A DNA stretch of 64,000 nucleotides from Setoptus koraiensis (taxonomy: Eukaryota; Animalia; Arthropoda). How positions within the stretch are numbered: the stretch's first letter is position 1; every line of letters begins with the position of its first letter. The translations under genes were made by a program, and so were the position numbers. A model generated the notes under the pieces. The model searched no databases. It had not been told where the DNA came from and was given only the letters and a program-made list of their open reading frames with translations. The DNA is taken from positions 17,670,001 to 17,734,000 of the forward strand of contig CM106585.1 in assembly GCA_048013815.1 (NCBI GenBank). The letters run 5' to 3'. Shown piece by piece: positions 1 to 64,000 of this stretch.

Positions 1-2019
1 AATTTGTGAGTCGCATAGAGCGAAAGGGACATACAGCAAAAAGGAAGGAATGATATTCAATTAGACAGCATAACTTTTTATTATTATTATCATTATTATT
101 ATTATCCGCTCATCTGCTATCCACTGTTACTCTGTTATTCTTGATTTAGGCAATTATTAGTGGCGCTCATCACAATGGTGGTGATCGTCGTCGCTTTTGG
201 TGCTGGATTGTAGGCAACAAGCTTTTAACGATTGCCGCCAGGCCAAGCGGTGCCTCGACCACTTTTAATGGTCGCCTTAATCACTTAACTTGCTGATACA
301 ATCTCGCCATCTGTATCAATACTGTATCTATGCGGCCATAATCATGCTAGCATCGGCCTGGCCCGCGCGATAGTGACTTTGTTCAACTTTGAGACACACA
401 ACTACAGACTTTTTTAGCTGGCCATTGCTGGCAAAAAGTGGACAGATCAGCAAGTAAGGCAATTATTGACATTATTTGCATTAGCGGGCATGCTTTTTTT
501 ATTGGCAGCCAGGTGAGCAAGTGCTCAATTGGGATGGCGACTATGAGCGATCGTGTCATGTGTGTGTGAGTGTATGTGATGGACGACAAGGAATATTTAT
601 TATATCCAAGCCAGTGATTATCACATTTACCTATCACTACACATATCAGTCAGTTTTATGTGGCTCATTTTTATGTCCATCAAATCGCAGATTCATCGAG
701 ACTGGTCATATCACTAGATCGCTAGACTTGATGAGCCGTCCATCTAACTAGATCAATCGCTCATTATATGACCAGTTCTAATCAAATGACTTGCACTTTC
801 TCTTATCCATTGAGCCGGCAGCCTACTCATCGCGAATTGTTGCAGGGGTCATCCTCACAACAACGACGACGTTTATCTGACATCTAACCAAGGCTAATGT
901 GTGACATTTGAGTGCAACATTGTGCAAGACCGCGTGAAGGTGTTTATTACAAATGTCGTATAAGTGATGAGATATAAATGGGCACACTCATTGTGGCCAT
1001 TGTTTGGCCGTTGGTTGATTGTGTCAGCTGCACTTGCTGTGGCTGCCAGTGTAAGTGACCGCTAACAAGTGGCGAGCCATTATCACTGTCCATATCTGGA
1101 CTGGACTGGATTGTTGTTGCACCACACAAAAGTCATTGATGATCAATAATCAATGAGCCATAAGTGATTGTTGCTTTCATTTGTGCCGCGATCAGTATGG
1201 TTTTGGTTAATTGAATGGGGTGCGTTTGAAGCGAATCGGATCGGTTGGATTGGTTCGACTCGAGTCAAATTGAATCAAATCAAATGCATGAATGAACGAG
1301 CGCACCAACATGTCGCTGACAACCAATACTCACTCGTCCAAACATTATGACTGACACTCTCAAAGACAATTAACACGCTGACAATCAACGCTCACAACAA
1401 TCGACGCCAGCTATAATTTATAATTATAATCACTTGGTCTAGATGACTCGAACACACGCCGCTTGTCTCACCTGTCCAATATCGCCCCAGACAATGACAA
1501 TTGTAGCAAGCAGTAAAGATGAACACAACAACACCAACACCAGCACCAACAACAACAACAACAACAACAACAAGTGATTGTTTGAATAGATTGCATTGCA
1601 TACGTTGAATAGTGAACGGGGAGAAGAAGGGATCATCTCACCAGTTTTTGCGATACACTATGGTACAGGCGATAAGTGATAAGTGATAAGCAATAACTTA
1701 ACGCCAGTGGTTTTAGAAAGCGCTAACTGGGATTGTCAGTGTGTCGCTCCGTTTTTAACTTATTCCGTTGCCCACTCTAGTTCTTCTTCTTCGTCTTCTT
1801 TATTTCCGGAAACTTGCTTGCGAAATACACACACTCGCATGGAAACGCAGCACAAACGCACACAGGTGGAATGGATAACGATAATTTAAGCCGCCACAAG
1901 CTCAGCTTTCAGACTTGTTGAGACTCGTTAGCGACTAGATTATTGTTGTTGTGGTGTCGTTGAGCAGAGTGAGCGGAGAAAGAGAATAGAAGAGGATAAG
2001 CGACAACAACAACAACAAC

Positions 2020-2104
2020 ATGATGTTATTGTTGTTGTTGGCTGGCGTTTCCTCGGCTTACCCAGCCAACCAACTCACTCTCTTTCTATCCACAAGCAAC
2101 AACG
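2020..2104 (+). CDS. Candidate first (signal-peptide) exon of the furrowed-like gene
   Basis: ATG-initiated MMLLLLLLAGVSSAYPANQLTLFLSTSNN followed by G|GTAAGC, a phase-1 donor at 2105. This is compatible with the phase-1 acceptor at 36671 (joined: ...STSNNAGCPYPG). The Leu run coincides with a (TTG)n microsatellite, so chance is possible; it would imply a ~34.5-kb intron. Confidence 0.3.
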
Positions 2105-5100
2105 GTAAGCAGCACAACACTTACGATACTCAACGATATTTCATGAGCGATACTCTCACTCTCTTTCCGGTTGGCGAGACACAATTTGCTGAGCGCCAGA
2201 CAACAGGCAAAGCATTTGCAACGGCTTGGCGCGACGCTCTCTGCCAGTGGCTCGCTCGTTGCAAACGGCTCGCTCGAAGGCTGACAGGCAATAATCGCTA
2301 ATTGACCACAACACATCGAGTTGTTGCTTGTTCCTAGCAAACTATTTTGAAACAATATTTCGTATCAATCAATTATAAGCGCCCATTAGCGCGTAGGCCA
2401 AGTGATTGACCGGCCGGCCGGCCGGCAATACTCACCGATATGGTCAGGCATGTTGTTTGCTCTAGCTCCGCCGTCAGCATCTCGACTGAGCCTCCCCGGC
2501 CAAGTCGGCCTCAGTGCTGGCCAGATCTCTGGCAGTCTCATTTAGTTTCAATTGGCAATTTTAATCGCATTTAGGCACACACACACACACACACACTTAC
2601 ACATTTAGCAGCATTAGAGGGATGGTGGCCGGCCACTTGCTCAGATAGAACGAACAGATGAATAGATAGGTCGATCGATCATCATTTTGATTTTCTCGCT
2701 TATTTAGCATGCGAATGAGTGTGTGTTTGCTGGCTGCTCATTAAGCCTGGCAAGCTCGATAGTTGGTACGAGAGCGCAGACAACAATACCATTGAGAGCT
2801 ATTTAGTTCGGCTTGTTCTTTGCCTCGCAACATGTCGAGACATGGCAAGGCACAGGGAAAAGGGACAAAGCCAAACACAAGCAAAAGTCTTGCTCAGGCA
2901 CAAGAAAGTGACTTGCAAATAGCCAAACAATAATGGTAACAGTCAAGCGACTAATTTCAGCAGCCGGTACACCGACCGACTCCGATCTATCCGCCATCTA
3001 GCCGGCTCCGCAATGGACATTTGTATGGCCTTGACAGGGCTTTACTCGTGGGCGTCGGGCAACCGCATTGTGGTGCAAAACGCCTTTTCGCGCCGCAATG
3101 CGATGCCTCTGGCGCACCCTTCAATGGGCCCAAATCTGTTGTTGTTGTTGTTGCTGTTGTCGTCTTGGACGTCACAACAGTGATGATGACGATAATCACC
3201 TATTAATACATAATGAGGAGATAGTTGTTGATTTGGAGCCAATGCCTTGCGCGCTTTATGCGAGACGCGCGCGGCTCGCCCATCGCGAGCCATCGCCAAC
3301 ACACAATACATAAATTGATCAAATGTCACGGGTGCGCCTGACTATTTCGTGCGTTGAGTTGCGCACTTTCCCATTATCGCATTGTCGCGCTTTCTTGATG
3401 CGCGCGTTTTCTCATTTTTTCACACTTTTGTGTTGCGCGTTTTCCTCTCACGTTTGGCTTCGCGCATCCTTTTTAGCCTCGCATCGGATGCATTGTCAAA
3501 GTTTACCCGTCATCGGATCTGATCTTTTTCAAATTGGCGCGCGCGCGTTATCACATTGATGGATGCTCATAATCGACGAGTTATTCCATTGACGCACGCT
3601 CAGGGTGTGCGAGTTTTCGCATTGATGGGAGAAGAGTTATTCGCCAAGTGAGCGTGAAGCGCATATTTTCTCACATTGGCCAAATAGATTTGTTTATCAA
3701 ATTTCGAAAGCTTCCCCGTTGTTTACTCTGTGTCTCTGTGTTGCCTTTGATTATAAAAGTCTGATCACTTTCACTGGGCAAGTCGCGAGTCGCAAAAAGC
3801 AAACAATGGCTTGCTCGGATCGCATATCATAACACTGCTGACGATGAAACGTTTCCTTGGTGTGAATTGATGTGAATTTGATGTGAGTTTAGCTAACATC
3901 AAATTCACATTGTAAGAGATTGAGATTGTGAGCTCTGCGAGTGTTGTGAGTGTCCTCTGACAATTGCAACTTGCGCAAGCCATCAATTGGCAAACAACGG
4001 CGACTAATTAAGACGTTGGCGGTTGGTGTGCCCGCTGGTTAGACTGTGCCTGCGACTGGCCAAACTTTATTTACATTACGACACATTAGGGCCACTGGCA
4101 CGGCTCACACAACAGGTAACAGCTCAGCAGTTACCTGTCGTTGAGTCACCTGTTGTGTGTGTGGCTGCTAGCGAACGGGTGCATCTTTTTAGGCTGTGGC
4201 TGGCCAATTGGTGCTTGTCGTGGTGGCTGCTGTAATTGTTGTCGTCGCTATTGTCGGAGCGTCGAGCGTTGAGGAAGAACGGGCATCGCTATTGTGGTTG
4301 CTTGTCGACACAAACATTTCTCGCCTGATGTGTGCTGTTGTCTCATCGCGTTACTCAATCAACGGCCCTAACCAACGAAACAGAATCAAATATATATAAA
4401 GAATAAAAAGAAAATAAGTGCTCGCTCCAAGGATTCGGCTCGGTGGGACGCCCACCCGTTTTAACACTGTTGGCCACTGTGCCAATTGTGCACTTGTGAT
4501 GCTCGTCGTGGTCGCTCGATGTCGATGTTCGGGAAGCGGCAACAGCCATGGGCGCCGGCTCAATTAGTTGTTGGCCCGTCAATTGTGTCTTCTTTGTTGT
4601 CTCTGTTGTTGTTGTTGTTGTTGCTGTCGTTGTTGTTGTCGTTGTTGTTGCTGCCGCTGTTGTGCTCGCATTAGCAGCAGTCGCAGTTTTTCTCGCTCTC
4701 CCTGACGGTTAAAACATGGTGTTTAAACATGGTATAAGCATGGCCAATTACAACGTGTTTGCCAACACTATCCCAGTTTGAACAGAGCCACAGATAGCGC
4801 ATTCATCTGGCCAGAGGCTGGCCACTAATAGAGCGACGCGAATAGTCGCTGCCCGAATCAATGAATGGCCCGCTGCCTGGCACTGCAGGCAATGCCAGAT
4901 AGCCGGTGGCTTGGCGTGGCTGGCAAGTCACTGCCGAACGAAGGAACGGCGAGCCGGCCCAAAAGAGCGGCCGAGGAGAAGAAAAGAAAGTGGACGAGAG
5001 GAGAAGAAAAGAAATCAATTAATACAATCATTTCAATTGGCTTCATTCGCCAGCTAGCCAACCGACCAGCCAGTTAGCCGGCAACACATTAGTCGACACA

Positions 5101-8100
5101 CCAGCGACGGCCAGCAGCAGTTACAAGTGGCAGTTTAAGACGATAGCGAGCAGTTAAATTAGTAACAAATGAAAAACAATTAACACTCGCACTGGCACCG
5201 TTACTATTGGCAACGAGTAAGTGTAGCAATAAAGTCAGTTGAGAGTTATTTCAAATAACTATCAACTGACAGCCAGTGAAACAAAGTTGTGAGCAGAGAG
5301 CGCGCGCAATATTTTGTTACACTTGTTAGTCAGTTAGCTAGTCAGCCCCCGGCTAACAAGTGTAACAAAATATTATCGCTGCTCGCTCTCAACAGCCGAC
5401 TGATTGTGAGAGTCTCAACGCTCGCAACAAAACATTGCAAGGCACAATGTTACCTGTATCGTCATGAATGGATTGCTTGGTCACCTGGAATAATAATAAT
5501 AATAATGTGATAATCGTATTGTGCCTTGTGTGTGTTATTTGTGGCACCAACTTGTTGCCGGTTTGTGATGAATTCAAACTTGCGCTTGCCATGGCTAATG
5601 GCGAATGTAAAGGTTTGGGTATTAAGCATTCAATATTAAATATTGAATATTAAATATTGCGCATTCTTTGTTCTTTATTCAATATTCGACGGAATAAACA
5701 ATAGTGGCCAAGATTGCAATGAGCACCCGAATCGTGTCGCCGTAATCAATTGTTACCATTGGCCGCACTAACTAACTAACTCACAATCAAATCAAGAGTG
5801 CGATGTTGACACTTGCCCATGGGCCGCACACGGAACTATCCTGACGTAACCACAGTAAGCAGTCAGCTGATCAGCTTTGCGACTTTGTTTACTCTCGCCA
5901 CAAACAGCGGTGAGTCTTGTCAACTGTATGTATTATGGACTGCATAATATGGAGTCCATAGGCGATCATGTGTGAGCGATAAAGCGCCCTGAATAAGCTC
6001 AAAAACTCACTCGAACCGTTCGACTCGAACCGTTCGACTCGAACCGTTCGAGTCAAACGGCGCCTCGGCGCCAACAGGTGAACAGACCAAACTGTTGGCG
6101 ATTGTTTGCGATTGTTTGCCGTTTGCGGCCATTGAGCACGACGTGAGGTTTCGTTTGTTGTAAAGCAATCAAGTTGGTTGATACAGTGCAAGAGGAACAA
6201 CAATGCTCTCGTGATTCACTGGTCATCTCACTCTGGCACTCTGGCACCTTGGCTCGCTTGTGGCAGCTTGAGAGTCTGCTCGAGCACACTGCGGCTAACT
6301 GCGGCGAGTTGTCGGCCGGATTAGCCCGAGGTGGCAAATCGGTCGCCAGAGGTGTCGCCTTTATCTGGCCACCTCTTGTCCGGCTAGCACATTTGCTGGC
6401 CAGCGAGTGTTGGCCGGACAAGAGCGAGCTTGCTCTGCTGAGAAACTGCTGAGAGTCACTCATTTTTTGCAATCACTGCTTGTGTTGGCACTGATTTGTT
6501 TGCGCAAACAAAGCGTCGTTTGCAAGCGCACTGTCTAACTGTACCACACTGTAATATTATGTAATACAGTATTACTGTTAATGTGAGCGCACACAGATAC
6601 ACAAAAGCACGAAACGGAATCATAGAATACAACAAATATACAACAAATATACAACAAATATCAAAATATGAGAATGAGCTGACCGGCACGATGAGTTTGC
6701 ACAGTCTCGCCAGGCACACAGAGCCAGAGAGCAGTGGTTGCATGATCGCAAATGAGCAATGCTTGTATCATAGACACAAGTGCAAACATTGTTATGCAAC
6801 ATTGGCTTGATTGGCTTTTACCTGGTGGTAGCATTATCACTGTTATTTTGCAAACAAATAGCGCTGAATAGAGCCGAGCACACATCTGCCCACTCATTTG
6901 ACACCTGTCCGCAGGCCGACCAAAGCCAAGCCAAAGCAGGCTGCCCGGCGGACAGGTAGACGCAAGCACTACCCAGGGTATTTGTGGTTGTCGTTGTTGT
7001 TGTTTGGGGGGGGGGGCAATTGTCAGGCAACTGTGGAGATGCTAATAGTTGGGTAATTGTTTGATTGCCAAATTGCGACTGGCCTACAAGCTGGCCGGCC
7101 GGCCATTCATCATGCGATCCAATGCGAGCCCAAAACGGCCATATCTGTTGCTTCTGGCTTCTGGCTGTCGTAGCAAACTGACAACACCGACTGCGAATTG
7201 GTCTGAATGAACAAATGAACGAGGGCGAACAAGTGCACAAATGAAATGCTTGCTGCAAGCCAACACAACATAATAATAATAATAATAGTAATAACAATCA
7301 TAATAATAACAAACAATTATCGTCGACACTCAATTTTTGCGCGCCTAATTTCGGCCATCATCATTATCGCCGTTGTGTGTGGCGATATCGCAGCACCAAC
7401 AAACTTTTGCAAACTTTTTCTTGTTGTGCAATAAAACAAATTTATTTGTTATTCGCAATTTGTCCGGCACACACACCGGCCAAACAAGCTGACTGGTCGC
7501 CGGTTCTCAAGTCGCTTGCTGGCCGCTCACAATCTTCAGTGGTCGCTATTAGCGGCCATTAGTTGACAAAATATTTGCCACACTTCGTCAGACATAACGG
7601 CACATAACTAACGCCAACAACAACACATAGTGCGGGCGATAACGGGAGCGTGACGCAATAAGGTTGTTGTTGCGGTTGTTGTTGTTGTTGGTGGGCCGCA
7701 TCATTAGCTCGGCATAAGCTGCTGGGTCGGATATCGGCAAATGGCCTGTTCGTTGGCAGTATTCATGAACAGTATGGGAATCACTTTTGTTTGTCGCTGA
7801 TACAACACTGTGACGCAATCTTTTGCAGCAGTCGAGTGTCGTTGTTGGCCACCAGTTGGCCACATGGGTGCGCCATCCACTGGTGCACTGGTGCCTGACG
7901 ACTGTCAATACGAATCAACAAAACTGCTGTGTCTGTAAGGGGTCCGTTTACAGATTGTTCTGAAGAAAAGATTGTTGTCTACATTGTTCAATGTTTATCA
8001 GTGAGCTTTTCCAAAGTGCAATCAGTTGCCAAAAGGCCAACTGATTACGACATCGCGCCTTGCTTGACCCGCTCGCCAGGCTGCTTACACACACTCACTC

Positions 8101-8666
8101 ACTGTTGAACAGTGACTGTTGGTTTGGTCAATAAACAAGCGGTGAGATATGGCAAAACAAACAACAAAGTGGCAACAATGGCGCCAACGGAAGCGCCAAC
8201 AAGCGACATCGCAGGTCGCCAATGTTGGCACTTTGACAGTGACTTTGCTTTGATTTTATCTGCTGTTTGCTTTGTAATGAGTAGTAGCGCAAAAACTAAT
8301 CGCTTGTCTTGTGTGTAATGTCAGTGAATGTCACACACTGGCCGCGATCAGCGACTCACTGACTCGCTGCCAGTCAACGGGCGATATCCACAGTTTGCGG
8401 CTAAACGCACAACGGCTACTCGCGAGCAAAGTAACAAACAAACAACTTGCAACAAGTTGCCGTTCGTTGCGGAATAATCGTAGACTCCAGATTGGAGTGA
8501 AAGTTGCTCCGTCTCTGTCCTTTCTCTTGCCAATTCAATCTTCATTTTTTACCTTTACCTGGCACAGTCTTGCTGCCGGGTAAAGGCAAAAACGATACAA
8601 ACTGTGCAAGCCAATTGAATAACAATAAGCGCTCAGTGTGTGCGTCTAAATTAATTCCTCGGCACA

Positions 8667-8760
8667 CACACAAGCAAATAGCGAGCGACACACAAGCAAA
8701 TAGCGAGCGACACACAAGCAAATAGCGAGCGACACACAAGCAAATAGCGAGCGACACACA
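8667..8760. repeat. 22-bp minisatellite CACACAAGCAAATAGCGAGCGA, about 4.3 copies
   Basis: Units start at 8667, 8689, 8711, 8733 and a partial at 8755. Confidence 0.9.
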
Positions 8761-11700
8761 GCGAGCCAATGGGCATAATGAATATGAATTATTAATGAGT
8801 CGTCGTTCTAATTACTCATGATTATTCTCCGTGAGTGTAGCACAATGTTTATACACACATTACGAGATACGAGAGAGAGAGAGAGACACGTTTATCGGCG
8901 CTAACAAGCGACGTCTCCGCCGGGTTCATTCGACGGTATTCAATTGTTTGCGTTAGTTGTTGCGGGAGAGTCTCAATTTCACTGCGAACCCACATACACC
9001 GCATAGACCGCCTAGACCGCCTAGACCGCATAGACTGTGTGCCATGGAGGGTATCTATCATCTCGAATTGAAATACAGTCAAACGCTGACTGTGTTTGAG
9101 TATTTGAATTTGAGTGCACTGGTAATCACAATAATAATCACACACCATGACACACGGTCGTGATTCGTCGTGTGCTATAAGTTGTGGCTCACAATGGGCT
9201 CATTTGTGGGTCATCGTTTAGCCGCTTCTCAATTGGCGTCTTAATTATATTATTAAACATAAAATTACGCAGTGACTTATTCGAGGCATCCGCCGCTCGG
9301 TGCCAACAACAACAATCAATACTAATCCCATGTTAGCACCAATTCTCTGTCTGTCCGTCTGTCTATAAGTTGAAACAAGCAAATCAACCTGTTGCAACTA
9401 GCAACAATCTGGCAGCCCTAATGCGCTCTCAGTGGCAATTTAATTTGCAATTTAGTTAAGTGACGAAAGATGTAAAGTCTGGCCTGCCAGAGTTAAACTG
9501 TAGCCAAATTTACATGCTAAACGCACGCCCTTAGAGCAACTTTGCAAACTACTTTTTACTACTTTTTCAATCTGCTGTTTATCTATCCGAGATACCGCGG
9601 TATATTCACCCGTGAATATACTGCGGCTTTTCGGCTCACCTGAGCAATGAATGGCTCTGTTGATTATCCGGTCGGCTGTCGTTCGAATCATGATATTCGC
9701 ATGATATTCTAGTGACGAACTTCAAATCGTCACCATGGCAACACTATATGCCGTATAGTATATGGCCGGCAACCTGTTGGCCGATTGCTCGGAATGGGCG
9801 GCCAAGCGAGGCAAAAGTGACGATCAAGAAGCCATGAATTGAACGAGAATGCGCGCATCACGACGATACGGCCGGCTCGGCGCCCAATTAAGTGGCCACG
9901 ATGGCAATGAATAAATCAATTTAGTTTTATTCTCAGCATCTCTGTTGTTGGGATGTATGTGTATGGCTGCATTTGATACATTTGATGGCTTCTCTGGCGC
10001 TCACGGTGCGCAACTCGCTTTGTCGCTGGTCGTGCCGCGCTTCGCAGTCGCACCAATAAATTATTCCCATCTAATGAATCAAGTGATCAGGACGCTTGTT
10101 ATCTCTATATCCAGCCAGACACTTGTTGCTGCTTGTCGCTGCTCGCCGGCGCTTGTCGCTGGCTGCTCGACCGACTCGATAGTACGAGCGTCGCCACGGT
10201 GCCAATTAAAATCCACTAATTGCCGGCCATAACTTAGCCGATGCGCCATGAATTGGTCACATGCTGCAAACAGTCGACTCGATATTGACTTGATTAAAAT
10301 CTCAATTCTCGAATTGGCTTTCGTGTCTGCCAGCAACACTTGTCGTGTCTATCGGCCGACTCCATTGGCCCATTGCAATTTGGCTAATTTTAGCAAATGG
10401 CCACATTCTGCAATTGGTTCGGCCGGCGTTCGAATTGGTTCGAAATTCGAATCGATTCGAAGCGATTCGGAGGCGGCTCGCACCGGCCAGCGCTCGCAAC
10501 ATGTCAGACGCATGCTGTCAGACGCATGCTGTCAGATGTTTGCTCGCAGCAGATATATGGCGTATATTGTGTCTCTGCTTGCAGCGTCGTCGCAGTTGTC
10601 GCATGTGCCCAATGGGAGCTGTCGCTTGCTGCGTTTACCTGTGTCGTTGTGCAAACCAACTAGCGAACACAGCAAGACAAGACCCGAGAAGCCACAGGTG
10701 GCGCTTCTTTTCCCGTTGTGTGTCTTGGCGGGCATCTCGACGACGGGCACACCGAGCCAAAGCACTAAATTAAACCGAAGCACAAGCCAACGGCCAGAGC
10801 AATCTGTGGCGGTTGGCGGTCGCTCTGTATGTGTATTTTGCACGGTCGGCCAGCCGAAGAGTTGCAAAAAGAAGCGACGCCGAAAGAAAAGAAGCTCGCT
10901 GAAAGGAAAGTGCGACGAGAGGAGCGCCGAAAGAACCCGTTCGGTGGTCGCTCGCAAAATGATTAAGAGAAAAAGAAGCACAATTGTCGTCATTCATCAG
11001 CGAGCTTTTTGTTTGTGTGTTTGTTTCTTGTTTGCGAGGCATTGCTGCTGTTGGAATCTTGCAGCGAACAAAGACTTTCGAAATGCGTTTCTCGGAATGT
11101 GTCTTTCGAAACGTTTTTTCGAGATGTGTGTTTACGAGGAGAACAAAATAAAAATAGTTCACTTTCTACGCAAGCTAATTGCACTAATTCCATCATTCTA
11201 TTTATTGCGCCAGAGCCGCCCTTCGACAGTCCACTGCAGACTCTACAGCGTAGAGTCTGCACTGTCCACTGCACAGTCCACTCTGTCCACCCTGGACTCC
11301 ACACTCTCAACTCCACAGTCGGGAGTGCACAGTGGACAGTGCACAGTGGGCTCGCCGAACGCTTCTTTTCGGCCGTCCGAAATTCTCTCGAAATTCTCTG
11401 CGAATTCTCTGCGAATTCTGTCGAGATTATGTCGGAATTCTCGGCCGCTTCGGCCGCTGTAACGGTATGAGCAGACCAATACATACGGTGACAATGCCGT
11501 CGCAATACGCCGACAATGCCGCCACAACACGGCTACAATGCAGCCAATTGCAGCAGTAGCATTGGCTGGCTTCGAATGGTTGCCGAGGCAGCCAGCAAGG
11601 CTCGTTTGCAACCAATTGGCACTGTTTTGTTCTCAGCCTGCGTGGCGGCCATAATTAAATTAACTCACTACTTATCTATGCTGATGTAATCACAGTGGCG

Positions 11701-14700
11701 ACACAGCATAACTGGCCGACCATTTGAGCCGGCTCTGTTGCGTCAACTTGCCAGCAATTGTGTTGTGCTCACTGGAAAGGAAATATCAACATGCGGCGCC
11801 CAAACTATTCAAACTGACACTGACGCGTTGCTTAGGCTCGGCAATTTGGAAGGCGAGTCACCACTCACCGACTGACTGAGCAGCGAACAATTTATGGTTT
11901 GTCACTTTGTTTGTCCAATTGTGTTGCGAAATTGGCGCACTTGTTGTCAGTGTGCTCGCCATAATTGTTGTCGTGAGCTACTGATGCTTCGCACGAACAC
12001 TCGCAAACATTGTCGCGCAAAAGTCGCAAAAGTGGCAAAAAGTCGCAAAAAAGACGCAAAACAGTCGCAAAAGTCGCAAAACAGTCGCTTTGGTCGAAAG
12101 TGGGCCTTCGCTCGGCCAGCATTATCCGCTTGTGCGCTGGTCGTACGCATTATCAGCCATTATCAGGCGTTTTCAGGCGTTATCAGGCATCGCAAGCCAT
12201 TGCGGGCCATCAGAACTTGTGATTCGCAAGGCATCGCAGGCCGGCGCAAAGCCGCCTTGGACAGTATGCAACTGTTTGTCTTTGTTTTAACCCATTTAGT
12301 AGGTGTTGCTTGGCGTGTTAAATATACACGCCAGGAGTGCTGGCCGACAGGTGAAAAGCCGAAATAAGCTCGCCATCGCTGCGCATTGTGATGCCGGCTT
12401 CATGTTGGCACAATGATAGTTTAAAGAATGCAGCCGAGGAACGAAACGAAACAAGCGAAAATAGCCGCACACAAGCGGCCACTGAGTTTTATTTATCCGA
12501 CTCGGATAAATAAAACTCAGCGTTGCAGCATAAAAGTCAGGCACGGCCAATCATCGGCCAGTTGCGATTGTTCTCGCTTTTGTTGTTGGCGCTACCGTTG
12601 TGCGAGTTTCGGTGTGCAAGTCGCAGATCACATTGCACACCCTGGATCCCATTATCGCCTTTTGCTTATCCCATTATCACAACTGGCCGTGCGCTGCTCA
12701 CGTCCGAGCGTCTCCGCGAATTCGCCAATTGCAGCCTCTCGAACACTCGACGAGCGGACTGCGGACTCGAATGCGAACTCGAAAGGCGAACTCGAATGGC
12801 GAGTGGCGAATAGCGAAAACAGAAAGCGAAATGCGAAAACAGAAAGCGAAATGCGAATCCGAATGGCAAACTGGCCAGCAGCAGTTCCAATTCGAACGGT
12901 CGCCGGACCGCAAACTTTCCAAGCACACACACAAACACAAGTTATGTAACTCACCTGTGGAGTTTCGCTGAAACATTGTTGGTCGGGCGGCATTCGTTGG
13001 CCGCTGTGTGCAAAACAACAACAGGTGTCAGTGTGTGTGTGTGTGTGTGAAAAATCGGGCGCATCTATCATTTGGTAACACGATAACGGCGCAAGTGGCG
13101 AGCGAAGGCCCGCGCCGTGATTCCGCGCAACTATCCGTGCTCGAATTCGCAATAAGATTCGCAATAAGATGTGCCAATTCGAGACTGTCATTCATTTGCG
13201 CAAACACTCTCCAAAGCAGAATCTCGGCTCCAAACCGAATCTCGGCTCTAAACTGAATCGCGACTCCAAAGCTGAATCTCGGCTCTAACGGCCACCATCG
13301 TGCTGACTGCATTAACTGAATTATTTAAACTAACTAATGAATTCTCTCTTTATCCCCTGTGCCGTGGTCTCGCTGACCGATGTCGCTTGCGGTAAACACC
13401 GTATTGTCCGTGTTGCTCATCAACGCCACTCAACGTGCAATTGTGCTAATGTGGATGTGTGATAATGCGCGATTATCATCATTTGCGCCATAATAGGTGA
13501 GTCGAAATAGCAAGATACGCAACTGTTACAATGCAATTGTTACAGTGCAACTGTTACATGCAAGATGGGATTATCTGTCCACTTTTTACTTTCTCTTGCG
13601 GTATCCGCGAGCATCTCTCAAAAAGCGGCTTCATTTATCATAATTATGCTAATGAATTTTCGCCGGCCAACAGTCGCCGGCCCAGAGTCGGACTCTGGGC
13701 CGGCGATGAACTGGCCGCCGAAAAGGATTGTTGCTTGTTGCGGTGCTCGGCTGATACTTGGTCGCAGTCTGGCCAGCGTCATCGTTTGATGCTTGGATGC
13801 AACAATCATGATGCTTGCAGCATCCATCAGAAGCGACAAGCAAAGTTTACAAGTTATCGCATCAGCGTCTCGCATGATAACAACGCCAACAATGGCAACA
13901 ACGGCACCGGCCTAATTATCATCGCTGCTAAATATCTGTCAATTTGGCAAGCCTTCCAAGCGGCGCCATCATATCACATACACAGTGAGATTGTTGCTGC
14001 AATTGGTTGGACAATTTTCCGTTGGCTGCTCGTCGAGTGCGGGTCCTCTCGCATTGTTCAGCAGCAACATTGCGCCGTTCGCGCCGTTAGAGCCGTTAGA
14101 GTCTTTAGAGCCGTTCGAGCCGTTCGAGCCGTTCGAGCCGTTCGGTATTATCCCATGGAGCTTCTTTTTCGCTTCTCGTCTCATCTCTCGCAAGCCACAT
14201 TTCGCTAATGGCGATGTTGGCATGCAGCAAAAGTGGCGATGCAAATCGCAACAGTTGCCGTCGCAACTGTTTCGAGTTGCGGCTCAAATAGCCGGCCGCG
14301 GCCAGATCGCCGAAGATGTGAGAGTATGTCGGCGAAGGGAGCCATCATGACATTGCATATAATTTGCATATAATTATTGGCTGCTGCATCACGATCGGTG
14401 TCGCATCATCGCCACACGGCGAGCGAGTTAGCCGAGCCAAGAGATAGTGATCGATGAGCTTATTTGCAACACAATGCAGCCCATCTAATCCGTTACCGAT
14501 CCGTCGAGATACCCGCTCCGCTACAATGTGTGTGATTTGCACGCTGATAGCGGCCCTTCTCGCCGACTCGCCGACTCACCGACTCGCCGGCCTGAGATCG
14601 GCCGCCGAGATTGAGCCCGACAAAATGGCACCCTCACCCTCGTCCGAGTGGCACTGCAATACAGTGACTGCGATACAGTGACTGCATTACAGTGACTGTA

Positions 14701-16343
14701 TGAGTCACACAGGACACACGATACAGGTACGGCACCCCGATGGGGGCTTGTGATTGCCGGCAGCCGCTTGCCGTGTATCATCATTTTTTATTGGTTTGCT
14801 GTTGGTTTGTAGGCTGCCAGCGACAACAAACAAACGAGAGAGAGAGAGAGAGAGACAATTATTTCAACGCCGCCACCACTGATCGCTGGCAGCAACTTGC
14901 GGCCCGTCGTAACGGTATGCGGCCGCATTACGTAATGATCTCAATATTGGTCACTCGCTGCATCGTGTGCGATTTGCTTGCAACAACTCGTTGCCGGCCG
15001 ACGACACGCACACCGACTTGTGATTCACAAGTTGTGATTCACAAGTTGTGAATCAAATTTTGTGCCAACCCGTTGGCCAAACGTTGCCAATGCGGCATGC
15101 ACGCCAACATCCGGGCGCCATATTGCCAGCGTTTGGCCCGTTGCAATTGGCGTATCAAAGCGGGTCGGATAAGGCAAATTGGATTGGCGCAGTCGGGCGC
15201 CTGACCCCGTGCTTGTCACTCGATCAGTGCGGTTACGTAACAACGGTTATGTTAATAGCATGCCGGGTTTGCCGTAAATTGTAGCAAATAAGTAGCCGTA
15301 ATGATGATAGATGGCGAGGCTCATCGCAGGCGCTTCATCAATGAAATTGTTGGTCTGATTTGTTGAAATTGTTATTTGTTTGTCCGCTTGTTTGCTCGTT
15401 GTTTGTTTGCCTGCTTGTTGCTTGCTGCTAGCCGCATTATGGCATTATGACAGCCAGCATGTGAGCGCGCCTGACAGCTCTCTTTGCAATGTGATCATCC
15501 GATTCTCGACATCTCAAGCCACAATCCGTGCTTATTTGTGGCCTAAATGGACTCGCCAATTGAGAGTTTGTTGCCATTGCGAGCGCTGCAAATGCCAAAA
15601 CAAACTCAATGCGAAACTGAGACGAGACTCGCTTGTTAGCGGACACGACAAAATGGAGACAACGGGCGAAAAAGCAGCCCGACTGCCGATTGCATTACAT
15701 TGAGTCGCGTCGTTTCATTTTGTTGCAATTTGCAGTTTTCGGTTTGCAATTTGAAATTTGCAATTTGCAATCCGCAATTCGCAATTCGCAATCCGCGATT
15801 CGCAACTCTCAGCGACAGCGTCAACAACCCAAAGAGAGTCGCTCTTCGGAAACTGCACTTTTTCTCAGTTTTGAGCCCGTTTCAACCCCTACGGCCTCCA
15901 TACCTGTCTACGGCCGTCTGTGGCCGTCTGTGGCTCGACGTGGCTCCACGCGGCTCGACAACGGAATCAATCAGAGCAAATATCTGCTGTCCGTTGTCCG
16001 TTGTTTGTTATTTGTTTGCGCGACTTGTTGTTATATCGTCCGCTAGGCTATTATATAACAGATAGCTGCCACACAAACGCAACGGTGATGAGTTGATTGA
16101 CTGTCAGAACGGGGTGATCTCGTTCACAGTTGGTGGCCACCTTTTACTAACTGGCTCGTTGCTCTCCTTACATCATCGTTATTATTTATCCTTATTTATC
16201 ACACCTGTCGCCCTCTTCTGGCCAGCTCGCTGCACAACAAGCGACCAAAACTCACCAGGCCACAAGTTCTGGTTGCTGTTGCTCTGAGTTACTCACATCG
16301 AGCAATTGCTCGGTTGGTTTTAATTGCAGTTTGCAACAAACTG

Positions 16344-17105
16344 CTAACTCCACTTGCGACTCGCCAGCCAGTGAGCGGCCACAATTTCGAAGCCAGCCAG
16401 CGCGCCCACAACTGCCAATGTGTGTGCGTGCCCTATGGGCACCGCCACTGTCCAACTGTTGGCTATTCTGTTTGCACTTATCACCAAGAGGCCCGCGCTT
16501 TTCGCCAGCAGACGAACGCTCTTTGCAAAGAGGCCCGTGCAGCTCCGAAAGCTGCGCTCCATGAGGCCGCCCCCTTCGAAGCGACGAGTCCCTTTGATCA
16601 GTCCGATCAGTTCCACCAGTTCCGTCAGTAGATAATATTTGGCCTCTTCTTGCAATTCCAGCAATTCCAATCTGCTCATCAGTCGCAGTCTGGCCTCAAA
16701 GGTGTTCTCGCTAAATTTGTTGTTATCACATGTATTATTAGTGTCACATGTATCATTATTATTGCATGTGTCACTGAGCTCCGAGACACTAGTCACGGTT
16801 GTCGGTGTGGTGGCGGAACTGTCCGTGGACTGACAGTCATAATCGGCCTCGTATCGCAAATAGTTCAATATCAAACTGAACCATTTGGGGTCTCTGTCTA
16901 TCGCTACGGGCCGCTGTCGTATTGTCGACAGGATGGATATTCGATTTCGCGAGGCCAGTCGGAATAGGCGCGAGTGGGGATATTTGACCAGTGAGTCAAA
17001 TGAGCTGCAAAACAAGCGACCGGCCACGTTGAACAGCACAAAGTTGTCGCCCAGACCCATTGTCGAAAACAGCCCGCAATGCTCGTTGCTACTCAATTTA
17101 TCCAT
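16344..17105 (-). CDS. Intronless T1-type BTB/POZ (KCTD family) protein; C-terminus resembles KCTD1/15
   Basis: From Met MDKLSS: FVLFNVAGRLFCSSFDSLVKYPHSRLFRL, AIDRDPKWFSLILNYLR and LELQEEAKYYLLTELVELI are T1-BTB hallmarks. C-terminal LAGFEIVAAH resembles KCTD1/15 RGFEIVGS. A Thr/Asn-rich insert sits inside the BTB domain. Confidence 0.8.
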   Translation of the reverse strand: MDKLSSNEHCGLFSTMGLGDNFVLFNVAGRLFCSSFDSLVKYPHSRLFRLASRNRISILSTIRQRPVAIDRDPKWFSLILNYLRYEADYDCQSTDSSATTPTTVTSVSELSDTCNNNDTCDTNNTCDNNKFSENTFEARLRLMSRLELLELQEEAKYYLLTELVELIGLIKGTRRFEGGGLMERSFRSCTGLFAKSVRLLAKSAGLLVISANRIANSWTVAVPIGHAHTLAVVGALAGFEIVAAHWLASRKWS

Positions 17106-20100
17106 TCTTTTAATTATGCCTGATATCGGATAAAAAATTGTTGTTTCAATAATCCAGCCAACAGGTGAATTTGTGTGCAAGGTGTGATCCCTGTGATGGT
17201 ATTACGACGGATAATATAACATTAATATCACAATAGTGCCATAATACACACATAGTAATATCGTGATGGCGCTATAAAGTTTGCCATAAAGTTTTCACGA
17301 TCATAGGGCTGTGTCAGAGCTCATGAGTCATGAGTGCAGACTGTTTGGTGTGAGTGATGCTTGAGTCGCGTCAGACGATATATCCGTCACATATCCGCTT
17401 AACTGGCGATCAGATCAACGAAGCCGTCGCGCGCTGCAACAATTGCTGCAGCAGCACATTGAATTGATACAGCGGTTGGCGGTGGATAATTGAACAATTG
17501 CTACAATTGCTTGTTGTGAGTTGTTGTAGCAGTTGATTGCCGGCCGAGTAAGATTGTGCGATTTATACATGTAGTTGCATTGTTGTTGTGATTGTCGAGA
17601 CAGCGCGCGTGGACGTTTGTTCGTTTGACGGATCACAATTTGCGATTCACCGATTGCGATTCACCAATTGCGATTCACAGGGGATCCAGACGGGCGAGCG
17701 TGAGCGCGAGAAAACGGATTGCATAAGAGAACGGATAAAGCTGCTCTCTGTTTGATTACTCATGATTGCAAATTACTGTGAGACAGTGCCAATCAATTAA
17801 TCAACTGTTACAATTACAATTGTTGTCATGTTACAACATGATGTTACTAACATGATGTTTTATACAATTTTATATGACGCAACGAGTGGTGGGTTGCCCA
17901 TTTAAATTGATTACTCATTAGCGGCCAACGACAGTGTTGTTGTGGCTGGTAATTACAGTTTGCAATTTGCAATTGTCGCTGTGCAGTTGTTGCCGTTGTG
18001 CGGTTGTCGTTGTGCGGTTGCCGTTGTGCGGTTGCCGTTGTAACAGTTGGCTCCTCGATCAGTTGCAGTTTACCGTTACATAACGCCATTGATTAGTTGT
18101 AGCATTGTTGTTGACGCCAGGCCCGAGGCGTCTTAATTATTCCAACACTGAGATGGATATTGGCTATTTTTGCCAGCGAGTGTGTGTTGTGTGGTTGCAA
18201 ATTGCAACGGTTTGATTGTTATGAGTTAGTTAGTTAGTTAGTTACAACAAGTTACAGGTAACGATTGTTGATTCGCACAACACAGTCGTGTGCAGATAAA
18301 GCGAATGTAGATCTGAAATAATTATTTTTGTGCGTAGGCAACTGCAGTTTGGCTCATCAATTAGATTATCAATGGGTGATGGTCACTATCTGCCTGAATG
18401 GCCTAGCCATAGTCAGCTGTTTTTGTGCTGACCTTACTTGTCTTTGGCTTCATCTCTGCGTCTCTGCGTCTCGTTGGCCGCTTGTCTCTTGAAATGGCAA
18501 GTGATTTACCTGGCCGGCAACAAGTGTTGGCACAGGTGAGCTCGACGCTCGACGCTCGTCGCTTGTCGATTGTCGAGCAAACAACAGACTGCGAACTGAA
18601 CAGAGACACAACGACCAACTCTTTGTTTTTGTCTCTCTCTCTCGCTCGCTCGTTTGTGTGTCGTCTCTGCGGCCAGCAGTCAGTCATTGGTTGAGATTGA
18701 TTGATGATTCTCGCTTCTTATCTCTCTCTGAGTCTCGCCAATCTCAGGTGAGTCGCCGCTCAGGTGAGTCGCCGCTCAGAAGAGTCGCCGCTGAGAGGAG
18801 TCGATGCAGCAGTGGCGCCAGCAACAAGCATAGAAATGGAAATGGAAATTGCCTCTGTCTGTGGCCTCTGCCTATCGAGTCAACAGTGTGTATTAGACAG
18901 TGTGTAGTATATGCCAGATAGACGGCCAGCGACACACAAATCGTTGTGGCGGCATCTTGGCGACGGAGGGCCGGCAGCCACTGCTAAGCTGGCATGTTCA
19001 TTAAAAGTGGATTACAACAACACTTCATTTTAGCCTTATGCCAACGAATACACACACAAACAATCAATGGGCACACAATTGATTTCCTCCTTCTTTTATC
19101 GCTCTCGCTCTTCCATTTGTAATCTTGACGTTCCCACGATTCGCGCACTCACCTGTCGCTTCTCAGATCTTTACTTTCGGCTGTTGCGCTGTCGAGAGGC
19201 ATCTCTCGATCGCCCGATCGCTCGTTCTTCCGATCGTTCGAGCGTTCGTTCGTTCGTTCGTTCGTTCGTTCGTTCGTTCGAGCGTTCGTTAGTTCGAACG
19301 GCCGAACGGCCGAACGCTCGCTCGTTCGATCGCTATCGATCGCATCCGGCCAGACGCACGGGTCACTACAATAGACCAGCGCACCAATACACTCATCCGC
19401 ATTGAGTCTTGATCTTGCTCAATGCAAGTTGCATTGCTCAGCGCGAGCAACTGACCCAACATCGCGAATATTGGCGCGAATATTGGCGCGAATATTGGCG
19501 TGAATATCGAACGAGAAAGTTGGCTCGATCTGGCCAATTTCGGCCGCCGATAGCCGGTGATTCGAGCAGCGATCTGTCTCGCGAATCGCGATCGAATGGA
19601 CACTGTCCACTGGCGAGATATTGAGATTTGTCCGTTGCGAGCGATCGGTCAAGCGGCACAATAGCCATTGAGACCGTTGGACGGGCCAGCTCGGCGTTGT
19701 TAGCTTACAATGCGAATGACGCTCATGACGATCTCAGATAATGAGTCTGCGAGCAACAATTTGAGCATGAATACGCAATGAATGCAGCGACAAAGGCAAC
19801 CACGCCAACAACAGCAACAGCAACAACAGCAACCGCCGAGAAGAATAATGGCAACAAAACGACATGATTAATAATCAATGAAAGTGTGTAATTTATTTTT
19901 AATTGGTCGCCATCATCGAAGCGCCGAATCCTCGCCGGTCGCCGACGCACGGTAACAAGCTATTAGTAATGGCACCGATTGGCCAGACTAATTAATCATT
20001 ACATTATTATCGTTATTATTATTACCATTGCCATTATCATGTTTGGCTGGCATTGGCCCACAGCTCGGCTCATTAGAGACAACTCATTAGGGATGACTTT

Positions 20101-23100
20101 TCGGCTTGCCTCGCTTCTCGCTCTCGCTCTCGTTCGCTGTTGTGCCTGTGTCTTGTCTCGTCCCATTCTCTGCTCTGTCGCTCTCTGTTCTCGCTCCCTT
20201 CTGGCCACTTGTTGACCTATGAGACTCGTAGTACGAGTGCAATTGTTGCATAACAATACTCGTCTGCTCGCGGCCTGCAACTTACAGCTTGTTGCGCGCT
20301 GCAACAACCACAACAACTGGCCCCTCTTCTCGTGCAACCATTCTCAGAATGGTCGTCGCAACTGCTGCCGCCGCCGCCGCAATTTGTGATAGCGCAATCT
20401 GTAATTTATTGGCAAATTATTAATTGCCAATTAGCAATCGCTGTGTCTCTGTATCGCTGCGTCTCACAGCAACTTGTCAGCCAGCTTTATGCTCTGTCGG
20501 CCCGACAGGTAACCAAATGAGAAGCGTTCGGCTTCTCGCCGTAACAATCTCGCGTATAAATCACGCTCCTTTGTTGCTTGTCACTTGCAAGTTACAAGTT
20601 ACAAGTTGCAAGTTACGAGCTGCAAGTTGCAAGTTGTAACAACTGCCAGACGAAATCGGATTGCGTCGACCAGGCAATATATTGCACGCAATTGCATTTA
20701 TTGCGAGGCATCTAAAGACGCAGATCAATTTGCATAGAACGGTGGGGCCCGTTCTATTATTAATAGATACACACCCACGGCCATTGCAACAATTGATGGC
20801 CGATTCTTGGCTCAGATAAGCACTCTCATGGCTCAAGGCTCCTCAATAGAGACTTCACCGAGGGTATAAGCGACGCAGATTATCATTTAGCTGGCTTGCC
20901 AAGTGCCGACAGCTTGCCGTTCGTACACAAAATCGTATCGTATAAAGGCCGCATTTTGTCGAAATGCCATAGAAAAAAACGCACTGCTAAGTCCCCTTAA
21001 ATACCGATTGTTCGATATGTGTCAAGAGATAATTTCTAGCAATGAACAGGGTGCTAGAATGCGCCTTTTTTGCAAGCAAGGATTCGCGCTTTTGTTTGCT
21101 TTAGCCGCTATATTTTGCTGTATCTAGCCAAAATTTGCCTCAGTGGCTCGCTGTCCACTCATGGGTCCGCTCATTCAAATAATACAGTATTGTCTAGAAT
21201 GCGCGTTATTGGAATTGGTTGCAAAGAAGCGAAAGAAAGAAGCCTTAAGCTCCTTTCAGCAATCTTCTTTTCGATTTGTCCCGAAAATAGCCTTACTCCT
21301 CTTATTGGGAGGTGACCCTAATAATAGCGACTAAATAAATAACGCACAATTTAAATTGTTATTGGGATTAAATTGAGCACTTTGGGCTCCCTTTGTTGGC
21401 CTGTTGCGTCGTCCATTTAGAGTTGCTTTGTTGCATTGTTCAGAGGGAGAGTTTTTTCTCCTATTTATCTCATTGGTCGTCTTTGTCTTACCATGACCGT
21501 CGCCAATATATCACCAATACATGATGCTGGCTATACATGGCAAGTCTGTCTGTCTCGGGTATCTCTGAGCCAGCCAGCAGCAGCAAAGTTTATTGACTCT
21601 TCTAAACTCTTCCACTGGGCTTTTTGCGAGTGTGCTGGCTAAGCTCTATTTGTTCTAGATGTCAATGGGATTAAATGACAGCCAGTATCGAGTTGGGCTG
21701 CCTCGAAGCATCCATTGTCTCAAGAATTAAATTGAATGAGAGTGATGACGGCTGGCATCAGTTGCATAACAGCAATCTTAGCCGTTATGTTCGTTAGCTT
21801 GCGACTTGTCGTCGTTTCGTCCAATTCTGGCCAGACAGCGCAAACAGATGCAACCAGCACAAACTGACAACAATGCATTATAAACAAGACTAAAGTGACC
21901 AACCGCAACAAAGTTAAAAATACCAATTCGCTCATTACGACCACCAGATATTTGGTGTGTCGTCCAATAATACAAACTTATCATTTAAACTTGGCATCAC
22001 TTGCACTCAAGTGAGTCGAGTTAACAGTTATTTTTATTATTGTTATTTGACAGTGACTTGGCCCAACTCAGCACACTCTCCTTTTTTTTCGGCTTTTCGT
22101 CGCCGATGACACAGTGAAAAGTGCGAATATCCCAATTTTCCAATTTTGTTTTTTTTCTGTTTGTTGCAACTTGCAACGATAACATGACTCTACTAGAGCA
22201 GGTAAGAACAAAAAAAAATCGTCAATTTGATCATGTCTACTGTGATCGTGTATGTCACAAATTTTAATTGGAATGAGTGAATATACACTGAACTGCATCA
22301 CTGAACCAACCAGAATGGGCGCAAAAAGATGTGATTTTTTTCTCATTTTCCAAATTAGTTATGGGCAAACGAATTATGTTTTCTCGATCCCCAGAAACAG
22401 GAAAATGCAAAAGGAGCAGAGTGAGGTCGCAATTGGGAGATTTGCCTTGTCAGTGTTAATTTTGTTCGGCCTCAACTGCGTGCTTGATGAAGAGCATGAC
22501 TCAATCATTATCACTAGCACCATTCGGCTTGCTGTGGGAGGCTTATCGAAATGTGATGCAATGTATTCTAATGCAGTTCGAATGAGCTCCAACTGACCAC
22601 TCATTATCGGCGTTGCTGGGCAGCTCTGGGTGCCGACTAACAAGCACGCGATGCACTTGTTGTTGGTGTTGTTGTTTGGTGTTGCTGTCTGGTGTGGCCG
22701 TGGTGCCAACAGCAACAACCACCACAACAACAGCAACAACAGCAACAACAGCAACAGCGGCAACAGCGGCAACAGCAGCACGGATACACAAGAGTCCGAT
22801 TATGATCATGACGGTCGCATCTCTCATATCAATTGATATGGGTTGGTATGATGCAGTGTAGACTTTACCTGTCCACTGGCCAGTCGCCGGTCAGTTTGCA
22901 CGCCAACCAACTGGCCAACGGTGTCAGTCTGGCCAGTTTGGCCGGCAAGTGGCAACAGCAATTGCACTATTTCGACAAATACTCACTTAAATATGTTTGC
23001 TGTCGCTACAACTATCGCTGCCACTATTGCATGCAAACACCAATTCTCGTTGCGTCTCGTCTCGTCTCGTTTTATTGGCTAGGCGTCAACACATCTCATC

Positions 23101-26100
23101 ATTGAGCAACTTGGTTGAGCTTGTTACGCAACAACTGGCGTCTATTACATAACCACGGCCAGCTGACACAAGTGAAATAGAGATAAATTAGTGTTTGGTG
23201 TTTGCATTGTTTATATTGGCGCTGGCGTGCAACACGCAACTTGCCACTGCCCACTCGCCTGTCGCAAGTTGCAACAAATACCCTGGCATTTGTTGCAATT
23301 TGTTAAAAGTTATAACTTGTTGTCATAAGTTATCTCTGTCGTGGCATTGCCGTTCTCGTTACAGGTATTTGGTATTTGCGGCCGGGCCTTACATTACACA
23401 CTGACCGCTACAGCGAGCCCGATCCGCGTTAACATAGCGGACAGCGGCGCACCCGGCGCCACCACTGCGCCACCGTAATGCAGCAATAAACTTGAGCCTC
23501 GACTGATCATACCGAAACGGGCAAAATCGGCTGTAGCCGTGCGATAGAATGGCGCACCGCTACAGCCGATGACCACTGGTCATGTCAATGTCTGCCGGCC
23601 GAAGCAGCCTGTTGCAACAGGTTGGCGAGTGGCTCGAAAATATTGATGGATGCCCTGACGTGTCTCGCCATGCGACCGCCGTAAAATCAAAACAAATCCC
23701 TTGCCCGACTCGCCCGGCTCCAATCGGCCGGCCAGCTGTCGTGTCGCTGCCGGCAACAACAATGTGTGATCTACTTTCAGCGGCTTCTCAACTCTTGATT
23801 TTGCTCGCAATTCTCAGCGATTCTCGCAACGATTCTGGCGACCATTCGCGCAGCGATTCTCGCAGCAGTTTGTGTGTAAACAGACGACACGTCAACTGTG
23901 ATTTGGCCGTGGCTGGCCGATTGCATCGTCACAAATGGCAGCCCCACAAATGCGGCAGCATCGCGAATGGCAGCATCACAAATGGCAGCATCACAAGTGA
24001 CAGCGGCTCGTTACGTAACTTGCGCATTGGCTGGTCATCGCGGCCGAGCTGCCATTGTCGGCGTTGTCGGCGTTGTCGATGTAGCGACATGCAGGCGAGC
24101 TAAGCGTGTGAGATATGTGCGCCAAGAGTGCGTTGCACTCTCTCGTTGGCTGCTGCTTTGGCCACTCGTTTATGCACTTGCGCCGCTGACCACTGGCGCA
24201 AGTAAATCACTCGCTCACACCAAACAAGCCAACGCTGACCGATGACACAACAGGTGAGTGGACAGGTGAGACTGGAATCGGAAAGAGCCAGTTGTCAGTG
24301 GTGGCCAGTGTAACAACACAATCATCAGCTGCTTATTTGTGCGGAACAATCGGCTGCCAAACAACATTGCGCCATCTGTCGCTGCTGGCGCCGTCTGGTC
24401 GTCGCGTAATCCCGATCCCCTCGCAATCTGTCCAATAATCTGTGCCCCGTCTTTTTGGCCCATTGCGGCCAATATTGCAGCCATTTGCAGCACAATCAGG
24501 TGCATCATGCGCATCATTAGATTTGCATCAGATTTGTAGCCCTCGTCACTGAACGCATCGTCAATTCAATGCGCTCAATTGACAGCAAATGGAAATTTGC
24601 TCTCTTTAGCGGGTGCCAATGCCAATACGAGCAAGCAACAAGCAAGTAAAATCGAGCTCAGTTTTCAACTTGCTGCTGGTCACTTTTGGATGGCGCAAAA
24701 AGTATTATGAAAGTCAAAATTCGGCAATCGAGTTCAACAATTGCAACTGTCGGCGATTGTGTGATTATCGCTGCTGCTGCTGCTGTCGTTTTCAGCAACA
24801 GGCGAGAGAGTTATGCAACAAACTGGCCTCGCTCGGCCGACTCGACAAGCAATGTGAACAGTTCAGCTTGAACTTGACCGTCGCCGTCAAACGCCGGCAC
24901 AACAACAAGGCACAGCAATGACACCATTGCAACAGCGACAAGTCAAATCGACTTATTTCAATCATTATTGTTGTTGTTGTTGTTATTATGGCCGCTTGGA
25001 ATGCACCTGTCTGGCCAATGGCATTAGTACAGGCAGTGTCCATAGGCAGTGTATGCGTGGCCGACGACAATGCGGCCTCACTTGTTCTCTTTTCTTCCGT
25101 GCATCAATCGCATTTATTATATGATATTATATAATAATGATATGATGATATTACATAATATTACATAATATCATATAAGAGACGCTCGCAACATCCGCTT
25201 ACCGACGACACGCATTGTGGGACAGCAGCACTGCTCACAGTGGCCATCGGAATGCCGCTTGCAATGTGTTAAATCTGCCAGCTTGCACTGTCTACTGTCC
25301 ACTGTTGCAAGTTGCAACAATCTAATTGCTGTTGCTGCATAACTTACATACATACATACATTTCATTACATAATGTGTCCTATGTAATGATTGTGCAACA
25401 GTGGTAACAGTTGCACTGTTGCAAATGACAACAAGTGCAAATCAATCATCACAGCGGCACCTTTTGTTAGTAAACATAAATGTTATTTATATCATTTAAT
25501 GTGTGTATCCATCACCAGACACGCAGCTGATGCAATTGCAGTGACAATGTATGGTCAAATATTCTAATCTTCTATTGCGCAACATCTCATACTAACATTA
25601 AAAGCTTATACACAGATAGTATGAGATATAAGAAGTTGCGCAATACAGCGCAACATCTCACTGGTAGTTGCGCAATCATTGTTCTGTTGCCAATTGCAGC
25701 AGCTGTTTCAAGACAAATTGTCTGACAATTGTGAGACAATGCAATTGCCAACATTGCATTACAACATGACGCAATGTGTTATAAGACTCTTATACTGTTA
25801 TAAGAATCATAACAGTTATAGCAGTTTTAACAGTCACAAGAGTCTTAGGAGAAACCATCAATCAAACACGCGCCAACGTCAATGCTGGCCACTAATGTAC
25901 CGTTAATTATACCAACGCTACATTGACGCCTCACCTGTCCACTTGGTGCGCTACCTGCGGCCGTCAGTGAGTTATGATGGCAGCTAGGCAGCACAAAAGC
26001 GCCGCTTCCGATCAGCTGACAATGACGTTTGTCATTGTCAGCTGATAAGTTTGTGTTCGTTTGCAGTTCATTTGTGCAATTGGCCAACACATCGGCAGCC

Positions 26101-28482
26101 ATTGTGTCGTCTGGCGTGCAATTGACATTTGCAATGGCAGCCAATGGACGGCGCATGCAAGCTGTGGCGAGCTAACCAACCAAGACAATATGACAGTAAG
26201 ACAATATGATTGATCATTTCACCGATATCACTAACAGGTGCCCGATGTGTTTTACGCAACGGCGAGCGCAACAGCGACGACAAAATAAAATCAATTGGAT
26301 TCACTGCAAGCCGATCAAAACGATAGGACAAAAACAATAGACGATCGAGCAAAACTCTCGCTTGTGGCTGGCTCACATTATCGATTATGATACCATCGAT
26401 TTGTGTATCGGTCGCCGATCGACGGACAGATCGGCGTTTGTTGTTGCTGGCTGATGGCCGACGGTTGCATTGTTTTCAGCCAGAGGCATTCCATTTGAGA
26501 GCGCTCATTTGATTTGCTGGCGAGTGGATTAATTCAAGGCCTCAATTAAATGCCAGCTTGCCCACGAACACGATAATGCGATATGTAATGTATGCAAATG
26601 CGCTCACTCTCACACTCTGGCAGCCAGAGATTTGCTTGCCATTTGCGAGTTGTGATCTTGACGAGTTGCCATTCGCCATTCAGCTTGCCAACCAGCGTCC
26701 AGAGAGACACAAACGGATGAATACAAAATACACACATGTATCAATCAATACATGTGGGCCGGCGCTTTTATCCGTTAACTTTTAAGACCAAACCAGCGCT
26801 GGCTCGCCAATTTGGTCTTAATGCGCGCTCACAAATTGCGAGTGTGCACAGTTGTCACACAACAACAGGCAAATCAGTGTGACCGAATCGCCGGCCGCCA
26901 GCCACTGCCAATTGCATATTCTCATACATCTTCTGTCGGAATTTGGCGGATAAATTTGGCCTGGCGAGCCGCAGATCCCTGGCGAGCGACAGAGCAAGCC
27001 AATGGCTGCAACTTGCAGCCTGCAAGTTATCTGGCCTCGCAACTGGCGAGTCGCAACTTGTCAAACCGCCAGAGCATATCTCTTGGCCTCTTTTATTATT
27101 ATTAGCAGATATTATTAGCGATACATTATTGGCAACAGGTGATCTCGCATTGGCATGCGTAGTCCGACCAAATTTGTGAATTATTCAATACTATACTTAG
27201 GCAACAGACTGTCTCACAGACTGTGAGTCACAGTTGAACGGAGCCGCTGTTGCGATAATTTGCTTACTCTCATAAGTCCGAAATAAAGTGTCCGCGAATA
27301 CGCGAAATTCTCGGCTCACAAGGTCACCCGATATTCACCTGATATTAACCTGATACCGACACACCGATATTAACATATCATCTGTTCGTGGGGGATCGAT
27401 ACTATTTTTTTTATTTCGGATTTTATTTTCTTATTTTACCATGTCGGCACGCTCGCCATGCTCGCCAGAACGAACGACTGAATATCAAATATAAAGAGTC
27501 GGTCCGGTGTGTTTAGCTGGCTGTTTAGCAAGCGGCTCGTAGCGCCGACACAGCGCTAATTAATAATTAAACACGACATTACGTGCCTGTCTGGCTGTCA
27601 CAAGTTGCGTCGGACGCGAACAAAAATGAAATCATAATTACAATGTGTCCTCTTTGTGTTGCTTACTTATTATCGCTCTCACAGCGCTCACTGGCAGCCG
27701 GTCAGTGTCGGCCGGCCAGCCATTTGCATATTGGCAAGATCGTATCGATGAGCGAGCGACCAATGAACGAACGAACGAACGAATGAATGACAACCCAAAA
27801 TCAACAGCAACGCCAACAGCAACAAGTGGCGACCGCCCGCCAGCAATCGCTGACACGTCGACAAGCGTCAGTATGACCGTTATACTATAACGGTTGTGTT
27901 ATTTGTTGCATAATGCTTCTCGCTGGCTACAAATGGCGGTGCGCATTGTCAGCGCAAACAATATGCTGCATATGCGGTCGTTGTTGTTGCTGTTGTCGTC
28001 GTTGTTGTTGTTTGCGCTGACTGGCGCTGTCGGCGATGACGAGCACGATGGCACGACAGCGACAGTCCAATTTGCATGCCTTTGTCAGTGGGCATTGTTT
28101 GCACTGTTGCGCAACTTCCTTTTGTCAATTGCGAGGATCCGTTGCGAGCGCTCTGTTTGCCGTGTTGCCAGCGCAGTGCTGGCAACACGGCGAGGGATTT
28201 TATTTGTTATTTGAATTATTTGAATTATCTGAAAAATGAAACTACCGCAATTCAACACTCGCTGTTCAACGCCGACGGCTGGCGACATCGGCCGAGCGGC
28301 GATATTGTCAAAAGAACTCAACAATATTTGCACAATCACTCTCACCTGTGCACCACTCGTTGGGTTGACCAACGAGTCGCCTGTTGTGTGTCCATCGGTG
28401 TTATTTATATTTTTAAATTGCATTTTGCAAACGATTGTTCGATTGCTCTTTGCTTTTTGCACCGTTGCACATTGGAACCACC

Positions 28483-28587
28483 AAAGAACCAGAGAACCAG
28501 AGAACCAGAGAACCAAAGAACCAAAGAACCAAAGAACCAAAGAACCAAAGAAGCGAAGAACCAAAGAACCAAAGAAGCGAAGAACCG
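28483..28587. repeat. 8-bp minisatellite (A[AG]AGAACC)n
   Basis: Direct reading: agagaacc/aaagaacc units with occasional variants. Confidence 0.85.
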
Positions 28588-31500
28588 ATGAACCGATGAA
28601 CAATTGTCAATCGGTGGTCAATCACCGGCGGCGGCCAACTACGGGCCGACCGCACAGCTCGCGCCGCTACGCTGGCGGCCTCGTTAGCCCGATCACGCGG
28701 CCGGTCACTGATACAACTAATACGACACAATACGACCGATATGACCCGTTCCAATGCGAGCGCAACTTTTCCTTTCACGACAACAATCCATACAAATGCA
28801 AACGCAACACACAAATACAAACACAAACACATCCAATCCATACAATACATATGAAAGGATATTGTGGATAAAGCGCGCCGTTCGGCCAACATTTACAAGC
28901 GAACGCCAATGAAATAAATAATGAATATAATTGGCCAGCCAGCCAGCCAGCCAACACAGACAAAGAGATTCCCACATAATCGCATTGTGACGCGCTCAAC
29001 GTCTCAATGCGATTTGAATATGAAAACCAATGAACGGCCGATAAAAATTACTATCTCGTGTCTATATTATGTTGGCCATCATGCGCATATGCAGATTGTT
29101 CAAGACATCATGCGCAATATGCATACGTATTACGCAACCCAACGGGCAACAACAACAACAACAATATTGGCACAAACAAACAAATAAAACAACATGAGCA
29201 CACACACAACCACTCGGCGAGAGTCGTGATAGTCTTAATGGGCCTAAGAGGGCGCCCCGACAATAACTCGAATGTGGCCAACAACAACAACAACAGCAAC
29301 AACTCACTGCCCTCATAAGGTATTACGCAACAGCAGCACGACTATATATAAACACGTTCGCTAATTGAGAGCCTGTTGTTGTTGATCAGATCAATTGAGT
29401 TTGCATCGATTGTTGTTTGCCAGGCCAACGGTGCAACTAATTAAGAGATAACAACAACAACAACAACAACAACTGCTATATCCATATATCACAATTGACA
29501 GACCGTTGACCACCTATTAGCGTTAACCTGTGCTCGTCCTTGTCGCTGTCGTTGCTGTTGTTGTTACAGGGGTTGTTGTTGCTGTTGTTGTTACAAGGGT
29601 TGTTGTTGCTGTTGGTGTGCGATATGCAGATAACTTGTAGCCGTAACTTGTAGCTGCAGTTCAACAGTGCCCAAGAAAACAAGCTGAGAATAACTTGGCT
29701 GATATTGTTGCTTTTAGACACACGGTATATTAGTGCGTCTAGTTGCGTTCATCGCAACGGCAATTGTCGCCCGATTATAGCAAATCGTTTATTGGGCAAC
29801 AGGTTGGGCCCATTGTTTGCCCGTTTTTTGATTAGATCTAACTGCTCTAGACACACGCTCGCTTTGCCAGACATAATACAAAGTTCATTATCACTTGTTA
29901 TGCAGCCGACAATTAATTAAGCTGGCCTGTCTATGTTCAACATAGTATGTTGAGACACACAATGTTTGTGTGCTGTTGGCGAGCCGTAAATCACAGCTTA
30001 CAACTTATACCCTAAAAGTGGATTGGATCACGATCTGGATCATCTAGATGGTCCCAGAAATGCCAATGAGATTGTGCAATCTCACACAGTGTGCAATATG
30101 GCCGCAACTGCCGGCTAGCTAACCAACAAACCACTGCAACTTACAGTCAGTGTAAGCCACTGGCCAACCGAGCCAGATTAATGGCTCACTCGCTGCCGGT
30201 GCCATTGCCGCAGTAATGCCCCTGTAATACCACCGTAATACCGTTGTGATACCGTTGTAATACCGTTGTGATACCGTTGTAATACCGTTGTAAGGTGTAA
30301 AACAACAACAACAGCAAGCGGAACAGCGGCCCGTTGTTATTATTTATCTTGTGTGACCGTTAATTCGCATTGTTTTTCCTCAAGCCGACTGATCGGCTGA
30401 CTGACGTAATCATAATCAGCTTGACGACGACGACAACGACAACAACAACAGCAGTAATCAATAACACACAGGTAATGTTAATGTTGATCGTAATGTTGTC
30501 AGTAGCAGTAATATTGGCTGCATGTTGTCTCTTACCGTAACAGTCTTACCTAGATAAACAACAACGACAAATGTATGACATAATCGGCCTAATAACTCGC
30601 TAGTGCCACTGGCACCGTTGTTACACTTGTTGCCGCTTGCAAGCCAATTGTCAATGTTGTCGATGTTGCTGTTGCGCTCAAGACTCTTGAGTCAAGAGCA
30701 AGTGTGTCGGCCACCTACGAGTATGCCAGTCGGGTCGCGAATAATAAACAAAATCAATATCGATGCTCGATGTCGCTGCGAATGCCAGCCAGCCAGCCAT
30801 AGAGATAGACGGCGAGATAGACAGTCGCATGGATAGATTGGCAGCTAGATAGACTGACAAACAAATAGATAGAGATAGACAGATAGACAGATAGAGAGTG
30901 TGACAGTCGCAGAGTTAGCCAGTCAAGTGCAACTGCAACCTGTTGAGACTGGCCACCGGCCACCGGCCACTGACAACTGAGGCTTGCATCGCTTCGCCTG
31001 CCAGGTCATCCATCATTGGATCAGGTGTGCGCGACAGGTGAGTTATGCTCTCTTTTCTGTCAAGACCAGCCACTGGCTTGGGCACAGTTGCGTAACAAGC
31101 ACAACGAGTCAGCTTGCCCTTTACGACTGGCTGGTATCTATATATTATTTATTTGCTTGTTTTAGGCCAATGCAGACAAGTCAACATTGGCCTACAACAA
31201 ACAAAAGATTCTCTAACGGAATTGTTAGTTCCGTTTGGCATCGTTAGCGGCGCAAAGCAACCAACGACAATGCGCATGAACAACAAACGCAATTTGCAAA
31301 TGAATGCCGTTAGCCAGCCAGCTCGATATCGTTATGTAATAACATTACATGTTGCATTATGCACAATGCACACACAATGCAACAGCACATGTGAGCTTGG
31401 CAAATGTAAATCGTCAGTAAATGTATTAATATCAACAGCACAGATATAGATTTTGCGTTTTTTTCTCTATTAGAGAGATGCTCCATTTGGGGGCGTAATG

Positions 31501-32490
31501 ATCCTCGGCGTATTGTGCGTATGCAAATGGATATTACATAACATATTACATAACGCAATAATTGTTGTTGCCAGGTTTTCACTGGCAACAAGTCGTGACT
31601 GACACACAACAAACTCACCTGATACATAACAACAAGCGCACGATATTAAATATAACACCGACATTAAATATAAACCGAAATAAAACAAATATAAAAAATG
31701 CTCATAATGTCTCGAGATGGCACACAATCATCGCCAGCGTCGCCTCTTGATCCCATTACAGATCTCATTATATCCCGTTATATCGCATTATATCGCATTG
31801 TGTCGCTTACTCGTTATATCGCTTACGTAATGGCTCACGTTTGGCGCGCAACAAAGCAGCCAAACTTGCTGCTGGTACGTGCTTATTTAGCTGTGCTAAT
31901 ACACACTGAACACATACGTTTATATTGTTGCTGTTGACCAGCGACTGTCCGGCACAGAGCGGGCTAATTAGTGACGGCTTGAACTGTGTCCATTGATCAC
32001 TATCGCCGAGCGCGTTTCATTAGCATAACAAAAACAGGTAAATGGACGAGAAAAAAAAGCGGTCGATCACTGAATTGATACAGCGACTTTTTGCTCGCTT
32101 TCGTCTGTTTTTATTAGCAACAATTATCAATAGTTCACCAGCATGGTATCATCACGTGCCTCTCAGTTGGCCGTACAGTTGGCCGCACAGTTGGCTGTGC
32201 AATTGGCTGCACAGTTAGCTGGCGAGCAAGTGCTGATAGTCTGCAAGTTGCACAACAGTATCGGTGCATTTAAGCGCGCATGATGCACAACGGGTCTCAA
32301 TGCGTTGCGTAACATTCAATTGTTGATGTGTCAGCCAGTGCACAAGCCGTTAAATGCTAATTCAGAGCACACAAACAAACAGCTAAAATAAATAATAATG
32401 ATAACAATATTAATTTCAATAATAATAATAAAAATAATGTTGCGCCATGCCGAATAATACGCAAGCCATCTCTGGCTTGTGTGAGCGGTG

Positions 32491-32548
32491 CTCAGGTGAG
32501 TTGTGCTCAGGTGAGTTGTGCTCAGGTGAGTTGTGCTCAGGTGAGTTG
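32491..32548. repeat. 15-bp tandem CTCAGGTGAGTTGTG x4 (CAGGTG E-box array)
   Basis: Four consecutive units read directly. Confidence 0.85.
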
Positions 32549-35070
32549 AGCGTTGCTAGATGCCTGAGCCAGATTAGAGTGCGTTACGCAACAGCAACAA
32601 CAACAACGACAACAACAACAACAACAGCAGCCGAGTTGCGGCCAACTGTTGAGCGAGTCAGTTGAGTCTGCCGGTGAGTGGACGGCAACGAGCACGCCGA
32701 CAAGTGTTGCAAGCGACTTGCATCGAGCAATCATCGCTGCTCTCATTGGCCATTCACCTGTCGTGACTTACCTGTTGTTGGCCGTGTTGTCGAGTGTGCT
32801 GTCGAGTGTGCTGTTGGCCGTGTTGTGTCATGGTCAAGTTGGTCAAGTGTCGCTGTTGCGCAACACATGGTATCGCATGGTATCGCGGTGTCGATTTGAA
32901 CGAATTGAGATCTCGACAAGAGATTGCATCGCATGCTCATCTCATTACCGACTCTCAGACTCTCTCACAGATTCTCAAAATCGCTCTGTCAACCTTGGCT
33001 GGCCGTTTCTCTGTTTGGGGCTGTTGTTGTCACGGTGATCTTGTCATGCATTCCGTTGACATGGCCAGCTCCAGCTCGATGTGCGTGTCTCGTCGTCCGA
33101 TCAAATGCGCCAAATCGAGCGCTCTCAATGAGAATCATATCATAATCATCGCGGTCGTAATCCGCTAGACGCGCCACCGATCCATCACGATGTGGCCGCT
33201 TTTCGTCGTGCAAACTGACCGCTAGCCGCCGGTCAGCATGCAGCATGTACGCACAACATGGGCTAATCTCCAAATGGCACACACACACACACACACAAAT
33301 CCCCAAATGACAGGCGAAAATCTCCAAAAAACAGCCAGAAATCTTTAAATGACATGCAGAAATCTCCAACTGACATGCAAAAATGTCCACCGGAATTCAC
33401 GGTGACACCATTGAGCGAGAAGATTCCGTCGCGAGAAGACGCAACGGAACAGACTCGGGTGAATGATGGTTCCGGCTGCTTTGCAAAGGCACCAACAAAG
33501 AATTTTCCACGGCCGGTCGGCGCATTCGGCGATGTTTTCGGCGATGCTCCGGCCATACGTCGAGCAGCGCATTTTGCAGCAAATATCCGGCGCACAAGGA
33601 TGCACCGCAAACAATATCGCAAACGAGTGGTCACGATTCGCCATTGTAGGTGACCTCCAAAATTCAACTTTTGAGCAATCAAGTCAAGTTGCATGCGCAA
33701 TAACGGGCCGGCGTGCAATTGAATCGACGATGCCCATGTCCGGCAATCATCCGACACTCGCAATCGTTGGCGAGCGACGCGACGGAACGCAACAAGAGAA
33801 CGCTCGAAATCTAGTTTACACTTATTGAACACACACGCCAATGGCGCCGGTTGTGTCCGGCTCACAAGCAGCCAACGAAATTGCTGCCAGGGAAATCAAG
33901 AGCAAACCAGATTTGGCCTAAACATTAAAGATTCCGGTGCGATGCGTCGGCGAAATAATTTGAAAATTGTTGCATTTTTCCCGTTTCTCTCTCTCTCTCT
34001 CGTTGCTCTCGCCATACAACGTTTTGCATCGCCGTCCGACAATGCGCTTATTGAAATTGGTCAGCTCACATGCACAAGGCATCATACAGGTAAAATACAG
34101 GTGAATACAGGTGTGTGTGTGTGATTGCGTCATCGGTGCGCCAGAAATCATGCCAGAGCCGGCCATTTGTCGTGTCGGCTCGCATCATGACCGACACCAA
34201 TCATCGATCAGCCGCTCGGTGGCGTGTGTGTGGCGATCAATTTAGGCTAACAATCAATTGGCAAGTTGTTGAAAAAGGGCGCCTAGTGGCTAGAAAACAA
34301 ATCATTATCTCGACTGTATCGCCCACTCACGTCAACGTCGTATACTCACACTCAAATCGGCATCATCTTTTTATTGCTCGCAGCATCATGTCTGATCGTG
34401 GTCGGGCCGCAACCGCTGGCCATTACTAAGCTGGCCATGTCAATTACATGTCGATTGGCCTCTTTTGGCCTCTATTGGCCATTTCCAGCACTACAATTGG
34501 CATGTCAATTAACTATCAGCTACAAGCGGTTTATTGATAGCGGTGAGGTGGCCATTACTGCATGTTATGGCCACCCAAGCGTGTCAATCGGTCAGCTGCT
34601 TGTTTTGTTGACCTTGTTCACAATTAACACCTTATTTGGTCAACAGGTGACAGCTCATCCATGCGACAGGCAAATTGATGACTCTGGCCGTTGACGGTGC
34701 CCACATCGAGGCACCGTCAATCAGTTATGTAACTCACAAGTTACACTTACAAGTTGCACAGTGTAAGTCAACAATAACAGTTAATAATAGTAATGATTGT
34801 TGCTTGATTTAAATTGGCCTGTATGCACTTGTCACTGTCAGATTGTCTCGAACTGTTGCGAAACGGAGAACAACGAACGGCAAAAAATAGGATTGGCCTT
34901 TTTTGTTTGCTGTTCTCTGTCAACTGTCACTTTCTTGAGAGAGAGACCTTTTTTCATATCATCGTGCCAATTATAGCCGCTAATTCGCACCCCATGTTAT
35001 GCAAATTGTTATGTTGTTACTATTAACAGCTCACAACTGCCAACGCCCCCGCAACTGGCCAATTCGCCTT

Positions 35071-35122
35071 GATACCTGTGTCCTGTTACCTGTGTCCTGA
35101 TACCTGTGTCTTGTTACCTGTG
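35071..35122. repeat. 14-bp tandem containing TACCTGTG x4 (CAGGTA on - strand)
   Basis: TACCTGTG at 35073, 35087, 35101 and 35115. Confidence 0.85.
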
Positions 35123-36671
35123 TTAGGATACTTGCGTCCACTTGGTATCTGTGTCGTGTTCAATGGCGATAATTGCGAGCAAGGCACTCGTTGCATTTGT
35201 TACAACAACATTCTCAATTGTGAGCCGATGACATCAATAAAAAGTAACAGAATAAAAGTAAATATAGCAATTGTCTTCTCACACTCGCAGCGCACTTTTT
35301 CAGAATATCTGTCCAAAGTATCTGTTGAAAATATCATCAACAAACAGATCTCATGATAACTCACAGTCACTCGCCATTGTCGGCCATGTTTGCATACGAG
35401 CACTTCAACCAACTCTGGCCAACTGTTGACTCTCGACTTATCTCGACAAACTCTCAACTCAAAAGCGAGTCATAACTCGAAATTTGTAACTCACAAGCGA
35501 AAGCCCTTTGTTACTTGTTATCGCATGTATTACGCAATGTTTGCTGTCGTTGTTGTTGTTGTTGTTGCTGATGATGGCCGCTTGTCAAGCGCCGCAAATG
35601 ATGGTGTCTAACACGGCTTTAATGACATCCAGCCAGGCCAACAACAGCTGATTACTGCAGCCAGTGGTCAGTTACACCTGTCCGCTGGCCGCCAGTTGTT
35701 TATCCTGTTGTTATTAGCATGGACAGTCGTTGTCGTTGTTATTAGCATGGAATGTCGCTGCTGTTGTTGTTGCTGTTGTGCTGTTGTTCGAGCCAGTTGC
35801 ACAGCGACAACAACAACAACAACAACAACACGACAGACACACAACTGACCAATGGACTGGGCACACATTAATCAAAAAGATGATCGCTTCCTCTGTCGGT
35901 GTCTGACACCGTCCATTGTAATTGTTGTTGATTGTTTGTGTGCCAGCGGAGCGCTGGTAAAGCGACAAAACCGAGACGACAAAGAATGTGTCTCGAAGAA
36001 TTCAAAGAATTCAAAGAATGAAACGGGTCACTTCGAAGTTGCGCTGAGTTCCTGCCGGCGCCGTCAAATGTGCCGCTTGAAATGAAACTCACCGGTTTGT
36101 GTGTGTGTGTGTCCCGCAGCCAAACAATGGAGCCAGGCAGCGCATTCCGCCGACAGCGGGCCGCTTATCCGCTAACGGGCAACCCGCTAACTTTACAACA
36201 CCCACGCATCTGAGCCCGAATGGTAGCGACCAAATATTAGTATTATAATACGACTTTTGCACTGCTCCAGTTGGCATGCTTACGTTATGCATGTGGCCGT
36301 ATTGCGCAACCGTTTTATTTGCCGGATAATCCGCCACATTCCGTGCAGACAGATCACCTGTTGTCGAAGGCAGAATTCGATCGGCGAATTGCGCAGCGAA
36401 CGGTAGCGAAAGATATCCGCACTGGCGACCAAAACTTGCAATCGTTTCCACTAATTCGTACCCGTAAATACCCGACGCTAATCGTCTGTTCTCCGTCTCA
36501 CTCCCACGCACCGCTCTTAAAATACCGGAATTCGTGGAATGCCCCGCAATGTAACCGACACATCACCGAAATACCCCGTTGGAATTGGATTCCTGAATGG
36601 AATTGAAAATATACACCAAAATATTATGCAAATATCATTGCAAATATTCACAATTGTCACACACGCAACAG

Positions 36672-37202
36672 CCGGCTGCCCGTACCCCGGTAGCGCCAGC
36701 AACTGTCACGTGACGATCACTAGTCAGGCGCCCTCGGTGCCACTGATCAGCATGGACTACCTAAGCGAGGAATATTCAAATTTACCTGTTGGCGCCAAGG
36801 CCAATTACAAATGTGATGACGGCTACGAATTGTTCGGTAGTCAAGTGATACAATGCCTGCCAACGGGTAAATGGTCAGCGCCAGCGCCCTCTTGTACGCT
36901 AAATATTGCCTACGGAAAACAAACTAATCAATCGTCAACAGTTAGAGGTGGCGATTCTAGGAATGCCATCGATGGAAAATCCATAACATTGCACGATATG
37001 AAATATTGTACAGAGACCAAATTTGAGCAATCGCCCTGGTGGCAAATAGATTTGTTGCAAGCGTACGAAATTAGAGCGGTCAGAATATTGACCAGAGCCT
37101 GCTGCAATCCCGCCACCCAGTTGCACGATCTCGAGATCAGGGTCGGCAATCAGTCCACCATTCAGGGCAACAGGTTGTGCGCCTGGAACCCCGCTCCTCT
37201 GG
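36672..37202 (+). CDS. fw: furrowed-like selectin exon: N-terminal Sushi/CCP plus first part of FTP (F5/8-type C/fucolectin) domain
   Basis: Acceptor caacAG at 36671, donor G|GTAAGT at 37203, both phase 1. Sushi GCPYPG...ANYKCDDGYELFG...QCLPTGKWSAPAPSC; FTP LNIAYGKQTNQSS...RNAIDG...CTET...PWWQIDL...EIRVG. Confidence 0.9.
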
Positions 37203-37426
37203 GTAAGTCACCAACATAACCGTTATATCGTCAACCATATTCTGGTATCGACTGTCGATTGTCCGGCATTGTCGCGCCATCGACAGTGGACCGATCGACC
37301 AGAATTTCGGCATATTTCGGCCAGCAAATGCCCCCCAAATAAATAAGCAAATGATCTATTTCTGACACAACAACCCAATTCTTTTCATGTTTATACCTGT
37401 GCGTACCACACATTTGCGGACAACAG

Positions 37427-37549
37427 AGGAGGGCCTCACGCGCGACTTTACATGCGCCTTCCCCATTGTGGGTCGCTTCGTCTCGATACAAATGGTGGGC
37501 ATCGAGGCATCGTTGTCGCTTTGCGAGGTATTCGTTTTCTCCACTAAAG
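37427..37549 (+). CDS. fw: furrowed-like exon: end of FTP domain
   Basis: caacAG acceptor at 37426, G|GTAAGT donor at 37550; EEGLTRDFTCAFPIVGRFVSIQMVGIEASLSLCEVFVFS. Confidence 0.9.
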
Positions 37550-40500
37550 GTAAGTGCGGTCGACCGGTGGCCTTAATCGCCGCTCGCTTTTGCAGTTCTC
37601 TGCCCGTGGGCCGTCGCAATTGGATATTGTTCAGCATTGATCAGTGGATATCGGCGAGCATTGGTTGTTATTGAGCGGTCCAATGAGGCAAGGCGCGACT
37701 TGCTGCAACCTTTGCCGACGAGCCAACAAGCGGCCAACAAGCGACCAACTAACGGCCAACTAACGGCCAACTGACGGCTCTCGAAATGTCATAGATAAGC
37801 TTGTTTCAGCATGCGAGAGCTCTTCTTGTCTGTGCGTGGATGGCTAAATTGAAAATGCAAATAATGATGATAATTCATTAATAATAATAATAACGCCGCT
37901 GATAAGCCCTATCAATTATCGCCGGCTCTCGCTGGATTGCGCGCTCGATTGTGCGCTCGATAGGCACGTCGATAGGAGCGAGCAGCCTCGAGCCATGAGC
38001 CTCACCTTGCTCTTTTTCGCATTGATTGTTTGTATCATCGAGCAACATTGGACAAAGTTTGCTGTCGACTTAATGTGCTCTCACATGACCCATTGAGAGC
38101 CACTTACGAGAGTTCAATCGGCGCTTGTCGAGCTAGCCAGCGAAGAAGACACTTGACTGTGTGTGTGTGTGTGTGTGTGCCTCTCATCATAATCATCGCA
38201 TAACATGACAGAAATAGCTGCTGCTGCTTGTTTAACTTGTAATGCTAATGTTCAAATAGCAACAAGTGTAAATAAGTTCACAGCTAACAAATCACGGCAA
38301 CAACAACAGTGCTCGCAAACAGTTGTTCTTGGCTAATTTTGGCGGTCTCGACGCCAACACTACATCTAATGAACCGTTGCCAGATGACGGCTTTCAGTTG
38401 CGGCAAAATTTGATTTGGTTGCCTTCGAGAGCCAGTGTGAACCAGTGCGAGTTGTGTCAACCAACACAACACACGACACAACAACAGCAACAACAGCGAC
38501 AACAACGACAACAACGACAACAAAAACAACATGTTATCAGAATAATAATAACTAATAAACAAGGGAGTCAAGTTATGCAAATGAGCCTCGCCGAGAGCCC
38601 AAACAAAGAGATCGTCACGTGTGCGTATGTGTGTTTAGTCGATTGGTGGTTGTTGGTGTCGTTGCTGCTGGCGTGCTCGTGAGTCTCGACGTGAGAGAAA
38701 GCGGAGGGACAAAAAAGAAGAACAACAACAAGTAATTCACTGTGCAACTTTAACAATATACGCACCAGCAACAACAATAACATTATATGTATTGTAACGG
38801 CGAGCCAGCTATGGCTCGGCTAACGAGTTACAGGCAGCGATTGATATGAGTGCACATGGTCACACAAAATACAATTAGACCGTTAGATTCAGCAACAGCA
38901 ACAACAGCGACAACAACGGCAACGGCAACAACGGCAACAACAGCGACAATGGTAACAACGGCAACAAGAGAGAGAGAAACAACAACAAGGGAAACAACAA
39001 GCACCAAAAACAACAACAAGTGCGAGCGACAGACAAGTGCCGAATGACGGTTCACCTTGATTTCTTCAACAGCGACAACAACGACGACGCCAACAACAAC
39101 AACAGCAACAACAGCAGCAACAACAGCTGTCAGTTGGTTAATGTAAAGTGTGTGACAGGTGGAAATTGCCGCTGGTCGTCGCTGTTGTTGTTGTTGTTGT
39201 TGTTGCTAATGAAAAGAGAGCGATAACGCAGCAATTACTGTGCTGGCTGGCCCACATGATGATATTTGCAAATTGCGATATGCTCGCTTTGCATTATGTG
39301 CAATTTAGCTGACAAGTTTGTGAGCTTTATCATGTGAAGACTCACTTGCACTAACTTGCCACGGCTAACTGTGTTGTCGCCTAACTGGCAACACAGTTAA
39401 CCAGCTACTACGCACACTCATCCAGCCAAACATGTACTAATGATGTAATTAATGTGCGAGCTGATTGCGCGCGGCCAACTTAGCACGCGCAATAATAGAC
39501 ACATGATTTATTGTCAGATGGAGAGATAACACCAACTATACGCACGTATGCACGTACTCATGCTATATCCAGCTATTTATGGTGTATGCGTGTATTTATG
39601 GCACATCGTCGGTGCTGTCAGTGCATCCTCAGCGCATTCTTTTCGCAGTTTTCTGTATATATCTTCATGTATATACCGGTACAGTAAATATATCTTTATA
39701 TATATAAATCTGTGTGTATCGCTCATTAGAGATTGTTAATCATTTCCATGTGCGCGGCTATTGTCATTTCTGGCTATGTCACTATGATATATCGCGCGCA
39801 TTTAACAATGCACTTACAATTGTTAGATTAACAATTGTATCAGGCGGGCCGACAGGTGGCTCCAGTTACTAATCTAATTGAATGGCGACCCGGCCGACAA
39901 TAATCCGCGTACCTGAGCTGATCGAATCGGCGATACAGATACAGATTGCGTCAGTAGATACAAGTGGCAGCGGGATTATTTATCCATTGTGTTGCATTGT
40001 GTTATATTGTGCTGCCTCTGGCGAGCGATAACATAAAGATAAACGGACGCAGCTATTAATACAACGGCACTATCGGACGCGGTCATTGTTGTTGTTGTTG
40101 CTGCTGTTGTTGCCGCTGCCGCCTAAGTAAACAGCAGCAGTTCAAACTTGCAGTTTATTGCCGTCAACGGGCAAGATTGATAGTCAAGATCAAGGCGAGT
40201 ATTCGTTTTTACTGTCTACAACTATTTATATAAATATAAATGTAATATTCTCGCAAAATGGCTCTCGGCAAGACAGTTTAAAAATAGTTTAAAGCCGTCT
40301 AAGTGCTCGCAATCGCACTGACTGCCAACTGTTCAAAATTAGATTTTGCCGTCACAATTGTTGTAATTGCTGGCCGAATTGCCGTCTAGAGAAGGGTGCT
40401 CTTTGAGCGGCTAAAATGCTTGTAAGCGCTCGTACTAAATGTTGGCGATGAAATATTGATGGAGTGCTGTCATGTCTGCTCGATACCAAGTCAAGTTGAT

Positions 40501-41570
40501 AGCCTGTCAAGACACTATCTGACGATCTACTTCAACGCCAACTAAATACACATTATTATTATTATTCATATGTAGCCATTCAAATTGCGAGTAGCGAGTA
40601 GCGAGTAGCGAGTTGCCAGTTTGCAGTGGCCAAATGCGATTATTTGCATTATCGCAACATTAGTCAGACTATAACGGCCGACTCTAACATGAGATATAAC
40701 GGCCAGATAATGTTTTGAAGAATTTATTCCAAATTTGTCAGTGGAATATTCGTTTATTTAGCCACCGATCTCTTCGACGGGTCATCGTGTTTGAATGCAA
40801 ATTATGCAGCCACTTCACTCCACATCATGTCAGAGTGTGACCTCGAACCGTCACACCGACACTGACCGCAACAACTGGGCCATCAATCGCACCATCAATT
40901 GGGCCACCAAGCCCTGCGTTGGGCCATTTAGCCGTGGGCCCATTGAGCCGTTTCGCCACTGAGCCATCCTTACGGCATCGGCCCATTGGCGTAACGGGCC
41001 GGCCGTTGGTTGCTAGAACTGATCTTGTTGTCATGGTTACCATGGGTTGTTAGCTTGTTAGTTTACTTCGTTTGGCGCGGATAGTTTCAGGCGGCGTTAA
41101 TTATCTCACGTTGGTGTCTCGTCTTCACGCTCACTATCCGCCGCTATGCAAAAACCGTGCTCACTTTATTCAAATTGCACATCTCACTCAAACAATCGAG
41201 CAGCCAAATGGCGAAGCGAATGCAAAAAAGGAAACTCGGCCCGTCCTAAATCTATTTTATTCGCCTATTCCATTAGGCTCGTTAATTAATTTACTCGATT
41301 ATTTTCACTGCGCGCCAACCGTCTCGTGTCCAGCTCAACTCGTTTATTTAGCCACCAATGAACTATTTCGCTAATGAACTTCCTCAATTAATTAATTGAT
41401 TAATATACTCTCTGTCTCTCTCGCTTTTAAACCAACTGTCTCAACTGTCTGCCAAAATAATTGCCACTGCTGGTAATTACTCCTCACCGTGAACCGTTAA
41501 CCGGCAACTGGCAACCGTCGCCACAAACATCCACCTATCGACACACCGATCAACTAAAAAAAAAACACAG

Positions 41571-43862
41571 AATTTTCGCACGACAGGTGCGGCATCCAGT
41601 CCACGGTGGCGCCATCTAGCTCTGCTGCTGGCTCACCACAAAATAACGCGGCCCCTCCGTTTGGTTTGCGCCAACAAAACACAAATGCCAACAGTGCATC
41701 GGCGGCAATGTCAACGCTAATCAACAACGCAAACAACAACAACAACAACTCATTGATAGTATTCAACAGGACGTGTTACGAGCTACAAACAACAAGTGGC
41801 GGCTCCTATCTCATCGCCGACACCTATTGCAAGGCACGCGGCGGCGCCCTGCTGAATTCTCTCAACAATGTCACGCACAATTTTATCTCGTTGGAACTGG
41901 AACGTGTCAAGGCGCAACTGAAATCCAAATTGATTTGGTTGGGCGCAAAACGTGACCAATCCACGGGCAATCCGAACCCGACAGTCAGCTCAGCGGCCAG
42001 TCAATCAACAGCAGCAGCAGCAATAAACAACAACAATCTCCAGTTGCCATCTACAATTGCGTCATCGTCTCAACAACAACACCAGGCCATCAAAGAGTTG
42101 TTCAGTGGCCTGCCGGTGACATCGTTGCAACACGCAGCCGGTCAAGCCGGCGCGGCGCCCATGCTACCCGAACCAATGGCTTTACTGGCGGCCGCACCAA
42201 GCCAATCGGACACCGCGCACGCATTTTATCAGGCTAGCTCGGGCGCAGGCGGCGCCACAAGTCGCGGTAGTCAGACTTTTGGCTTGCCAACGGCCACAGG
42301 TGGCGCTGGCGCCGGAAGCACCGGATACAACGCGCCAACAAGTGACTCGACGCAAGCCGACCAACAGTCTACTTCCGGTTTATTTAACAGGCCCAGTGCA
42401 AGCTCGCCCCGGTCCACCATAATCATTAGTCAGGCGGGTTCGCCGGCCTCGTCACTGTTTCAAGTGCCACCCTCGTTGCTGGCGGCCACCTCTCAATCGT
42501 CCGCTCAGTCGGCCCAGGCGCCCCAGTTGTCGTCCGACAAAAACACTCAGCCATTGTCCGCGTCTACATCGTTCACATCGTCATCTTCTTCAATGTCGGC
42601 TGCGTCGTCCTCGTCGGTCGGTCCCGCCGCCGCCGCCGCCCCCACCGCAACCAATCAATTGCCCGTGACCAATCCGCACCATCCGGTGTTGCACGGGCCG
42701 GCAAGATTGCGCGCAAGCAGTAGCAGCGGTGTTGTTGGCAGTTCGGGGGCCAGCGGTAGCCAGCTGCAGCAAGCGAGCAGCATTGTTTCGGACAGATTCG
42801 GTCAGACGAGTTCCGCGCCGGGCGCAAGTGTGTGGCGCTGGGCCGGTCAAGAGTGGCCCGGCCAGCCCATAACGTCGTTCATGTGGGCAGAGGAGCAGCC
42901 CAACAATTACAACAACCAACAGGATTGCATTGTGCTGGACGGGGCCCGCAAATGGCTGTGGAACGATGTAACTTGCGAGCTAAACTACCTGCCCTGGATA
43001 TGTCAGTATAGGCCCGTTAGCTGCGGTTCGCCCGAGCGCAACGAAAACTCCACCATCGTTGAGTTGACACAATTGGCATCACTGGCAGACAATCAACAAC
43101 AATTGCAACAACAACAACAATTGCTATTCCAACAAAATCGAGTTGTCACCTACGTGTGCCCGGTGGGACACAAATTAGTGGGTCCACGTCAGCGGAAGTG
43201 CCAATCGGACGGCTATTGGAGCGAACAAGCGCCAAAGTGTCAGTATGTTGATTGTGGTCATCTGGGCGCCTCGGCGACCGGTTCAACGGGTGTCGCTTCG
43301 CCGGCGTCGTCATCACAAAATAGCATTGTCGCCGGCAAGGACGCGGCCATAGACAATGGTCGCATTATTTATTTAAATCAATCACAAACAACCTATGGCA
43401 GCCTGGTGAAATACGTTTGTTACGAGGATTACGTTTTAGTTGGCCAAGACACCCGCCAGTGTCTTGGATCGGGCCTGTGGTCGGGCAAAAAACCCAATTG
43501 TGCCTACAAATGGTGCCCAGTGCTCACTCAAATACCCAACGGTTTTCTAAATGTTACCAGCTACAGTGAGAACAGTGTCGCCCACTACCAATGCAATCCT
43601 GGCTACAAATTGATCGGTGACGACACTCGTGTTTGTCTATTGGGTGGCAAATGGACCAATCAGGAGCCCTATTGTCAGTATGTCGATTGTGGGCCCCCAA
43701 ATCACATTCACAATGGCCAATATCAATTGTTGAATGGAACGAGCACAAATTATTTGAGCGTCGTCTCCTATAGTTGCAATCAAAATTACACATTGACGGG
43801 CGACAATCGGCTTGTTTGCGCCGAAACAAACCAGTGGCAAGGCAACGAGCCGCGCTGCCAAC
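41571..43862 (+). CDS. fw: furrowed-like exon: C-type lectin domain (split by a ~290-aa low-complexity insert) and four Sushi domains
   Basis: cacAG acceptor at 41570 gives EFSHDRC. CTLD motifs CYEL, YCKARGGAL, WLGAKR, WRW, WAEEQPNN, DCIVLD, WNDVTC. Four CCP repeats follow; donor C|GTGAGT at 43863. Confidence 0.92.
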
Positions 43863-44026
43863 GTGAGTATAATTCAGTTTGCTTTTTTCAGTCCCATTAT
43901 GTCAGCCTTGATGTTTTTTGTTGTTGTTGGTGCCTGTAAAAACATCAAGCGAGATATACTAATGACAAACAAATCGCTAATAATTAACTCAAATCAATCG
44001 TCAAACATTTATTTATTTTATGCCAG

Positions 44027-44206
44027 TTATTGAATGCGGCCCGCCGGAAGTCAACGGAGGATCTCAGTTGGTGGGCAGCAGCGCGTTCACCATCCACTCG
44101 ACGGTGGAGTATCAGTGCCAGAAGGGATTCAAACAAGTGGCGGGCGACCCGTCCAGAACCTGCCAGCCGGACGGTCGCTGGTCCGGCCAGCCGTTATCGT
44201 GCAAAT
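44027..44206 (+). CDS. fw: furrowed-like exon: one Sushi domain
   Basis: gccAG acceptor at 44026; LIECGPP...VEYQCQKGF...RTCQPDGRWSGQPLSCK; donor T|GTGAGT at 44207. Confidence 0.9.
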
Positions 44207-44354
44207 GTGAGTACCCATTCGCTTGCTGTTGTTAGCCGGTGCCAACTAATTAATTAATTAGTTGATGGCAGTTGCCGCTAGTTGGCAGTCCAACGATAAA
44301 TCTGACAACTGATTCTAACTCGCGATTCTCATTTGTTTTTCTCTCGCCTCGCCA

Positions 44355-44420
44355 ACACCGACCAACATCGACCGACACCAACCGACATCGACCGACACCA
44401 ACCGACATCGACCGACATCC
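44355..44420. repeat. Intronic 20-bp tandem (ACCGACACCAACCGACATCG)-type
   Basis: Repeated accgac/atcg/acca blocks just upstream of the 44427 acceptor. Confidence 0.75.
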
Positions 44421-44427
44421 AACGTAG

Positions 44428-46971
44428 ACGTCGACTGCGGCCGAGTGCCCGGCATCCTCAAGGGCGAACTGCAGTATCTCAACGGCACCACCTATCTCAA
44501 CAGTCAGGTCTTGTACGAGTGCACCCCGGGCAACAGAATTTCCGGCCACAAGATCAGATTTTGTGGCGCCGATGGCCGTTGGACGGGCGTGTCGCCCAAA
44601 TGCGAGGAGATCCGCTGCGATGCGCCCTCGTTGCCCGAGAACGGAAGCGCCATCTATTTGGGCAACGACCGGTCTCTTGTGGAACAATCGTTTTCTGTTG
44701 GCGTCACAGTGCAATACAATTGTGATTACGGTCACATTGTGCAGGGTCCCTGGGCCAACAGGCAGTGCCAGGCCAACGGCGAGTGGTCGGGCGAGGCGCC
44801 CACCTGTCGCTTTGTTGATTGTGGTCAGCCAACGGCGGTTGAATTCGCTCAGGTGACGCTCAAATATCCGACGGCCAATCAAAATTTGGTCCAAGGCAGT
44901 CGATTGCCCAATTTGAACGACGGCGGCCAGTCTGTTCCGCTCAACAATTATGAATTGATGACCCGGGCCGGGCCGCCCACCTATTACGGTTGCGTTGCTC
45001 ATTACGTTTGCGAGCCCAATTATCGCATGTCGGGCATGGGCATCGGCAGCACAAGCCAGCGCGAGTGCCTCGAGTCGGGACAATGGCGCAAACCGGCCCC
45101 AACTTGCGAGCCCGTACAATGTCCCAAACCGGATATACTGGACGAGCACACCCTGGTGGAGATCCAATTGGTTAGCGCCATCAACAATAACACCATCACT
45201 ACAGGCAATCATGTTGCAGCAAGCAATGTGCAGCAGCAGCAACAGCAGCAGAGGGCGCTGCTGGCTAGCACCCAGTTTGGTGTTCAGGACAAAATCAGCT
45301 ACAGTTGTGCCCTGGGGTACGAGCTGTACGGCGGGCCCGAGGTGCGCACTTGCACACATCACGGTCAGTGGAGCGGCTCATCGACGCCCCGCTGCAGACT
45401 GATCGATTGCGGCCGACCGCCGGCCATCAATCCCGAAACGGGTCGCTACTATCTGCTGAACGACACAACAACCTTCAATTCGCTAGTTGAATACACCTGT
45501 ATCAGGCCGTTTAAATTGATTGAGCGCAGCACAACAAGTGGCATATCGCGCCAAGACACTGACCTGTCGTCACAAGCTCCGTTTGGTGCCAACGGCAACA
45601 GCATGCCCATAGCGTTCGGCCTGAAGATTTGCAGTCAAACGGGCCAATGGTGGCCGAGTGACCTGGTGCCCAAGTGTGTCGGCTCGGATCTGAGCGAGTT
45701 CAACGGCGGCGACAACGCCGTCGACACCAGCAACAGAAACAATCAGCAAGTTCTGGCGCCCAACATGGCGCAGGATATTATCAACACAATTGGCGGAAGT
45801 AGTTTCAGGACAAACGCCAACGGGGGCGCTCACAGTCATCACAATCATCAGTCGATGTTGTGGCCGAATCTCATAATTGGCTTCGGTTTGTTTGTCATGC
45901 TCATACTAATTGTGGCCACATTGATTTGCATAAAAACAAAGAGGGCGCACAGTAGCAATCGCTCTCATCCGTCGTCGTCGTCGTCGCTGTCATCGGGCGC
46001 AATCACAAACAATCACGGCCAGCATCATATAAGCGCCGTCATGTCCAATGGTCAAAATCATATCACCGCTGGTCACCAGGCCAACGGTGTGTTGAGTCAC
46101 ATACTAAATGGTGCCACAAACGGTGTCGCGGCAAACAATCATCAACAGCAGCAATCGGGCAAGGGCATAATTGATGTGAGCCAGCATTACATTAATCAAC
46201 AAATGATGGGCACAATCCATTCAAATCATCACATGTATCACCATTTATTGGGCACTACCGGAAGTGGTGGCGTTGCAGGAGTCGGGCTAACCAACGGTGC
46301 TGGCTCTGTGGTGGGTTTGAGTGATCACAGTCTGCATTATGCCTCTAGTCCGGCTTTGCTCGGCATGGCTGGACACAATCATTTAACGGGACACAATGGA
46401 ACTGGGCAACAAATGCACGAATTGCCGCCAAATATGCGATTGCCAATTAGTGGACAAGCTCTCATGAATGCGCTAAGTAACCAAGCCGGCGGTGGCGGCT
46501 CGCAATTGGGTACGCCAGGCTCAAATTCTTCTTCGGCCGTATCCATGGCGACAGCCAGCACCGGAAGTGTTGGTGCCGACGATCAACAGCAGCAGCAACA
46601 ACAGCTGAGATCAAATAGAGCATCGGCAATGATGACATACTCTCGTTTGAGTATTGAATCAGATGGCGCCACTAACAATAGTGGCTCTATTAATAATAAC
46701 AATGGTCAGCCATTGAATACGGCCCACTCAATAAGGCACAATCCCAATGGGCTAATTACGTTTGTTTCGCCTGCCCAACAACAGCAACACCAGCAACCAT
46801 CTAATAATAACAAGCAACCTGCAATATCTGCCAATGTCAATCAAATATCGCCCCATTCGGCGCAGACGTCACTATCGATCTCATCGGCCTCATCGCCGGC
46901 CTCCTCTTCCGCTTCCTCATCGTCTTCTAATCATCAACAACGTGTTGCATCTAATCAACAGCAGCAGCAGC

Positions 46972-47006
<35 letters not shown>

Positions 47007-47282
47007 AGAGAACGCAGTCTGTCCAATCGATTGTCCACTAACTCAATGTTGGCCGCAGCAACAGCTTCCGGTCAGCTACAGATCAGCAGAAGTCAATTTC
47101 AGGCGCCCAGGCCGCCATCAGAGGGATCGCCACAACCTCCTAGCTTGCCAGCGCATCCACCACCCCCGCATAGACTGCATCATCATCAGCAACAGCTAAT
47201 GAAGCAACAGGGCCAGAGACAACAGGCAACTATCAATCAATCTAGTCAACAGCAACACCATTACATGGAACCAAATGTATAG
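44428..47282 (+). CDS. fw: furrowed-like last exon: five Sushi domains, TM helix, long N/Q/H/S-rich cytoplasmic tail
   Basis: cgtAG acceptor at 44427 gives YVDCGRVP. Five CCP repeats, TM LIIGFGLFVMLILIVATLICI (~45870-45932) followed by KTKR, stop TAG at 47280-47282. Confidence 0.92.
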
Positions 47283-47827
47283 ATGGCACATAACACACTA
47301 GGGACACATTAATCCAGGTAGGCAATGTGCATTGAATTTATTATAAATTATCTAGTCTTATTGTTTCAAATCAATGTCATCGTGAAACTATCCTCTATGT
47401 GGTCTGTTATTTGTGAACACATCATTCTATCTATTCTCAGTAGTTTATATGATGGATCAATCATTGATTGTTGAATTTTGTTTCATTACCGATACACATT
47501 GTATATGTATATATATATATAAATATTCTATAGGTGCTTGTAGAATGATAGTTTATCTATAAACCGTTGTTTAATTGTTGAATGTTTGTTCAATGTGTGG
47601 ATTGGTGTTTTGTTAAATCCATCACAGTCATCTTATCTGTCCTCATACATGATTAACCTAGACAAATTACATGTCTAAGTGTGGACACACCGCGACAAAT
47701 CCGTGTATCTATCAAATAATTGTTTGTAGTAATGTTCGACGATACGGCCTCAATCATGTAATATAAGCAGTAGACGCAAATTAGAGAGACCATCAAATAA
47801 GAGATATGGTTACTGGATCCTATTCAT

Positions 47828-47833
47828 AATAAA
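47828..47833 (+). promoter_or_regulatory. Possible polyadenylation signal of the furrowed-like gene
   Basis: AATAAA about 550 nt after the stop codon in an AT-rich 3' region; no transcript support. Confidence 0.3.
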
Positions 47834-48151
47834 GATACTGATATTGATAAATATGTTGATATCAAGACAATTTTACGTGTTCTCCCGTCCCCAGGCCTCA
47901 TTTCTTTTCCGGCTTTCAGGCTTCAATCTTTAACGCTTTGTTTTATTGGGTCGACTGTAGGATTGGTGTTGCTTGACTTGAGATCGCCCTTCTAACAAAT
48001 ACATCTAACTTGTGAGGATACAGGCATCTCCGAGCTAACAATCTAAGTTACACTTGTAACCTGACAACTTGTGAGTGACGTTTAATGTTAGGTGTTAAAT
48101 CTGTTGTCCGAGAACTGGGTTGTTGTAGCGAACTGGGCGTAGTTTCGATCT

Positions 48152-48266
48152 GGGTATTTTGGGTATTTTTGGGTAGAGTATAGTACCCTGATACCCGAAT
48201 AGGTATTCATAAGATGTAGAAATTTACGGTTTTCGAGTTACCTGAGGTACCGCACAGTGGGCGTTT
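48152..48266 (+). repeat. Partial third copy of the module left-end sequence (GGGTATTTTGGG...CAGTGGGCGTTT), cut by the gap
   Basis: Aligns colinearly with 62025-62139 and, more loosely, with ~50050-50170. Confidence 0.85.
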
Positions 48267-48766
48267 NNNNNNNNNNNNNNNNNNNNNNNNNNNNNNNNNN
48301 NNNNNNNNNNNNNNNNNNNNNNNNNNNNNNNNNNNNNNNNNNNNNNNNNNNNNNNNNNNNNNNNNNNNNNNNNNNNNNNNNNNNNNNNNNNNNNNNNNNN
48401 NNNNNNNNNNNNNNNNNNNNNNNNNNNNNNNNNNNNNNNNNNNNNNNNNNNNNNNNNNNNNNNNNNNNNNNNNNNNNNNNNNNNNNNNNNNNNNNNNNNN
48501 NNNNNNNNNNNNNNNNNNNNNNNNNNNNNNNNNNNNNNNNNNNNNNNNNNNNNNNNNNNNNNNNNNNNNNNNNNNNNNNNNNNNNNNNNNNNNNNNNNNN
48601 NNNNNNNNNNNNNNNNNNNNNNNNNNNNNNNNNNNNNNNNNNNNNNNNNNNNNNNNNNNNNNNNNNNNNNNNNNNNNNNNNNNNNNNNNNNNNNNNNNNN
48701 NNNNNNNNNNNNNNNNNNNNNNNNNNNNNNNNNNNNNNNNNNNNNNNNNNNNNNNNNNNNNNNNNN
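48267..48766. other. Assembly gap (500 N)
   Basis: Run of N. Confidence 1.
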
Positions 48767-48780
48767 TTTACTATTTGAGC

Positions 48781-49083
48781 ATGAACGGAGAAGACTTTCA
48801 AGGTAACACGACCAAGAGTGCACGAAAGTCACTAAAAACAAAAGCTGTTAAAACTGGACTTGGTCCAAGGAAAACTTCATCATCACTCGGTGTAAAATCT
48901 ACGCAGGAAACGAAAGGATTGGGCCCAAAATCTTTTAAAAGCCTTGCCGGCAAGAAGTCTGTCAAGAGTATCGTCGCCCCGAAATCTGTTAATAGCATCG
49001 TCGGCGCGATATCTGTTAATAGCATCATCGACCCGAAATCTGTCAAGAGCATCGTCGCCCCGAAATCTGTTAGAAGCCGATAA
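48781..49083 (+). CDS. Small Lys/Ser-rich basic protein with an ARKS motif and 9-aa repeats (KSVKSIVAP); histone-tail/H1-like; frame is open into the gap
   Basis: TTKSARKSLKTKAVK...; 27-bp tandem units at ~48957-49070; no stop between the gap and ATG 48781. Confidence 0.55.
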   Translation: MNGEDFQGNTTKSARKSLKTKAVKTGLGPRKTSSSLGVKSTQETKGLGPKSFKSLAGKKSVKSIVAPKSVNSIVGAISVNSIIDPKSVKSIVAPKSVRSR

Positions 49084-49457
49084 ATGATTATTTTCTCACT
49101 GTCAAAATAGGTCGAAATAGACGAGCCAAAACGCTGCTAAAACTGTGCCTCTCTATCGTTATCGTAGTGTGTATGTTGAATACAGTAGTACAATAGTGTG
49201 TCAATTGTGACAAATTATTGTTTACAACATTTACGACTGCAACTCTATAGAATATCTCGAAATTGATTATCAAAACTCATTCGACTCCAAAGTCGAGTAG
49301 GTGTTACAATCACCCGCGTTTCAAACATACTTTATATTTGTGTCTTAACGTTTTGTATGCATGGCTAGGTTAGAATAAAAAGTCTATAATGCAAAGTATA
49401 ATTATCATTGGAGCATTTTTTTGTGGTTAATTCAATCTCAATTAACGATTCAGTCAG

Positions 49458-49715
49458 TTAATTTTTGCAGATATGCAAAACGACCGATGATTGGTTGATC
49501 AGAAGTCTCTTTCTTGCATCTGCACTGGTTGTGAACGTTCCATCAAAATTACCAATCACGAGATTTTATCCGGAATTATACACTGTCAAGAGTATCGTTT
49601 CATTTCTATCTGGGACATCCGTTTCCAATTTTCTTTCCTCATTCAATTTTTGATAAACATTCTTATTGGGCAATACTGGTGACGATTTCGTGCTGTTGAG
49701 TTCATGCTTATTCAT
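49458..49715 (-). pseudogene. 85-codon frame with one internal TAA; C-terminal half resembles a NUMOD1/IENR1 helix-turn-helix
   Basis: My translation: MNKHELNS...ETILLTVYNSG*NLVIGNFDGTFTTSADARKRLLINQSSVVLHICKN; internal stop at 49566-49568. Confidence 0.3.
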
Positions 49716-50007
49716 TGGTATTATGGAGGGTATTCCGTCTTACGAACAAAGAACGAGCGAAACAAACAATGGACCTGGCAGATTTAGATTGTTGCGTCGT
49801 CTATTGTTTGTCCATGGCCACTTGTTCTATGTGCGATCGGCTAGAACAATCAATTATTTTTTTTTATATAAATAGGGCAATATGAATAGCATATTCTTTA
49901 CAAGAATATGCTATTTATATTGCCCCAATTTCTCTATGGCTTCTATAATGGCTTCTCAGGAGGAACTGTCTACAGTCCCATGACGCTGATTGGGTACAAT
50001 ATATTCT

Positions 50008-50995
50008 GGGGCTTCTCCGAAAAGACGACACACCACAATTTGAGTATTTCGGGTATTTATGGGTAGGGTATGGTGCCTTGATACCGGAATGGGTATTCCG
50101 GAAGTGCGGAAATTTCCCGTACCCGAGATACCCGAGATACCGCATACTGGGTATTTTAGGGTATTTGAGGGCATATTGACAGTACAGTCGGCCGTACTCA
50201 CCCGCACGGACATCGGGTAGGGTACTAAGGTCTTCGCATCGGTGGTAGATTGTACCTAGAAGCTAAAGCAAGAAAATAAAAGTGATCAAACTGAAGAGGC
50301 GTGACCAATGCGCACGGCACGAATTGAAACCGCGCATAATCAATTTAAGGATATATCCCCAATGTATATATCCCCCCATGTAACACCCCAGGCGAAGCCT
50401 GACGTCCTAGCCTCGACCAGGACTCCTACTAATAAAGGTTCAGGGCCAGGGTTCAAGGCAGTACAATAGCCCTTCCGTCTGCCATGCATCTTGGGCCCGG
50501 GCCGGAGAAGGGGTTCGGCCTCCAGTCGTCCACGCCTACGGCCTGCGGCCTCCGGCGGGACGACTGACGGCCACCTAACTGAAAAAGATTCTTCCCGTGG
50601 ACTGGGAGTCGAATGGGCGGGGCCCGTGATCGGATTTCTTCTATATAGGGTGTGAATTTGCTTCAGAGACCGTAACTAGTTGGTAGTACAGCCGAATAAC
50701 ATCAGTTTTAAAACCGGAAGTGTGACTTGCATATATTGTAGAATATCTCGCGAACGAGTTGATGTAGAAGATTTATCTAAACGCTATCACATAGATAGCA
50801 TGTGGATCTAGACAATCATACAAAAATTGAAGGTCTGAGGCCCCTCTGAGGCCCGAAAAATGCATTTTTCTATAACTCCGGAAGTAGAAATTTCCGCACT
50901 TCCGGACCACTTTATTTGTTCTTTGGGGCCCCTTCGGAGCCCATATGTGAAGTTTGAAGGAAATCGGAGTGTGTCGTCTTTTCGGAGAACACCCC
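50008..50995. mobile_element. Module 1: ~1-kb non-coding unit with nested inverted repeats (MITE- or HINE-like)
   Basis: Perfect 21-bp IR 50013-50033/50969-50989, perfect 20-bp inner IR 50097-50116/50887-50906, GC-rich hairpin core 50390-50572. No TSD identified. Confidence 0.7.
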
Positions 50996-51491
50996 AAACT
51001 TGTAGGACTATCATGTCCCAAAGCTAAATTAGCTCTCTTTTGCATAGATTGGTGTCACTCTAGGCATTGATCTGTGTCAATAGCATGCTTGACAAGTTAG
51101 TTTAGCATATTATACAAGCACTGGATGACATTCAAACATAATTATCACTCTTGAAGTGATACAAATGATCAATTAAGCCGGTCATCTGTCAATGGCAAGT
51201 TAATCAGAAGCACCTATTGGTAAAATTTGACTATTGACCAGCTTAATTTGCCGCCAATACTCATAGACTGATGTTCATGATTGACATTGTTGACTTTATT
51301 GAACTGATTCAATTGAACCTTGTTGTGTATACAGTTCTAAATAGTAATGTTGCACAAAATTTTGCGCCAGTTTTTCGCTCATGCTCGTGTGCAAACTTGA
51401 TGGACTATCATGTCCCAAAGCTAAATTAGCTCTCTTTTGCATAGATTGGTGTCAATCTAGGATTGATCTGTGTCAATAGCATGCTTGACAA
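50995..51491 (+). repeat. 397-bp satellite, ~1.25 units
   Basis: GGACTATCATGTCC at 51005 and 51402 (spacing 397); same unit as 54113-55412. Confidence 0.95.
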
Positions 51492-51650
51492 TAGGAATTT
51501 ACTGATGATGATCTGAATGAATTAGGACAGTCATGTCTCTGTTGGGAAACGGTCAAGGCTGAGATCTGTTTGGTTTTTATTTTATTCATATATCTTTGAT
51601 ATAGTGGTAACAGAAATGAGATTATAATCCTCATAATAGCAGATATATCG

Positions 51651-52244
51651 TCAGAATCGGAGATCCGGTAAATCACTCATACTAATTACTTTTGCGGCCC
51701 ATTTTGAATACTTGTCGATCGGTGCTGGTGTAGGAACACTACCTCCATCACTGTTCATCGTGTTCGCCAAGATGTCGATATCTATTATTTCTCGACTATT
51801 ATTGGGAAGCAGTTTAAATCGCTCGAATCCGAAATTATCAGCAAGTTTCCAATATGCTTTCTTTTTATATGGAGCATCCATGACTCGAAGAGGCGTCTTA
51901 TGGATGTCAAGTTGGAAGAAAAGTAATAGGACTAGCATATGAGCGGTTGCCGACGCTTTTTCGTCAGTGCTCCCAATCCCTGTCACGTTGCATCCCTCTC
52001 CTATGCCTTCGAAAATGAATTGAAGACGCCTGCCTACGAACCCCTTATCTGCGAATTCTCGCACCGTCAATCCTAATCCTCGACTTAAATAGTCTATCGT
52101 TTCCTTTGGAGTTCTCCTATCTTCAGGCCTACCGGTGACCTGTACTCTTGGCCATCTGTCTCCAGTATTTCTATCCATGATCTCCAGTCGGCGACTTCCG
52201 AAGAAATTTTCATCTGCTGGTGGAAGAGCTGCGTCGTCAGTCAT
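51651..52244 (-). CDS. 197-aa protein with a putative divergent double-stranded-RNA-binding domain (dsRBD)
   Basis: aa45-110 TPKETIDYLSRGLGL-TVREF-RLQFIFE-VTGIGSTDEKASATAHMLVLLL follows the alpha-beta-beta-beta-alpha dsRBD pattern (P..L..., G.G.sk..A...Aa..l..L). It lacks the KKxAK RNA-contact lysines. Confidence 0.45.
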   Translation of the reverse strand: MTDDAALPPADENFFGSRRLEIMDRNTGDRWPRVQVTGRPEDRRTPKETIDYLSRGLGLTVREFADKGFVGRRLQFIFEGIGEGCNVTGIGSTDEKASATAHMLVLLLFFQLDIHKTPLRVMDAPYKKKAYWKLADNFGFERFKLLPNNSREIIDIDILANTMNSDGGSVPTPAPIDKYSKWAAKVISMSDLPDLRF

Positions 52245-52338
52245 TATTACTTTTTTTATGGAGAAGTTTTATTTTATTAGCGCTTAATTTTAATTAAGGG
52301 CTTATGATGTAGTGTTGTTGGATCCTATAAATCACGCA

Positions 52339-52533
52339 TGAATATCCACGCACGGTATGATGGTGGATACTTAATTCTTGCATTTCATAGGATATTCACC
52401 AATTGTGCTATGGTGATTCACGCGCTGTGTGCTTGTGAATACTCCGACTTTGTATGCCAGTGAATATCCACGTACCGATTTATTTGTGGATATTCACAGT
52501 TTTCGATCTTGAGAGTCACGCGCTGTGTGCTTG
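52339..52533. repeat. Array of GTGAATATCCAC/GTGGATATTCAC motifs upstream of the dsRBD-like ORF, including a perfect 12-bp stem
   Basis: Stem 52460-52471/52486-52497 with a 14-nt loop; further partial copies; CACGCGCTGTGTGCTTG occurs twice. Confidence 0.8.
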
Positions 52534-52828
52534 CATACATTAGCACTAGCATAATCAGTGCTTAGTGAGTGTGTAGGCAGGAATGTGCTTGGGAGGTGGG
52601 AGGTGGGAGGTACACTCAAGCTTGAGATTCAAAAGTTCGTCCACCTCCCAAATACACATTTACTAGGGAGGTGGATTGAATCTTGAGTCTCGGGCTCATG
52701 TCTAGTTAGGAGGTGGACCGAAGCTATAACGAGAATTGAATTTTAAGTCCAGAGCTCATGCAGAGGTTGATGTATTGTGAGGAGGTGGATCGATGCTATA
52801 CACGATCTGTGCAAGTCTTATCAATTTT

Positions 52829-53095
52829 CTGTTTCTAGTATTGGCGCTATAGGCCATATTGTGGCACATGTGCCCATACATTATGTGCGATTTTCGAAAC
52901 TGTTCTGTTTCTAGTATTGGCGCTATAGGCAATTCTGGATCATGTTAGCTCATTCAATACATGTGATTTCTGATCACATGTGCCCATACATTATGTGCAA
53001 TTTTCGAAACTGTTCTGTTTCTAGTATTGGCGATATAGGCCATTTTGTGGCACATGTTCTTCCACAGTATGTTCAATTTTCGAAACTGTTCTCAC
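52829..53095. repeat. 76-bp minisatellite, 3 units (second has a 34-bp insert)
   Basis: CTGTTTCTAGTATTGGCG starts at 52829, 52905 and 53015. Confidence 0.85.
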
Positions 53096-53491
53096 CAGGA
53101 TAAATTCTTGAAAAACTTTCTAGAGACAGCTAGCACTTATCACTTCTTAATAAACTGTCCAAACCTCTAAGATTGTTCACTGGAAAAATTAAGCGCTCTT
53201 ATACTGGTATAATCAGTATAACTTGTTCTATATTTTTTCTATTTTATTTTATTTTACTTTATTTGTTTAGTGAGTGGGTTACAAAGGCAGTTATCGATAC
53301 ATATATGTGATTTGGTAACAGTTGTATGCGTATTAGACATTTTTCCGTTTGAGCATGAGAATAGCAACGTGACAAATTGGCTGTGAATTACAATTACACC
53401 GTTTAATTGTATCTCTTTCTATTTCTAGATTTTGGGGGAAGGGACAATGTTTCTGGTGAAACAAAAGGGTTTACCCCCCACTGCTCGGGAA

Positions 53492-53795
53492 GGACAGTAT
53501 TGTCCACAAAACTTCTACTTAGTGATTTGAAAATCGCGCCCATCTTCAAGTATTTACGGCGGTCCTAAGGACAGTGCTGTCCCAGATCATTCCGGTGATA
53601 ATTTATCGGCTCCGTCCACTCTCACGAGGACAGTCTTGTCCCAACAGACGAAGTTGAGGTAGTTTGAGTGGGACGGTTCTGTCCAGAAACATTCTAGCTC
53701 TTTTTTGGCGAGGCATATTGATTAATGTAAATAATATAATTGATAGTAATTCTGCTTATATATAATATCTGATTCATGCCGGGATACGGTTGTCC
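53492..53795. promoter_or_regulatory. Cluster of GGAC-N6-GTCC palindromes separated by unique spacers
   Basis: Exact sites at 53492, 53569, 53628, 53672; one-mismatch site at 53782. Function inferred only. Confidence 0.6.
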
Positions 53796-54112
53796 AACTT
53801 AAACTATCTAACTTTTTTCTAGAATAACTTCTGATCCCCACGGTAGGGGGCGCTCAAACTTTTCTTTCGAAGAATATGAGTCAAAGGTAATCTGTTGGCG
53901 TATATATTCAGTGATAATGATAATAAAGAGACTTATTCTGGATGATATGATGGTGGTGCTGACGATGAAGCGAATGATCGAACTTTTTCATCTCGCTTGT
54001 TTAATGATTTGGGACATGCATGTCCCGTCCATGACGCCATGCATTGCAAAGCGCCATTGAGGTAAGATAATTCGTGGATTGTTCCCGCTCCTTTGTTACG
54101 CCCTCTCATGAA

Positions 54113-55412
54113 GTCACTCTAGGCATTGATCTGTGTCAATAGCATGCTTGACAAGTTAGTTTAGCATATTATACAAGCACTGGATGACATTCAAACATAA
54201 TCATCACTCTTGAAGTGATACAAATGATCAATTAAGCCGGTCATCTGTCAATGGCAAGTTAATCAGAAGCACCTATTGGTAAAATTTGACTATTGACCAG
54301 CTTAATTTGCCGCCAATACTCATAGACTGATGTTCATGATTGACATTGTTGACTTTATTGAACTGATTCAATTGAACCTTGTTGTGTATACAGTTCTAAA
54401 TAGTAATGTTGCACAAAATTTTGCGCCAGTTTTTCGCTCATGCTCGTGTGCAAACTTGTAGGACTATCATGTCCCAAAGCTAAATTAGCTCTCTTTTGCA
54501 TAGATTGGTGTCACTCTAGGCATTGATCTGTGTCAATAGCATGCTTGACAAGTTAGTTTAGCATATTATACAAGCACTGGATGACATTCAAACATAATTA
54601 TCACTCTTGAAGTGATACAAATGATCAATTAAGCCGGTCATCTGTCAATGGCAAGTTAATCAGAAGCACCTATTGGTGAAAAAATACAATTGACCAGCTT
54701 AATTTGCCGCCAATACTCATAGACTGATGTTCATGATTGACATTGTTGACTTTATTGAACTGATTCAATTGAACCTTGTTGTGTATACAGTTCTAAATAG
54801 TAATGTTGCACAAAATTTTGCGCCAGTTTTTCGCTCATGCTCGTGTGCAAACTTGATGGACTATCATGTCCCAAAGCTAAATAAGCTCTCTTTTGCATAG
54901 ATTGGTGTCACTCTAGGCATTGATCTGTGTCAATAGCATGCTTGACAAGTTAGTTTAGCATATTATACAAGCACTGGATGACATTCAAACATAATTATCA
55001 CTCTTGAAGTGATACAAATGATCAATTAAGCCGGTCATCTGTCAATGGCAAGTCAATCAGAAGCACCTATTGGTAAAATTTGACTATTGACCAGCTTAAT
55101 TTGCCGCCAATACTCATAGACTGATGTTCATGATTGACATTGTTGACTTTATTGAACTGATTCAATTGAACCTTGTTGTGTATACAGTTCTAAATAGTAA
55201 TGTTGCACAAAATTTTGCGCCAGTTTTTCGCTCATGCTCGTGTGCAAACTTGTAGGACTAACATGTCCCAAAGCTAAATTAGCTCTCTTTTGCATAGATT
55301 GGTGTCACTCTAGGCATTGATCTGTGTCAATAGCATGCTTGACAAGTTAGTTTAGCATATTATACAAGCACTGGATGACATTCAAACATAATTATCACTC
55401 TTGAAGTGATAC
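54113..55412 (+). repeat. 397-bp satellite, ~3.3 near-identical units
   Basis: GGAC-N6-GTCC anchors at 54461, 54858 and 55255. Confidence 0.97.
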
Positions 55413-56612
55413 TTTCCGATCCAACAAGGATCCGGTATCCAACAAACCACCAGGTATATCTTCCTTGATTTCATAGACTTCTTTGTCCTGGAATTTTTCC
55501 ACTATTTTCCTCACGGATCTTTCGAATTTCTTTTTTAATATACAAAATTTTTCAGCCTTTTCTTGACAATCAATAGGGCATAATTCGGTACACTCATTTC
55601 CACACTCGGTGATCCGAGCAATATATTTTTCGATATCATTTATGAACGATAGATTCCCTTCAAATGGCTCGAAGAATTGTGGGGCGCCGAGATTTGTTAT
55701 ATCGATCGGACATCTCAGAAGACTGTTGAGAGTATCAATTTGATTGGTATGGTTGGATCCTGAGTTACAATAAACAATCAGTGTCTGGTCATTTGCCTCT
55801 GAGGGAGGATCTACGTCCATATTCGTCCCTTCGTTTGGACAAGACTGTCCTGAAGAATTGACGTCTGAACAATGTGAGCTAGGATCTGTGGGACCAGTTT
55901 GTCCTACGCCATCCTGTGACGGATGATCTCTGTAATTAGATTTATCTTGAGATGTTCCTTGTGTATCCTCATTTTGCTGCAACGGATGATCGACGTCTGA
56001 ACAATGTGAGCTTTCATCTGTGGGACCAGTTTGTCCTGCGCCATCCTGTGACGGATGATCTATGTAATTAGATTTATCTCGAGATGTTCCTTGTGTATCC
56101 TCATTTTGCTGCAACGGATGATCGACGTCTGAACAATGTGAGCTTTCATCTGTGGGACCAGTTTGTCCTGCGCCATCCTGTGACGGATGATCTATGTAAT
56201 TAGATTTATCTCGAGATGTTCCTTGTGTATCCTCATTTTGCTGCAACGGATGATCGACGTCTGAACAATGTGAGCTAGGATCTGTGGGACCAGTTTGTTC
56301 TACGACATCCTTAGTGGTTAAACGCTTTAATTGATCGAGAAAAGTTGCCATCATCGCATGTGCTTCTTCTATGGGGCCTGTACAATCATCATCCGGTTTT
56401 GGTGGTTCATACGGACGTATACTTCTTTCAGAATAAGTTAGCTCCTTATGCCTCTCTGAAATAATCTTGTTTTTAGAGTCGAAATTAAACAATTTCACTG
56501 AATAAACTATACGACCGTTACGTGAAATTTTTCCGTTGATGATTCCCGGCCAATATCCTTTAGCTGATCGCACCATAACTGGCCTATCTTTTTCTAAATA
56601 ATCGAGGCTCAT
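55395..56612 (-). CDS. 405-aa protein: N-terminal PWWP-like domain, 44-aa acidic repeats, Cys-containing C-terminal region; native C-terminus replaced by satellite-derived sequence
   Basis: From MSLDY: PVMVRSAKGYWPGII...YSVKLFN...SIRPYE...IEEAHAM matches the PWWP layout (VWaK..gypwWPa.I, y.V.FFg, l.pf, helix). The stop codon lies inside the satellite. Confidence 0.6.
   Translation of the reverse strand: MSLDYLEKDRPVMVRSAKGYWPGIINGKISRNGRIVYSVKLFNFDSKNKIISERHKELTYSERSIRPYEPPKPDDDCTGPIEEAHAMMATFLDQLKRLTTKDVVEQTGPTDPSSHCSDVDHPLQQNEDTQGTSRDKSNYIDHPSQDGAGQTGPTDESSHCSDVDHPLQQNEDTQGTSRDKSNYIDHPSQDGAGQTGPTDESSHCSDVDHPLQQNEDTQGTSQDKSNYRDHPSQDGVGQTGPTDPSSHCSDVNSSGQSCPNEGTNMDVDPPSEANDQTLIVYCNSGSNHTNQIDTLNSLLRCPIDITNLGAPQFFEPFEGNLSFINDIEKYIARITECGNECTELCPIDCQEKAEKFCILKKKFERSVRKIVEKFQDKEVYEIKEDIPGGLLDTGSLLDRKVSLQE
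55861..56300 (-). repeat. 132-bp (44-aa) coding tandem repeat, ~3.3 units
   Basis: GQTGPTD(E/P)SSHCSDVDHPLQQNEDTQGTS(R/Q)DKSNY(I/R)DHPSQDG(A/V); each unit carries a GGAC-N6-GTCC site (55891, 56023, 56155; 56287 has one mismatch). Confidence 0.95.
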
Positions 56613-56761
56613 TTTAAAAAATGAATAAATAAATAAATTTATGTTGATAATAAGAAACAATAGCGATAGTGTTACAAGCATACAGCATGCAGCATCTAAT
56701 CAGTTGAGATTGCTGTGTAATTCGCGCCCTTTATTTGAAAAAAAAGAAGGACCTTATGGTT

Positions 56762-56864
56762 CTTGCGACGGTTAACCTTTTGAGAGTCAATCGTTGCTGG
56801 GACTCGGTGGTCCTTGCGACGGTTAACCTTTTGAGAGTCAATCGTTGCTGGGACTAATTGGTCC
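56762..56864. repeat. 51-bp tandem duplication between divergent ORFs; each unit is a hairpin plus a GGAC-N6-GTCC site
   Basis: GCGACGGTTAACCTTTTGAGAGTCAATCGTTGC twice; sites at 56800 and 56851. Confidence 0.9.
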
Positions 56865-56970
56865 TACATACAATAGCAGACGAAAAATACACATTCCGTC
56901 ATTTGCGTGAGTGCGTAACTGCGTTATCTCTTATTATTCTTTTTTCTTTACATCTTTTACGAATAGCACA

Positions 56971-58064
56971 ATGGCAAACAAAGAGAACAAAGAAAACAAA
57001 CAAAAAAAACCCAGAACCTACATTAGAAATCCGTATGTTTCTGATGTAAAATTCTCTGTTCCAGTTCCAAATAAAAATATAACCCATTTAATCATTTTTG
57101 GTATCATCCTGCGATCAATTGGTACAAACAAGTAAGCCAAGAGTTGTGTGAAGACTACAATTGTCACATCTATCTAAATAGTGAAAATGGTCTCGGATCT
57201 GATATCATAGCCTGTATTTTTTTGTACGGTCAGTATGATTGCTGTCGGAAGAAGTCACAACAACAACCCAAATTTATTGGAAGAACAATACTTCAAGCCT
57301 TTTATTTGATGAGTGGCTCAGCAAATACTCATTGTTTTGGGGTCAATCAAAGAGAATACCTCAAATACAAAATACCACCAAGTTCCGATCAAACATTATC
57401 AGACATCCCATGGGAAGTCATTAGGACTCATTCCGATAACGAACGACCCGACAAAAACCATCATGAGAATAAGTTTTGTTTCGGGTCCGCCGACTATAAC
57501 TACTTCGATTTGAACGAAGATTTGAACGACTCAGAGACTAGCGCAATGGATAGTGAATTTGACATCTCAATCTATAAAAATCCTTGGATCGGTGATGGGG
57601 AGCCGCCGGATATTGTGGCTTTCCACCAATATAAAATAACTCATAAAGAATTACATCTTTTATCATCAAATGAATGTCTCAATGATATGATCATTGATTC
57701 CTATTTCCACCTCATTCAACAGACTAGGATGCAGGACAACAAAAGCGTGGATATACTTGTATCACCGACTACGTTCTGGCGAAAATTAGATCGACTCAAA
57801 TCCGACGAGGAAATTCAAGAGCTCACAAAGACAAATTATATTGGGGACGAATCCTTTCAGCTCTACCACCGTGTGTTCATCCCGATCATATTATCCGACA
57901 TGAAGCATTGGATTTTGGCTGTCGTGGATACGGAGAATCGTATTGTCACATTGTATGATAGCTCGAAAAGTGGCAGAAAGGACATTCTATCCAAGATCCA
58001 AACATATATAACAATGGATGCCAAACAACGACGAATTCTTTCACATCAGTGGCAATTGATGTGA
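56971..58064 (+). pseudogene. Ulp1/SENP (peptidase C48) SUMO-protease-like gene; frameshifted near 57075 and truncated before the catalytic Cys
   Basis: ITHKELHLLSSNECLNDMIIDSYFHLI, SPTTFW, VFIPII...KHWILAVVD...IVTLYDS (His at 57906, Asp at 57957), ending ...QWQLM* at the inversion junction with no QxNxxDCG. The ATG 56971 frame needs one extra A in the A5 run at 57073-57077 to join the 57075+ frame. Confidence 0.8.
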
Positions 58065-58411
58065 CAATACGATTCTCCGTATCCACGACAGCCAAAATCC
58101 AATGCTTCATGTCGGATAATATGATCGGGATGAACACACGGTGGTAGAGCTGAAAGGATTCGTCCCCAATATAATTTGTCTTTGTGAGCTCTTGAATTTC
58201 CTCGTCGGATTTGAGTCGATCTAATTTTCGCCAGAACGTAGTCGGTGATACAAGTATATCCACGCTTTTGTTGTCCTGCATCCTAGTCTGTTGAATGAGG
58301 TGGAAATAGGAATCAATGATCATATCATTGAGACATTCATTTGATGATAAAAGATGTAATTCTTTATGAGTTATTTTATATTGGTGGAAAGCCACAATAT
58401 CCGGCGGCTCC
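58059..58411 (-). repeat. Inverted copy of 57599-57951 (Ulp1 core)
   Basis: 353-bp reverse-complement match, no differences noticed; 107-bp spacer at 57952-58058. Confidence 0.95.
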
Positions 58412-59186
58412 AGGACAAACTGGTCCCACAGATGAAAGCTCACATTGTTCAGACGTCGATCATCCGTTGCAGCAAAATGAGGATACACAAGGAACATCTC
58501 GAGATAAATCTAATTACATAGATCATCCGTCACAGGATGGCGCAGGACAAACTGGTCCCACAGATGAAAGCTCACATTGTTCAGACGTCGATCATCCGTT
58601 GCAGCAAAATGAGGATACACAAGGAACATCTCAAGATAAATCTAATTACAGAGATCATCCGTCACAGGATGGCGTAGGACAAACTGGTCCCACAGATCCT
58701 AGCTCACATTGTTCAGACGTCAATTCTTCAGGACAGTCTTGTCCAAACGAAGGGACGAATATGGACGTAGATCCTCCCTCAGAGGCAAATGACCAGACAC
58801 TGATTGTTTATTGTAACTCAGGATCCAACCATACCAATCAAATTGATACTCTCAACAGTCTTCTGAGATGTCCGATCGATATAACAAATCTCGGCGCCCC
58901 ACAATTCTTCGAGCCATTTGAAGGGAATCTATCGTTCATAAATGATATCGAAAAATATATTGCTCGGATCACCGAGTGTGGAAATGAGTGTACCGAATTA
59001 TGCCCTATTGATTGTCAAGAAAAGGCTGAAAAATTTTGTATATTAAAAAAGAAATTCGAAAGATCCGTGAGGAAAATAGTGGAAAAATTCCAGGACAAAG
59101 AAGTCTATGAAATCAAGGAAGATATACCTGGTGGTTTGTTGGATACTTTTGACAAATTCAGAACATGTTGGGAACTGAGAAGATAA
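58411..59186 (+). pseudogene. Inverted, 5'-truncated copy of the PWWP-like gene (58411-59146 = reverse complement of 55435-56170) that keeps the probable native C-terminus ...LLDTFDKFRTCWELRR*
   Basis: Identical translated repeats and C-terminal region; PWWP part missing. Confidence 0.9.
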
Positions 59187-59227
59187 ATAAAAATTGAGTA
59201 TCATCCTTCCGCATTTAATCGTTGCAG

Positions 59228-59368
59228 GGACCAAGTGGTCCTGAGAATTCTACCAAGACAAGTCGAGAAAAACTAGGTAGTTATTTGTCCTAGACATCTT
59301 AGGACAGACTAGTCCTCAGTTATCTGTTGAGACTATCTAGTCCTCCAGAATCTGAGACGGATTAGTCC
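59228..59368. promoter_or_regulatory. Second cluster of GGAC-N6-GTCC palindromes
   Basis: Exact sites at 59228 and 59302; AGAC-N6-GTCC variants at 59330 and 59355. Confidence 0.55.
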
Positions 59369-59384
59369 TCAATTTAGCTAAGAG

Positions 59385-59638
59385 ATGCCTAGAGAAACAC
59401 CAGATGTTCATATTTTTGATAACATGATCCAAATTATCCGGAGTAGCCTGATTCATAAAAAATGATGGGAGTGCATATACTTTTTTTTTGCGCGTTTGGT
59501 TATCATGAATAGATAAAAATTAATTATCTCGTCGTTTAGCCATCCTGCGGGTTTGAGTCTTCTGATGTCTCTCACTGTGACTTGATAGTTTAGAACTTTT
59601 CGATGAGGACCGGCTGGGACTTCTTTGTCCCTGATCAA
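59385..59638 (-). pseudogene. Fragment of a SENP1-like Ulp1 domain (N-terminal part), frameshifted in an A9 run and truncated
   Basis: YQVTVRDIRRLKPAGWLNDEIINFYLFMI closely matches the SENP motif ITRKDIQTL..LNWLNDEIINFY. After a -1 shift at 59481-59489 it continues KVYALPSFFM...VIKNMNIW, then no catalytic residues. Confidence 0.75.
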
Positions 59639-59731
59639 ATTCCTTGAATATCGGTTTCAGATGATAAAAGGAGAATGATTCTTCAGATATTTTATCGCCA
59701 TATATAATTGGTGCAGCGTAGGGTGCTGTTG

Positions 59732-60463
59732 TTAGGCCATTAAAAATGCGTCTAAACAAGAATGAGTACAGGTTTCTTCTGCATTCTTTGAGCCTTTCAT
59801 GATATGACAAAATGTCAAAGAGTTCAACATTGGAACTCCATACATCTCCTCAAGCCACAAAGCTATGATTGATGCTTCTTCAGTTGTTATAGTCATGTCG
59901 CTATGACATGAGTAAACGGTTGCAATAGTTATGTTTGTGGACTGAACTAGAATCAATATAAAATGTCCTCTCATTTCGATCGGATGTATGTTTCCTGACC
60001 CGAGGAGTGGAAAAAATTTTCCGCTTTCCGTTGTTTCCGCTCCAATCTTCAGCGATCGAGAGAGTTTCGGGAAATATGATGCATCTCCCTCATTTTTGCC
60101 GAATTTTTCATTCAACTTTTCCCTCAGTGCTCCTATAAATCCATAGAAGTCTTGATCGGCAAGGCAACTTTTTGGGTAATTAGGCTCAAAAAAGCCCTTC
60201 TTCTTAAATTGTTCTTGCTGAACGAACACATGCGGTTCATTATGAGCCGCGTATGTGCCCTTTCCTCTTATGAGAGATTCTTCGTCGGTTTTTTTCTCGT
60301 TTATAATGATTGTCTCATCATTGGCATTTAATGTTAAATAATTAATGAACATAAAATAGAGGCGAAAAAATTTAAAATGATCCCCCATATAGGGGTTGAT
60401 ATCGTATTTTTCTTCTGCCATGGTATTATTTCTCAGTCGATATCGACTCTCTATGACAGTCAA
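59732..60463 (-). CDS. 243-aa ORF with a highly divergent C48/Ulp1-like (possibly inactive) protease fold
   Basis: IHPIEMRGHFILILVQSTNITIATVYSC resembles Ulp1 PI....HW.L.vvd......I..yDS. The catalytic Asp is not evident and the Cys segment is ambiguous between two frames. Same frame as 59453-59638. Confidence 0.45.
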   Translation of the reverse strand: MTVIESRYRLRNNTMAEEKYDINPYMGDHFKFFRLYFMFINYLTLNANDETIIINEKKTDEESLIRGKGTYAAHNEPHVFVQQEQFKKKGFFEPNYPKSCLADQDFYGFIGALREKLNEKFGKNEGDASYFPKLSRSLKIGAETTESGKFFPLLGSGNIHPIEMRGHFILILVQSTNITIATVYSCHSDMTITTEEASIIALWLEEMYGVPMLNSLTFCHIMKGSKNAEETCTHSCLDAFLMA

Positions 60464-60562
60464 TCGTAATATAACAGCTCAAAACTACTTTCCGCAATCA
60501 ATTTCTGAGGATCTAGATCAAGAGAGCTCGTGAACAGTATCTCTCTCTCCTTATCTCTCTTT

Positions 60563-60590
60563 ACTCGCTAGTTCAGGTGAACTAGCGAGT
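60563..60590. promoter_or_regulatory. Perfect 12-bp hairpin in the divergent intergenic region
   Basis: ACTCGCTAGTTC-AGGT-GAACTAGCGAGT; a GGAC-N6-GTCC site follows at 60671. Confidence 0.55.
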
Positions 60591-60904
60591 CAGCCGACGT
60601 TGTTCAGATCAGATGAACTGACACATAATGAGTGCCGTGCGCGAGGGGACTCTCTAGTTTTTTTTGATCAGGACACAGTAGTCCGCTAATGTGAAATTAT
60701 CTTGTTTTTTTTATTACATTATACGAGTATGGTCCTGTGTTGACGTTAGATATAGTTGTTCTTTATACATGTCGGTTGATCCGATCCTGAGTCGTACATC
60801 AATTAAGTACAATTAAGTTTCGCATTAGTCATCTTAGGCAATAACGAGAGTTAGAAAAAACACTACATTGTTACATTCACTATACCCAATCATATACAAA
60901 AGGA

Positions 60905-61732
60905 ATGGCGAGAACTAAAGACACCAGAGATAAAAATCTACGCAAGAGTGTAGGGAGTACGAGAATAGCCGACCGCACTTTGGGGGCTGCAAAATCAACT
61001 CCAGATGCGCCTCCCGCGGCCGCAAGAAGTACATCTAATACATCCATCATGCATGTTCAAGCCCAAGAGTCTGACCCCAAGACTCCAGGAAGTTCAAAAT
61101 CGAAAACTTCACAAGCTGTTACCGCAGGCACGGATGATCCGTCGAAGAGATCACGATCGCAACAGACCGTGCCTTATATTTTACAAATTGGAACTATATT
61201 TCTAGACACTTTGATGTCCCAGATGAACAAAATTCACCAGTATCATTGTGCTGAACAATTGGCGGGATGCAAGAGACAAGTTCTGTTCGGTAGTACAGAA
61301 GGCTGGTTTACGAAACCATCCCAAGAGCTTTGCCGACAATTCAGTTGTCATGTCTTCTTGGTATCAGAGTCCACACTAGCTGATGACATAGTCTTGGTTG
61401 CCCTATTTTATGGTAGCAAAACTATTGGTCGTTTTAACGATGTGAAATTGATTAAGGATCTGGACCATGTTATTTCACAAAAGTTCGTAATTTTCACACG
61501 GTCTACGTCAGTGAGGAAATTAGGCGACAAATTCATGCGAGAGATAGCAAATAAGATTCCATTTGGCTCACAACAGAACCCCGAAAGTCTATATGGTAGA
61601 TTCGTCCGGCCTATGATATATGCATCCAAGACATCAAATCAGCCCACTAGGAATAAAACAATGGCAGAAATGTTCGCACGTATCGAGACCAAGACTGAGA
61701 AGAGTCAAAGAAAAAAGTCCGTCCAAGAATGA
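60905..61732 (+). CDS. 275-aa protein with a histone H3-like N-terminal tail but no histone fold, plus an unassigned ~90-aa domain shared with the 57-kb Ulp1 protein
   Basis: MARTKDTRDKNLRKS...GAAKSTP: R2, T3, K4, T6 and K9 in register with H3; intact ATG-to-TGA ORF. Confidence 0.75.
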   Translation: MARTKDTRDKNLRKSVGSTRIADRTLGAAKSTPDAPPAAARSTSNTSIMHVQAQESDPKTPGSSKSKTSQAVTAGTDDPSKRSRSQQTVPYILQIGTIFLDTLMSQMNKIHQYHCAEQLAGCKRQVLFGSTEGWFTKPSQELCRQFSCHVFLVSESTLADDIVLVALFYGSKTIGRFNDVKLIKDLDHVISQKFVIFTRSTSVRKLGDKFMREIANKIPFGSQQNPESLYGRFVRPMIYASKTSNQPTRNKTMAEMFARIETKTEKSQRKKSVQE

Positions 61733-61975
61733 CAGGGATGAAGCGGAACGCGCAGAGGACAAGTAGGTCCCTGATCAATAATGCTCAAATTCCATACAAT
61801 ATGTTACAATTCTAATAAATATTCAATGAGAATTTATTGATAGATGAAACTGATAATCTTCTTCACTCTCTACTGGTGATTCATGAAACGATCGCTATTC
61901 GCCATCTATGATTCTAGCATCAGTAACAATTCTTTGAGCACCAAGATAACAGTGTGCCCATAGGATTGCTATTCA

Positions 61976-62970
61976 CCACGAAAAAGTTTTGGTTATAGTC
62001 CCGAAGAGCGCCACACTTTTTTCGGGGTATTTTGGGTATTTTTGGGTAGGGTATTGTACCCTGATACCGCGATGCGTATTCCGGAAGTGCGGAAATTCTT
62101 CGTTCCCGAGATAACCGAGGTACCGCTCAGTGGGCGTTTCACGGTACCCGACAGCCGCTTGGAGATTTGCGGGTAGTTTTTCGGGGAAATTTTTGGTACC
62201 TCATCAAGGTCGCATCCAATACAGCAAGGAATGGCAGAAATAGGCCTCAGCTTCGCTCAGCTTGTGATGGGTCTGAGAACTCGGCCTGCGGCCTCGTAAT
62301 CTGGAGGCCGTCACATCTCCGTCGTCGCTCCCGCGACGACTCCGTGCGACGGGAACCCTTCGGGTAGGGTTGATGAGCGCTTCGGGTATCGGGCTGCGCC
62401 CTCTACCCTCCGCTCACGTGACTGCAATCCATACCCTGTTAAAAGAGATGATCAGACTGCGAACTGTGAAGCCCAAGATTTCACAGCATCCCATCGAATG
62501 CGCAGGCTTCAGATTTAACAGTTCATTAATCAGCGTAATTCCGACCGATTGCGCAAGTATTGCTTCTGTCAGGTCGTCTGATGACGGCATTCCACTGAAC
62601 AAAGACCCGTTCGCTGAACTCGCTAAGATCATGCGCATAGAATAGCAAGCAAGAGGTGAAAACCAACAAAAACGGCCCTTATCAGGGCAACCCCACTTTT
62701 AACAACTTTCTCTTGGTTTTTCCCAGAGATCTCGAGAACCGCGCGTCCAACATGGCTGAAATTGATGGCGTTGTGCTCAGCATGCTTGAATCTACCAGTG
62801 TACCGAGTTTTGAGTCTGTATCTCAGAGTTTTATTAAAACCGGAACCGGAAGTTTCCGCACTTCCGGACCACTCAATTTGTACCAAGGGGGCCCTACGGA
62901 CCCTATGTGTGAAGTTTCATCTCAATAGAAGTGTGGCGCTCTTCGGGACTACACCCAAAGTTTTTAGTGG
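61976..62970. mobile_element. Module 2: ~1-kb non-coding unit homologous in architecture to module 1, same orientation
   Basis: Perfect 23-bp IR 61996-62018/62929-62951 (imperfectly extending to 61976/62970), 16-bp inner IR 62080-62095/62853-62868, GC-rich hairpin core 62240-62410. Confidence 0.7.
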
Positions 62971-63165
62971 ATAAGGTGATGAGCCATCCAATAGATCCGG
63001 CGAGGATCTATTCATGGTTGTTTATATATATGTTAAATTATATGTTAAAAGATATTTCTAATAGATATTTCTCTATATTTTGGCTGGATGGGTAAAATAT
63101 GGCATTCGACTTTCTTTTGTGGTGCTACTATCAGATAAACATCCGAGTCTGGCTCTACATCAACA

Positions 63166-64000
63166 ATTTAACTTTGAGACATGTTAGTCCTACAAGTTTG
63201 CACACGAGCATGAGCGAAAAACTGGCGCAAAATTTTGTGCAACATTACTATTTAGAACTGTATACACAACAAGGTTCAATTGAATCAGTTCAATAAAGTC
63301 AACAATGTCAATCATGAACATCAGTCTATGAGTATTGGCGGCAAATTAAGCTGGTCAATAGTCAAATTTTACCAATAGGTGCTTCTGATTAACTTGCCAT
63401 TGACAGATGACCGGCTTAATTGATCATTTGTATCACTTCAAGAGTGATAATTATGTTTGAATGTCATCCAGTGCTTGTATAATATGCTAAACTAACTTGT
63501 CAAGCATGCTATTGACACAGATCAATGCCTAGAGTGACACCAATCTATGCAAAAGAGAGCTAATTTAGCTTTGGGACATGATAGTCCATCAAGTTTGCAC
63601 ACGAGCATGAGCGAAAAACTGGCGCAAAATTTTGTGCAACATTACTATTCAGAACTGTATACACAACAAGGTCCAATTGAATCAGTTCAATAAAGTCAAC
63701 AATGTCAATCATGAACATCAGTCTATGAGTATTGGCGGCAAATTAAGCTGGTCAATAGTCAAATTTTACCAATAGGTGCTTCTGATTGACTTGCCATTGA
63801 CAGATGACCGGCTTAATTGATCATTTGTATCACTTCAAGAGTGATAATTATGTTTGAATGTCATCCAGTGCTTGTATAATATGCTAAACTAACTTGTCAA
63901 GCATGCTATTGACACAGATCAATGCATAGAGTGACACCAATCTATGCAAAAGAGAGCTAATTTAGCTTTGGGACATGATAGTCCATCAAGTTTGCACACG
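63166..64000 (-). repeat. 397-bp satellite in reverse orientation, at least 2.1 units, runs off the window
   Basis: Reverse complement of the 54113-55412 unit; anchors at 63177 (AGAC variant), 63574 and 63971. Confidence 0.97.

Follow-up and report, generated by a model that had tools for sequence, protein, structure and literature searches.

Organization of the locus

The window (the whole stretch of DNA that was analysed, 64,000 nucleotides) contained host DNA up to an assembly gap and, beyond the gap, mostly broken genes interleaved with tandem repeats and insertions (Table 1). The sequence-only reading had taken everything from 48,152 onward as a single, partly decayed 16-kb element. The ORFs that it named were present where it had placed them, and the state of the genes agreed with decay, whereas the single element was not confirmed, since its start is a fragment of a high-copy repeat followed by 500 N and the ARKS block (48,767–50,007) contains no exact motif and is joined to the remainder through TIR element A1, which has no TSD, with the ARKS block on its left flank and a 397-bp unit on its right. 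Summed contig depth was high at 48,149–48,266, where one host-depth contig ran into the repeat fragment; the putative join of the block to the host gene is the gap itself. Contigs at the ARKS ORF, which lies outside the motif block, differed from the window sequence. Within the window, neither a bounding TIR nor a TSD was found for the gene block, which continues beyond the window end. The coding GC content of the block was 38–45% versus 53–54% in two host exons.

Table 1. Coordinates of the features at the locus (positions in the window).
Positions	Strand	Feature	Details
48149..48266	+	Fragment of high-copy GG..CC TIR repeat family	Closes the host contig; 79% to 62,022–62,139
48267..48766		Assembly gap, exactly 500 N	Contig cover absent in 4/4 runs
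48781..49083	+	Basic ORF, 100 aa	27-bp repeats, an ARKS sequence, 21% K+R; reading frame open as far as the gap
49657..50007	+	P4-ATPase (flippase) gene, decayed piece	Cut by TIR element; PF16212 E = 1.7e-6 and 4.1e-11, two frames
50008..50995	+	Non-autonomous TIR element A1, 988 bp	~27-bp TIRs; high-copy
50996..51491	+	397-bp tandem unit, 1.25 copies	Motif once per unit
51005..63984		Motif block	27 exact GGAC-N6-GTCC, 33 RGAC-N6-GTCY; continues past window end
51651..52247	-	Weakly dsRBD-like ORF, 198 aa	Start 30 bp from Helentron-type insertion
52277..53236	+	HINE-like (non-autonomous Helentron-type) insertion	Right end approximate
53492..53684		Non-coding cluster	Four motifs with four different spacers
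54113..55412	+	397-bp tandem array, 3.3 copies	
55395..56612	-	PWWP-type ORF, 405 aa	Likely PWWP (1–100), 44-aa repeats, Cys-containing C-terminal part cut at array
56757..56864		51-bp repeat	Two exact motifs; separates two divergent genes
56971..58064	+	Gene joining a basic tail to domain X (unnamed) and Ulp1/C48	Frameshift near 5' end; foldback cuts before catalytic Cys
58059..58411	-	Second Ulp1 sequence	Exact 353-bp inverted copy of 57,599–57,951
58411..59186	+	Inverted copy of PWWP-type ORF	Exact 736-bp copy of 55,435–56,170, then different C-terminus
59228..59368		Four motifs, exact or near, clustered together	Separates convergent genes
59340..60421	-	Decayed gene	Ulp1 fragment and divergent C48-like domain (229-aa ORF) share a frame interrupted by two stops; frameshift and truncation follow
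60905..61732	+	Uninterrupted ORF, 275 aa	Domain X joined by a linker to an H3-like start (MARTK, RKS)
61991..62956	+	Complete non-autonomous TIR element A2, 966 bp	28-bp TIRs (26 matches), GG..CC ends, 8-bp TSD
63165..64000	-	397-bp array, inverted, at least 2.1 copies	Runs past window end

Later insertions, namely the two TIR elements and one Helentron-type element, made up ~3 kb of the stretch. The Helentron-type insertion was high-copy, and loose ends were seen at 52,277. It had the HINE anatomy described in PMC4067079 (12–15-bp subTIRs, 3' hairpin, T-rich ends and dispersed copies): subterminal inverted repeats of 13 bp (52,279 and 53,185), a hairpin at 53,199–53,221, a T-run and inner 76-bp repeats. 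On the two sides of the core, the 397-bp arrays are oppositely oriented, with their outer ends beyond view, and five units compared were identical at 385–395 of 397 positions. The block has undergone recent inverted duplications and later insertion of two repeat families; the foldback joints are exact inverted copies with short microhomology, and these exact copies may have been created artefactually during amplification or assembly.

Palindromic motif

The motif GGAC-N6-GTCC occurred in 27 exact copies, all at 51,005–63,984, versus 0.37 expected, a number matched by none of 100 shuffles, which confirmed the palindrome noticed earlier in the repeats. An exact search gave no site in positions 1–48,100 and none in 48,767–50,007. 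When duplicated sequence was removed, 16 sites were left in 8,671 bp, with simulations giving no site in 96 of 100 cases and one site in the other four. Comparison of half-site spacings from 0 to 12 revealed enrichment at 6 only, and the sites had 15 different spacers. The looser form, RGAC-N6-GTCY, was found at 33 sites in the motif block; GAC-N6-GTC was flanked by R/Y at all 33 of its sites in the block versus none of seven sites in host DNA, and variants at codon third positions were absent among the sites in the block. Thus, the constraint acts on the DNA. The motif was present in three unrelated tandem repeats (397-, 132- and 51-bp units), in spacers and within ORFs, but the earlier statement that all repeats carry it was too broad, since the TIR elements, the Helentron-type element and the 27- and 76-bp units lack it.

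Predicted proteins

The earlier view that nearly every ORF points at silencing was overstated, as only Ulp1 passed a curated threshold. ORF 57075(+) matched Pfam PF02902 (E = 4.8e-8, 33.5 bits, curated cut-off 20.7) and stopped short of the Cys motif, so that its His-Asp-Cys triad is incomplete. Of the three Ulp1/SENP sequences proposed, this one held, whereas the second is its inverted copy and the third is a fragment (59,456–59,656) of the decayed gene; none of the three in the window reaches the catalytic Cys. The gene at 56,971–58,064 was 53% identical to P0001, which, like P0002, is an intact relative in other data sets; P0001 scored 72.6 bits with PF02902, aligned to SENP1 at E = 2.6e-18 and had His, Asp and Cys all in place. 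Among solved structures, eukaryotic SENP1 was the closest to the Ulp1-type protease.

Domain X was common to ORF 60905 and ORF 57075 (E = 3e-12) and had two relatives among 1.84 billion representatives. It is perhaps a dead protease fold: with its low-confidence model (pLDDT 43.6), clan CE accounted for 17 of the 50 best VIA matches (Z 2.8–4.0; the top two were SLFN) and for 6 of 44 Foldseek matches (E 0.9–1.6), while the hhalign comparison was not significant and shuffle tests were weak (6, 14 and 99 of 200).

The PWWP-type ORF likely carries a PWWP domain. Its best three Atlas clusters were all PWWP (0.86–0.87, 169 of 256 features), in agreement with the reader proposed earlier, but these scores are below 0.9 and count as a lead only, and Pfam and PDB searches were blank, with no homologue found. 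Its 44-aa repeats are encoded by the motif-bearing 132-bp unit. It should be noted that, this lead excepted, no known DNA-binding domain was found in the block, which speaks against the reading preferred below.

For the dsRBD-like ORF, the best PDB match was the Staufen dsRBD (E = 0.11), the Pfam search was blank, and no dsRBD was among the fold matches of its low-confidence model (pLDDT 41.9), which were uninformative on the earlier dsRBD call. Its contig looks single-copy; the contigs were identical in samples X1 and X2, and cover was absent in X4 and X6. The sequence MARTK was found once after the gap versus never in 96,196 codons before it, and the N-terminus of ORF 60905, for which a word search gave no homologue, is weakly suggestive, at motif level, of a putative H3-tail mimic. 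For the H3-tail and ARKS mimics proposed earlier, the agreement was confined to short motifs, with no PDB match at E ≤ 10.

Contig depth and related DNA

Contig depth in X1 and X2 was 37–44 for the block versus 144–148 for the host gene (~0.3), and in X4 it was 17–22 versus 193 (~0.1), values given with the warning that contig depth is not equal to copy number. Related DNA was found in 6 of the 12 listed runs, one of them from a separate study (48% of words).

Such ratios would fit B-chromosome-like (supernumerary) or germline-limited DNA, in which the repeats would have a recognition motif in common and the proteases and histone-like tails would alter chromatin in favour of its own inheritance. 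In the available part of PMC10462710, the repeats of the Nasonia PSR B chromosome share a palindromic motif and a chromatin-altering gene is required; the block resembles PSR in the palindrome common to different repeats, in its low dose and in its chromatin-related genes, and it also carries insertions of host repeat families, has no mobility gene in the window and is attached solely via a fixed-size gap. However, a polymorphic insertion in pooled animals yields an equal depth ratio, repeat regions are under-covered by amplification (10.1101/2023.04.17.537128, available part), and the 397-bp unit, at ~6 times the block depth, forms no large satellite. The block further differs from PSR in that no haploidizer-like gene was found in it and its repeats are low-copy. 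A supernumerary or germline-limited origin is considered quite unlikely.

The low block depth, its variation by sample and the 500-N gap would also fit a DNA virus (endogenous or co-sequenced) or DNA of a second organism, mis-scaffolded beside the host gene. Viruses are known to use histone mimics, dsRBD proteins and clan CE proteases, and the gene types of the block match these. This origin is very improbable, given that the block carries insertions of two high-copy repeat families found at host depth, that Pfam revealed no polymerase, capsid or packaging gene in the window, where the block is incomplete, that no relative was found among viral, metagenome or prokaryote contigs, and that the protease is nearest to eukaryotic SENP1 among solved structures. 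The mis-scaffolded contaminant that the sequence-only reading had named as a refuting case was likewise not found, the related DNA being present in a separate study, but a co-sampled organism would still fit.

Ordinary host genes, its other refuting case, were returned by none of the searches run. There is little likelihood that the block is a cluster of fast-evolving host genes lying in repeat-rich chromatin, with under-amplification and some mis-assembly, and that the motif is a host regulatory site. The intact relatives P0001 and P0002 would agree with such a cluster, as would the exact foldbacks, because amplification chimeras arise as foldbacks with short microhomology; however, the motif is missing from 48 kb of host DNA, the block GC is lower, old-looking stops and frameshifts break most genes, and the dsRBD-like ORF is uncovered in two samples.

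Mobility genes and comparison with known systems

By Pfam, none of the 122 window ORFs belonged to a transposase (including MULE), Rep/helicase, RT or capsid family, as had been noticed before; the block is incomplete in the window. The lack of a mobility family, block ends and a TSD, together with the weak dsRBD, histone-mimic and domain X calls, the single-looking contig of the dsRBD-like ORF, which does not point to a multi-copy block, and the possibly artefactual duplications, is a point against the preferred reading.

According to the available parts of the sources, VANC targets of VANDAL elements (Arabidopsis non-TIR MULEs) are amplified in tandem repeats (PMC5735166), and the KIU genes are VANC-Ulp1 fusions (PMC13317346). 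The block shares with them a short motif built up in several unrelated tandem repeats, Ulp1 fused to another domain and a cargo protein containing tandem repeats. It differs in that its motif is a spaced palindrome found also inside ORFs, its host is an animal, its function is putative, it has additional PWWP-like, dsRBD-like and H3-tail-like genes, and no MULE transposase or VANC domain was found in the window. The VANDAL/VANC analogy drawn earlier was strengthened by the measured motif and the fusion of Ulp1 to an unnamed domain; mobility gene and ends are what it lacks.

Zisupton/KDZ elements carry an Ulp1 domain. Ginger1 and Mutator have C48 protease cargo (PMC2836005), as the block does. 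In Ginger1, the Ulp1 domain lies within the transposase (PMC2836005, available part), whereas the block's Ulp1 genes stand alone with domain X. The local GG..CC, 8-bp-TSD non-autonomous family fits MULE or Zisupton, among others (an 8-bp TSD is given for Zisupton/KDZ in the accessible part of PMC12730594), but these elements are later insertions without the motif, unlike the gene block. Similarly, the HINE-like insertion lacks the motif, no Rep/helicase was found in the window, and this anatomy does not classify the gene-bearing block.

Transposon cargo without anti-silencing, in which the motif would bind a transposase, Rep or host factor and Ulp1 would be conventional transposition or repair cargo, is unlikely. 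Ulp1 is common as transposon cargo, including in Ginger1 and Mutator, with a role in transposition proposed (PMC2836005), transposases themselves bind motif clusters (10.64898/2026.08.24.746577; both as far as the available text goes), and one rearrangement joint (58,411) is 2 bp from a motif. However, the motif is dispersed over 13 kb, inside and between genes and not just close to ends, and such cargo has no need of an H3-like start, a PWWP lead or a duplicated domain X.

Interpretation

The reading that we prefer, with a probability of roughly 0.45, is that the 51–64-kb block is cargo carried by a large selfish element that recognizes itself in a VANC/KIU-like manner. It would be a rearranged cargo region, probably of a DNA transposon with its mobility gene outside the window, whose DNA is densely marked with RGAC-N6-GTCY. 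An element-encoded dimeric protein would bind the motif, the half-sites of which are 10 bp, or one helical turn, apart; the best candidate binders may be the PWWP-type protein and, if the VANC-Ulp1 fusions are a guide, the proteins with domain X. SUMO is needed in piRNA silencing (10.1101/533091; PMC10363806, in the parts available), and a tethered active Ulp1 from an intact copy would strip SUMO off silencing factors. Decoys or readers would be supplied by the H3-like tail, the PWWP and dsRBD-like proteins and the domain with a possibly dead protease fold. From this we infer an anti-silencing role of the block, in which only motif-marked copies would be kept open; the present copy, having no complete protease, would rely on intact copies elsewhere.

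It is somewhat unlikely that the block represents an as yet undescribed class of selfish element in animals, with dispersed-palindrome self-recognition countering SUMO-, histone- and RNA-based silencing, as a VANC/KIU counterpart or a supernumerary-chromosome driver in a haplodiploid. Its kit would combine SUMO-protease folds, some active and some dead, with a PWWP reader and a decoy of the H3 tail.

In plants, transposons are documented to counter silencing in a sequence-specific manner through VANC and TnpA (PMC5735166; 10.64898/2026.08.24.746577; PMC13317346, available parts). In the available texts of the literature outside subscription journals and Repbase, no animal element was found in which SUMO-protease and histone-like cargo accompanies a self motif. 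Since the 14-bp site is defined and the candidate proteins are few, two questions become directly testable, namely, what role Ulp1 cargo plays in the life of a transposon and whether an animal element can spare solely its own copies from silencing.

Palindromic Motif of the Block

The strongest result of the analysis was the palindrome GGAC-N6-GTCC, of which all 27 sites lay within the motif block, against a mean of 0.37 and a maximum of 2 in shuffled sequences. When duplicated sequence, both non-autonomous TIR elements (A1 and A2) and the non-autonomous Helentron-type insertion (HINE) were omitted from the count, 16 sites were left in 8671 bp, whereas 96 of 100 simulations gave none and the other four gave one. 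Comparison of spacer lengths from 0 to 12 revealed enrichment only at 6; 15 different spacers occurred, with a preference for R immediately outside the 5′ end of the site and for A or T at its inner edge. The early screens (exact k-mers, unspaced palindromes and palindromes with 3-bp arms) gave nothing above chance, and among the palindrome screens the single combination to rise above the background was a 6-bp spacer between 4-bp arms (a level reached in 4 of 200 simulations). The sequence CCGGAAGT was dropped as a shared motif, as past the gap in the window it was confined to the TIR elements.

Gly-x-x-x-Pro codons were ruled out as the source of the motif, because GAC-N6-GTC carried R and Y flanks at 33 of 33 sites in the block (host part: 0 of 7) and zero sites varied at the codon third position. 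ORFs, two non-coding clusters and the tandem units of 397, 132 and 51 bp contained the motif, which was not found in the ARKS block; the claim of the sequence-only reading that all repeats share one palindrome holds for these three units but not for the TIR elements, the HINE, or the 27- and 76-bp units. The half-sites, 10 bp apart, suggest that a dimer would bind on one face of the helix.

Ulp1-Type Genes and Domain X

ORF 57075 matched PF02902 (Pfam), and its best relative was P0001, an intact 462-aa protein from a Logan contig (53% identical), which aligned with SENP1 (E-value = 2.6 × 10−18) with His, Asp and Cys all present. In the window's own copy, the frame shifts close to the start, and the gene ends ahead of the catalytic Cys because the sequence there folds back on itself in an exact inverted duplication. 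The third Ulp1 sequence is in frame, through two stops, with a 229-aa first part, which showed a weak alignment, at the His strand, with a C48 profile (P = 0.049; 4 of 200 shuffles). Of the three Ulp1/SENP sequences proposed earlier, the PF02902 match was therefore retained, but three independent genes were rejected, the second sequence being an exact inverted duplicate and the third the end of a decayed gene. Either genuine rearrangement or chimera formation during amplification, which gives rise to such structures, may account for the two exact inverted duplications. A 22-bp filler (55,413–55,434), which contains a locally templated repeat and lies where the 397-bp array meets the inverted duplicate, looks more like in vivo end joining than a simple chimera.

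The tetrapeptide CLND was noted at 57,666–57,690 and in P0001, and WLND in SENP1 and the third Ulp1 fragment; the Trp of WLND plays a role in substrate specificity, which this replacement may alter. An ENA protein (P0004) apparently joins a SET-like domain to an Ulp1 domain and would be another fusion of chromatin and SUMO-protease domains.

A domain of ~100–150 aa, domain X, is common to ORF 57075 and ORF 60905 (E-value = 3 × 10−12), a relationship new in this analysis, and occurs alone in the protein relative P0002. Its profile found 2 of 4544 candidates, P0001 and P0002 only, and the Atlas search with domain X gave no match. For the low-confidence model (pLDDT 43.6), 17 clan CE proteases, Lpg1148 included, were among the top 50 VIA rows (Z 2.8–4.0), and SLFN proteins occupied the top two (4.3 and 4.2); in Foldseek, clan CE accounted for 6 of 44 rows (E-value 0.9–1.6). 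Profile tests were weak or negative. Domain X is slightly more likely than not to be a dead protease fold.

Other ORFs of the Block

The histone-mimic ORFs agreed with their earlier description in short motifs but in nothing beyond them; P0001 and P0002 likewise start with a basic MAR(K/R)S tail. Word-based searches revealed no homologue of ORF 60905 among 859 candidates and none of the PWWP-type ORF among 3639; this putative PWWP-like reader kept an Atlas lead. The dsRBD-like protein was left with one weak match, and its best fold-search Z was 2.5. The start of this ORF (52,100–52,220) faintly matched RADIALIS, a Myb protein (E-value = 1), and a hairpin with a 13-bp stem lies at 60,563–60,590, in the sequence that separates the H3-tail gene from the divergent C48-like gene. 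As read earlier, no mobility gene was visible: among 122 ORFs (at least 45 aa, 47.3–63.3 kb, duplicate copies left out), none matched a mobility or viral family. The Rfam search gave no match.

Host Flank, Gap and Inserted Repeats

Host DNA, probably that of a mite, extends to ~47.3 kb, and its last part is a long exon that encodes Sushi repeats (Pfam, E-value = 2.8 × 10−34), presumably of a furrowed-like gene. A high-copy repeat follows and is cut short by a run of exactly 500 N. Hi-C scaffolders habitually insert gaps of this fixed size, so the order host gene, gap and element is no evidence of adjacency; no contig of four runs covered the gap. Between 47,742 and 47,957, contigs of run X4 branch at 47,771 and depart from the window after 47,957; therefore, what follows the host gene is not the same sequence in different populations. 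In the host part, an intron-poor ORF on the minus strand (16,344–17,201) appears by eye to encode a BTB/T1 (KCTD-like) domain protein.

Coordinates of the block, its neighbours and the inserted repeats
Feature	Position	Description
Motif block	51,005–63,984	runs off window end
High-copy repeat	48,149 (start)	
ARKS block	48,767–50,007	
A1	50,008–50,995	TIRs, without TSD; left flank ARKS block, right flank 397-bp unit
HINE	52,277–53,236	13-bp subterminal inverted repeats, 3′ hairpin, T-run
Inverted duplication	57,599–57,951 / 58,059–58,411	exact reverse complements
A2	61,991–62,956	complete non-coding 966-bp element, 28-bp TIRs, 8-bp TSD

The features of the HINE correspond to the anatomy described for such elements in PMC4067079. 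Since A1 has no TSD and its flanks are unlike, recombination or mis-assembly joined two loci there. A1, the HINE and the high-copy fragment had summed contig depths from the thousands upward. As boundaries of the gene block, the TIR elements and the HINE were rejected (motif absent, high copy number, own TSD). The frame of the ARKS ORF stays open up to the gap, and a decayed P4-ATPase piece follows this ORF. It differs from run contigs by 10–15 letters in ~820, and in X4 it lies on contigs of 4455 and 9732 bp otherwise unlike 47–54 kb. The ARKS ORF exists, in motif-free surroundings, and is a candidate rather than an established member of the same family. A near-perfect hairpin with a 24-bp stem (49,875–49,925) was seen within the P4-ATPase piece where the frame breaks, and depth raised to 685–832 (X1 and X2) at 53,646–53,882 suggests another small repeat family.

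Distribution and Depth Across Runs

DNA of 55.4–62.0 kb was present in 6 of the 12 listed runs (word fractions 0.93, 0.92, 0.79, 0.48, 0.48 and 0.34), and none of the listed runs containing it was an RNA data set. Depths in X1 and X2 are nearly identical, and these runs may represent the source data. X4 and X5 probably come from a single data set generated in another study, which leaves one independent source, whose copy is diverged or partial. Depth in X1, X2, X4 and X6 was, respectively, 144, 148, 193 and 9.8 for the host exon, 44, 43, 0 and 0 for the dsRBD-like ORF (zero mismatches in X1 and X2) and 37, 38, 17 and 0 for 53.2–53.8 kb; the 397-bp unit reached ~260 in X1 and X2 and 22 in X4. 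Because contig depth does not equal copy number and repeat regions receive too little coverage after amplification (10.1101/2023.04.17.537128), these values serve only as a hint that the block is something other than a fixed single-copy locus. A cluster of host genes is an improbable explanation.

A B-like or germline-limited block would suit the same hint, and PSR repeats likewise have a common palindrome (PMC10462710); we regard this explanation as quite unlikely. A virus or second organism as the source, for which the gap leaves room, is a poor candidate: no related locus was found in viral, metagenome or prokaryote contigs, and a triple-motif scan of viral contigs yielded 123 loci with 0 tblastn or blastn matches to the block, 999 of their 1052 motif sites having spacers that fit Gly-Pro codon repeats.

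Classification and Possible Mode of Action

Assignment of the block to MULE, Zisupton/KDZ, Ginger1, Helentron or a virus is not possible (TSD lengths compared after PMC6446971 and PMC12730594), because the mobility gene and the ends that would define the class are missing or lie beyond the window. Among the papers searched, no animal element combining a self motif with SUMO-protease and histone-like cargo was found.

The short motif to which the VANC proteins of Arabidopsis bind accumulates in the tandem repeats of their element, and these proteins release no family but that one from silencing (PMC5735166); some VANC genes carry a fused Ulp1 domain (PMC13317346). The block resembles the VANC/KIU system in both respects, and the proposed VANDAL/VANC analogy thus gains the motif and the Ulp1 fusion but lacks a mobility gene among the ORFs scanned. 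Alternatively, the Ulp1 gene would be ordinary cargo and the motif a transposase or host binding site (PMC2836005 and 10.64898/2026.08.24.746577); we consider this alternative unlikely.

The simplest joint reading, to which we assign a probability of about 45%, would be a de-SUMOylase tethered to the motif and partnered by decoys and readers; a candidate binder encoded by the block would bring protease activity to the motif, the histone-like tails would act as decoys, and the element would be, or have been, mobile. Of this reading, the motif, the genes, their fusions and their decay were observed. In flies, SUMO is required for piRNA-guided silencing (10.1101/533091 and PMC10363806), and one eriophyoid mite has piRNA genes (PMC7738191), which would be relevant if the host is a mite. 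The block would work like a VANC/KIU system without necessarily being one.

Follow-up and report, generated by a model that had tools for sequence, protein, structure and literature searches.

In the EBNA1 family of repeats and the LANA terminal repeats of episomal herpesviruses, every tandem unit has a palindrome recognized by a single dimeric viral protein. The E2 dimer of papillomaviruses recognizes ACCN6GGT sites, which serve in transcription, replication and tethering, as set out in the accessible part of PMC8353396. Among transposons, Tetris of Drosophila virilis is a foldback-type element with inverted ends of ~220-bp tandem repeats, a modular build and rearranged forms (available sections of PMC4079207), and Ginger1 has an Ulp1 domain fused to a DDE integrase-like transposase (available sections of PMC2836005). 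In the window, the whole 64,000-nt stretch of DNA that was analyzed, the 14-letter palindrome GGAC-N6-GTCC occurs exactly 27 times, always within 51005–63984, and the first 48,266 bases contain none. From its sequence properties, we tentatively read RGGAC-N6-GTCCY as the site of a two-fold symmetric, dimeric, sequence-specific protein dedicated to the element and probably encoded by intact members of the family.

All 27 exact sites listed in the initial annotation are present, with one position corrected from 53672 to 53671. Dinucleotide-preserving shuffles of the window (n = 100) yielded a mean of 0.37 sites and a maximum of 2, never reaching 27, and every other spacer length from 0 to 15 gave 0–2 GGAC/GTCC matches in the whole window, a single one of which (N11) lies beyond 49 kb. 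An unbiased scan of all 4-mer and spacer combinations returned GGAC-N6-GTCC as the top gapped palindrome; 27 of the 49 GGAC words of the element belong to such sites, and the density of unpaired half-sites is host-like. With repeat copies, the exact inverted duplicate at 58059–59146 and the nested repeats collapsed, the non-redundant 7,476 bp hold 15 exact sites against 0.042 expected (first-order Markov; Poisson 1.6e-33), matching the earlier estimate of about 15 independent sites, and the relaxed word gives 19 against 0.25. The enrichment is several hundred-fold in ~7.5 kb of otherwise unrelated, element-specific DNA.

The half-sites extend symmetrically: all 33 element cases of GAC-N6-GTC have R...Y flanks, none of the 7 host cases does, and the true word is RGAC-N6-GTCY. 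Fourteen different spacers occur among the 15 non-redundant sites, with A favored at the first spacer position (17 of 30). The flanks of the sites are unrelated, their likeness being 17.35 of 60 compared with 17.57 ± 0.42 at random positions, so that descent from one decayed ancestral repeat, which the initial annotation had named as a possible refutation, is not borne out. Across the 15 sites, the bases that adjoin the half-sites lack complementarity (3 Watson-Crick and 4 G-T pairs), indicating that sequence rather than a hairpin is being kept. The pattern points to sequence recognition rather than to a hairpin or a decayed repeat. The one-mismatch sites named earlier (51525, 53782, 56287, 59330, 59355 and 63177) are all real, and further ones beyond 49 kb lie at 49613, 55475, 56749 and 59093, compared with 4 in the first 48 kb. 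No phasing was seen between neighboring sites (spacings of 77, 59, 43, 51, 51, 74, 28 and 25 bp).

The carrier is a repeat-rich 13-kb composite, in which low-copy motif-bearing DNA has been interrupted by motif-free host repeats of very high copy number. It is unclassified and rearranged, and contains a private 397-bp satellite, two broken SENP/Ulp1-like genes and orphan ORFs:

50008–50994: MITE-like high-copy repeat, nested or adjacent, with 34-nt inverted ends; no motif site
50995–51491, plus strand: 397-bp satellite, 1.25 units; sites 51005 and 51402
51654–52244, minus strand: ORF E, 197-aa orphan; no motif site inside, no homologues or families found
52301–53199: nested very high-copy repeat of 76-bp tandem units with GGAGGTGG boxes; depth 16,000–131,000, no motif site
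54054–55412, plus strand: 397-bp satellite, 3.4 units, left arm of the inverted arrays; sites 54461, 54858 and 55255
55398–56612, minus strand: ORF A, 405-aa orphan; 132-bp coding repeats at 55857–56311, one site per unit
57075–58058, plus strand: ORF B, a SENP/Ulp1 (C48) protease domain preceded by an N-terminal domain that ORF D also has; no motif site
58059–59146: exact inverted duplicate, 57599–57951 joined to 55435–56170, both parts 100% complementary
59456–59656, minus strand: second SENP1-like fragment, covering the beginning of the catalytic domain (PDB SENP1, E 2.3e-7); site 59617 inside
59735–60421, minus strand: ORF C, 229-aa orphan; no motif site
60905–61729, plus strand: ORF D, 275 aa; no motif site, no homologues found
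61982–62965: second copy of the MITE-like repeat, nested in the element, with 37-nt inverted ends; no motif site
63165–64000, minus strand: inverted 397-bp satellite, at least 2.1 units to the window end; sites 63574 and 63971, one-mismatch site 63177

Unique parts of the element have a depth of 37–57, about a quarter to a third of the ~160 found for the single-copy flank (X1/X2), against which the MITE-like repeat at 50008–50994 reaches contig depths of 10,000–55,000; motif content and read depth together separate the nested host repeats from element DNA. The exact contig over satellite 51066–51369 has an X1 depth of 263, ~6.5 times that of the unique parts, and the satellite depth fits the present locus alone. 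Read depth suggests that a haploid genome has roughly one such locus or less, unlike a proliferating transposon. The exact contig for ORF E has a depth of 43.8 in X1 and is absent from X4/X5. In public reads, window-identical depth in the duplicated part is 74–93, ~2 times that of the unique parts, which shows that the duplication, with its four redundant sites (58413, 58545, 58677 and 58731), is not an assembly artefact. The inverted arms (54445–55280 and 63165–64000) comprise 836 nt of 397-bp units that are 98% complementary; the right arm runs past the window end, and the left side is broken by the MITE-like repeat and a second partial array. With the right end outside the window, neither termini nor target-site duplications were visible.

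ORF B matches Pfam PF02902 (E 4.8e-8) and SENP1 chains (E 1.4e-5, chain residues 32–180 of 238), and is truncated at the inverted-duplication junction, before the catalytic cysteine region; its N-terminal part matches the C-terminal half of ORF D (E 3e-12). In a three-frame reading, the second SENP1-like fragment is broken by one stop and a frame change. This copy may be dead, both SENP-like genes being broken. The ORF A region has a 7–8% diverged paralogue in reads, from which it differs by 17 visible substitutions (4 at first, 8 at second and 5 at third codon positions); lacking a third-position excess, the gene is not visibly constrained. The AlphaFold model of ORF A is confident at residues 1–60 only, and fold comparison gave no match; that of ORF D is poor (pLDDT 37), and searches with ORF C gave weak Atlas leads only. 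Beyond the SENP/Ulp1-type matches, homologue searches with the element ORFs detected no relatives. Among 68 ORFs of at least 60 aa in 48.8–64 kb, Pfam identified C48 and a host ATPase exon as the only families, with no DNA-binding domain, transposase, integrase, recombinase or polymerase family.

The sites favor non-coding DNA: of the 15 that are non-redundant, 13 fall outside the five long ORFs, compared with a non-coding share of 47% (P 0.0018). ORF A holds the remaining two, another is in the broken SENP-like frame, and none occurs in the 2,986 bp of the three nested high-copy host repeats. The earlier description of the motif as stamped across the whole element, ORFs included, was therefore overstated, while it was right that every unit of the 397-, 132- and 51-bp tandem repeats has one site. 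The ORF A repeats have sites at 55891, 56023, 56155 and 56287 (one mismatch), and 55837 and the one-mismatch 55475 also fall within ORF A. Near the divergent gene pairs, ORF A with ORF B and ORF C with ORF D, sites stand 115–256 bp from start codons. Beyond the satellites and ORFs, they are placed as follows:

51525–51538: one-mismatch site GGAC-N6-GTCT, directly 3' of ORF E
53492–53684: four exact sites (53492, 53569, 53628 and 53671) in unique intergenic DNA; contig 53200–53782, X1 depth 37.4
56749–56864: sites 56749 (one mismatch), 56800 and 56851, which delimit a pair of 51-bp units in the gap where ORF A and ORF B diverge
59228–59368: cluster of exact sites 59228 and 59302 with one-mismatch sites 59330 and 59355 (AGAC-N6-GTCC)
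60671–60684: lone site in the gap where ORF C and ORF D diverge, ~230–255 bp from either start codon
61757–61770: single site, 25 bp past the ORF D stop codon

The one-mismatch site 53782 and the exact site 54012 lie near the 53492–53684 cluster.

A strictly spaced, enriched palindrome of this kind is, by sequence, a clear signal of protein-DNA recognition. The initial annotation had suggested a dimeric DNA-binding protein, and that suggestion fits the strict spacer of 6, the R...Y symmetry, the free spacers, the unrelated flanks and the intergenic bias, whereas the ORFs offered no binding domain. The half-sites are 10 bp apart center to center and would thus lie on the same helix face, where one dimer could read both. 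The genes of the element would be regulated by binding at the 3' clusters and in the divergent gaps that separate ORF A from ORF B, ORF C from ORF D and ORF E from 53.8 kb, and the 397-bp units, with one site each on both inverted arms, could form high-avidity platforms for end marking or tethering. In this broken copy, ORF A and the Cys/His-containing domain common to ORFs B and D are candidate binders; against this, the SENP-like genes are broken, and the genome may lack a dedicated factor. Were the reader protein encoded by the element, the locus would represent an unclassified eukaryotic element with a regulatory or tethering system of its own. The motif provides a handle for finding intact relatives.

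The sites could instead bind a host dimeric factor (for example of the insulator, BTB-zinc-finger or nuclear-receptor type) that the element has accumulated, much as the gypsy retrotransposon bears an array of Su(Hw) sites; we consider this possible but rather unlikely. The geometry and the intergenic bias fit a host factor equally well, as does the Pfam result that no element ORF provides a candidate DNA-binding domain, and the sites are intact though the element's genes are broken. However, the 48 kb of host DNA, a small sample that includes several genes, is free of sites, as are the three host repeats, and the motif strings were absent from the literature searched. With a host factor as reader, the element would amount to a naturally dense cluster of that factor's sites.

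The initial annotation had also raised a recombinase site. Under that proposal, a recombinase or transposase cuts within the spacer, and the arrays and rearrangements are joining products. Several details invite it. Three sites bound the two 51-bp units, the 37 bases between sites are identical, and the units differ at 4 positions, all within sites and 3 of them side by side in the spacer, which is what the assembly of a new site from two half-sites would produce. Furthermore, the deletion junction joining 56170 to 57599 (seen as 58411) is 2 bases from a site, and the inverted 397-bp arms resemble foldback transposons with tandem-repeat ends, such as Tetris in the available text of PMC4079207. 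Nevertheless, partner sites carry 14 different spacers, the 132-bp and 397-bp arrays end outside spacers and the junctions 55435, 57599, 57951/58059 and 59146 also fall outside them, leaving only the 51-bp array with a spacer-joined appearance, and the read depth, which suggests about one locus, is unlike that of a proliferating transposon. Tyrosine recombinases are not known to tolerate differing spacers in partner sites. With no recombinase, transposase or integrase family among the ORFs of the window (Pfam), the suggestion finds little support, and we judge it improbable. A lox/FRT-type target, which has identical partner spacers and a recombinase gene, was likewise rejected, the locus having 14 spacers and no recombinase family.

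That the sites are a functionless by-product of repeat history (a decayed short unit or microhomology-driven duplication), inflated by assembly duplication, is very improbable: 12 of the 27 are repeat or duplicate copies, and extra flank is common to 59617, 61757 and 60671 (GTCC(C)TGATCAA) and to 56800, 56851 and 59228 (AATCGTTGC[TA]GGGAC), but the non-redundant excess, flanks that are overall no more alike than random positions, the invariant spacer, the R/Y rule and the ~2-fold depth of the duplicated region in public reads all argue against it.

A dedicated dimeric protein, the reading we prefer, invites comparison with several described systems. As in Ginger1 and some Mutator elements, a C48/Ulp1 domain (PF02902) is found in a mobile-looking element, but the locus has two separate broken SENP-like genes with unrelated N-terminal parts, unlike Ginger1 as presented in the available part of PMC2836005. 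A Ginger1/Mutator-type Ulp1 transposon is not supported by this copy, in which no DDE transposase or integrase was found (ORFs of at least 60 aa, 48.8–64 kb). Nor is a Polinton/Maverick or adintovirus-like element supported: Pfam identified no protein-primed polymerase, integrase, capsid or packaging ATPase, and the only clan-CE-type protease is C48. The long inverted arms of tandem repeats, here of 397 bp, are shared with foldback transposons (Tetris and FB elements), as are the modular build and the occurrence of rearranged forms. Unlike in Tetris, these arms enclose orphan and SENP-like ORFs and, judged by read depth, are present at about one locus or less per haploid genome; each 397-bp unit has a strictly spaced palindrome, and none is described for Tetris in the available sections of PMC4079207.

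Like papillomavirus E2 sites, the motif consists of short inverted half-sites around a free 6-bp spacer in many copies. The half-sites differ, being GGAC/GTCC with R/Y flanks, so that the 6-bp spacing is the only shared feature, and the carrier, unlike a papillomavirus, is arthropod-like animal chromosomal DNA with nested host repeats and private satellites. Pfam found no E2, E1, capsid or other viral hallmark family in the 68 ORFs of this copy, which is rearranged and cut by the window end. The comparison with E2 drawn by the initial annotation therefore stands as an analogy of spacing geometry. Integrated DNA without viral hallmark genes also distinguishes the locus from EBNA1/LANA herpesvirus episomes, whose arrays it resembles in having one palindrome per tandem unit. 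By analogy, and as a long shot, it may be an animal element, of a class without recognizable transposase or viral hallmark genes, that has its own E2/EBNA1-style system: a dedicated dimer and a 16-bp palindrome in every control region and once in each unit of the satellite arms, for self-regulation and chromatin tethering or end recognition.

To characterize the motif, we searched the whole window for GGACNNNNNNGTCC and obtained 27 exact matches, all at 51005-63984 and thus within the element, the motif-bearing, repeat-rich DNA that runs from about 51 kb at least as far as the window end. Dinucleotide-preserving shuffles (n = 100) gave a mean of 0.37 matches and a maximum of 2. The list of sites in the initial annotation is correct throughout but for one position, 53672, which becomes 53671. 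The enrichment is limited to a spacer of six: every other spacer length from 0 to 15 gave 0-2 matches in the whole window, with only one (N11) beyond 49 kb, and when all 4-mers were paired with their reverse complements at spacers 0-12, without prior choice of word, GGAC-6-GTCC ranked first (27 matches), followed by two words with 14 each, both due to the 397-bp tandem repeat. The element holds 49 GGAC and 55 GTCC half-sites; once the 27 pairs are subtracted, their densities are similar to those of the first 48 kb, and no enrichment of unpaired half-sites is seen relative to that DNA. Sites with one mismatch number 14, ten beyond 49 kb and four in the first 48 kb. A purine precedes and a pyrimidine follows all 33 GAC-N6-GTC words of the element (27 G/C, 4 A/C, 2 G/T), compared with none of seven in host DNA. 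Symmetrising the 15 non-redundant sites gives 30 half-sites, of which 17 are followed by A at the first spacer position and one by G. This preference and the flank rule together give a word of about RGGAC(A)-N4-(T)GTCCY. The motif strings had no match in the literature searched.

To evaluate independence, we removed the redundant units of the 397-, 132- and 51-bp tandem repeats, the inverted duplicate at 58059-59146 and three nested repeats. The remaining 7,476 bp contain 15 exact sites, with 14 distinct spacers, where 0.042 are expected, and 19 sites of the relaxed word RGAC-N6-GTCY where 0.25 are expected; the earlier estimate of about 15 independent sites with differing spacers therefore holds. 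Decay from one ancestral repeat, which the initial annotation had itself set against its reading, is not what the flanks suggest: over 30 bases on each side, 14 non-redundant sites share on average 17.35 of 60 positions, compared with 17.57 ± 0.42 at random positions, and 213 of 300 random-position controls equalled or exceeded the observed mean. A few sites have short additional flank sequence in common. The positions adjoining the half-sites are complementary in three of 15 sites and form G-T in four more; sequence, rather than a longer stem, is what is maintained. Separately, sites 59617, 61757 and 60671 share an adjacent TGATCA palindrome, as GTCC(C)TGATCAA, and the motif so flanked is possibly a composite site.

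The motif had been described as stamped across the whole element, ORFs included. This is overstated, for the sites are unevenly distributed: 13 of the 15 non-redundant sites fall outside the five long ORFs (A to E, all intronless), though only 47% of the non-redundant DNA is non-coding (binomial 0.0018). Within long ORFs, sites occur in ORF A only, one per unit of its 132-bp coding repeat plus 55837. The further statement that each of the three tandem repeats carries one site per unit is borne out. No helical phasing between neighbouring sites was seen. A common reading frame for the coding sites was considered, but the recognition of a SENP-like frame at 59617 spoke against it. The remaining positions are as follows.

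56749 (one mismatch), 56800 and 56851: divergent gap between ORF A (55398-56612, minus strand) and ORF B (57075-58058, plus strand), 115-245 bp from the start codons
60671: gap between ORF C (59735-60421, minus strand) and ORF D (60905-61729, plus strand), 227-256 bp from either start
53492-53684: cluster of four sites
59228-59368: cluster of two exact and two one-mismatch sites
61757: single site just after ORF D
51525: single one-mismatch site just after ORF E (51654-52244, minus strand)

The first 48 kb are ordinary animal DNA with large exons for Sushi, F5/8 type C and BTB domains, and their linkage to the repeat-rich 15 kb is by scaffolding only. An exon-like ATPase match sits in the roughly 1.1 kb after the scaffold gap, where public contigs are about 1.3% different; the remainder of its PF16212 domain was not found downstream in the window. 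The element may be inserted in an intron of this ATPase gene, or the match may be a gene-fragment duplicate. Within the element, the 397-bp satellite forms three arrays, the last inverted, and inverted arms from 54054-55412 and 63165-64000 are complementary at 98% over 836 nt.

16344-17201, minus strand: BTB-domain ORF
36521-47282, plus strand: Sushi and F5/8 type C exons, long glutamine and CAA/CAG runs
48118-48266: fragment of the MITE-like repeat
48267-48766: scaffold gap of 500 N between the gene-rich 48 kb and the repeat-rich 15 kb
49657-49872, plus strand: exon-like match to a phospholipid-translocating P-type ATPase (P4-ATPase), in its C-terminal domain (PF16212, E 1.7e-6)
50008-50994 and 61982-62965: two copies (each about 985 bp) of the MITE-like repeat, which has inverted ends of 34-37 nt and contains a TTCCGGAAGTGCGGAAA box
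52301-53199: very high-copy repeat of about 900 bp that contains GGAGGTGG boxes and GTGGATATTCAC-type palindromes along with tandem units of 76 bp; public contigs show many joints from deletions inside it
57599-59146: exact inverted duplication, 58059-58411 being the reverse complement of 57599-57951
58411-59146: second part of this duplication, the reverse complement of 55435-56170

Together the two parts make up a flipped copy that carries a deletion and is attached 107 bases past the last unique part of ORF B.

Copy number was assessed from contigs of four public sequencing runs (X1, X2, X4 and X5) placed on 48800-56960 only. X1 and X2 have near-equal depths and X4 and X5 identical ones, so that probably only two data sets lie behind the four runs.

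Read depth by region
48.8-49.9 kb, single-copy flank: about 160 in X1/X2, 33.7 in X4/X5; about 1.3% different from the window
51462-52300, unique part: 43.8 in X1, 0 in X4/X5; identical to the window
53200-53782, unique part: 37.4 in X1, 16.7 in X4/X5; three differences and one gap
56269-56791, unique part: 57 in X1; identical to the window
397-bp satellite: 263 in X1, 21.6 in X4/X5; about 6.5 times unique-part depth
MITE-like repeat: 10,000-55,000 in X1/X2; without a motif site
52.1-53.4 kb repeat: 16,000-131,000 in X1/X2 (to about 131,000 in X1); without a motif site

The unique parts of the element thus stand at about one quarter to one third of flank depth. The satellite's depth matches the at least 6.8 units in the window, and the satellite is therefore essentially private to this locus. 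A depth of 10,000-55,000 against a single-copy depth of about 160 implies tens to hundreds of copies of the MITE-like repeat, and the high-copy repeats belong to the host and lie nested in the element. Across the duplicated stretch, window-identical depth ranges from 74 to 93, roughly double the unique-part value; this supports two copies and indicates that the inverted duplication is genuine rather than created by assembly. The contigs also include a 7-8% diverged paralogue of the ORF A region, at a depth of 104-145; its 17 visible substitutions (five third-, eight second- and four first-position) show no third-position excess. The depths thus point to a low-copy, polymorphic or hemizygous insertion, old enough to have been invaded by host repeats, and not to a transposon that is proliferating. 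They would also be compatible with location on a sex-limited or supernumerary chromosome.

Among 68 ORFs of at least 60 aa in 48.8-64 kb, Pfam recognised only Peptidase_C48 (ORF B and its inverted copy) and the ATPase exon, with no transposase, integrase, polymerase, capsid or known DNA-binding domain; the same interval holds no Rfam family, and the element could be placed in no known superfamily. ORF B aligns with human SENP1 as far as chain residue 180 of 238 and ends where the exact inverted duplication starts, ahead of the catalytic cysteine region. A stop and a frame change interrupt a second SENP1-like fragment (59456-59656, minus strand, E 2.3e-7). ORFs B and D share a related region (E 3e-12), which lies in the N-terminal part of the former and the C-terminal half of the latter. 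Sequence and structure searches detected no relatives or folds for ORFs A, C, D and E, including no matches among PDB sequences; the main ORFs gave nothing useful against Pfam (E up to 10) or PHROGs, and a search for near-length matches returned no homologous proteins of ORFs B, E and D. Related loci were absent from viral contigs (C, E), metagenome contigs (D, A) and genome contigs (E), save one 22-residue match (E 4e-4 among candidates) that we regard as chance. As leads only, ESM Atlas gave ORF C a score of 0.89 to clusters without names, the majority from giant viruses, together with a C48 lead, and scored ORF D at 0.75. AlphaFold without alignments was unusable for ORF D (pLDDT 37) and confident for residues 1-60 only of ORF A (four strands), with a low-confidence helix at 80-104. 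For ORF A, Foldseek gave nothing at E <= 0.001 (the top hits, to PAS and Pur-alpha domains, had E of about 0.05-0.06) and VIA-align a top Z of 5.5; a PWWP/Tudor fold is supported by neither search. The N-terminus of ORF D (MARTKDTRDKNLRKS...AAKSTP; 60905-61040), which by eye may resemble a histone H3 tail, had no match in a PDB sequence search.

Because the spacer is strict in length and free in sequence, the flanks are symmetric and the stem is not extended, we infer a site for a protein dimer. The half-site centres are separated by 10 bp, close to one turn of the helix, such that a two-fold symmetric dimer could read both half-sites from one face of the duplex. The dimeric DNA-binding protein proposed in the initial annotation is thus favoured by the strict N6, the free spacer and the symmetric flanks, while the lack of a known Pfam DNA-binding domain among the 68 ORFs counts against it. 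The intergenic bias would suit control of the element's genes, and one site per unit in private arrays on both inverted arms may provide high-avidity platforms for end recognition or tethering. Tentatively, and a little short of an even chance, the predicted reader is encoded by the element, the putative candidates being the domain shared by ORFs B and D, and ORF A. That a host factor reads these same sites is rather unlikely. A role in recombination or transposition, the other proposal of the initial annotation, draws mainly on the 51-bp array, in which three sites are separated by identical 37-base stretches and the two units differ at four positions, every one inside a site and three of these next to each other in a spacer; we consider it improbable, as no other array end or junction falls within a spacer, spacers vary among sites and no recombinase was found. 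It is highly improbable that the sites are a functionless by-product, which is hard to reconcile with the flank rule, the unrelated flanks and 15 sites against 0.042 expected.

Viruses are known to carry dispersed palindromic docking sites. In an IMG/VR pattern scan, GGAC-N6-GTCC triplets within 15-45 bases were common in viral contigs (>126 loci), and their match lengths of 86, 95, 104, 113 and 122 rise in 9-base steps, which suggests collagen-like (Gly-X-Y-type) phage coding repeats and not binding sites. For the dimer site favoured here, the nearest precedent in geometry and use is the papillomavirus E2 dimer, which binds ACCN6GGT (PMC8353396), although no E2-like gene was detected among the 68 ORFs of 48.8-64 kb. 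Ulp1 domains are known on DNA transposons such as Ginger1 and Mutator elements (PMC2836005), as are foldback elements whose inverted ends contain tandem repeats, for example Tetris (PMC4079207). Relative to these systems, what appears to be new is a dense, strictly spaced, putative binding-site palindrome carried on an unclassified element.

Follow-up and report, generated by a model that had tools for sequence, protein, structure and literature searches.

Background

SUMO proteases of the Ulp/SENP type, such as yeast Ulp1 and the human SENPs, carry a C-terminal Peptidase_C48 domain behind a family-specific non-catalytic region. The N-terminal regions of yeast Ulp1 and the SENPs, which are not conserved, direct these proteases to nuclear targets. 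The catalytic residues of clan-CE (Ulp1-like) proteases stand in the order His-Asp-Cys, and one CE protease, adenain, uses DNA as a cofactor. Ulp1-type proteases are already known from element-like loci of animal genomes, and we know of no account of how they find their targets there. Ulp1 domains are reported in the Ginger1 and Mutator transposases (PMC2836005). Such elements include those of hydra, lancelet and plants. In plants, DUF1985 (PF09331), a domain of unknown function, is annotated together with Ulp1 proteases, as in the 'Ulp1 protease family protein (DUF1985)' of Arabidopsis named in PMC5821449.

The DNA analysed here, hereafter the window, is a stretch of 64,000 nt from Setoptus koraiensis (GCA_048013815.1, contig CM106585.1, positions 17,670,001 to 17,734,000, forward strand). 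Judged by sequence comparison, two neighbouring genes in it, gene 1 and gene 2, share a genuine protein module of about 160 residues without an assignable family. Gene 1 and a relative from the protein databases, P0003, resemble the Ulp/SENP proteases in having a Peptidase_C48 domain C-terminal to a family-specific region. Unlike in Ulp/SENP, this N-terminal region is conserved and folded-looking, has no Pfam or PDB match, and is also present in a stand-alone gene lacking the protease, gene 2. As with the Ginger1 and Mutator-like elements, in the description cited above, the C48 gene belongs to an animal genome and sits in an element-like locus bounded by repeats; unlike in those elements, whose Ulp1 domain is described as part of the transposase, a scan of 139 different window ORFs revealed no transposase domain. 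The module resembles DUF1985, as annotated in the plant source, in being a domain of unknown function associated with Ulp1 proteases. DUF1985 was the nearest named ESM Atlas cluster for P0003 residues 15-200, with a score of 0.77 that shuffled proteins also reach, and PF09331 gave no match at E up to 10 by hmmscan against Pfam; the likeness is a lead at most.

Results

Two neighbouring genes share a protein module

The features of the two genes and of the sequence between them are as follows.

56971..57071, + strand, probable original start of gene 1, in a frame different from that of the module (residues 18-32 match P0003 residues 22-35)
57075..58064, + strand, gene 1 open frame from stop to stop, with module remnant, linker and Peptidase_C48 (49% identical to P0003)
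57102..57425, + strand, module remnant in gene 1 (tblastn with P0003 and P0004, BLASTP)
57120..57392, + strand, copy 1, the core of the module in gene 1 (translation, BLASTP, shuffle score)
58059..58411, - strand, inverted copy, 100% identical to 57599-57951 (repeat search)
59456..59656, - strand, fragment of a further C48-like N-terminal half (E 0.019 in a search of 892 ORFs with an HMM of the C48 domains of gene 1 and P0003)
60905..61732, + strand, gene 2, an intact 275-codon ORF without protease domain (ORF list, Pfam)
61139..61609, + strand, full-length module of gene 2 (about 157 aa), corresponding to P0003 residues 15-186 (BLASTP, tblastn)
61304..61576, + strand, copy 2, the core of the module in gene 2 (translation, BLASTP, shuffle score)

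A sequence-only reading of the window had proposed that copies 1 and 2 are one domain shared by two proteins. When the two 91-aa stretches were compared by BLASTP, they aligned without gaps, with 28 of 91 residues identical and 42 of 91 positive (55.1 bits, E 1e-16). A hand count on this alignment gave 16 of 37 identical residues in the core, and both copies contain W-x4-SQELC-x4-CH. The match between the whole ORFs of gene 1 and gene 2 covered 103 aa (29/103 identical, E 3e-12, BLASTP). The ungapped BLOSUM62 score of the two copies, 126, was not reached by any of 200,000 shuffles, the best of which scored 21. The proposal of an ungapped shared domain, with its identities and motif, is thus borne out by translation, BLASTP and shuffling. 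No further copy was found when both ORFs were compared with the whole 64-kb window by tblastn, and a four-sequence module HMM, searched against the 892 window ORFs of at least 40 aa, matched only the same two copies (E 4e-76 and 2e-60; next best 0.35).

In 102 aligned codons, 38% of first, 52% of second and 26.5% of third positions were identical, the last figure being about the 26.1% expected from base composition. Since second positions are so much better conserved than third positions, which stand at the composition level, the likeness is old and kept at the protein level, with synonymous sites saturated.

The module defines a very small family

A profile search (hmmsearch) of 1,835,955,588 representative proteins returned four proteins at E up to 1e-3. 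True relatives among them are P0003 (E 6.4e-38) and P0004 (E 1.0e-19), both unnamed and both single-member clusters. The other two were rejected as repeat proteins, aligned over 31 and 47 residues only. Word-indexed searches yielded no homologue among 859 candidates for the whole of gene 2, 726 for the two-copy profile against longer proteins, and 61 for the C48 part of gene 1. None of 84 and 63 pattern matches in IMG/VR viral contigs, nor any of 130 matches in JGI metagenome contigs, was confirmed as the module, and tblastn against a phage collection gave no match.

The roughly 90 residues first noticed are real as a core, and alignment with P0003 and P0004 extends the full module to about 160 aa. 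The gene 2 module is 26% identical to P0003 over 172 aa (E 5e-14) and 23% identical to P0004 over 173 aa (E 9e-15). The homology of gene 1 to both relatives begins at 57102, and the N-terminal third of the module is absent there. The residues W, C, H, S, D, Y, G, K, I, Q, F, K, P, Q and R are invariant across the four members; the sole invariant Cys lies 6 residues ahead of the sole invariant His, and the C-terminal third contains no invariant Cys. The module is mildly basic, with a pI of 8.8-9.5 in the three complete copies.

In P0003 (462 aa), the module lies between a basic N-terminus and a complete Peptidase_C48 domain, which PF02902 places at residues 321-451 (E 5.3e-20); the protein shares 165 of 335 residues (49%) with gene 1 (E 6e-113, BLASTP). 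P0004 (246 aa) has the basic N-terminus and the module. The C48 domain is thus complete in P0003, truncated in gene 1, and absent from gene 2 and from P0004 as predicted. All four members start with MA[RN] and basic residues, followed by a basic KKP/KR patch and then the module. These common N-termini and layout indicate paralogues of one family, with or without C48, and the earlier idea of one module fused to two different effectors is not sustained.

Gene 1 is broken at both ends and gene 2 is intact

At the 5' side of gene 1, the match of the probable original start to P0003 residues 22-35 has an E of 0.001 and lies at an equal distance from the start. The C-terminal domain of gene 1 is PF02902 (nt 57675-58034, E 4.2e-08, 33.7 bits against a curated cut-off of 20.7, profile positions 2-145 of 217). 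The match to P0003 stops at P0003 residue 402 (window 58058), and gene 1 has no counterpart of the active-site part with QQGNNYDCG. This region is missing because the inverted duplicate starts at 58059 and cuts the gene off after 58058; a contig from one sequencing run (run X2) spans 57922-58088, across the junction. With gene 1 broken at both ends in the window, only gene 2 could be active here.

In the gene 2 protein the module is flanked by two basic tails, an N-terminal one of 78 aa that begins with MARTK and is of low complexity, and a C-terminal one (pI 10.3). An open frame of its length (275 codons) is expected by chance 1e-3 times in the window. A 248-codon ORF on the minus strand, 59732-60478, showed no likeness to P0003, the module HMM or the C48 HMM.

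The damage to gene 1 raises the question whether the likeness is only a relic of duplicated, now functionless sequence. We regard this as quite improbable, since the codon-position pattern speaks for long selection on the protein, gene 2 retains its open frame, and P0003 is complete at 462 aa with its C48 active-site region intact.

Sequence searches do not name the module

The module had been described as a family that could not be recognised, and the searches agree with this. No Pfam match was found at E up to 10 in either 125-aa stretch, in gene 2, in P0004 or in the N-terminal half of P0003, with the limit that few matches above E of about 0.1 pass the HMMER filters. Relevant matches were likewise absent when the PDB was searched by sequence and by profile. 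A zinc site, C-x4-CH, had also been suggested. The second Cys is Val in P0004, and just one Cys and one His are invariant instead of three to four ligands, so a zinc site is unlikely.

As for a relation to the neighbouring protease domain, PF02902 gave no match at E up to 10 in either 125-aa stretch, gene 2, P0004 or the P0003 N-terminal half. When the module was compared with the family's own C48 domains, the hhalign P was 0.51, and the local and global scores were reached by 103 and 42 of 150 column shuffles, respectively; the power of this comparison is low, since the two profiles are very thin (4 and 2 sequences). A search for PF02902 in giant-virus records for a broader C48 profile found it in none of the 4 records. 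A His-Asp-Cys triad was not seen in the module, where the invariant Cys precedes the invariant His.

Two other candidates were rejected. Histone H3, or a histone fold, was suggested by the MARTK start of gene 2; hmmsearch --max gave E 0.04-0.18 (search space of one sequence), and the hhalign P was 0.41 when 2 sequences were used and 0.2, now in a different register, when 4 were used, the H3 profile being built from 21 H3 sequences out of 38 IMG/VR loci. An ESM Atlas score of 0.76 for Rap1 Myb is at noise level.

Predicted structures point in two directions

Analysis by AlphaFold monomers and Foldseek had been proposed as a check. The two models, both covering the core, are poor and discordant, and neither the Foldseek nor the VIA searches with them named a DNA-binding fold. 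Model 1, the shorter one, made from 2 sequences, has a pLDDT of 44.7 and a pTM of 0.40; model 2 has a pLDDT of 49.2 and a pTM of 0.45. Model 2 resembles clan-CE proteases and model 1 resembles GNAT acetyltransferases, with all scores within the tools' stated noise range (Z below 8, best Foldseek E 0.21).

When model 2 (pLDDT 49.2) was compared with 48,161 chains by VIA-align, 15 of the top 17 rows were SUMO/NEDD8 or adenain-type proteases or CE deubiquitinases. The best match was a NEDD8 protease (Z 5.6, rmsd 3.2, 89 aa, model residues 40-151), and NEDP1/SENP8, SENP1, XopD and adenain are representatives of this fold, the best structural neighbour of this low-confidence model. CE-type rows made up 15 of 46 among the Foldseek matches listed, and against BFVD the best E was 0.074, with named cysteine or SUMO proteases in 2 of the 50 matches listed.

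It is possible, if somewhat doubtful, that the module is a degenerate, catalytically dead clan-CE fold that arose by internal duplication and binds SUMO or another ubiquitin-like protein without cleaving it, a reading that would refine the one we prefer below. The alignment behind model 2 had no C48 residues in the query columns, and the model finds the clan of the neighbouring domain; we estimate that few of the solved chains are CE proteases, which makes a coincidence unlikely for a random alpha/beta model. Against this, the pLDDT is low, no Z exceeds 5.6, the result is not repeated with model 1, and Pfam, hhalign and the column shuffles give no sequence signal. Unlike clan-CE proteases, the module has no catalytic triad, its invariant Cys and His being in the wrong order for one. 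The best-aligned ranges, 49-155 of the NEDD8 protease and 485-595 of SENP1, end before what we take to be the catalytic Cys of these targets, and model 2 shows no long helix past the aligned range.

With model 1 (pLDDT 44.7), at least 25 of the best 50 VIA rows were GNAT-type acetyltransferases, including Hat1, and the best match was the AprA GNAT didomain (Z 5.8, rmsd 3.8, 106 aa). CE proteases appeared only at ranks 39 and 43 of the best 50, and no CE row was among the Foldseek matches listed. A GNAT-like acyltransferase fold is nevertheless very improbable: it comes from the poorer model, model 2 does not recover it, the structure library is very rich in GNAT folds, no Pfam acetyltransferase matched at E up to 10, and by eye the four sequences contain no conserved acetyl-CoA loop motif.

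Palindromes and repeats around the genes

The repeats that surround the two genes are as follows.

54113..55412, no strand assigned, left array of a 397-nt repeat (repeat search)
56757..56858, no strand assigned, tandem pair of 51-nt repeats with a GGAC-N6-GTCC site in each unit, between the starts of gene 1 and of a 428-codon ORF that runs divergently on the minus strand
63165..64000, no strand assigned, right array of the 397-nt repeat, in opposite orientation to the left array and continuing beyond the window edge (repeat search)

In contigs of four sequencing runs, the repeated segments on either side are covered 4-6 times more deeply than the two genes. A PWWP domain, suspected by eye at the start of the 428-codon ORF, was rejected, having no Pfam (E up to 5) or PDB support.

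GGAC-N6-GTCC occurs at 27 sites against 0.37 expected, all within 51005-63984. The sites of the 51-nt repeats, at 56800 and 56851, lie upstream of gene 1; one at 60671 lies 234 nt upstream of gene 2, and another at 61757 lies 25 nt past its stop. This enrichment beside both genes, the mildly basic character of the module and the use of DNA by adenain would be in line with a sequence-specific DNA-binding domain reading these palindromes, as the sequence-only reading had conjectured. We consider such a role improbable, because no DNA-binding family or fold was named by any sequence (Pfam, PDB) or structure (VIA, Foldseek) search, the proposed zinc ligands are not conserved, and the sole link is co-occurrence in one locus. 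Moreover, three palindromes lie in a coding repeat, so that part of the enrichment reflects repeat copying.

Discussion

The reading that we prefer, tentatively, is that the two copies form the core of a roughly 160-residue module, and that this module defines a very small, fast-evolving family of Ulp1/C48-type protease paralogues, in which it would be a docking or regulatory part and neither catalytic nor a DNA reader. The position of the module ahead of a complete C48 (SUMO-protease) domain in P0003 makes it likely to be a non-catalytic docking part of a protease family. By analogy with the N-terminal regions of Ulp1 and the SENPs, the module may bring the C48 domain to nuclear targets in the protease-bearing members. 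The gene 2 product, which lacks the protease, might then sit at those docking sites and cleave nothing, serving as a competitor or adaptor with basic tails of its own.

The better of the two poor models resembles the clan-CE core, which gives a weak lead: the module might be a copy of the protease fold that has degenerated and lost its catalytic activity. A further step, which we think unlikely, is that the lineage released this dead SUMO-protease fold as a gene of its own. On that view gene 2, whose MARTK tail resembles that of histone H3 and whose locus is rich in palindromes and bounded by repeats, would encode a pseudo-protease. Its product would work alongside the active protease paralogue on SUMO-modified chromatin, either as a decoy or as an adaptor.

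With two relatives in 1.84 billion representatives, the family is a lineage-specific invention and not a general principle, and its reach is limited accordingly. What the present analysis adds to the known Ulp1-type proteases of element-like animal loci is a conserved, apparently non-catalytic module that occurs both with and without the protease. This module would offer a concrete handle on what is bound in such systems, be it SUMO, chromatin proteins or DNA, and on whether a protease-less paralogue counteracts the protease.

The shared stretch in two neighbouring genes

Gene 1 and gene 2, two plus-strand open frames in the roughly 7.75 kb (55412-63165) bounded by inverted arrays of a 397-nt repeat, encode a common segment:
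57075-58064, plus strand, gene 1, with the shared stretch at 57120-57392 and a truncated Peptidase_C48 (C48; Ulp1-type SUMO protease) domain
60905-61732, plus strand, gene 2, without a protease domain, with the shared stretch at 61304-61576

Both stretches translate as the sequence-only reading had stated, and the alignment it proposed is sound: it is ungapped, with 28 of 91 residues identical and an E value of 1e-16 in BLASTP. The ungapped score was 126, against a maximum of 21 in 200,000 shuffles, none of which came close, and comparison of the whole frames gave a match of 103 aa (E 3e-12). Over 102 codons, the identities between the two genes were 38%, 52% and 26.5% at the first, second and third codon positions, respectively. 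Since the third-position identity hardly differs from the 26.1% expected from composition, the synonymous sites are saturated while the protein has been kept. We concluded that these are two old coding sequences under selection and not a recent DNA copy. Searches of the window found these two copies only. Gene 2 is an uninterrupted 275-codon frame with an ATG, and a frame this long is expected by chance about 1e-3 times in the window.

Relatives and extent of the module

The profile search of 1,835,955,588 representative proteins returned four proteins at E values up to 1e-3. Two were discarded as composition artefacts, being repeat proteins with matches 31 and 47 residues long; the others, P0003 (462 aa, E 6.4e-38) and P0004 (246 aa, E 1.0e-19), are true relatives. 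Each forms a single-member unnamed cluster and derives from one short assembled contig (2996 and 1183 nt, respectively). No relatives were found in word-indexed protein searches with gene 2, the two-copy profile and the C48 part of gene 1, or in scans of viral and metagenome contigs.

Across 335 aligned residues, P0003 and the gene 1 frame share 49% identity (E 6e-113); P0003 carries a complete Peptidase_C48 domain at residues 321-451 (E 5.3e-20), QQGNNYDCG included. Residues 79-235 of gene 2 align with residues 15-186 of P0003 (26% over 172 aa, E 5e-14), and gene 2 aligns with P0004 at 23% over 173 aa (E 9e-15). Because these alignments extend so far, the conserved module comprises about 160 aa (61139-61609 in gene 2), not 91; the unit of about 90 aa noticed earlier is real, and its length was underestimated. 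Within the module, identities are 58% between gene 1 and P0003, 40% between gene 1 and P0004, and 34% between P0003 and P0004, gene 2 being the outlier with 23-26% to each of the three.

The N-termini are alike in all members: MA[RN] comes first and basic residues next. P0003 begins MARKSK, P0004 MARRSR and gene 2 MARTKD, and the ATG at 56971, which lies before gene 1, opens with MANKEN. In all members, a basic patch lies immediately N-terminal to the module. P0004 has no C48 domain as predicted, and its contig may be cut. The proposal of one module fused to two different effectors thus gives way, in view of the like N-termini, the basic patch and the architecture of P0003, to a simpler reading: the proteins would form one gene family with a basic head, the module, and a C48 domain present or absent. 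Gene 2 would most simply be a divergent protease-less paralogue with its head expanded to 78 low-complexity residues.

Gene 2 had been called an H3 mimic; its N-terminus reads:
60905-60960, plus strand, N-terminus of gene 2, MARTKDTRDKNLRKS

Its first 18 residues match H3 positions 1-14 with an E value of 0.05 in a search space of one sequence, the profile being built from 21 H3 sequences of public viral contigs. A divergent histone H3 with a MARTK head and a histone fold was unsupported in the profile tests. Because P0003 and P0004 begin in a similar manner, the H3-like head may be a feature of the whole family that drifts in the vicinity of an H3-like pattern, rather than a purpose-built mimic.

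The module had not been recognised when first noticed, and the searches agree: Pfam gave no family at E values up to 10, PDB gave nothing relevant, and ESM Atlas showed neighbours at noise level only. Judged by its sequence, the module belongs to no described family. The zinc motif suggested for it, C-x4-CH, does not hold, as the second Cys is Val in P0004; a single Cys and a single His are among the 15 invariant positions.

Breaks in the assembled gene 1

Gene 1 is interrupted at two places. The piece beginning at ATG 56971 matches P0003 residues 22-35 (E 0.001) at an equal distance from the start; at the first break, 57070-57101, the frame changes and nothing corresponds to P0003 residues 36-72. 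Past 58058, the sequence continues as an inverted copy (100% identical) of 57599-57951, and the active-site Gln/Cys part is therefore absent. The duplications and a further C48-like fragment are as follows:
57599-57951 and 58059-58411, inverted duplication pair, 100% identical
55435-56170 and 58411-59146, inverted duplication pair, 100% identical
59456-59656, minus strand, third C48-like sequence, a fragment of the N-terminal half (family C48 HMM, E 0.019)

The two duplications adjoin to give a chimeric segment, 58059-59146, which cuts gene 1 short and contains a second copy of the 3' part of a minus-strand 428-codon ORF. The third fragment is followed by a frame shift and then by the duplication boundary at 59146.

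Contigs from four public sequencing runs, two of which resemble one data set filed twice, were aligned to the stretch. Both module regions were covered with zero differences. The contig depth over both genes was 4-6 times below that over 58630-59109 and 60230-60709, and on this ground the genes look low-copy. The latter two segments, with their higher depth and, in each of the four runs, variants of about 8% divergence, are repeated elsewhere in the genome. The alignments of all four runs were interrupted at 57092/57102, with 9 places skipped, coinciding with the frame break of gene 1 and the start of P0003 homology; assembly and reads may differ at 57092-57102. One contig of run X2 spans the 107-nt centre of the inverted duplication (57922-58088), with a depth roughly half that of the neighbouring sequence. 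The chimeric segment may have arisen recently by fold-back rearrangement, perhaps on one haplotype only, or may be an assembly artefact.

The repeat-bounded locus

The repeats and the ORF of the locus are:
54113-55412, left array of a 397-nt repeat, inverted relative to the right array
55395-56699, minus strand, 428-codon ORF with three 132-nt tandem coding repeats at 55857-56311
56757-56858, two 51-nt repeats, one GGAC-N6-GTCC site in each
63165-64000, right array of the 397-nt repeat, continuing past the window end

The locus may combine two related units. The segments 50044-51005 and 62027-62967 are 75-82% alike in direct orientation, each preceding 397-nt arrays that are mutually inverted. 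The 428-codon ORF matches no Pfam family at E values up to 5; its start looked PWWP-like by eye, an impression to which PDB and Pfam searches give no support. The block 48001-50000 is low in G+C (0.289) and contains 27-nt tandem repeats (48922-49077) and, on either strand at 48203-49136, long open frames without a Pfam family. A further ORF lies in the 397-nt repeat unit (63096-63293, plus strand; minus-strand copies at 55152-55304, 54755-54907, 54358-54510 and 51299-51451). This group gave the next-best matches to the module HMM (E 0.7-1.9) and 10 of 28 residues identical to P0003 residues 78-105 (E 2.9); as the copies amount to one hit, these matches are at chance level.

The window contains 27 copies of the palindrome GGAC-N6-GTCC where 0.37 would be expected, all of them within 51005-63984. 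There is one site per 397-nt repeat unit, and several lie inside the 132-nt coding repeats, coding there for G-Q-T-G-P. The module had been proposed to read this palindrome as a DNA binder. Co-location is the sole argument for this, the palindromes standing in the intergenic stretches preceding both genes, and no search result tied the module to a DNA-binding family.

The Pfam scan found no transposase domain among 139 different window ORFs; Sushi, F5/8 type C and BTB domains occur in other ORFs, and the window looks like animal genome. Hydra, lancelet and plants are known to have mobile elements with Ulp1 domains, and those described in PMC2836005 are fused to transposases. The likeness to the known elements lies in Ulp1-type protease genes within repeat-bounded loci, whereas this locus shows no transposase and its two genes seem to be low-copy. 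The delimited accessory module and the protease-less paralogue are new here.

Predicted structure of the module

AlphaFold monomers with Foldseek, a check suggested at the outset, did yield structural matches for model 2, to clan CE; both models are poor and they disagree. Model 1 (125 aa, 2 sequences) had a pLDDT of 44.7, and model 2 (169 aa, 4 sequences) a pLDDT of 49.2 and a pTM of 0.45. They share a core of a helix, three strands and a helix; in model 2 this is supplemented by a long helix at the N-terminus and by two short strands.

The matches of model 2 are strikingly often of clan CE, the clan of the adjacent C48 domain, whose residues are absent from the model 2 query columns: CE-type proteases fill 15 of the 17 top places in the exhaustive structural scan (best a NEDD8 protease, Z 5.6) and 15 of the 46 Foldseek matches among those listed. 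This raises the idea that the module is a dead copy of the protease fold. However, all the structural scores lie within the tools' own stated noise range, and the same core in model 1 drew GNAT acetyltransferases instead, with unrelated Foldseek matches. Moreover, profile-profile comparison of the module with the family's own C48 domains did no better than column shuffles, and no catalytic triad could be placed in the four sequences. For these reasons we regard a dead protease as a rather doubtful lead and not as a result.

Possible role of the module

The module is an orphan domain, and the family that has it is very small. It is conserved and non-catalytic, lies between the basic head and the C48 protease, and occurs without the protease too. 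The N-terminal regions of Ulp1 and SENPs serve as a docking or regulatory part. The module may be such a part of the C48 proteases of this family; in that case, gene 2 would compete for, or adapt, the docking sites of the protease members.
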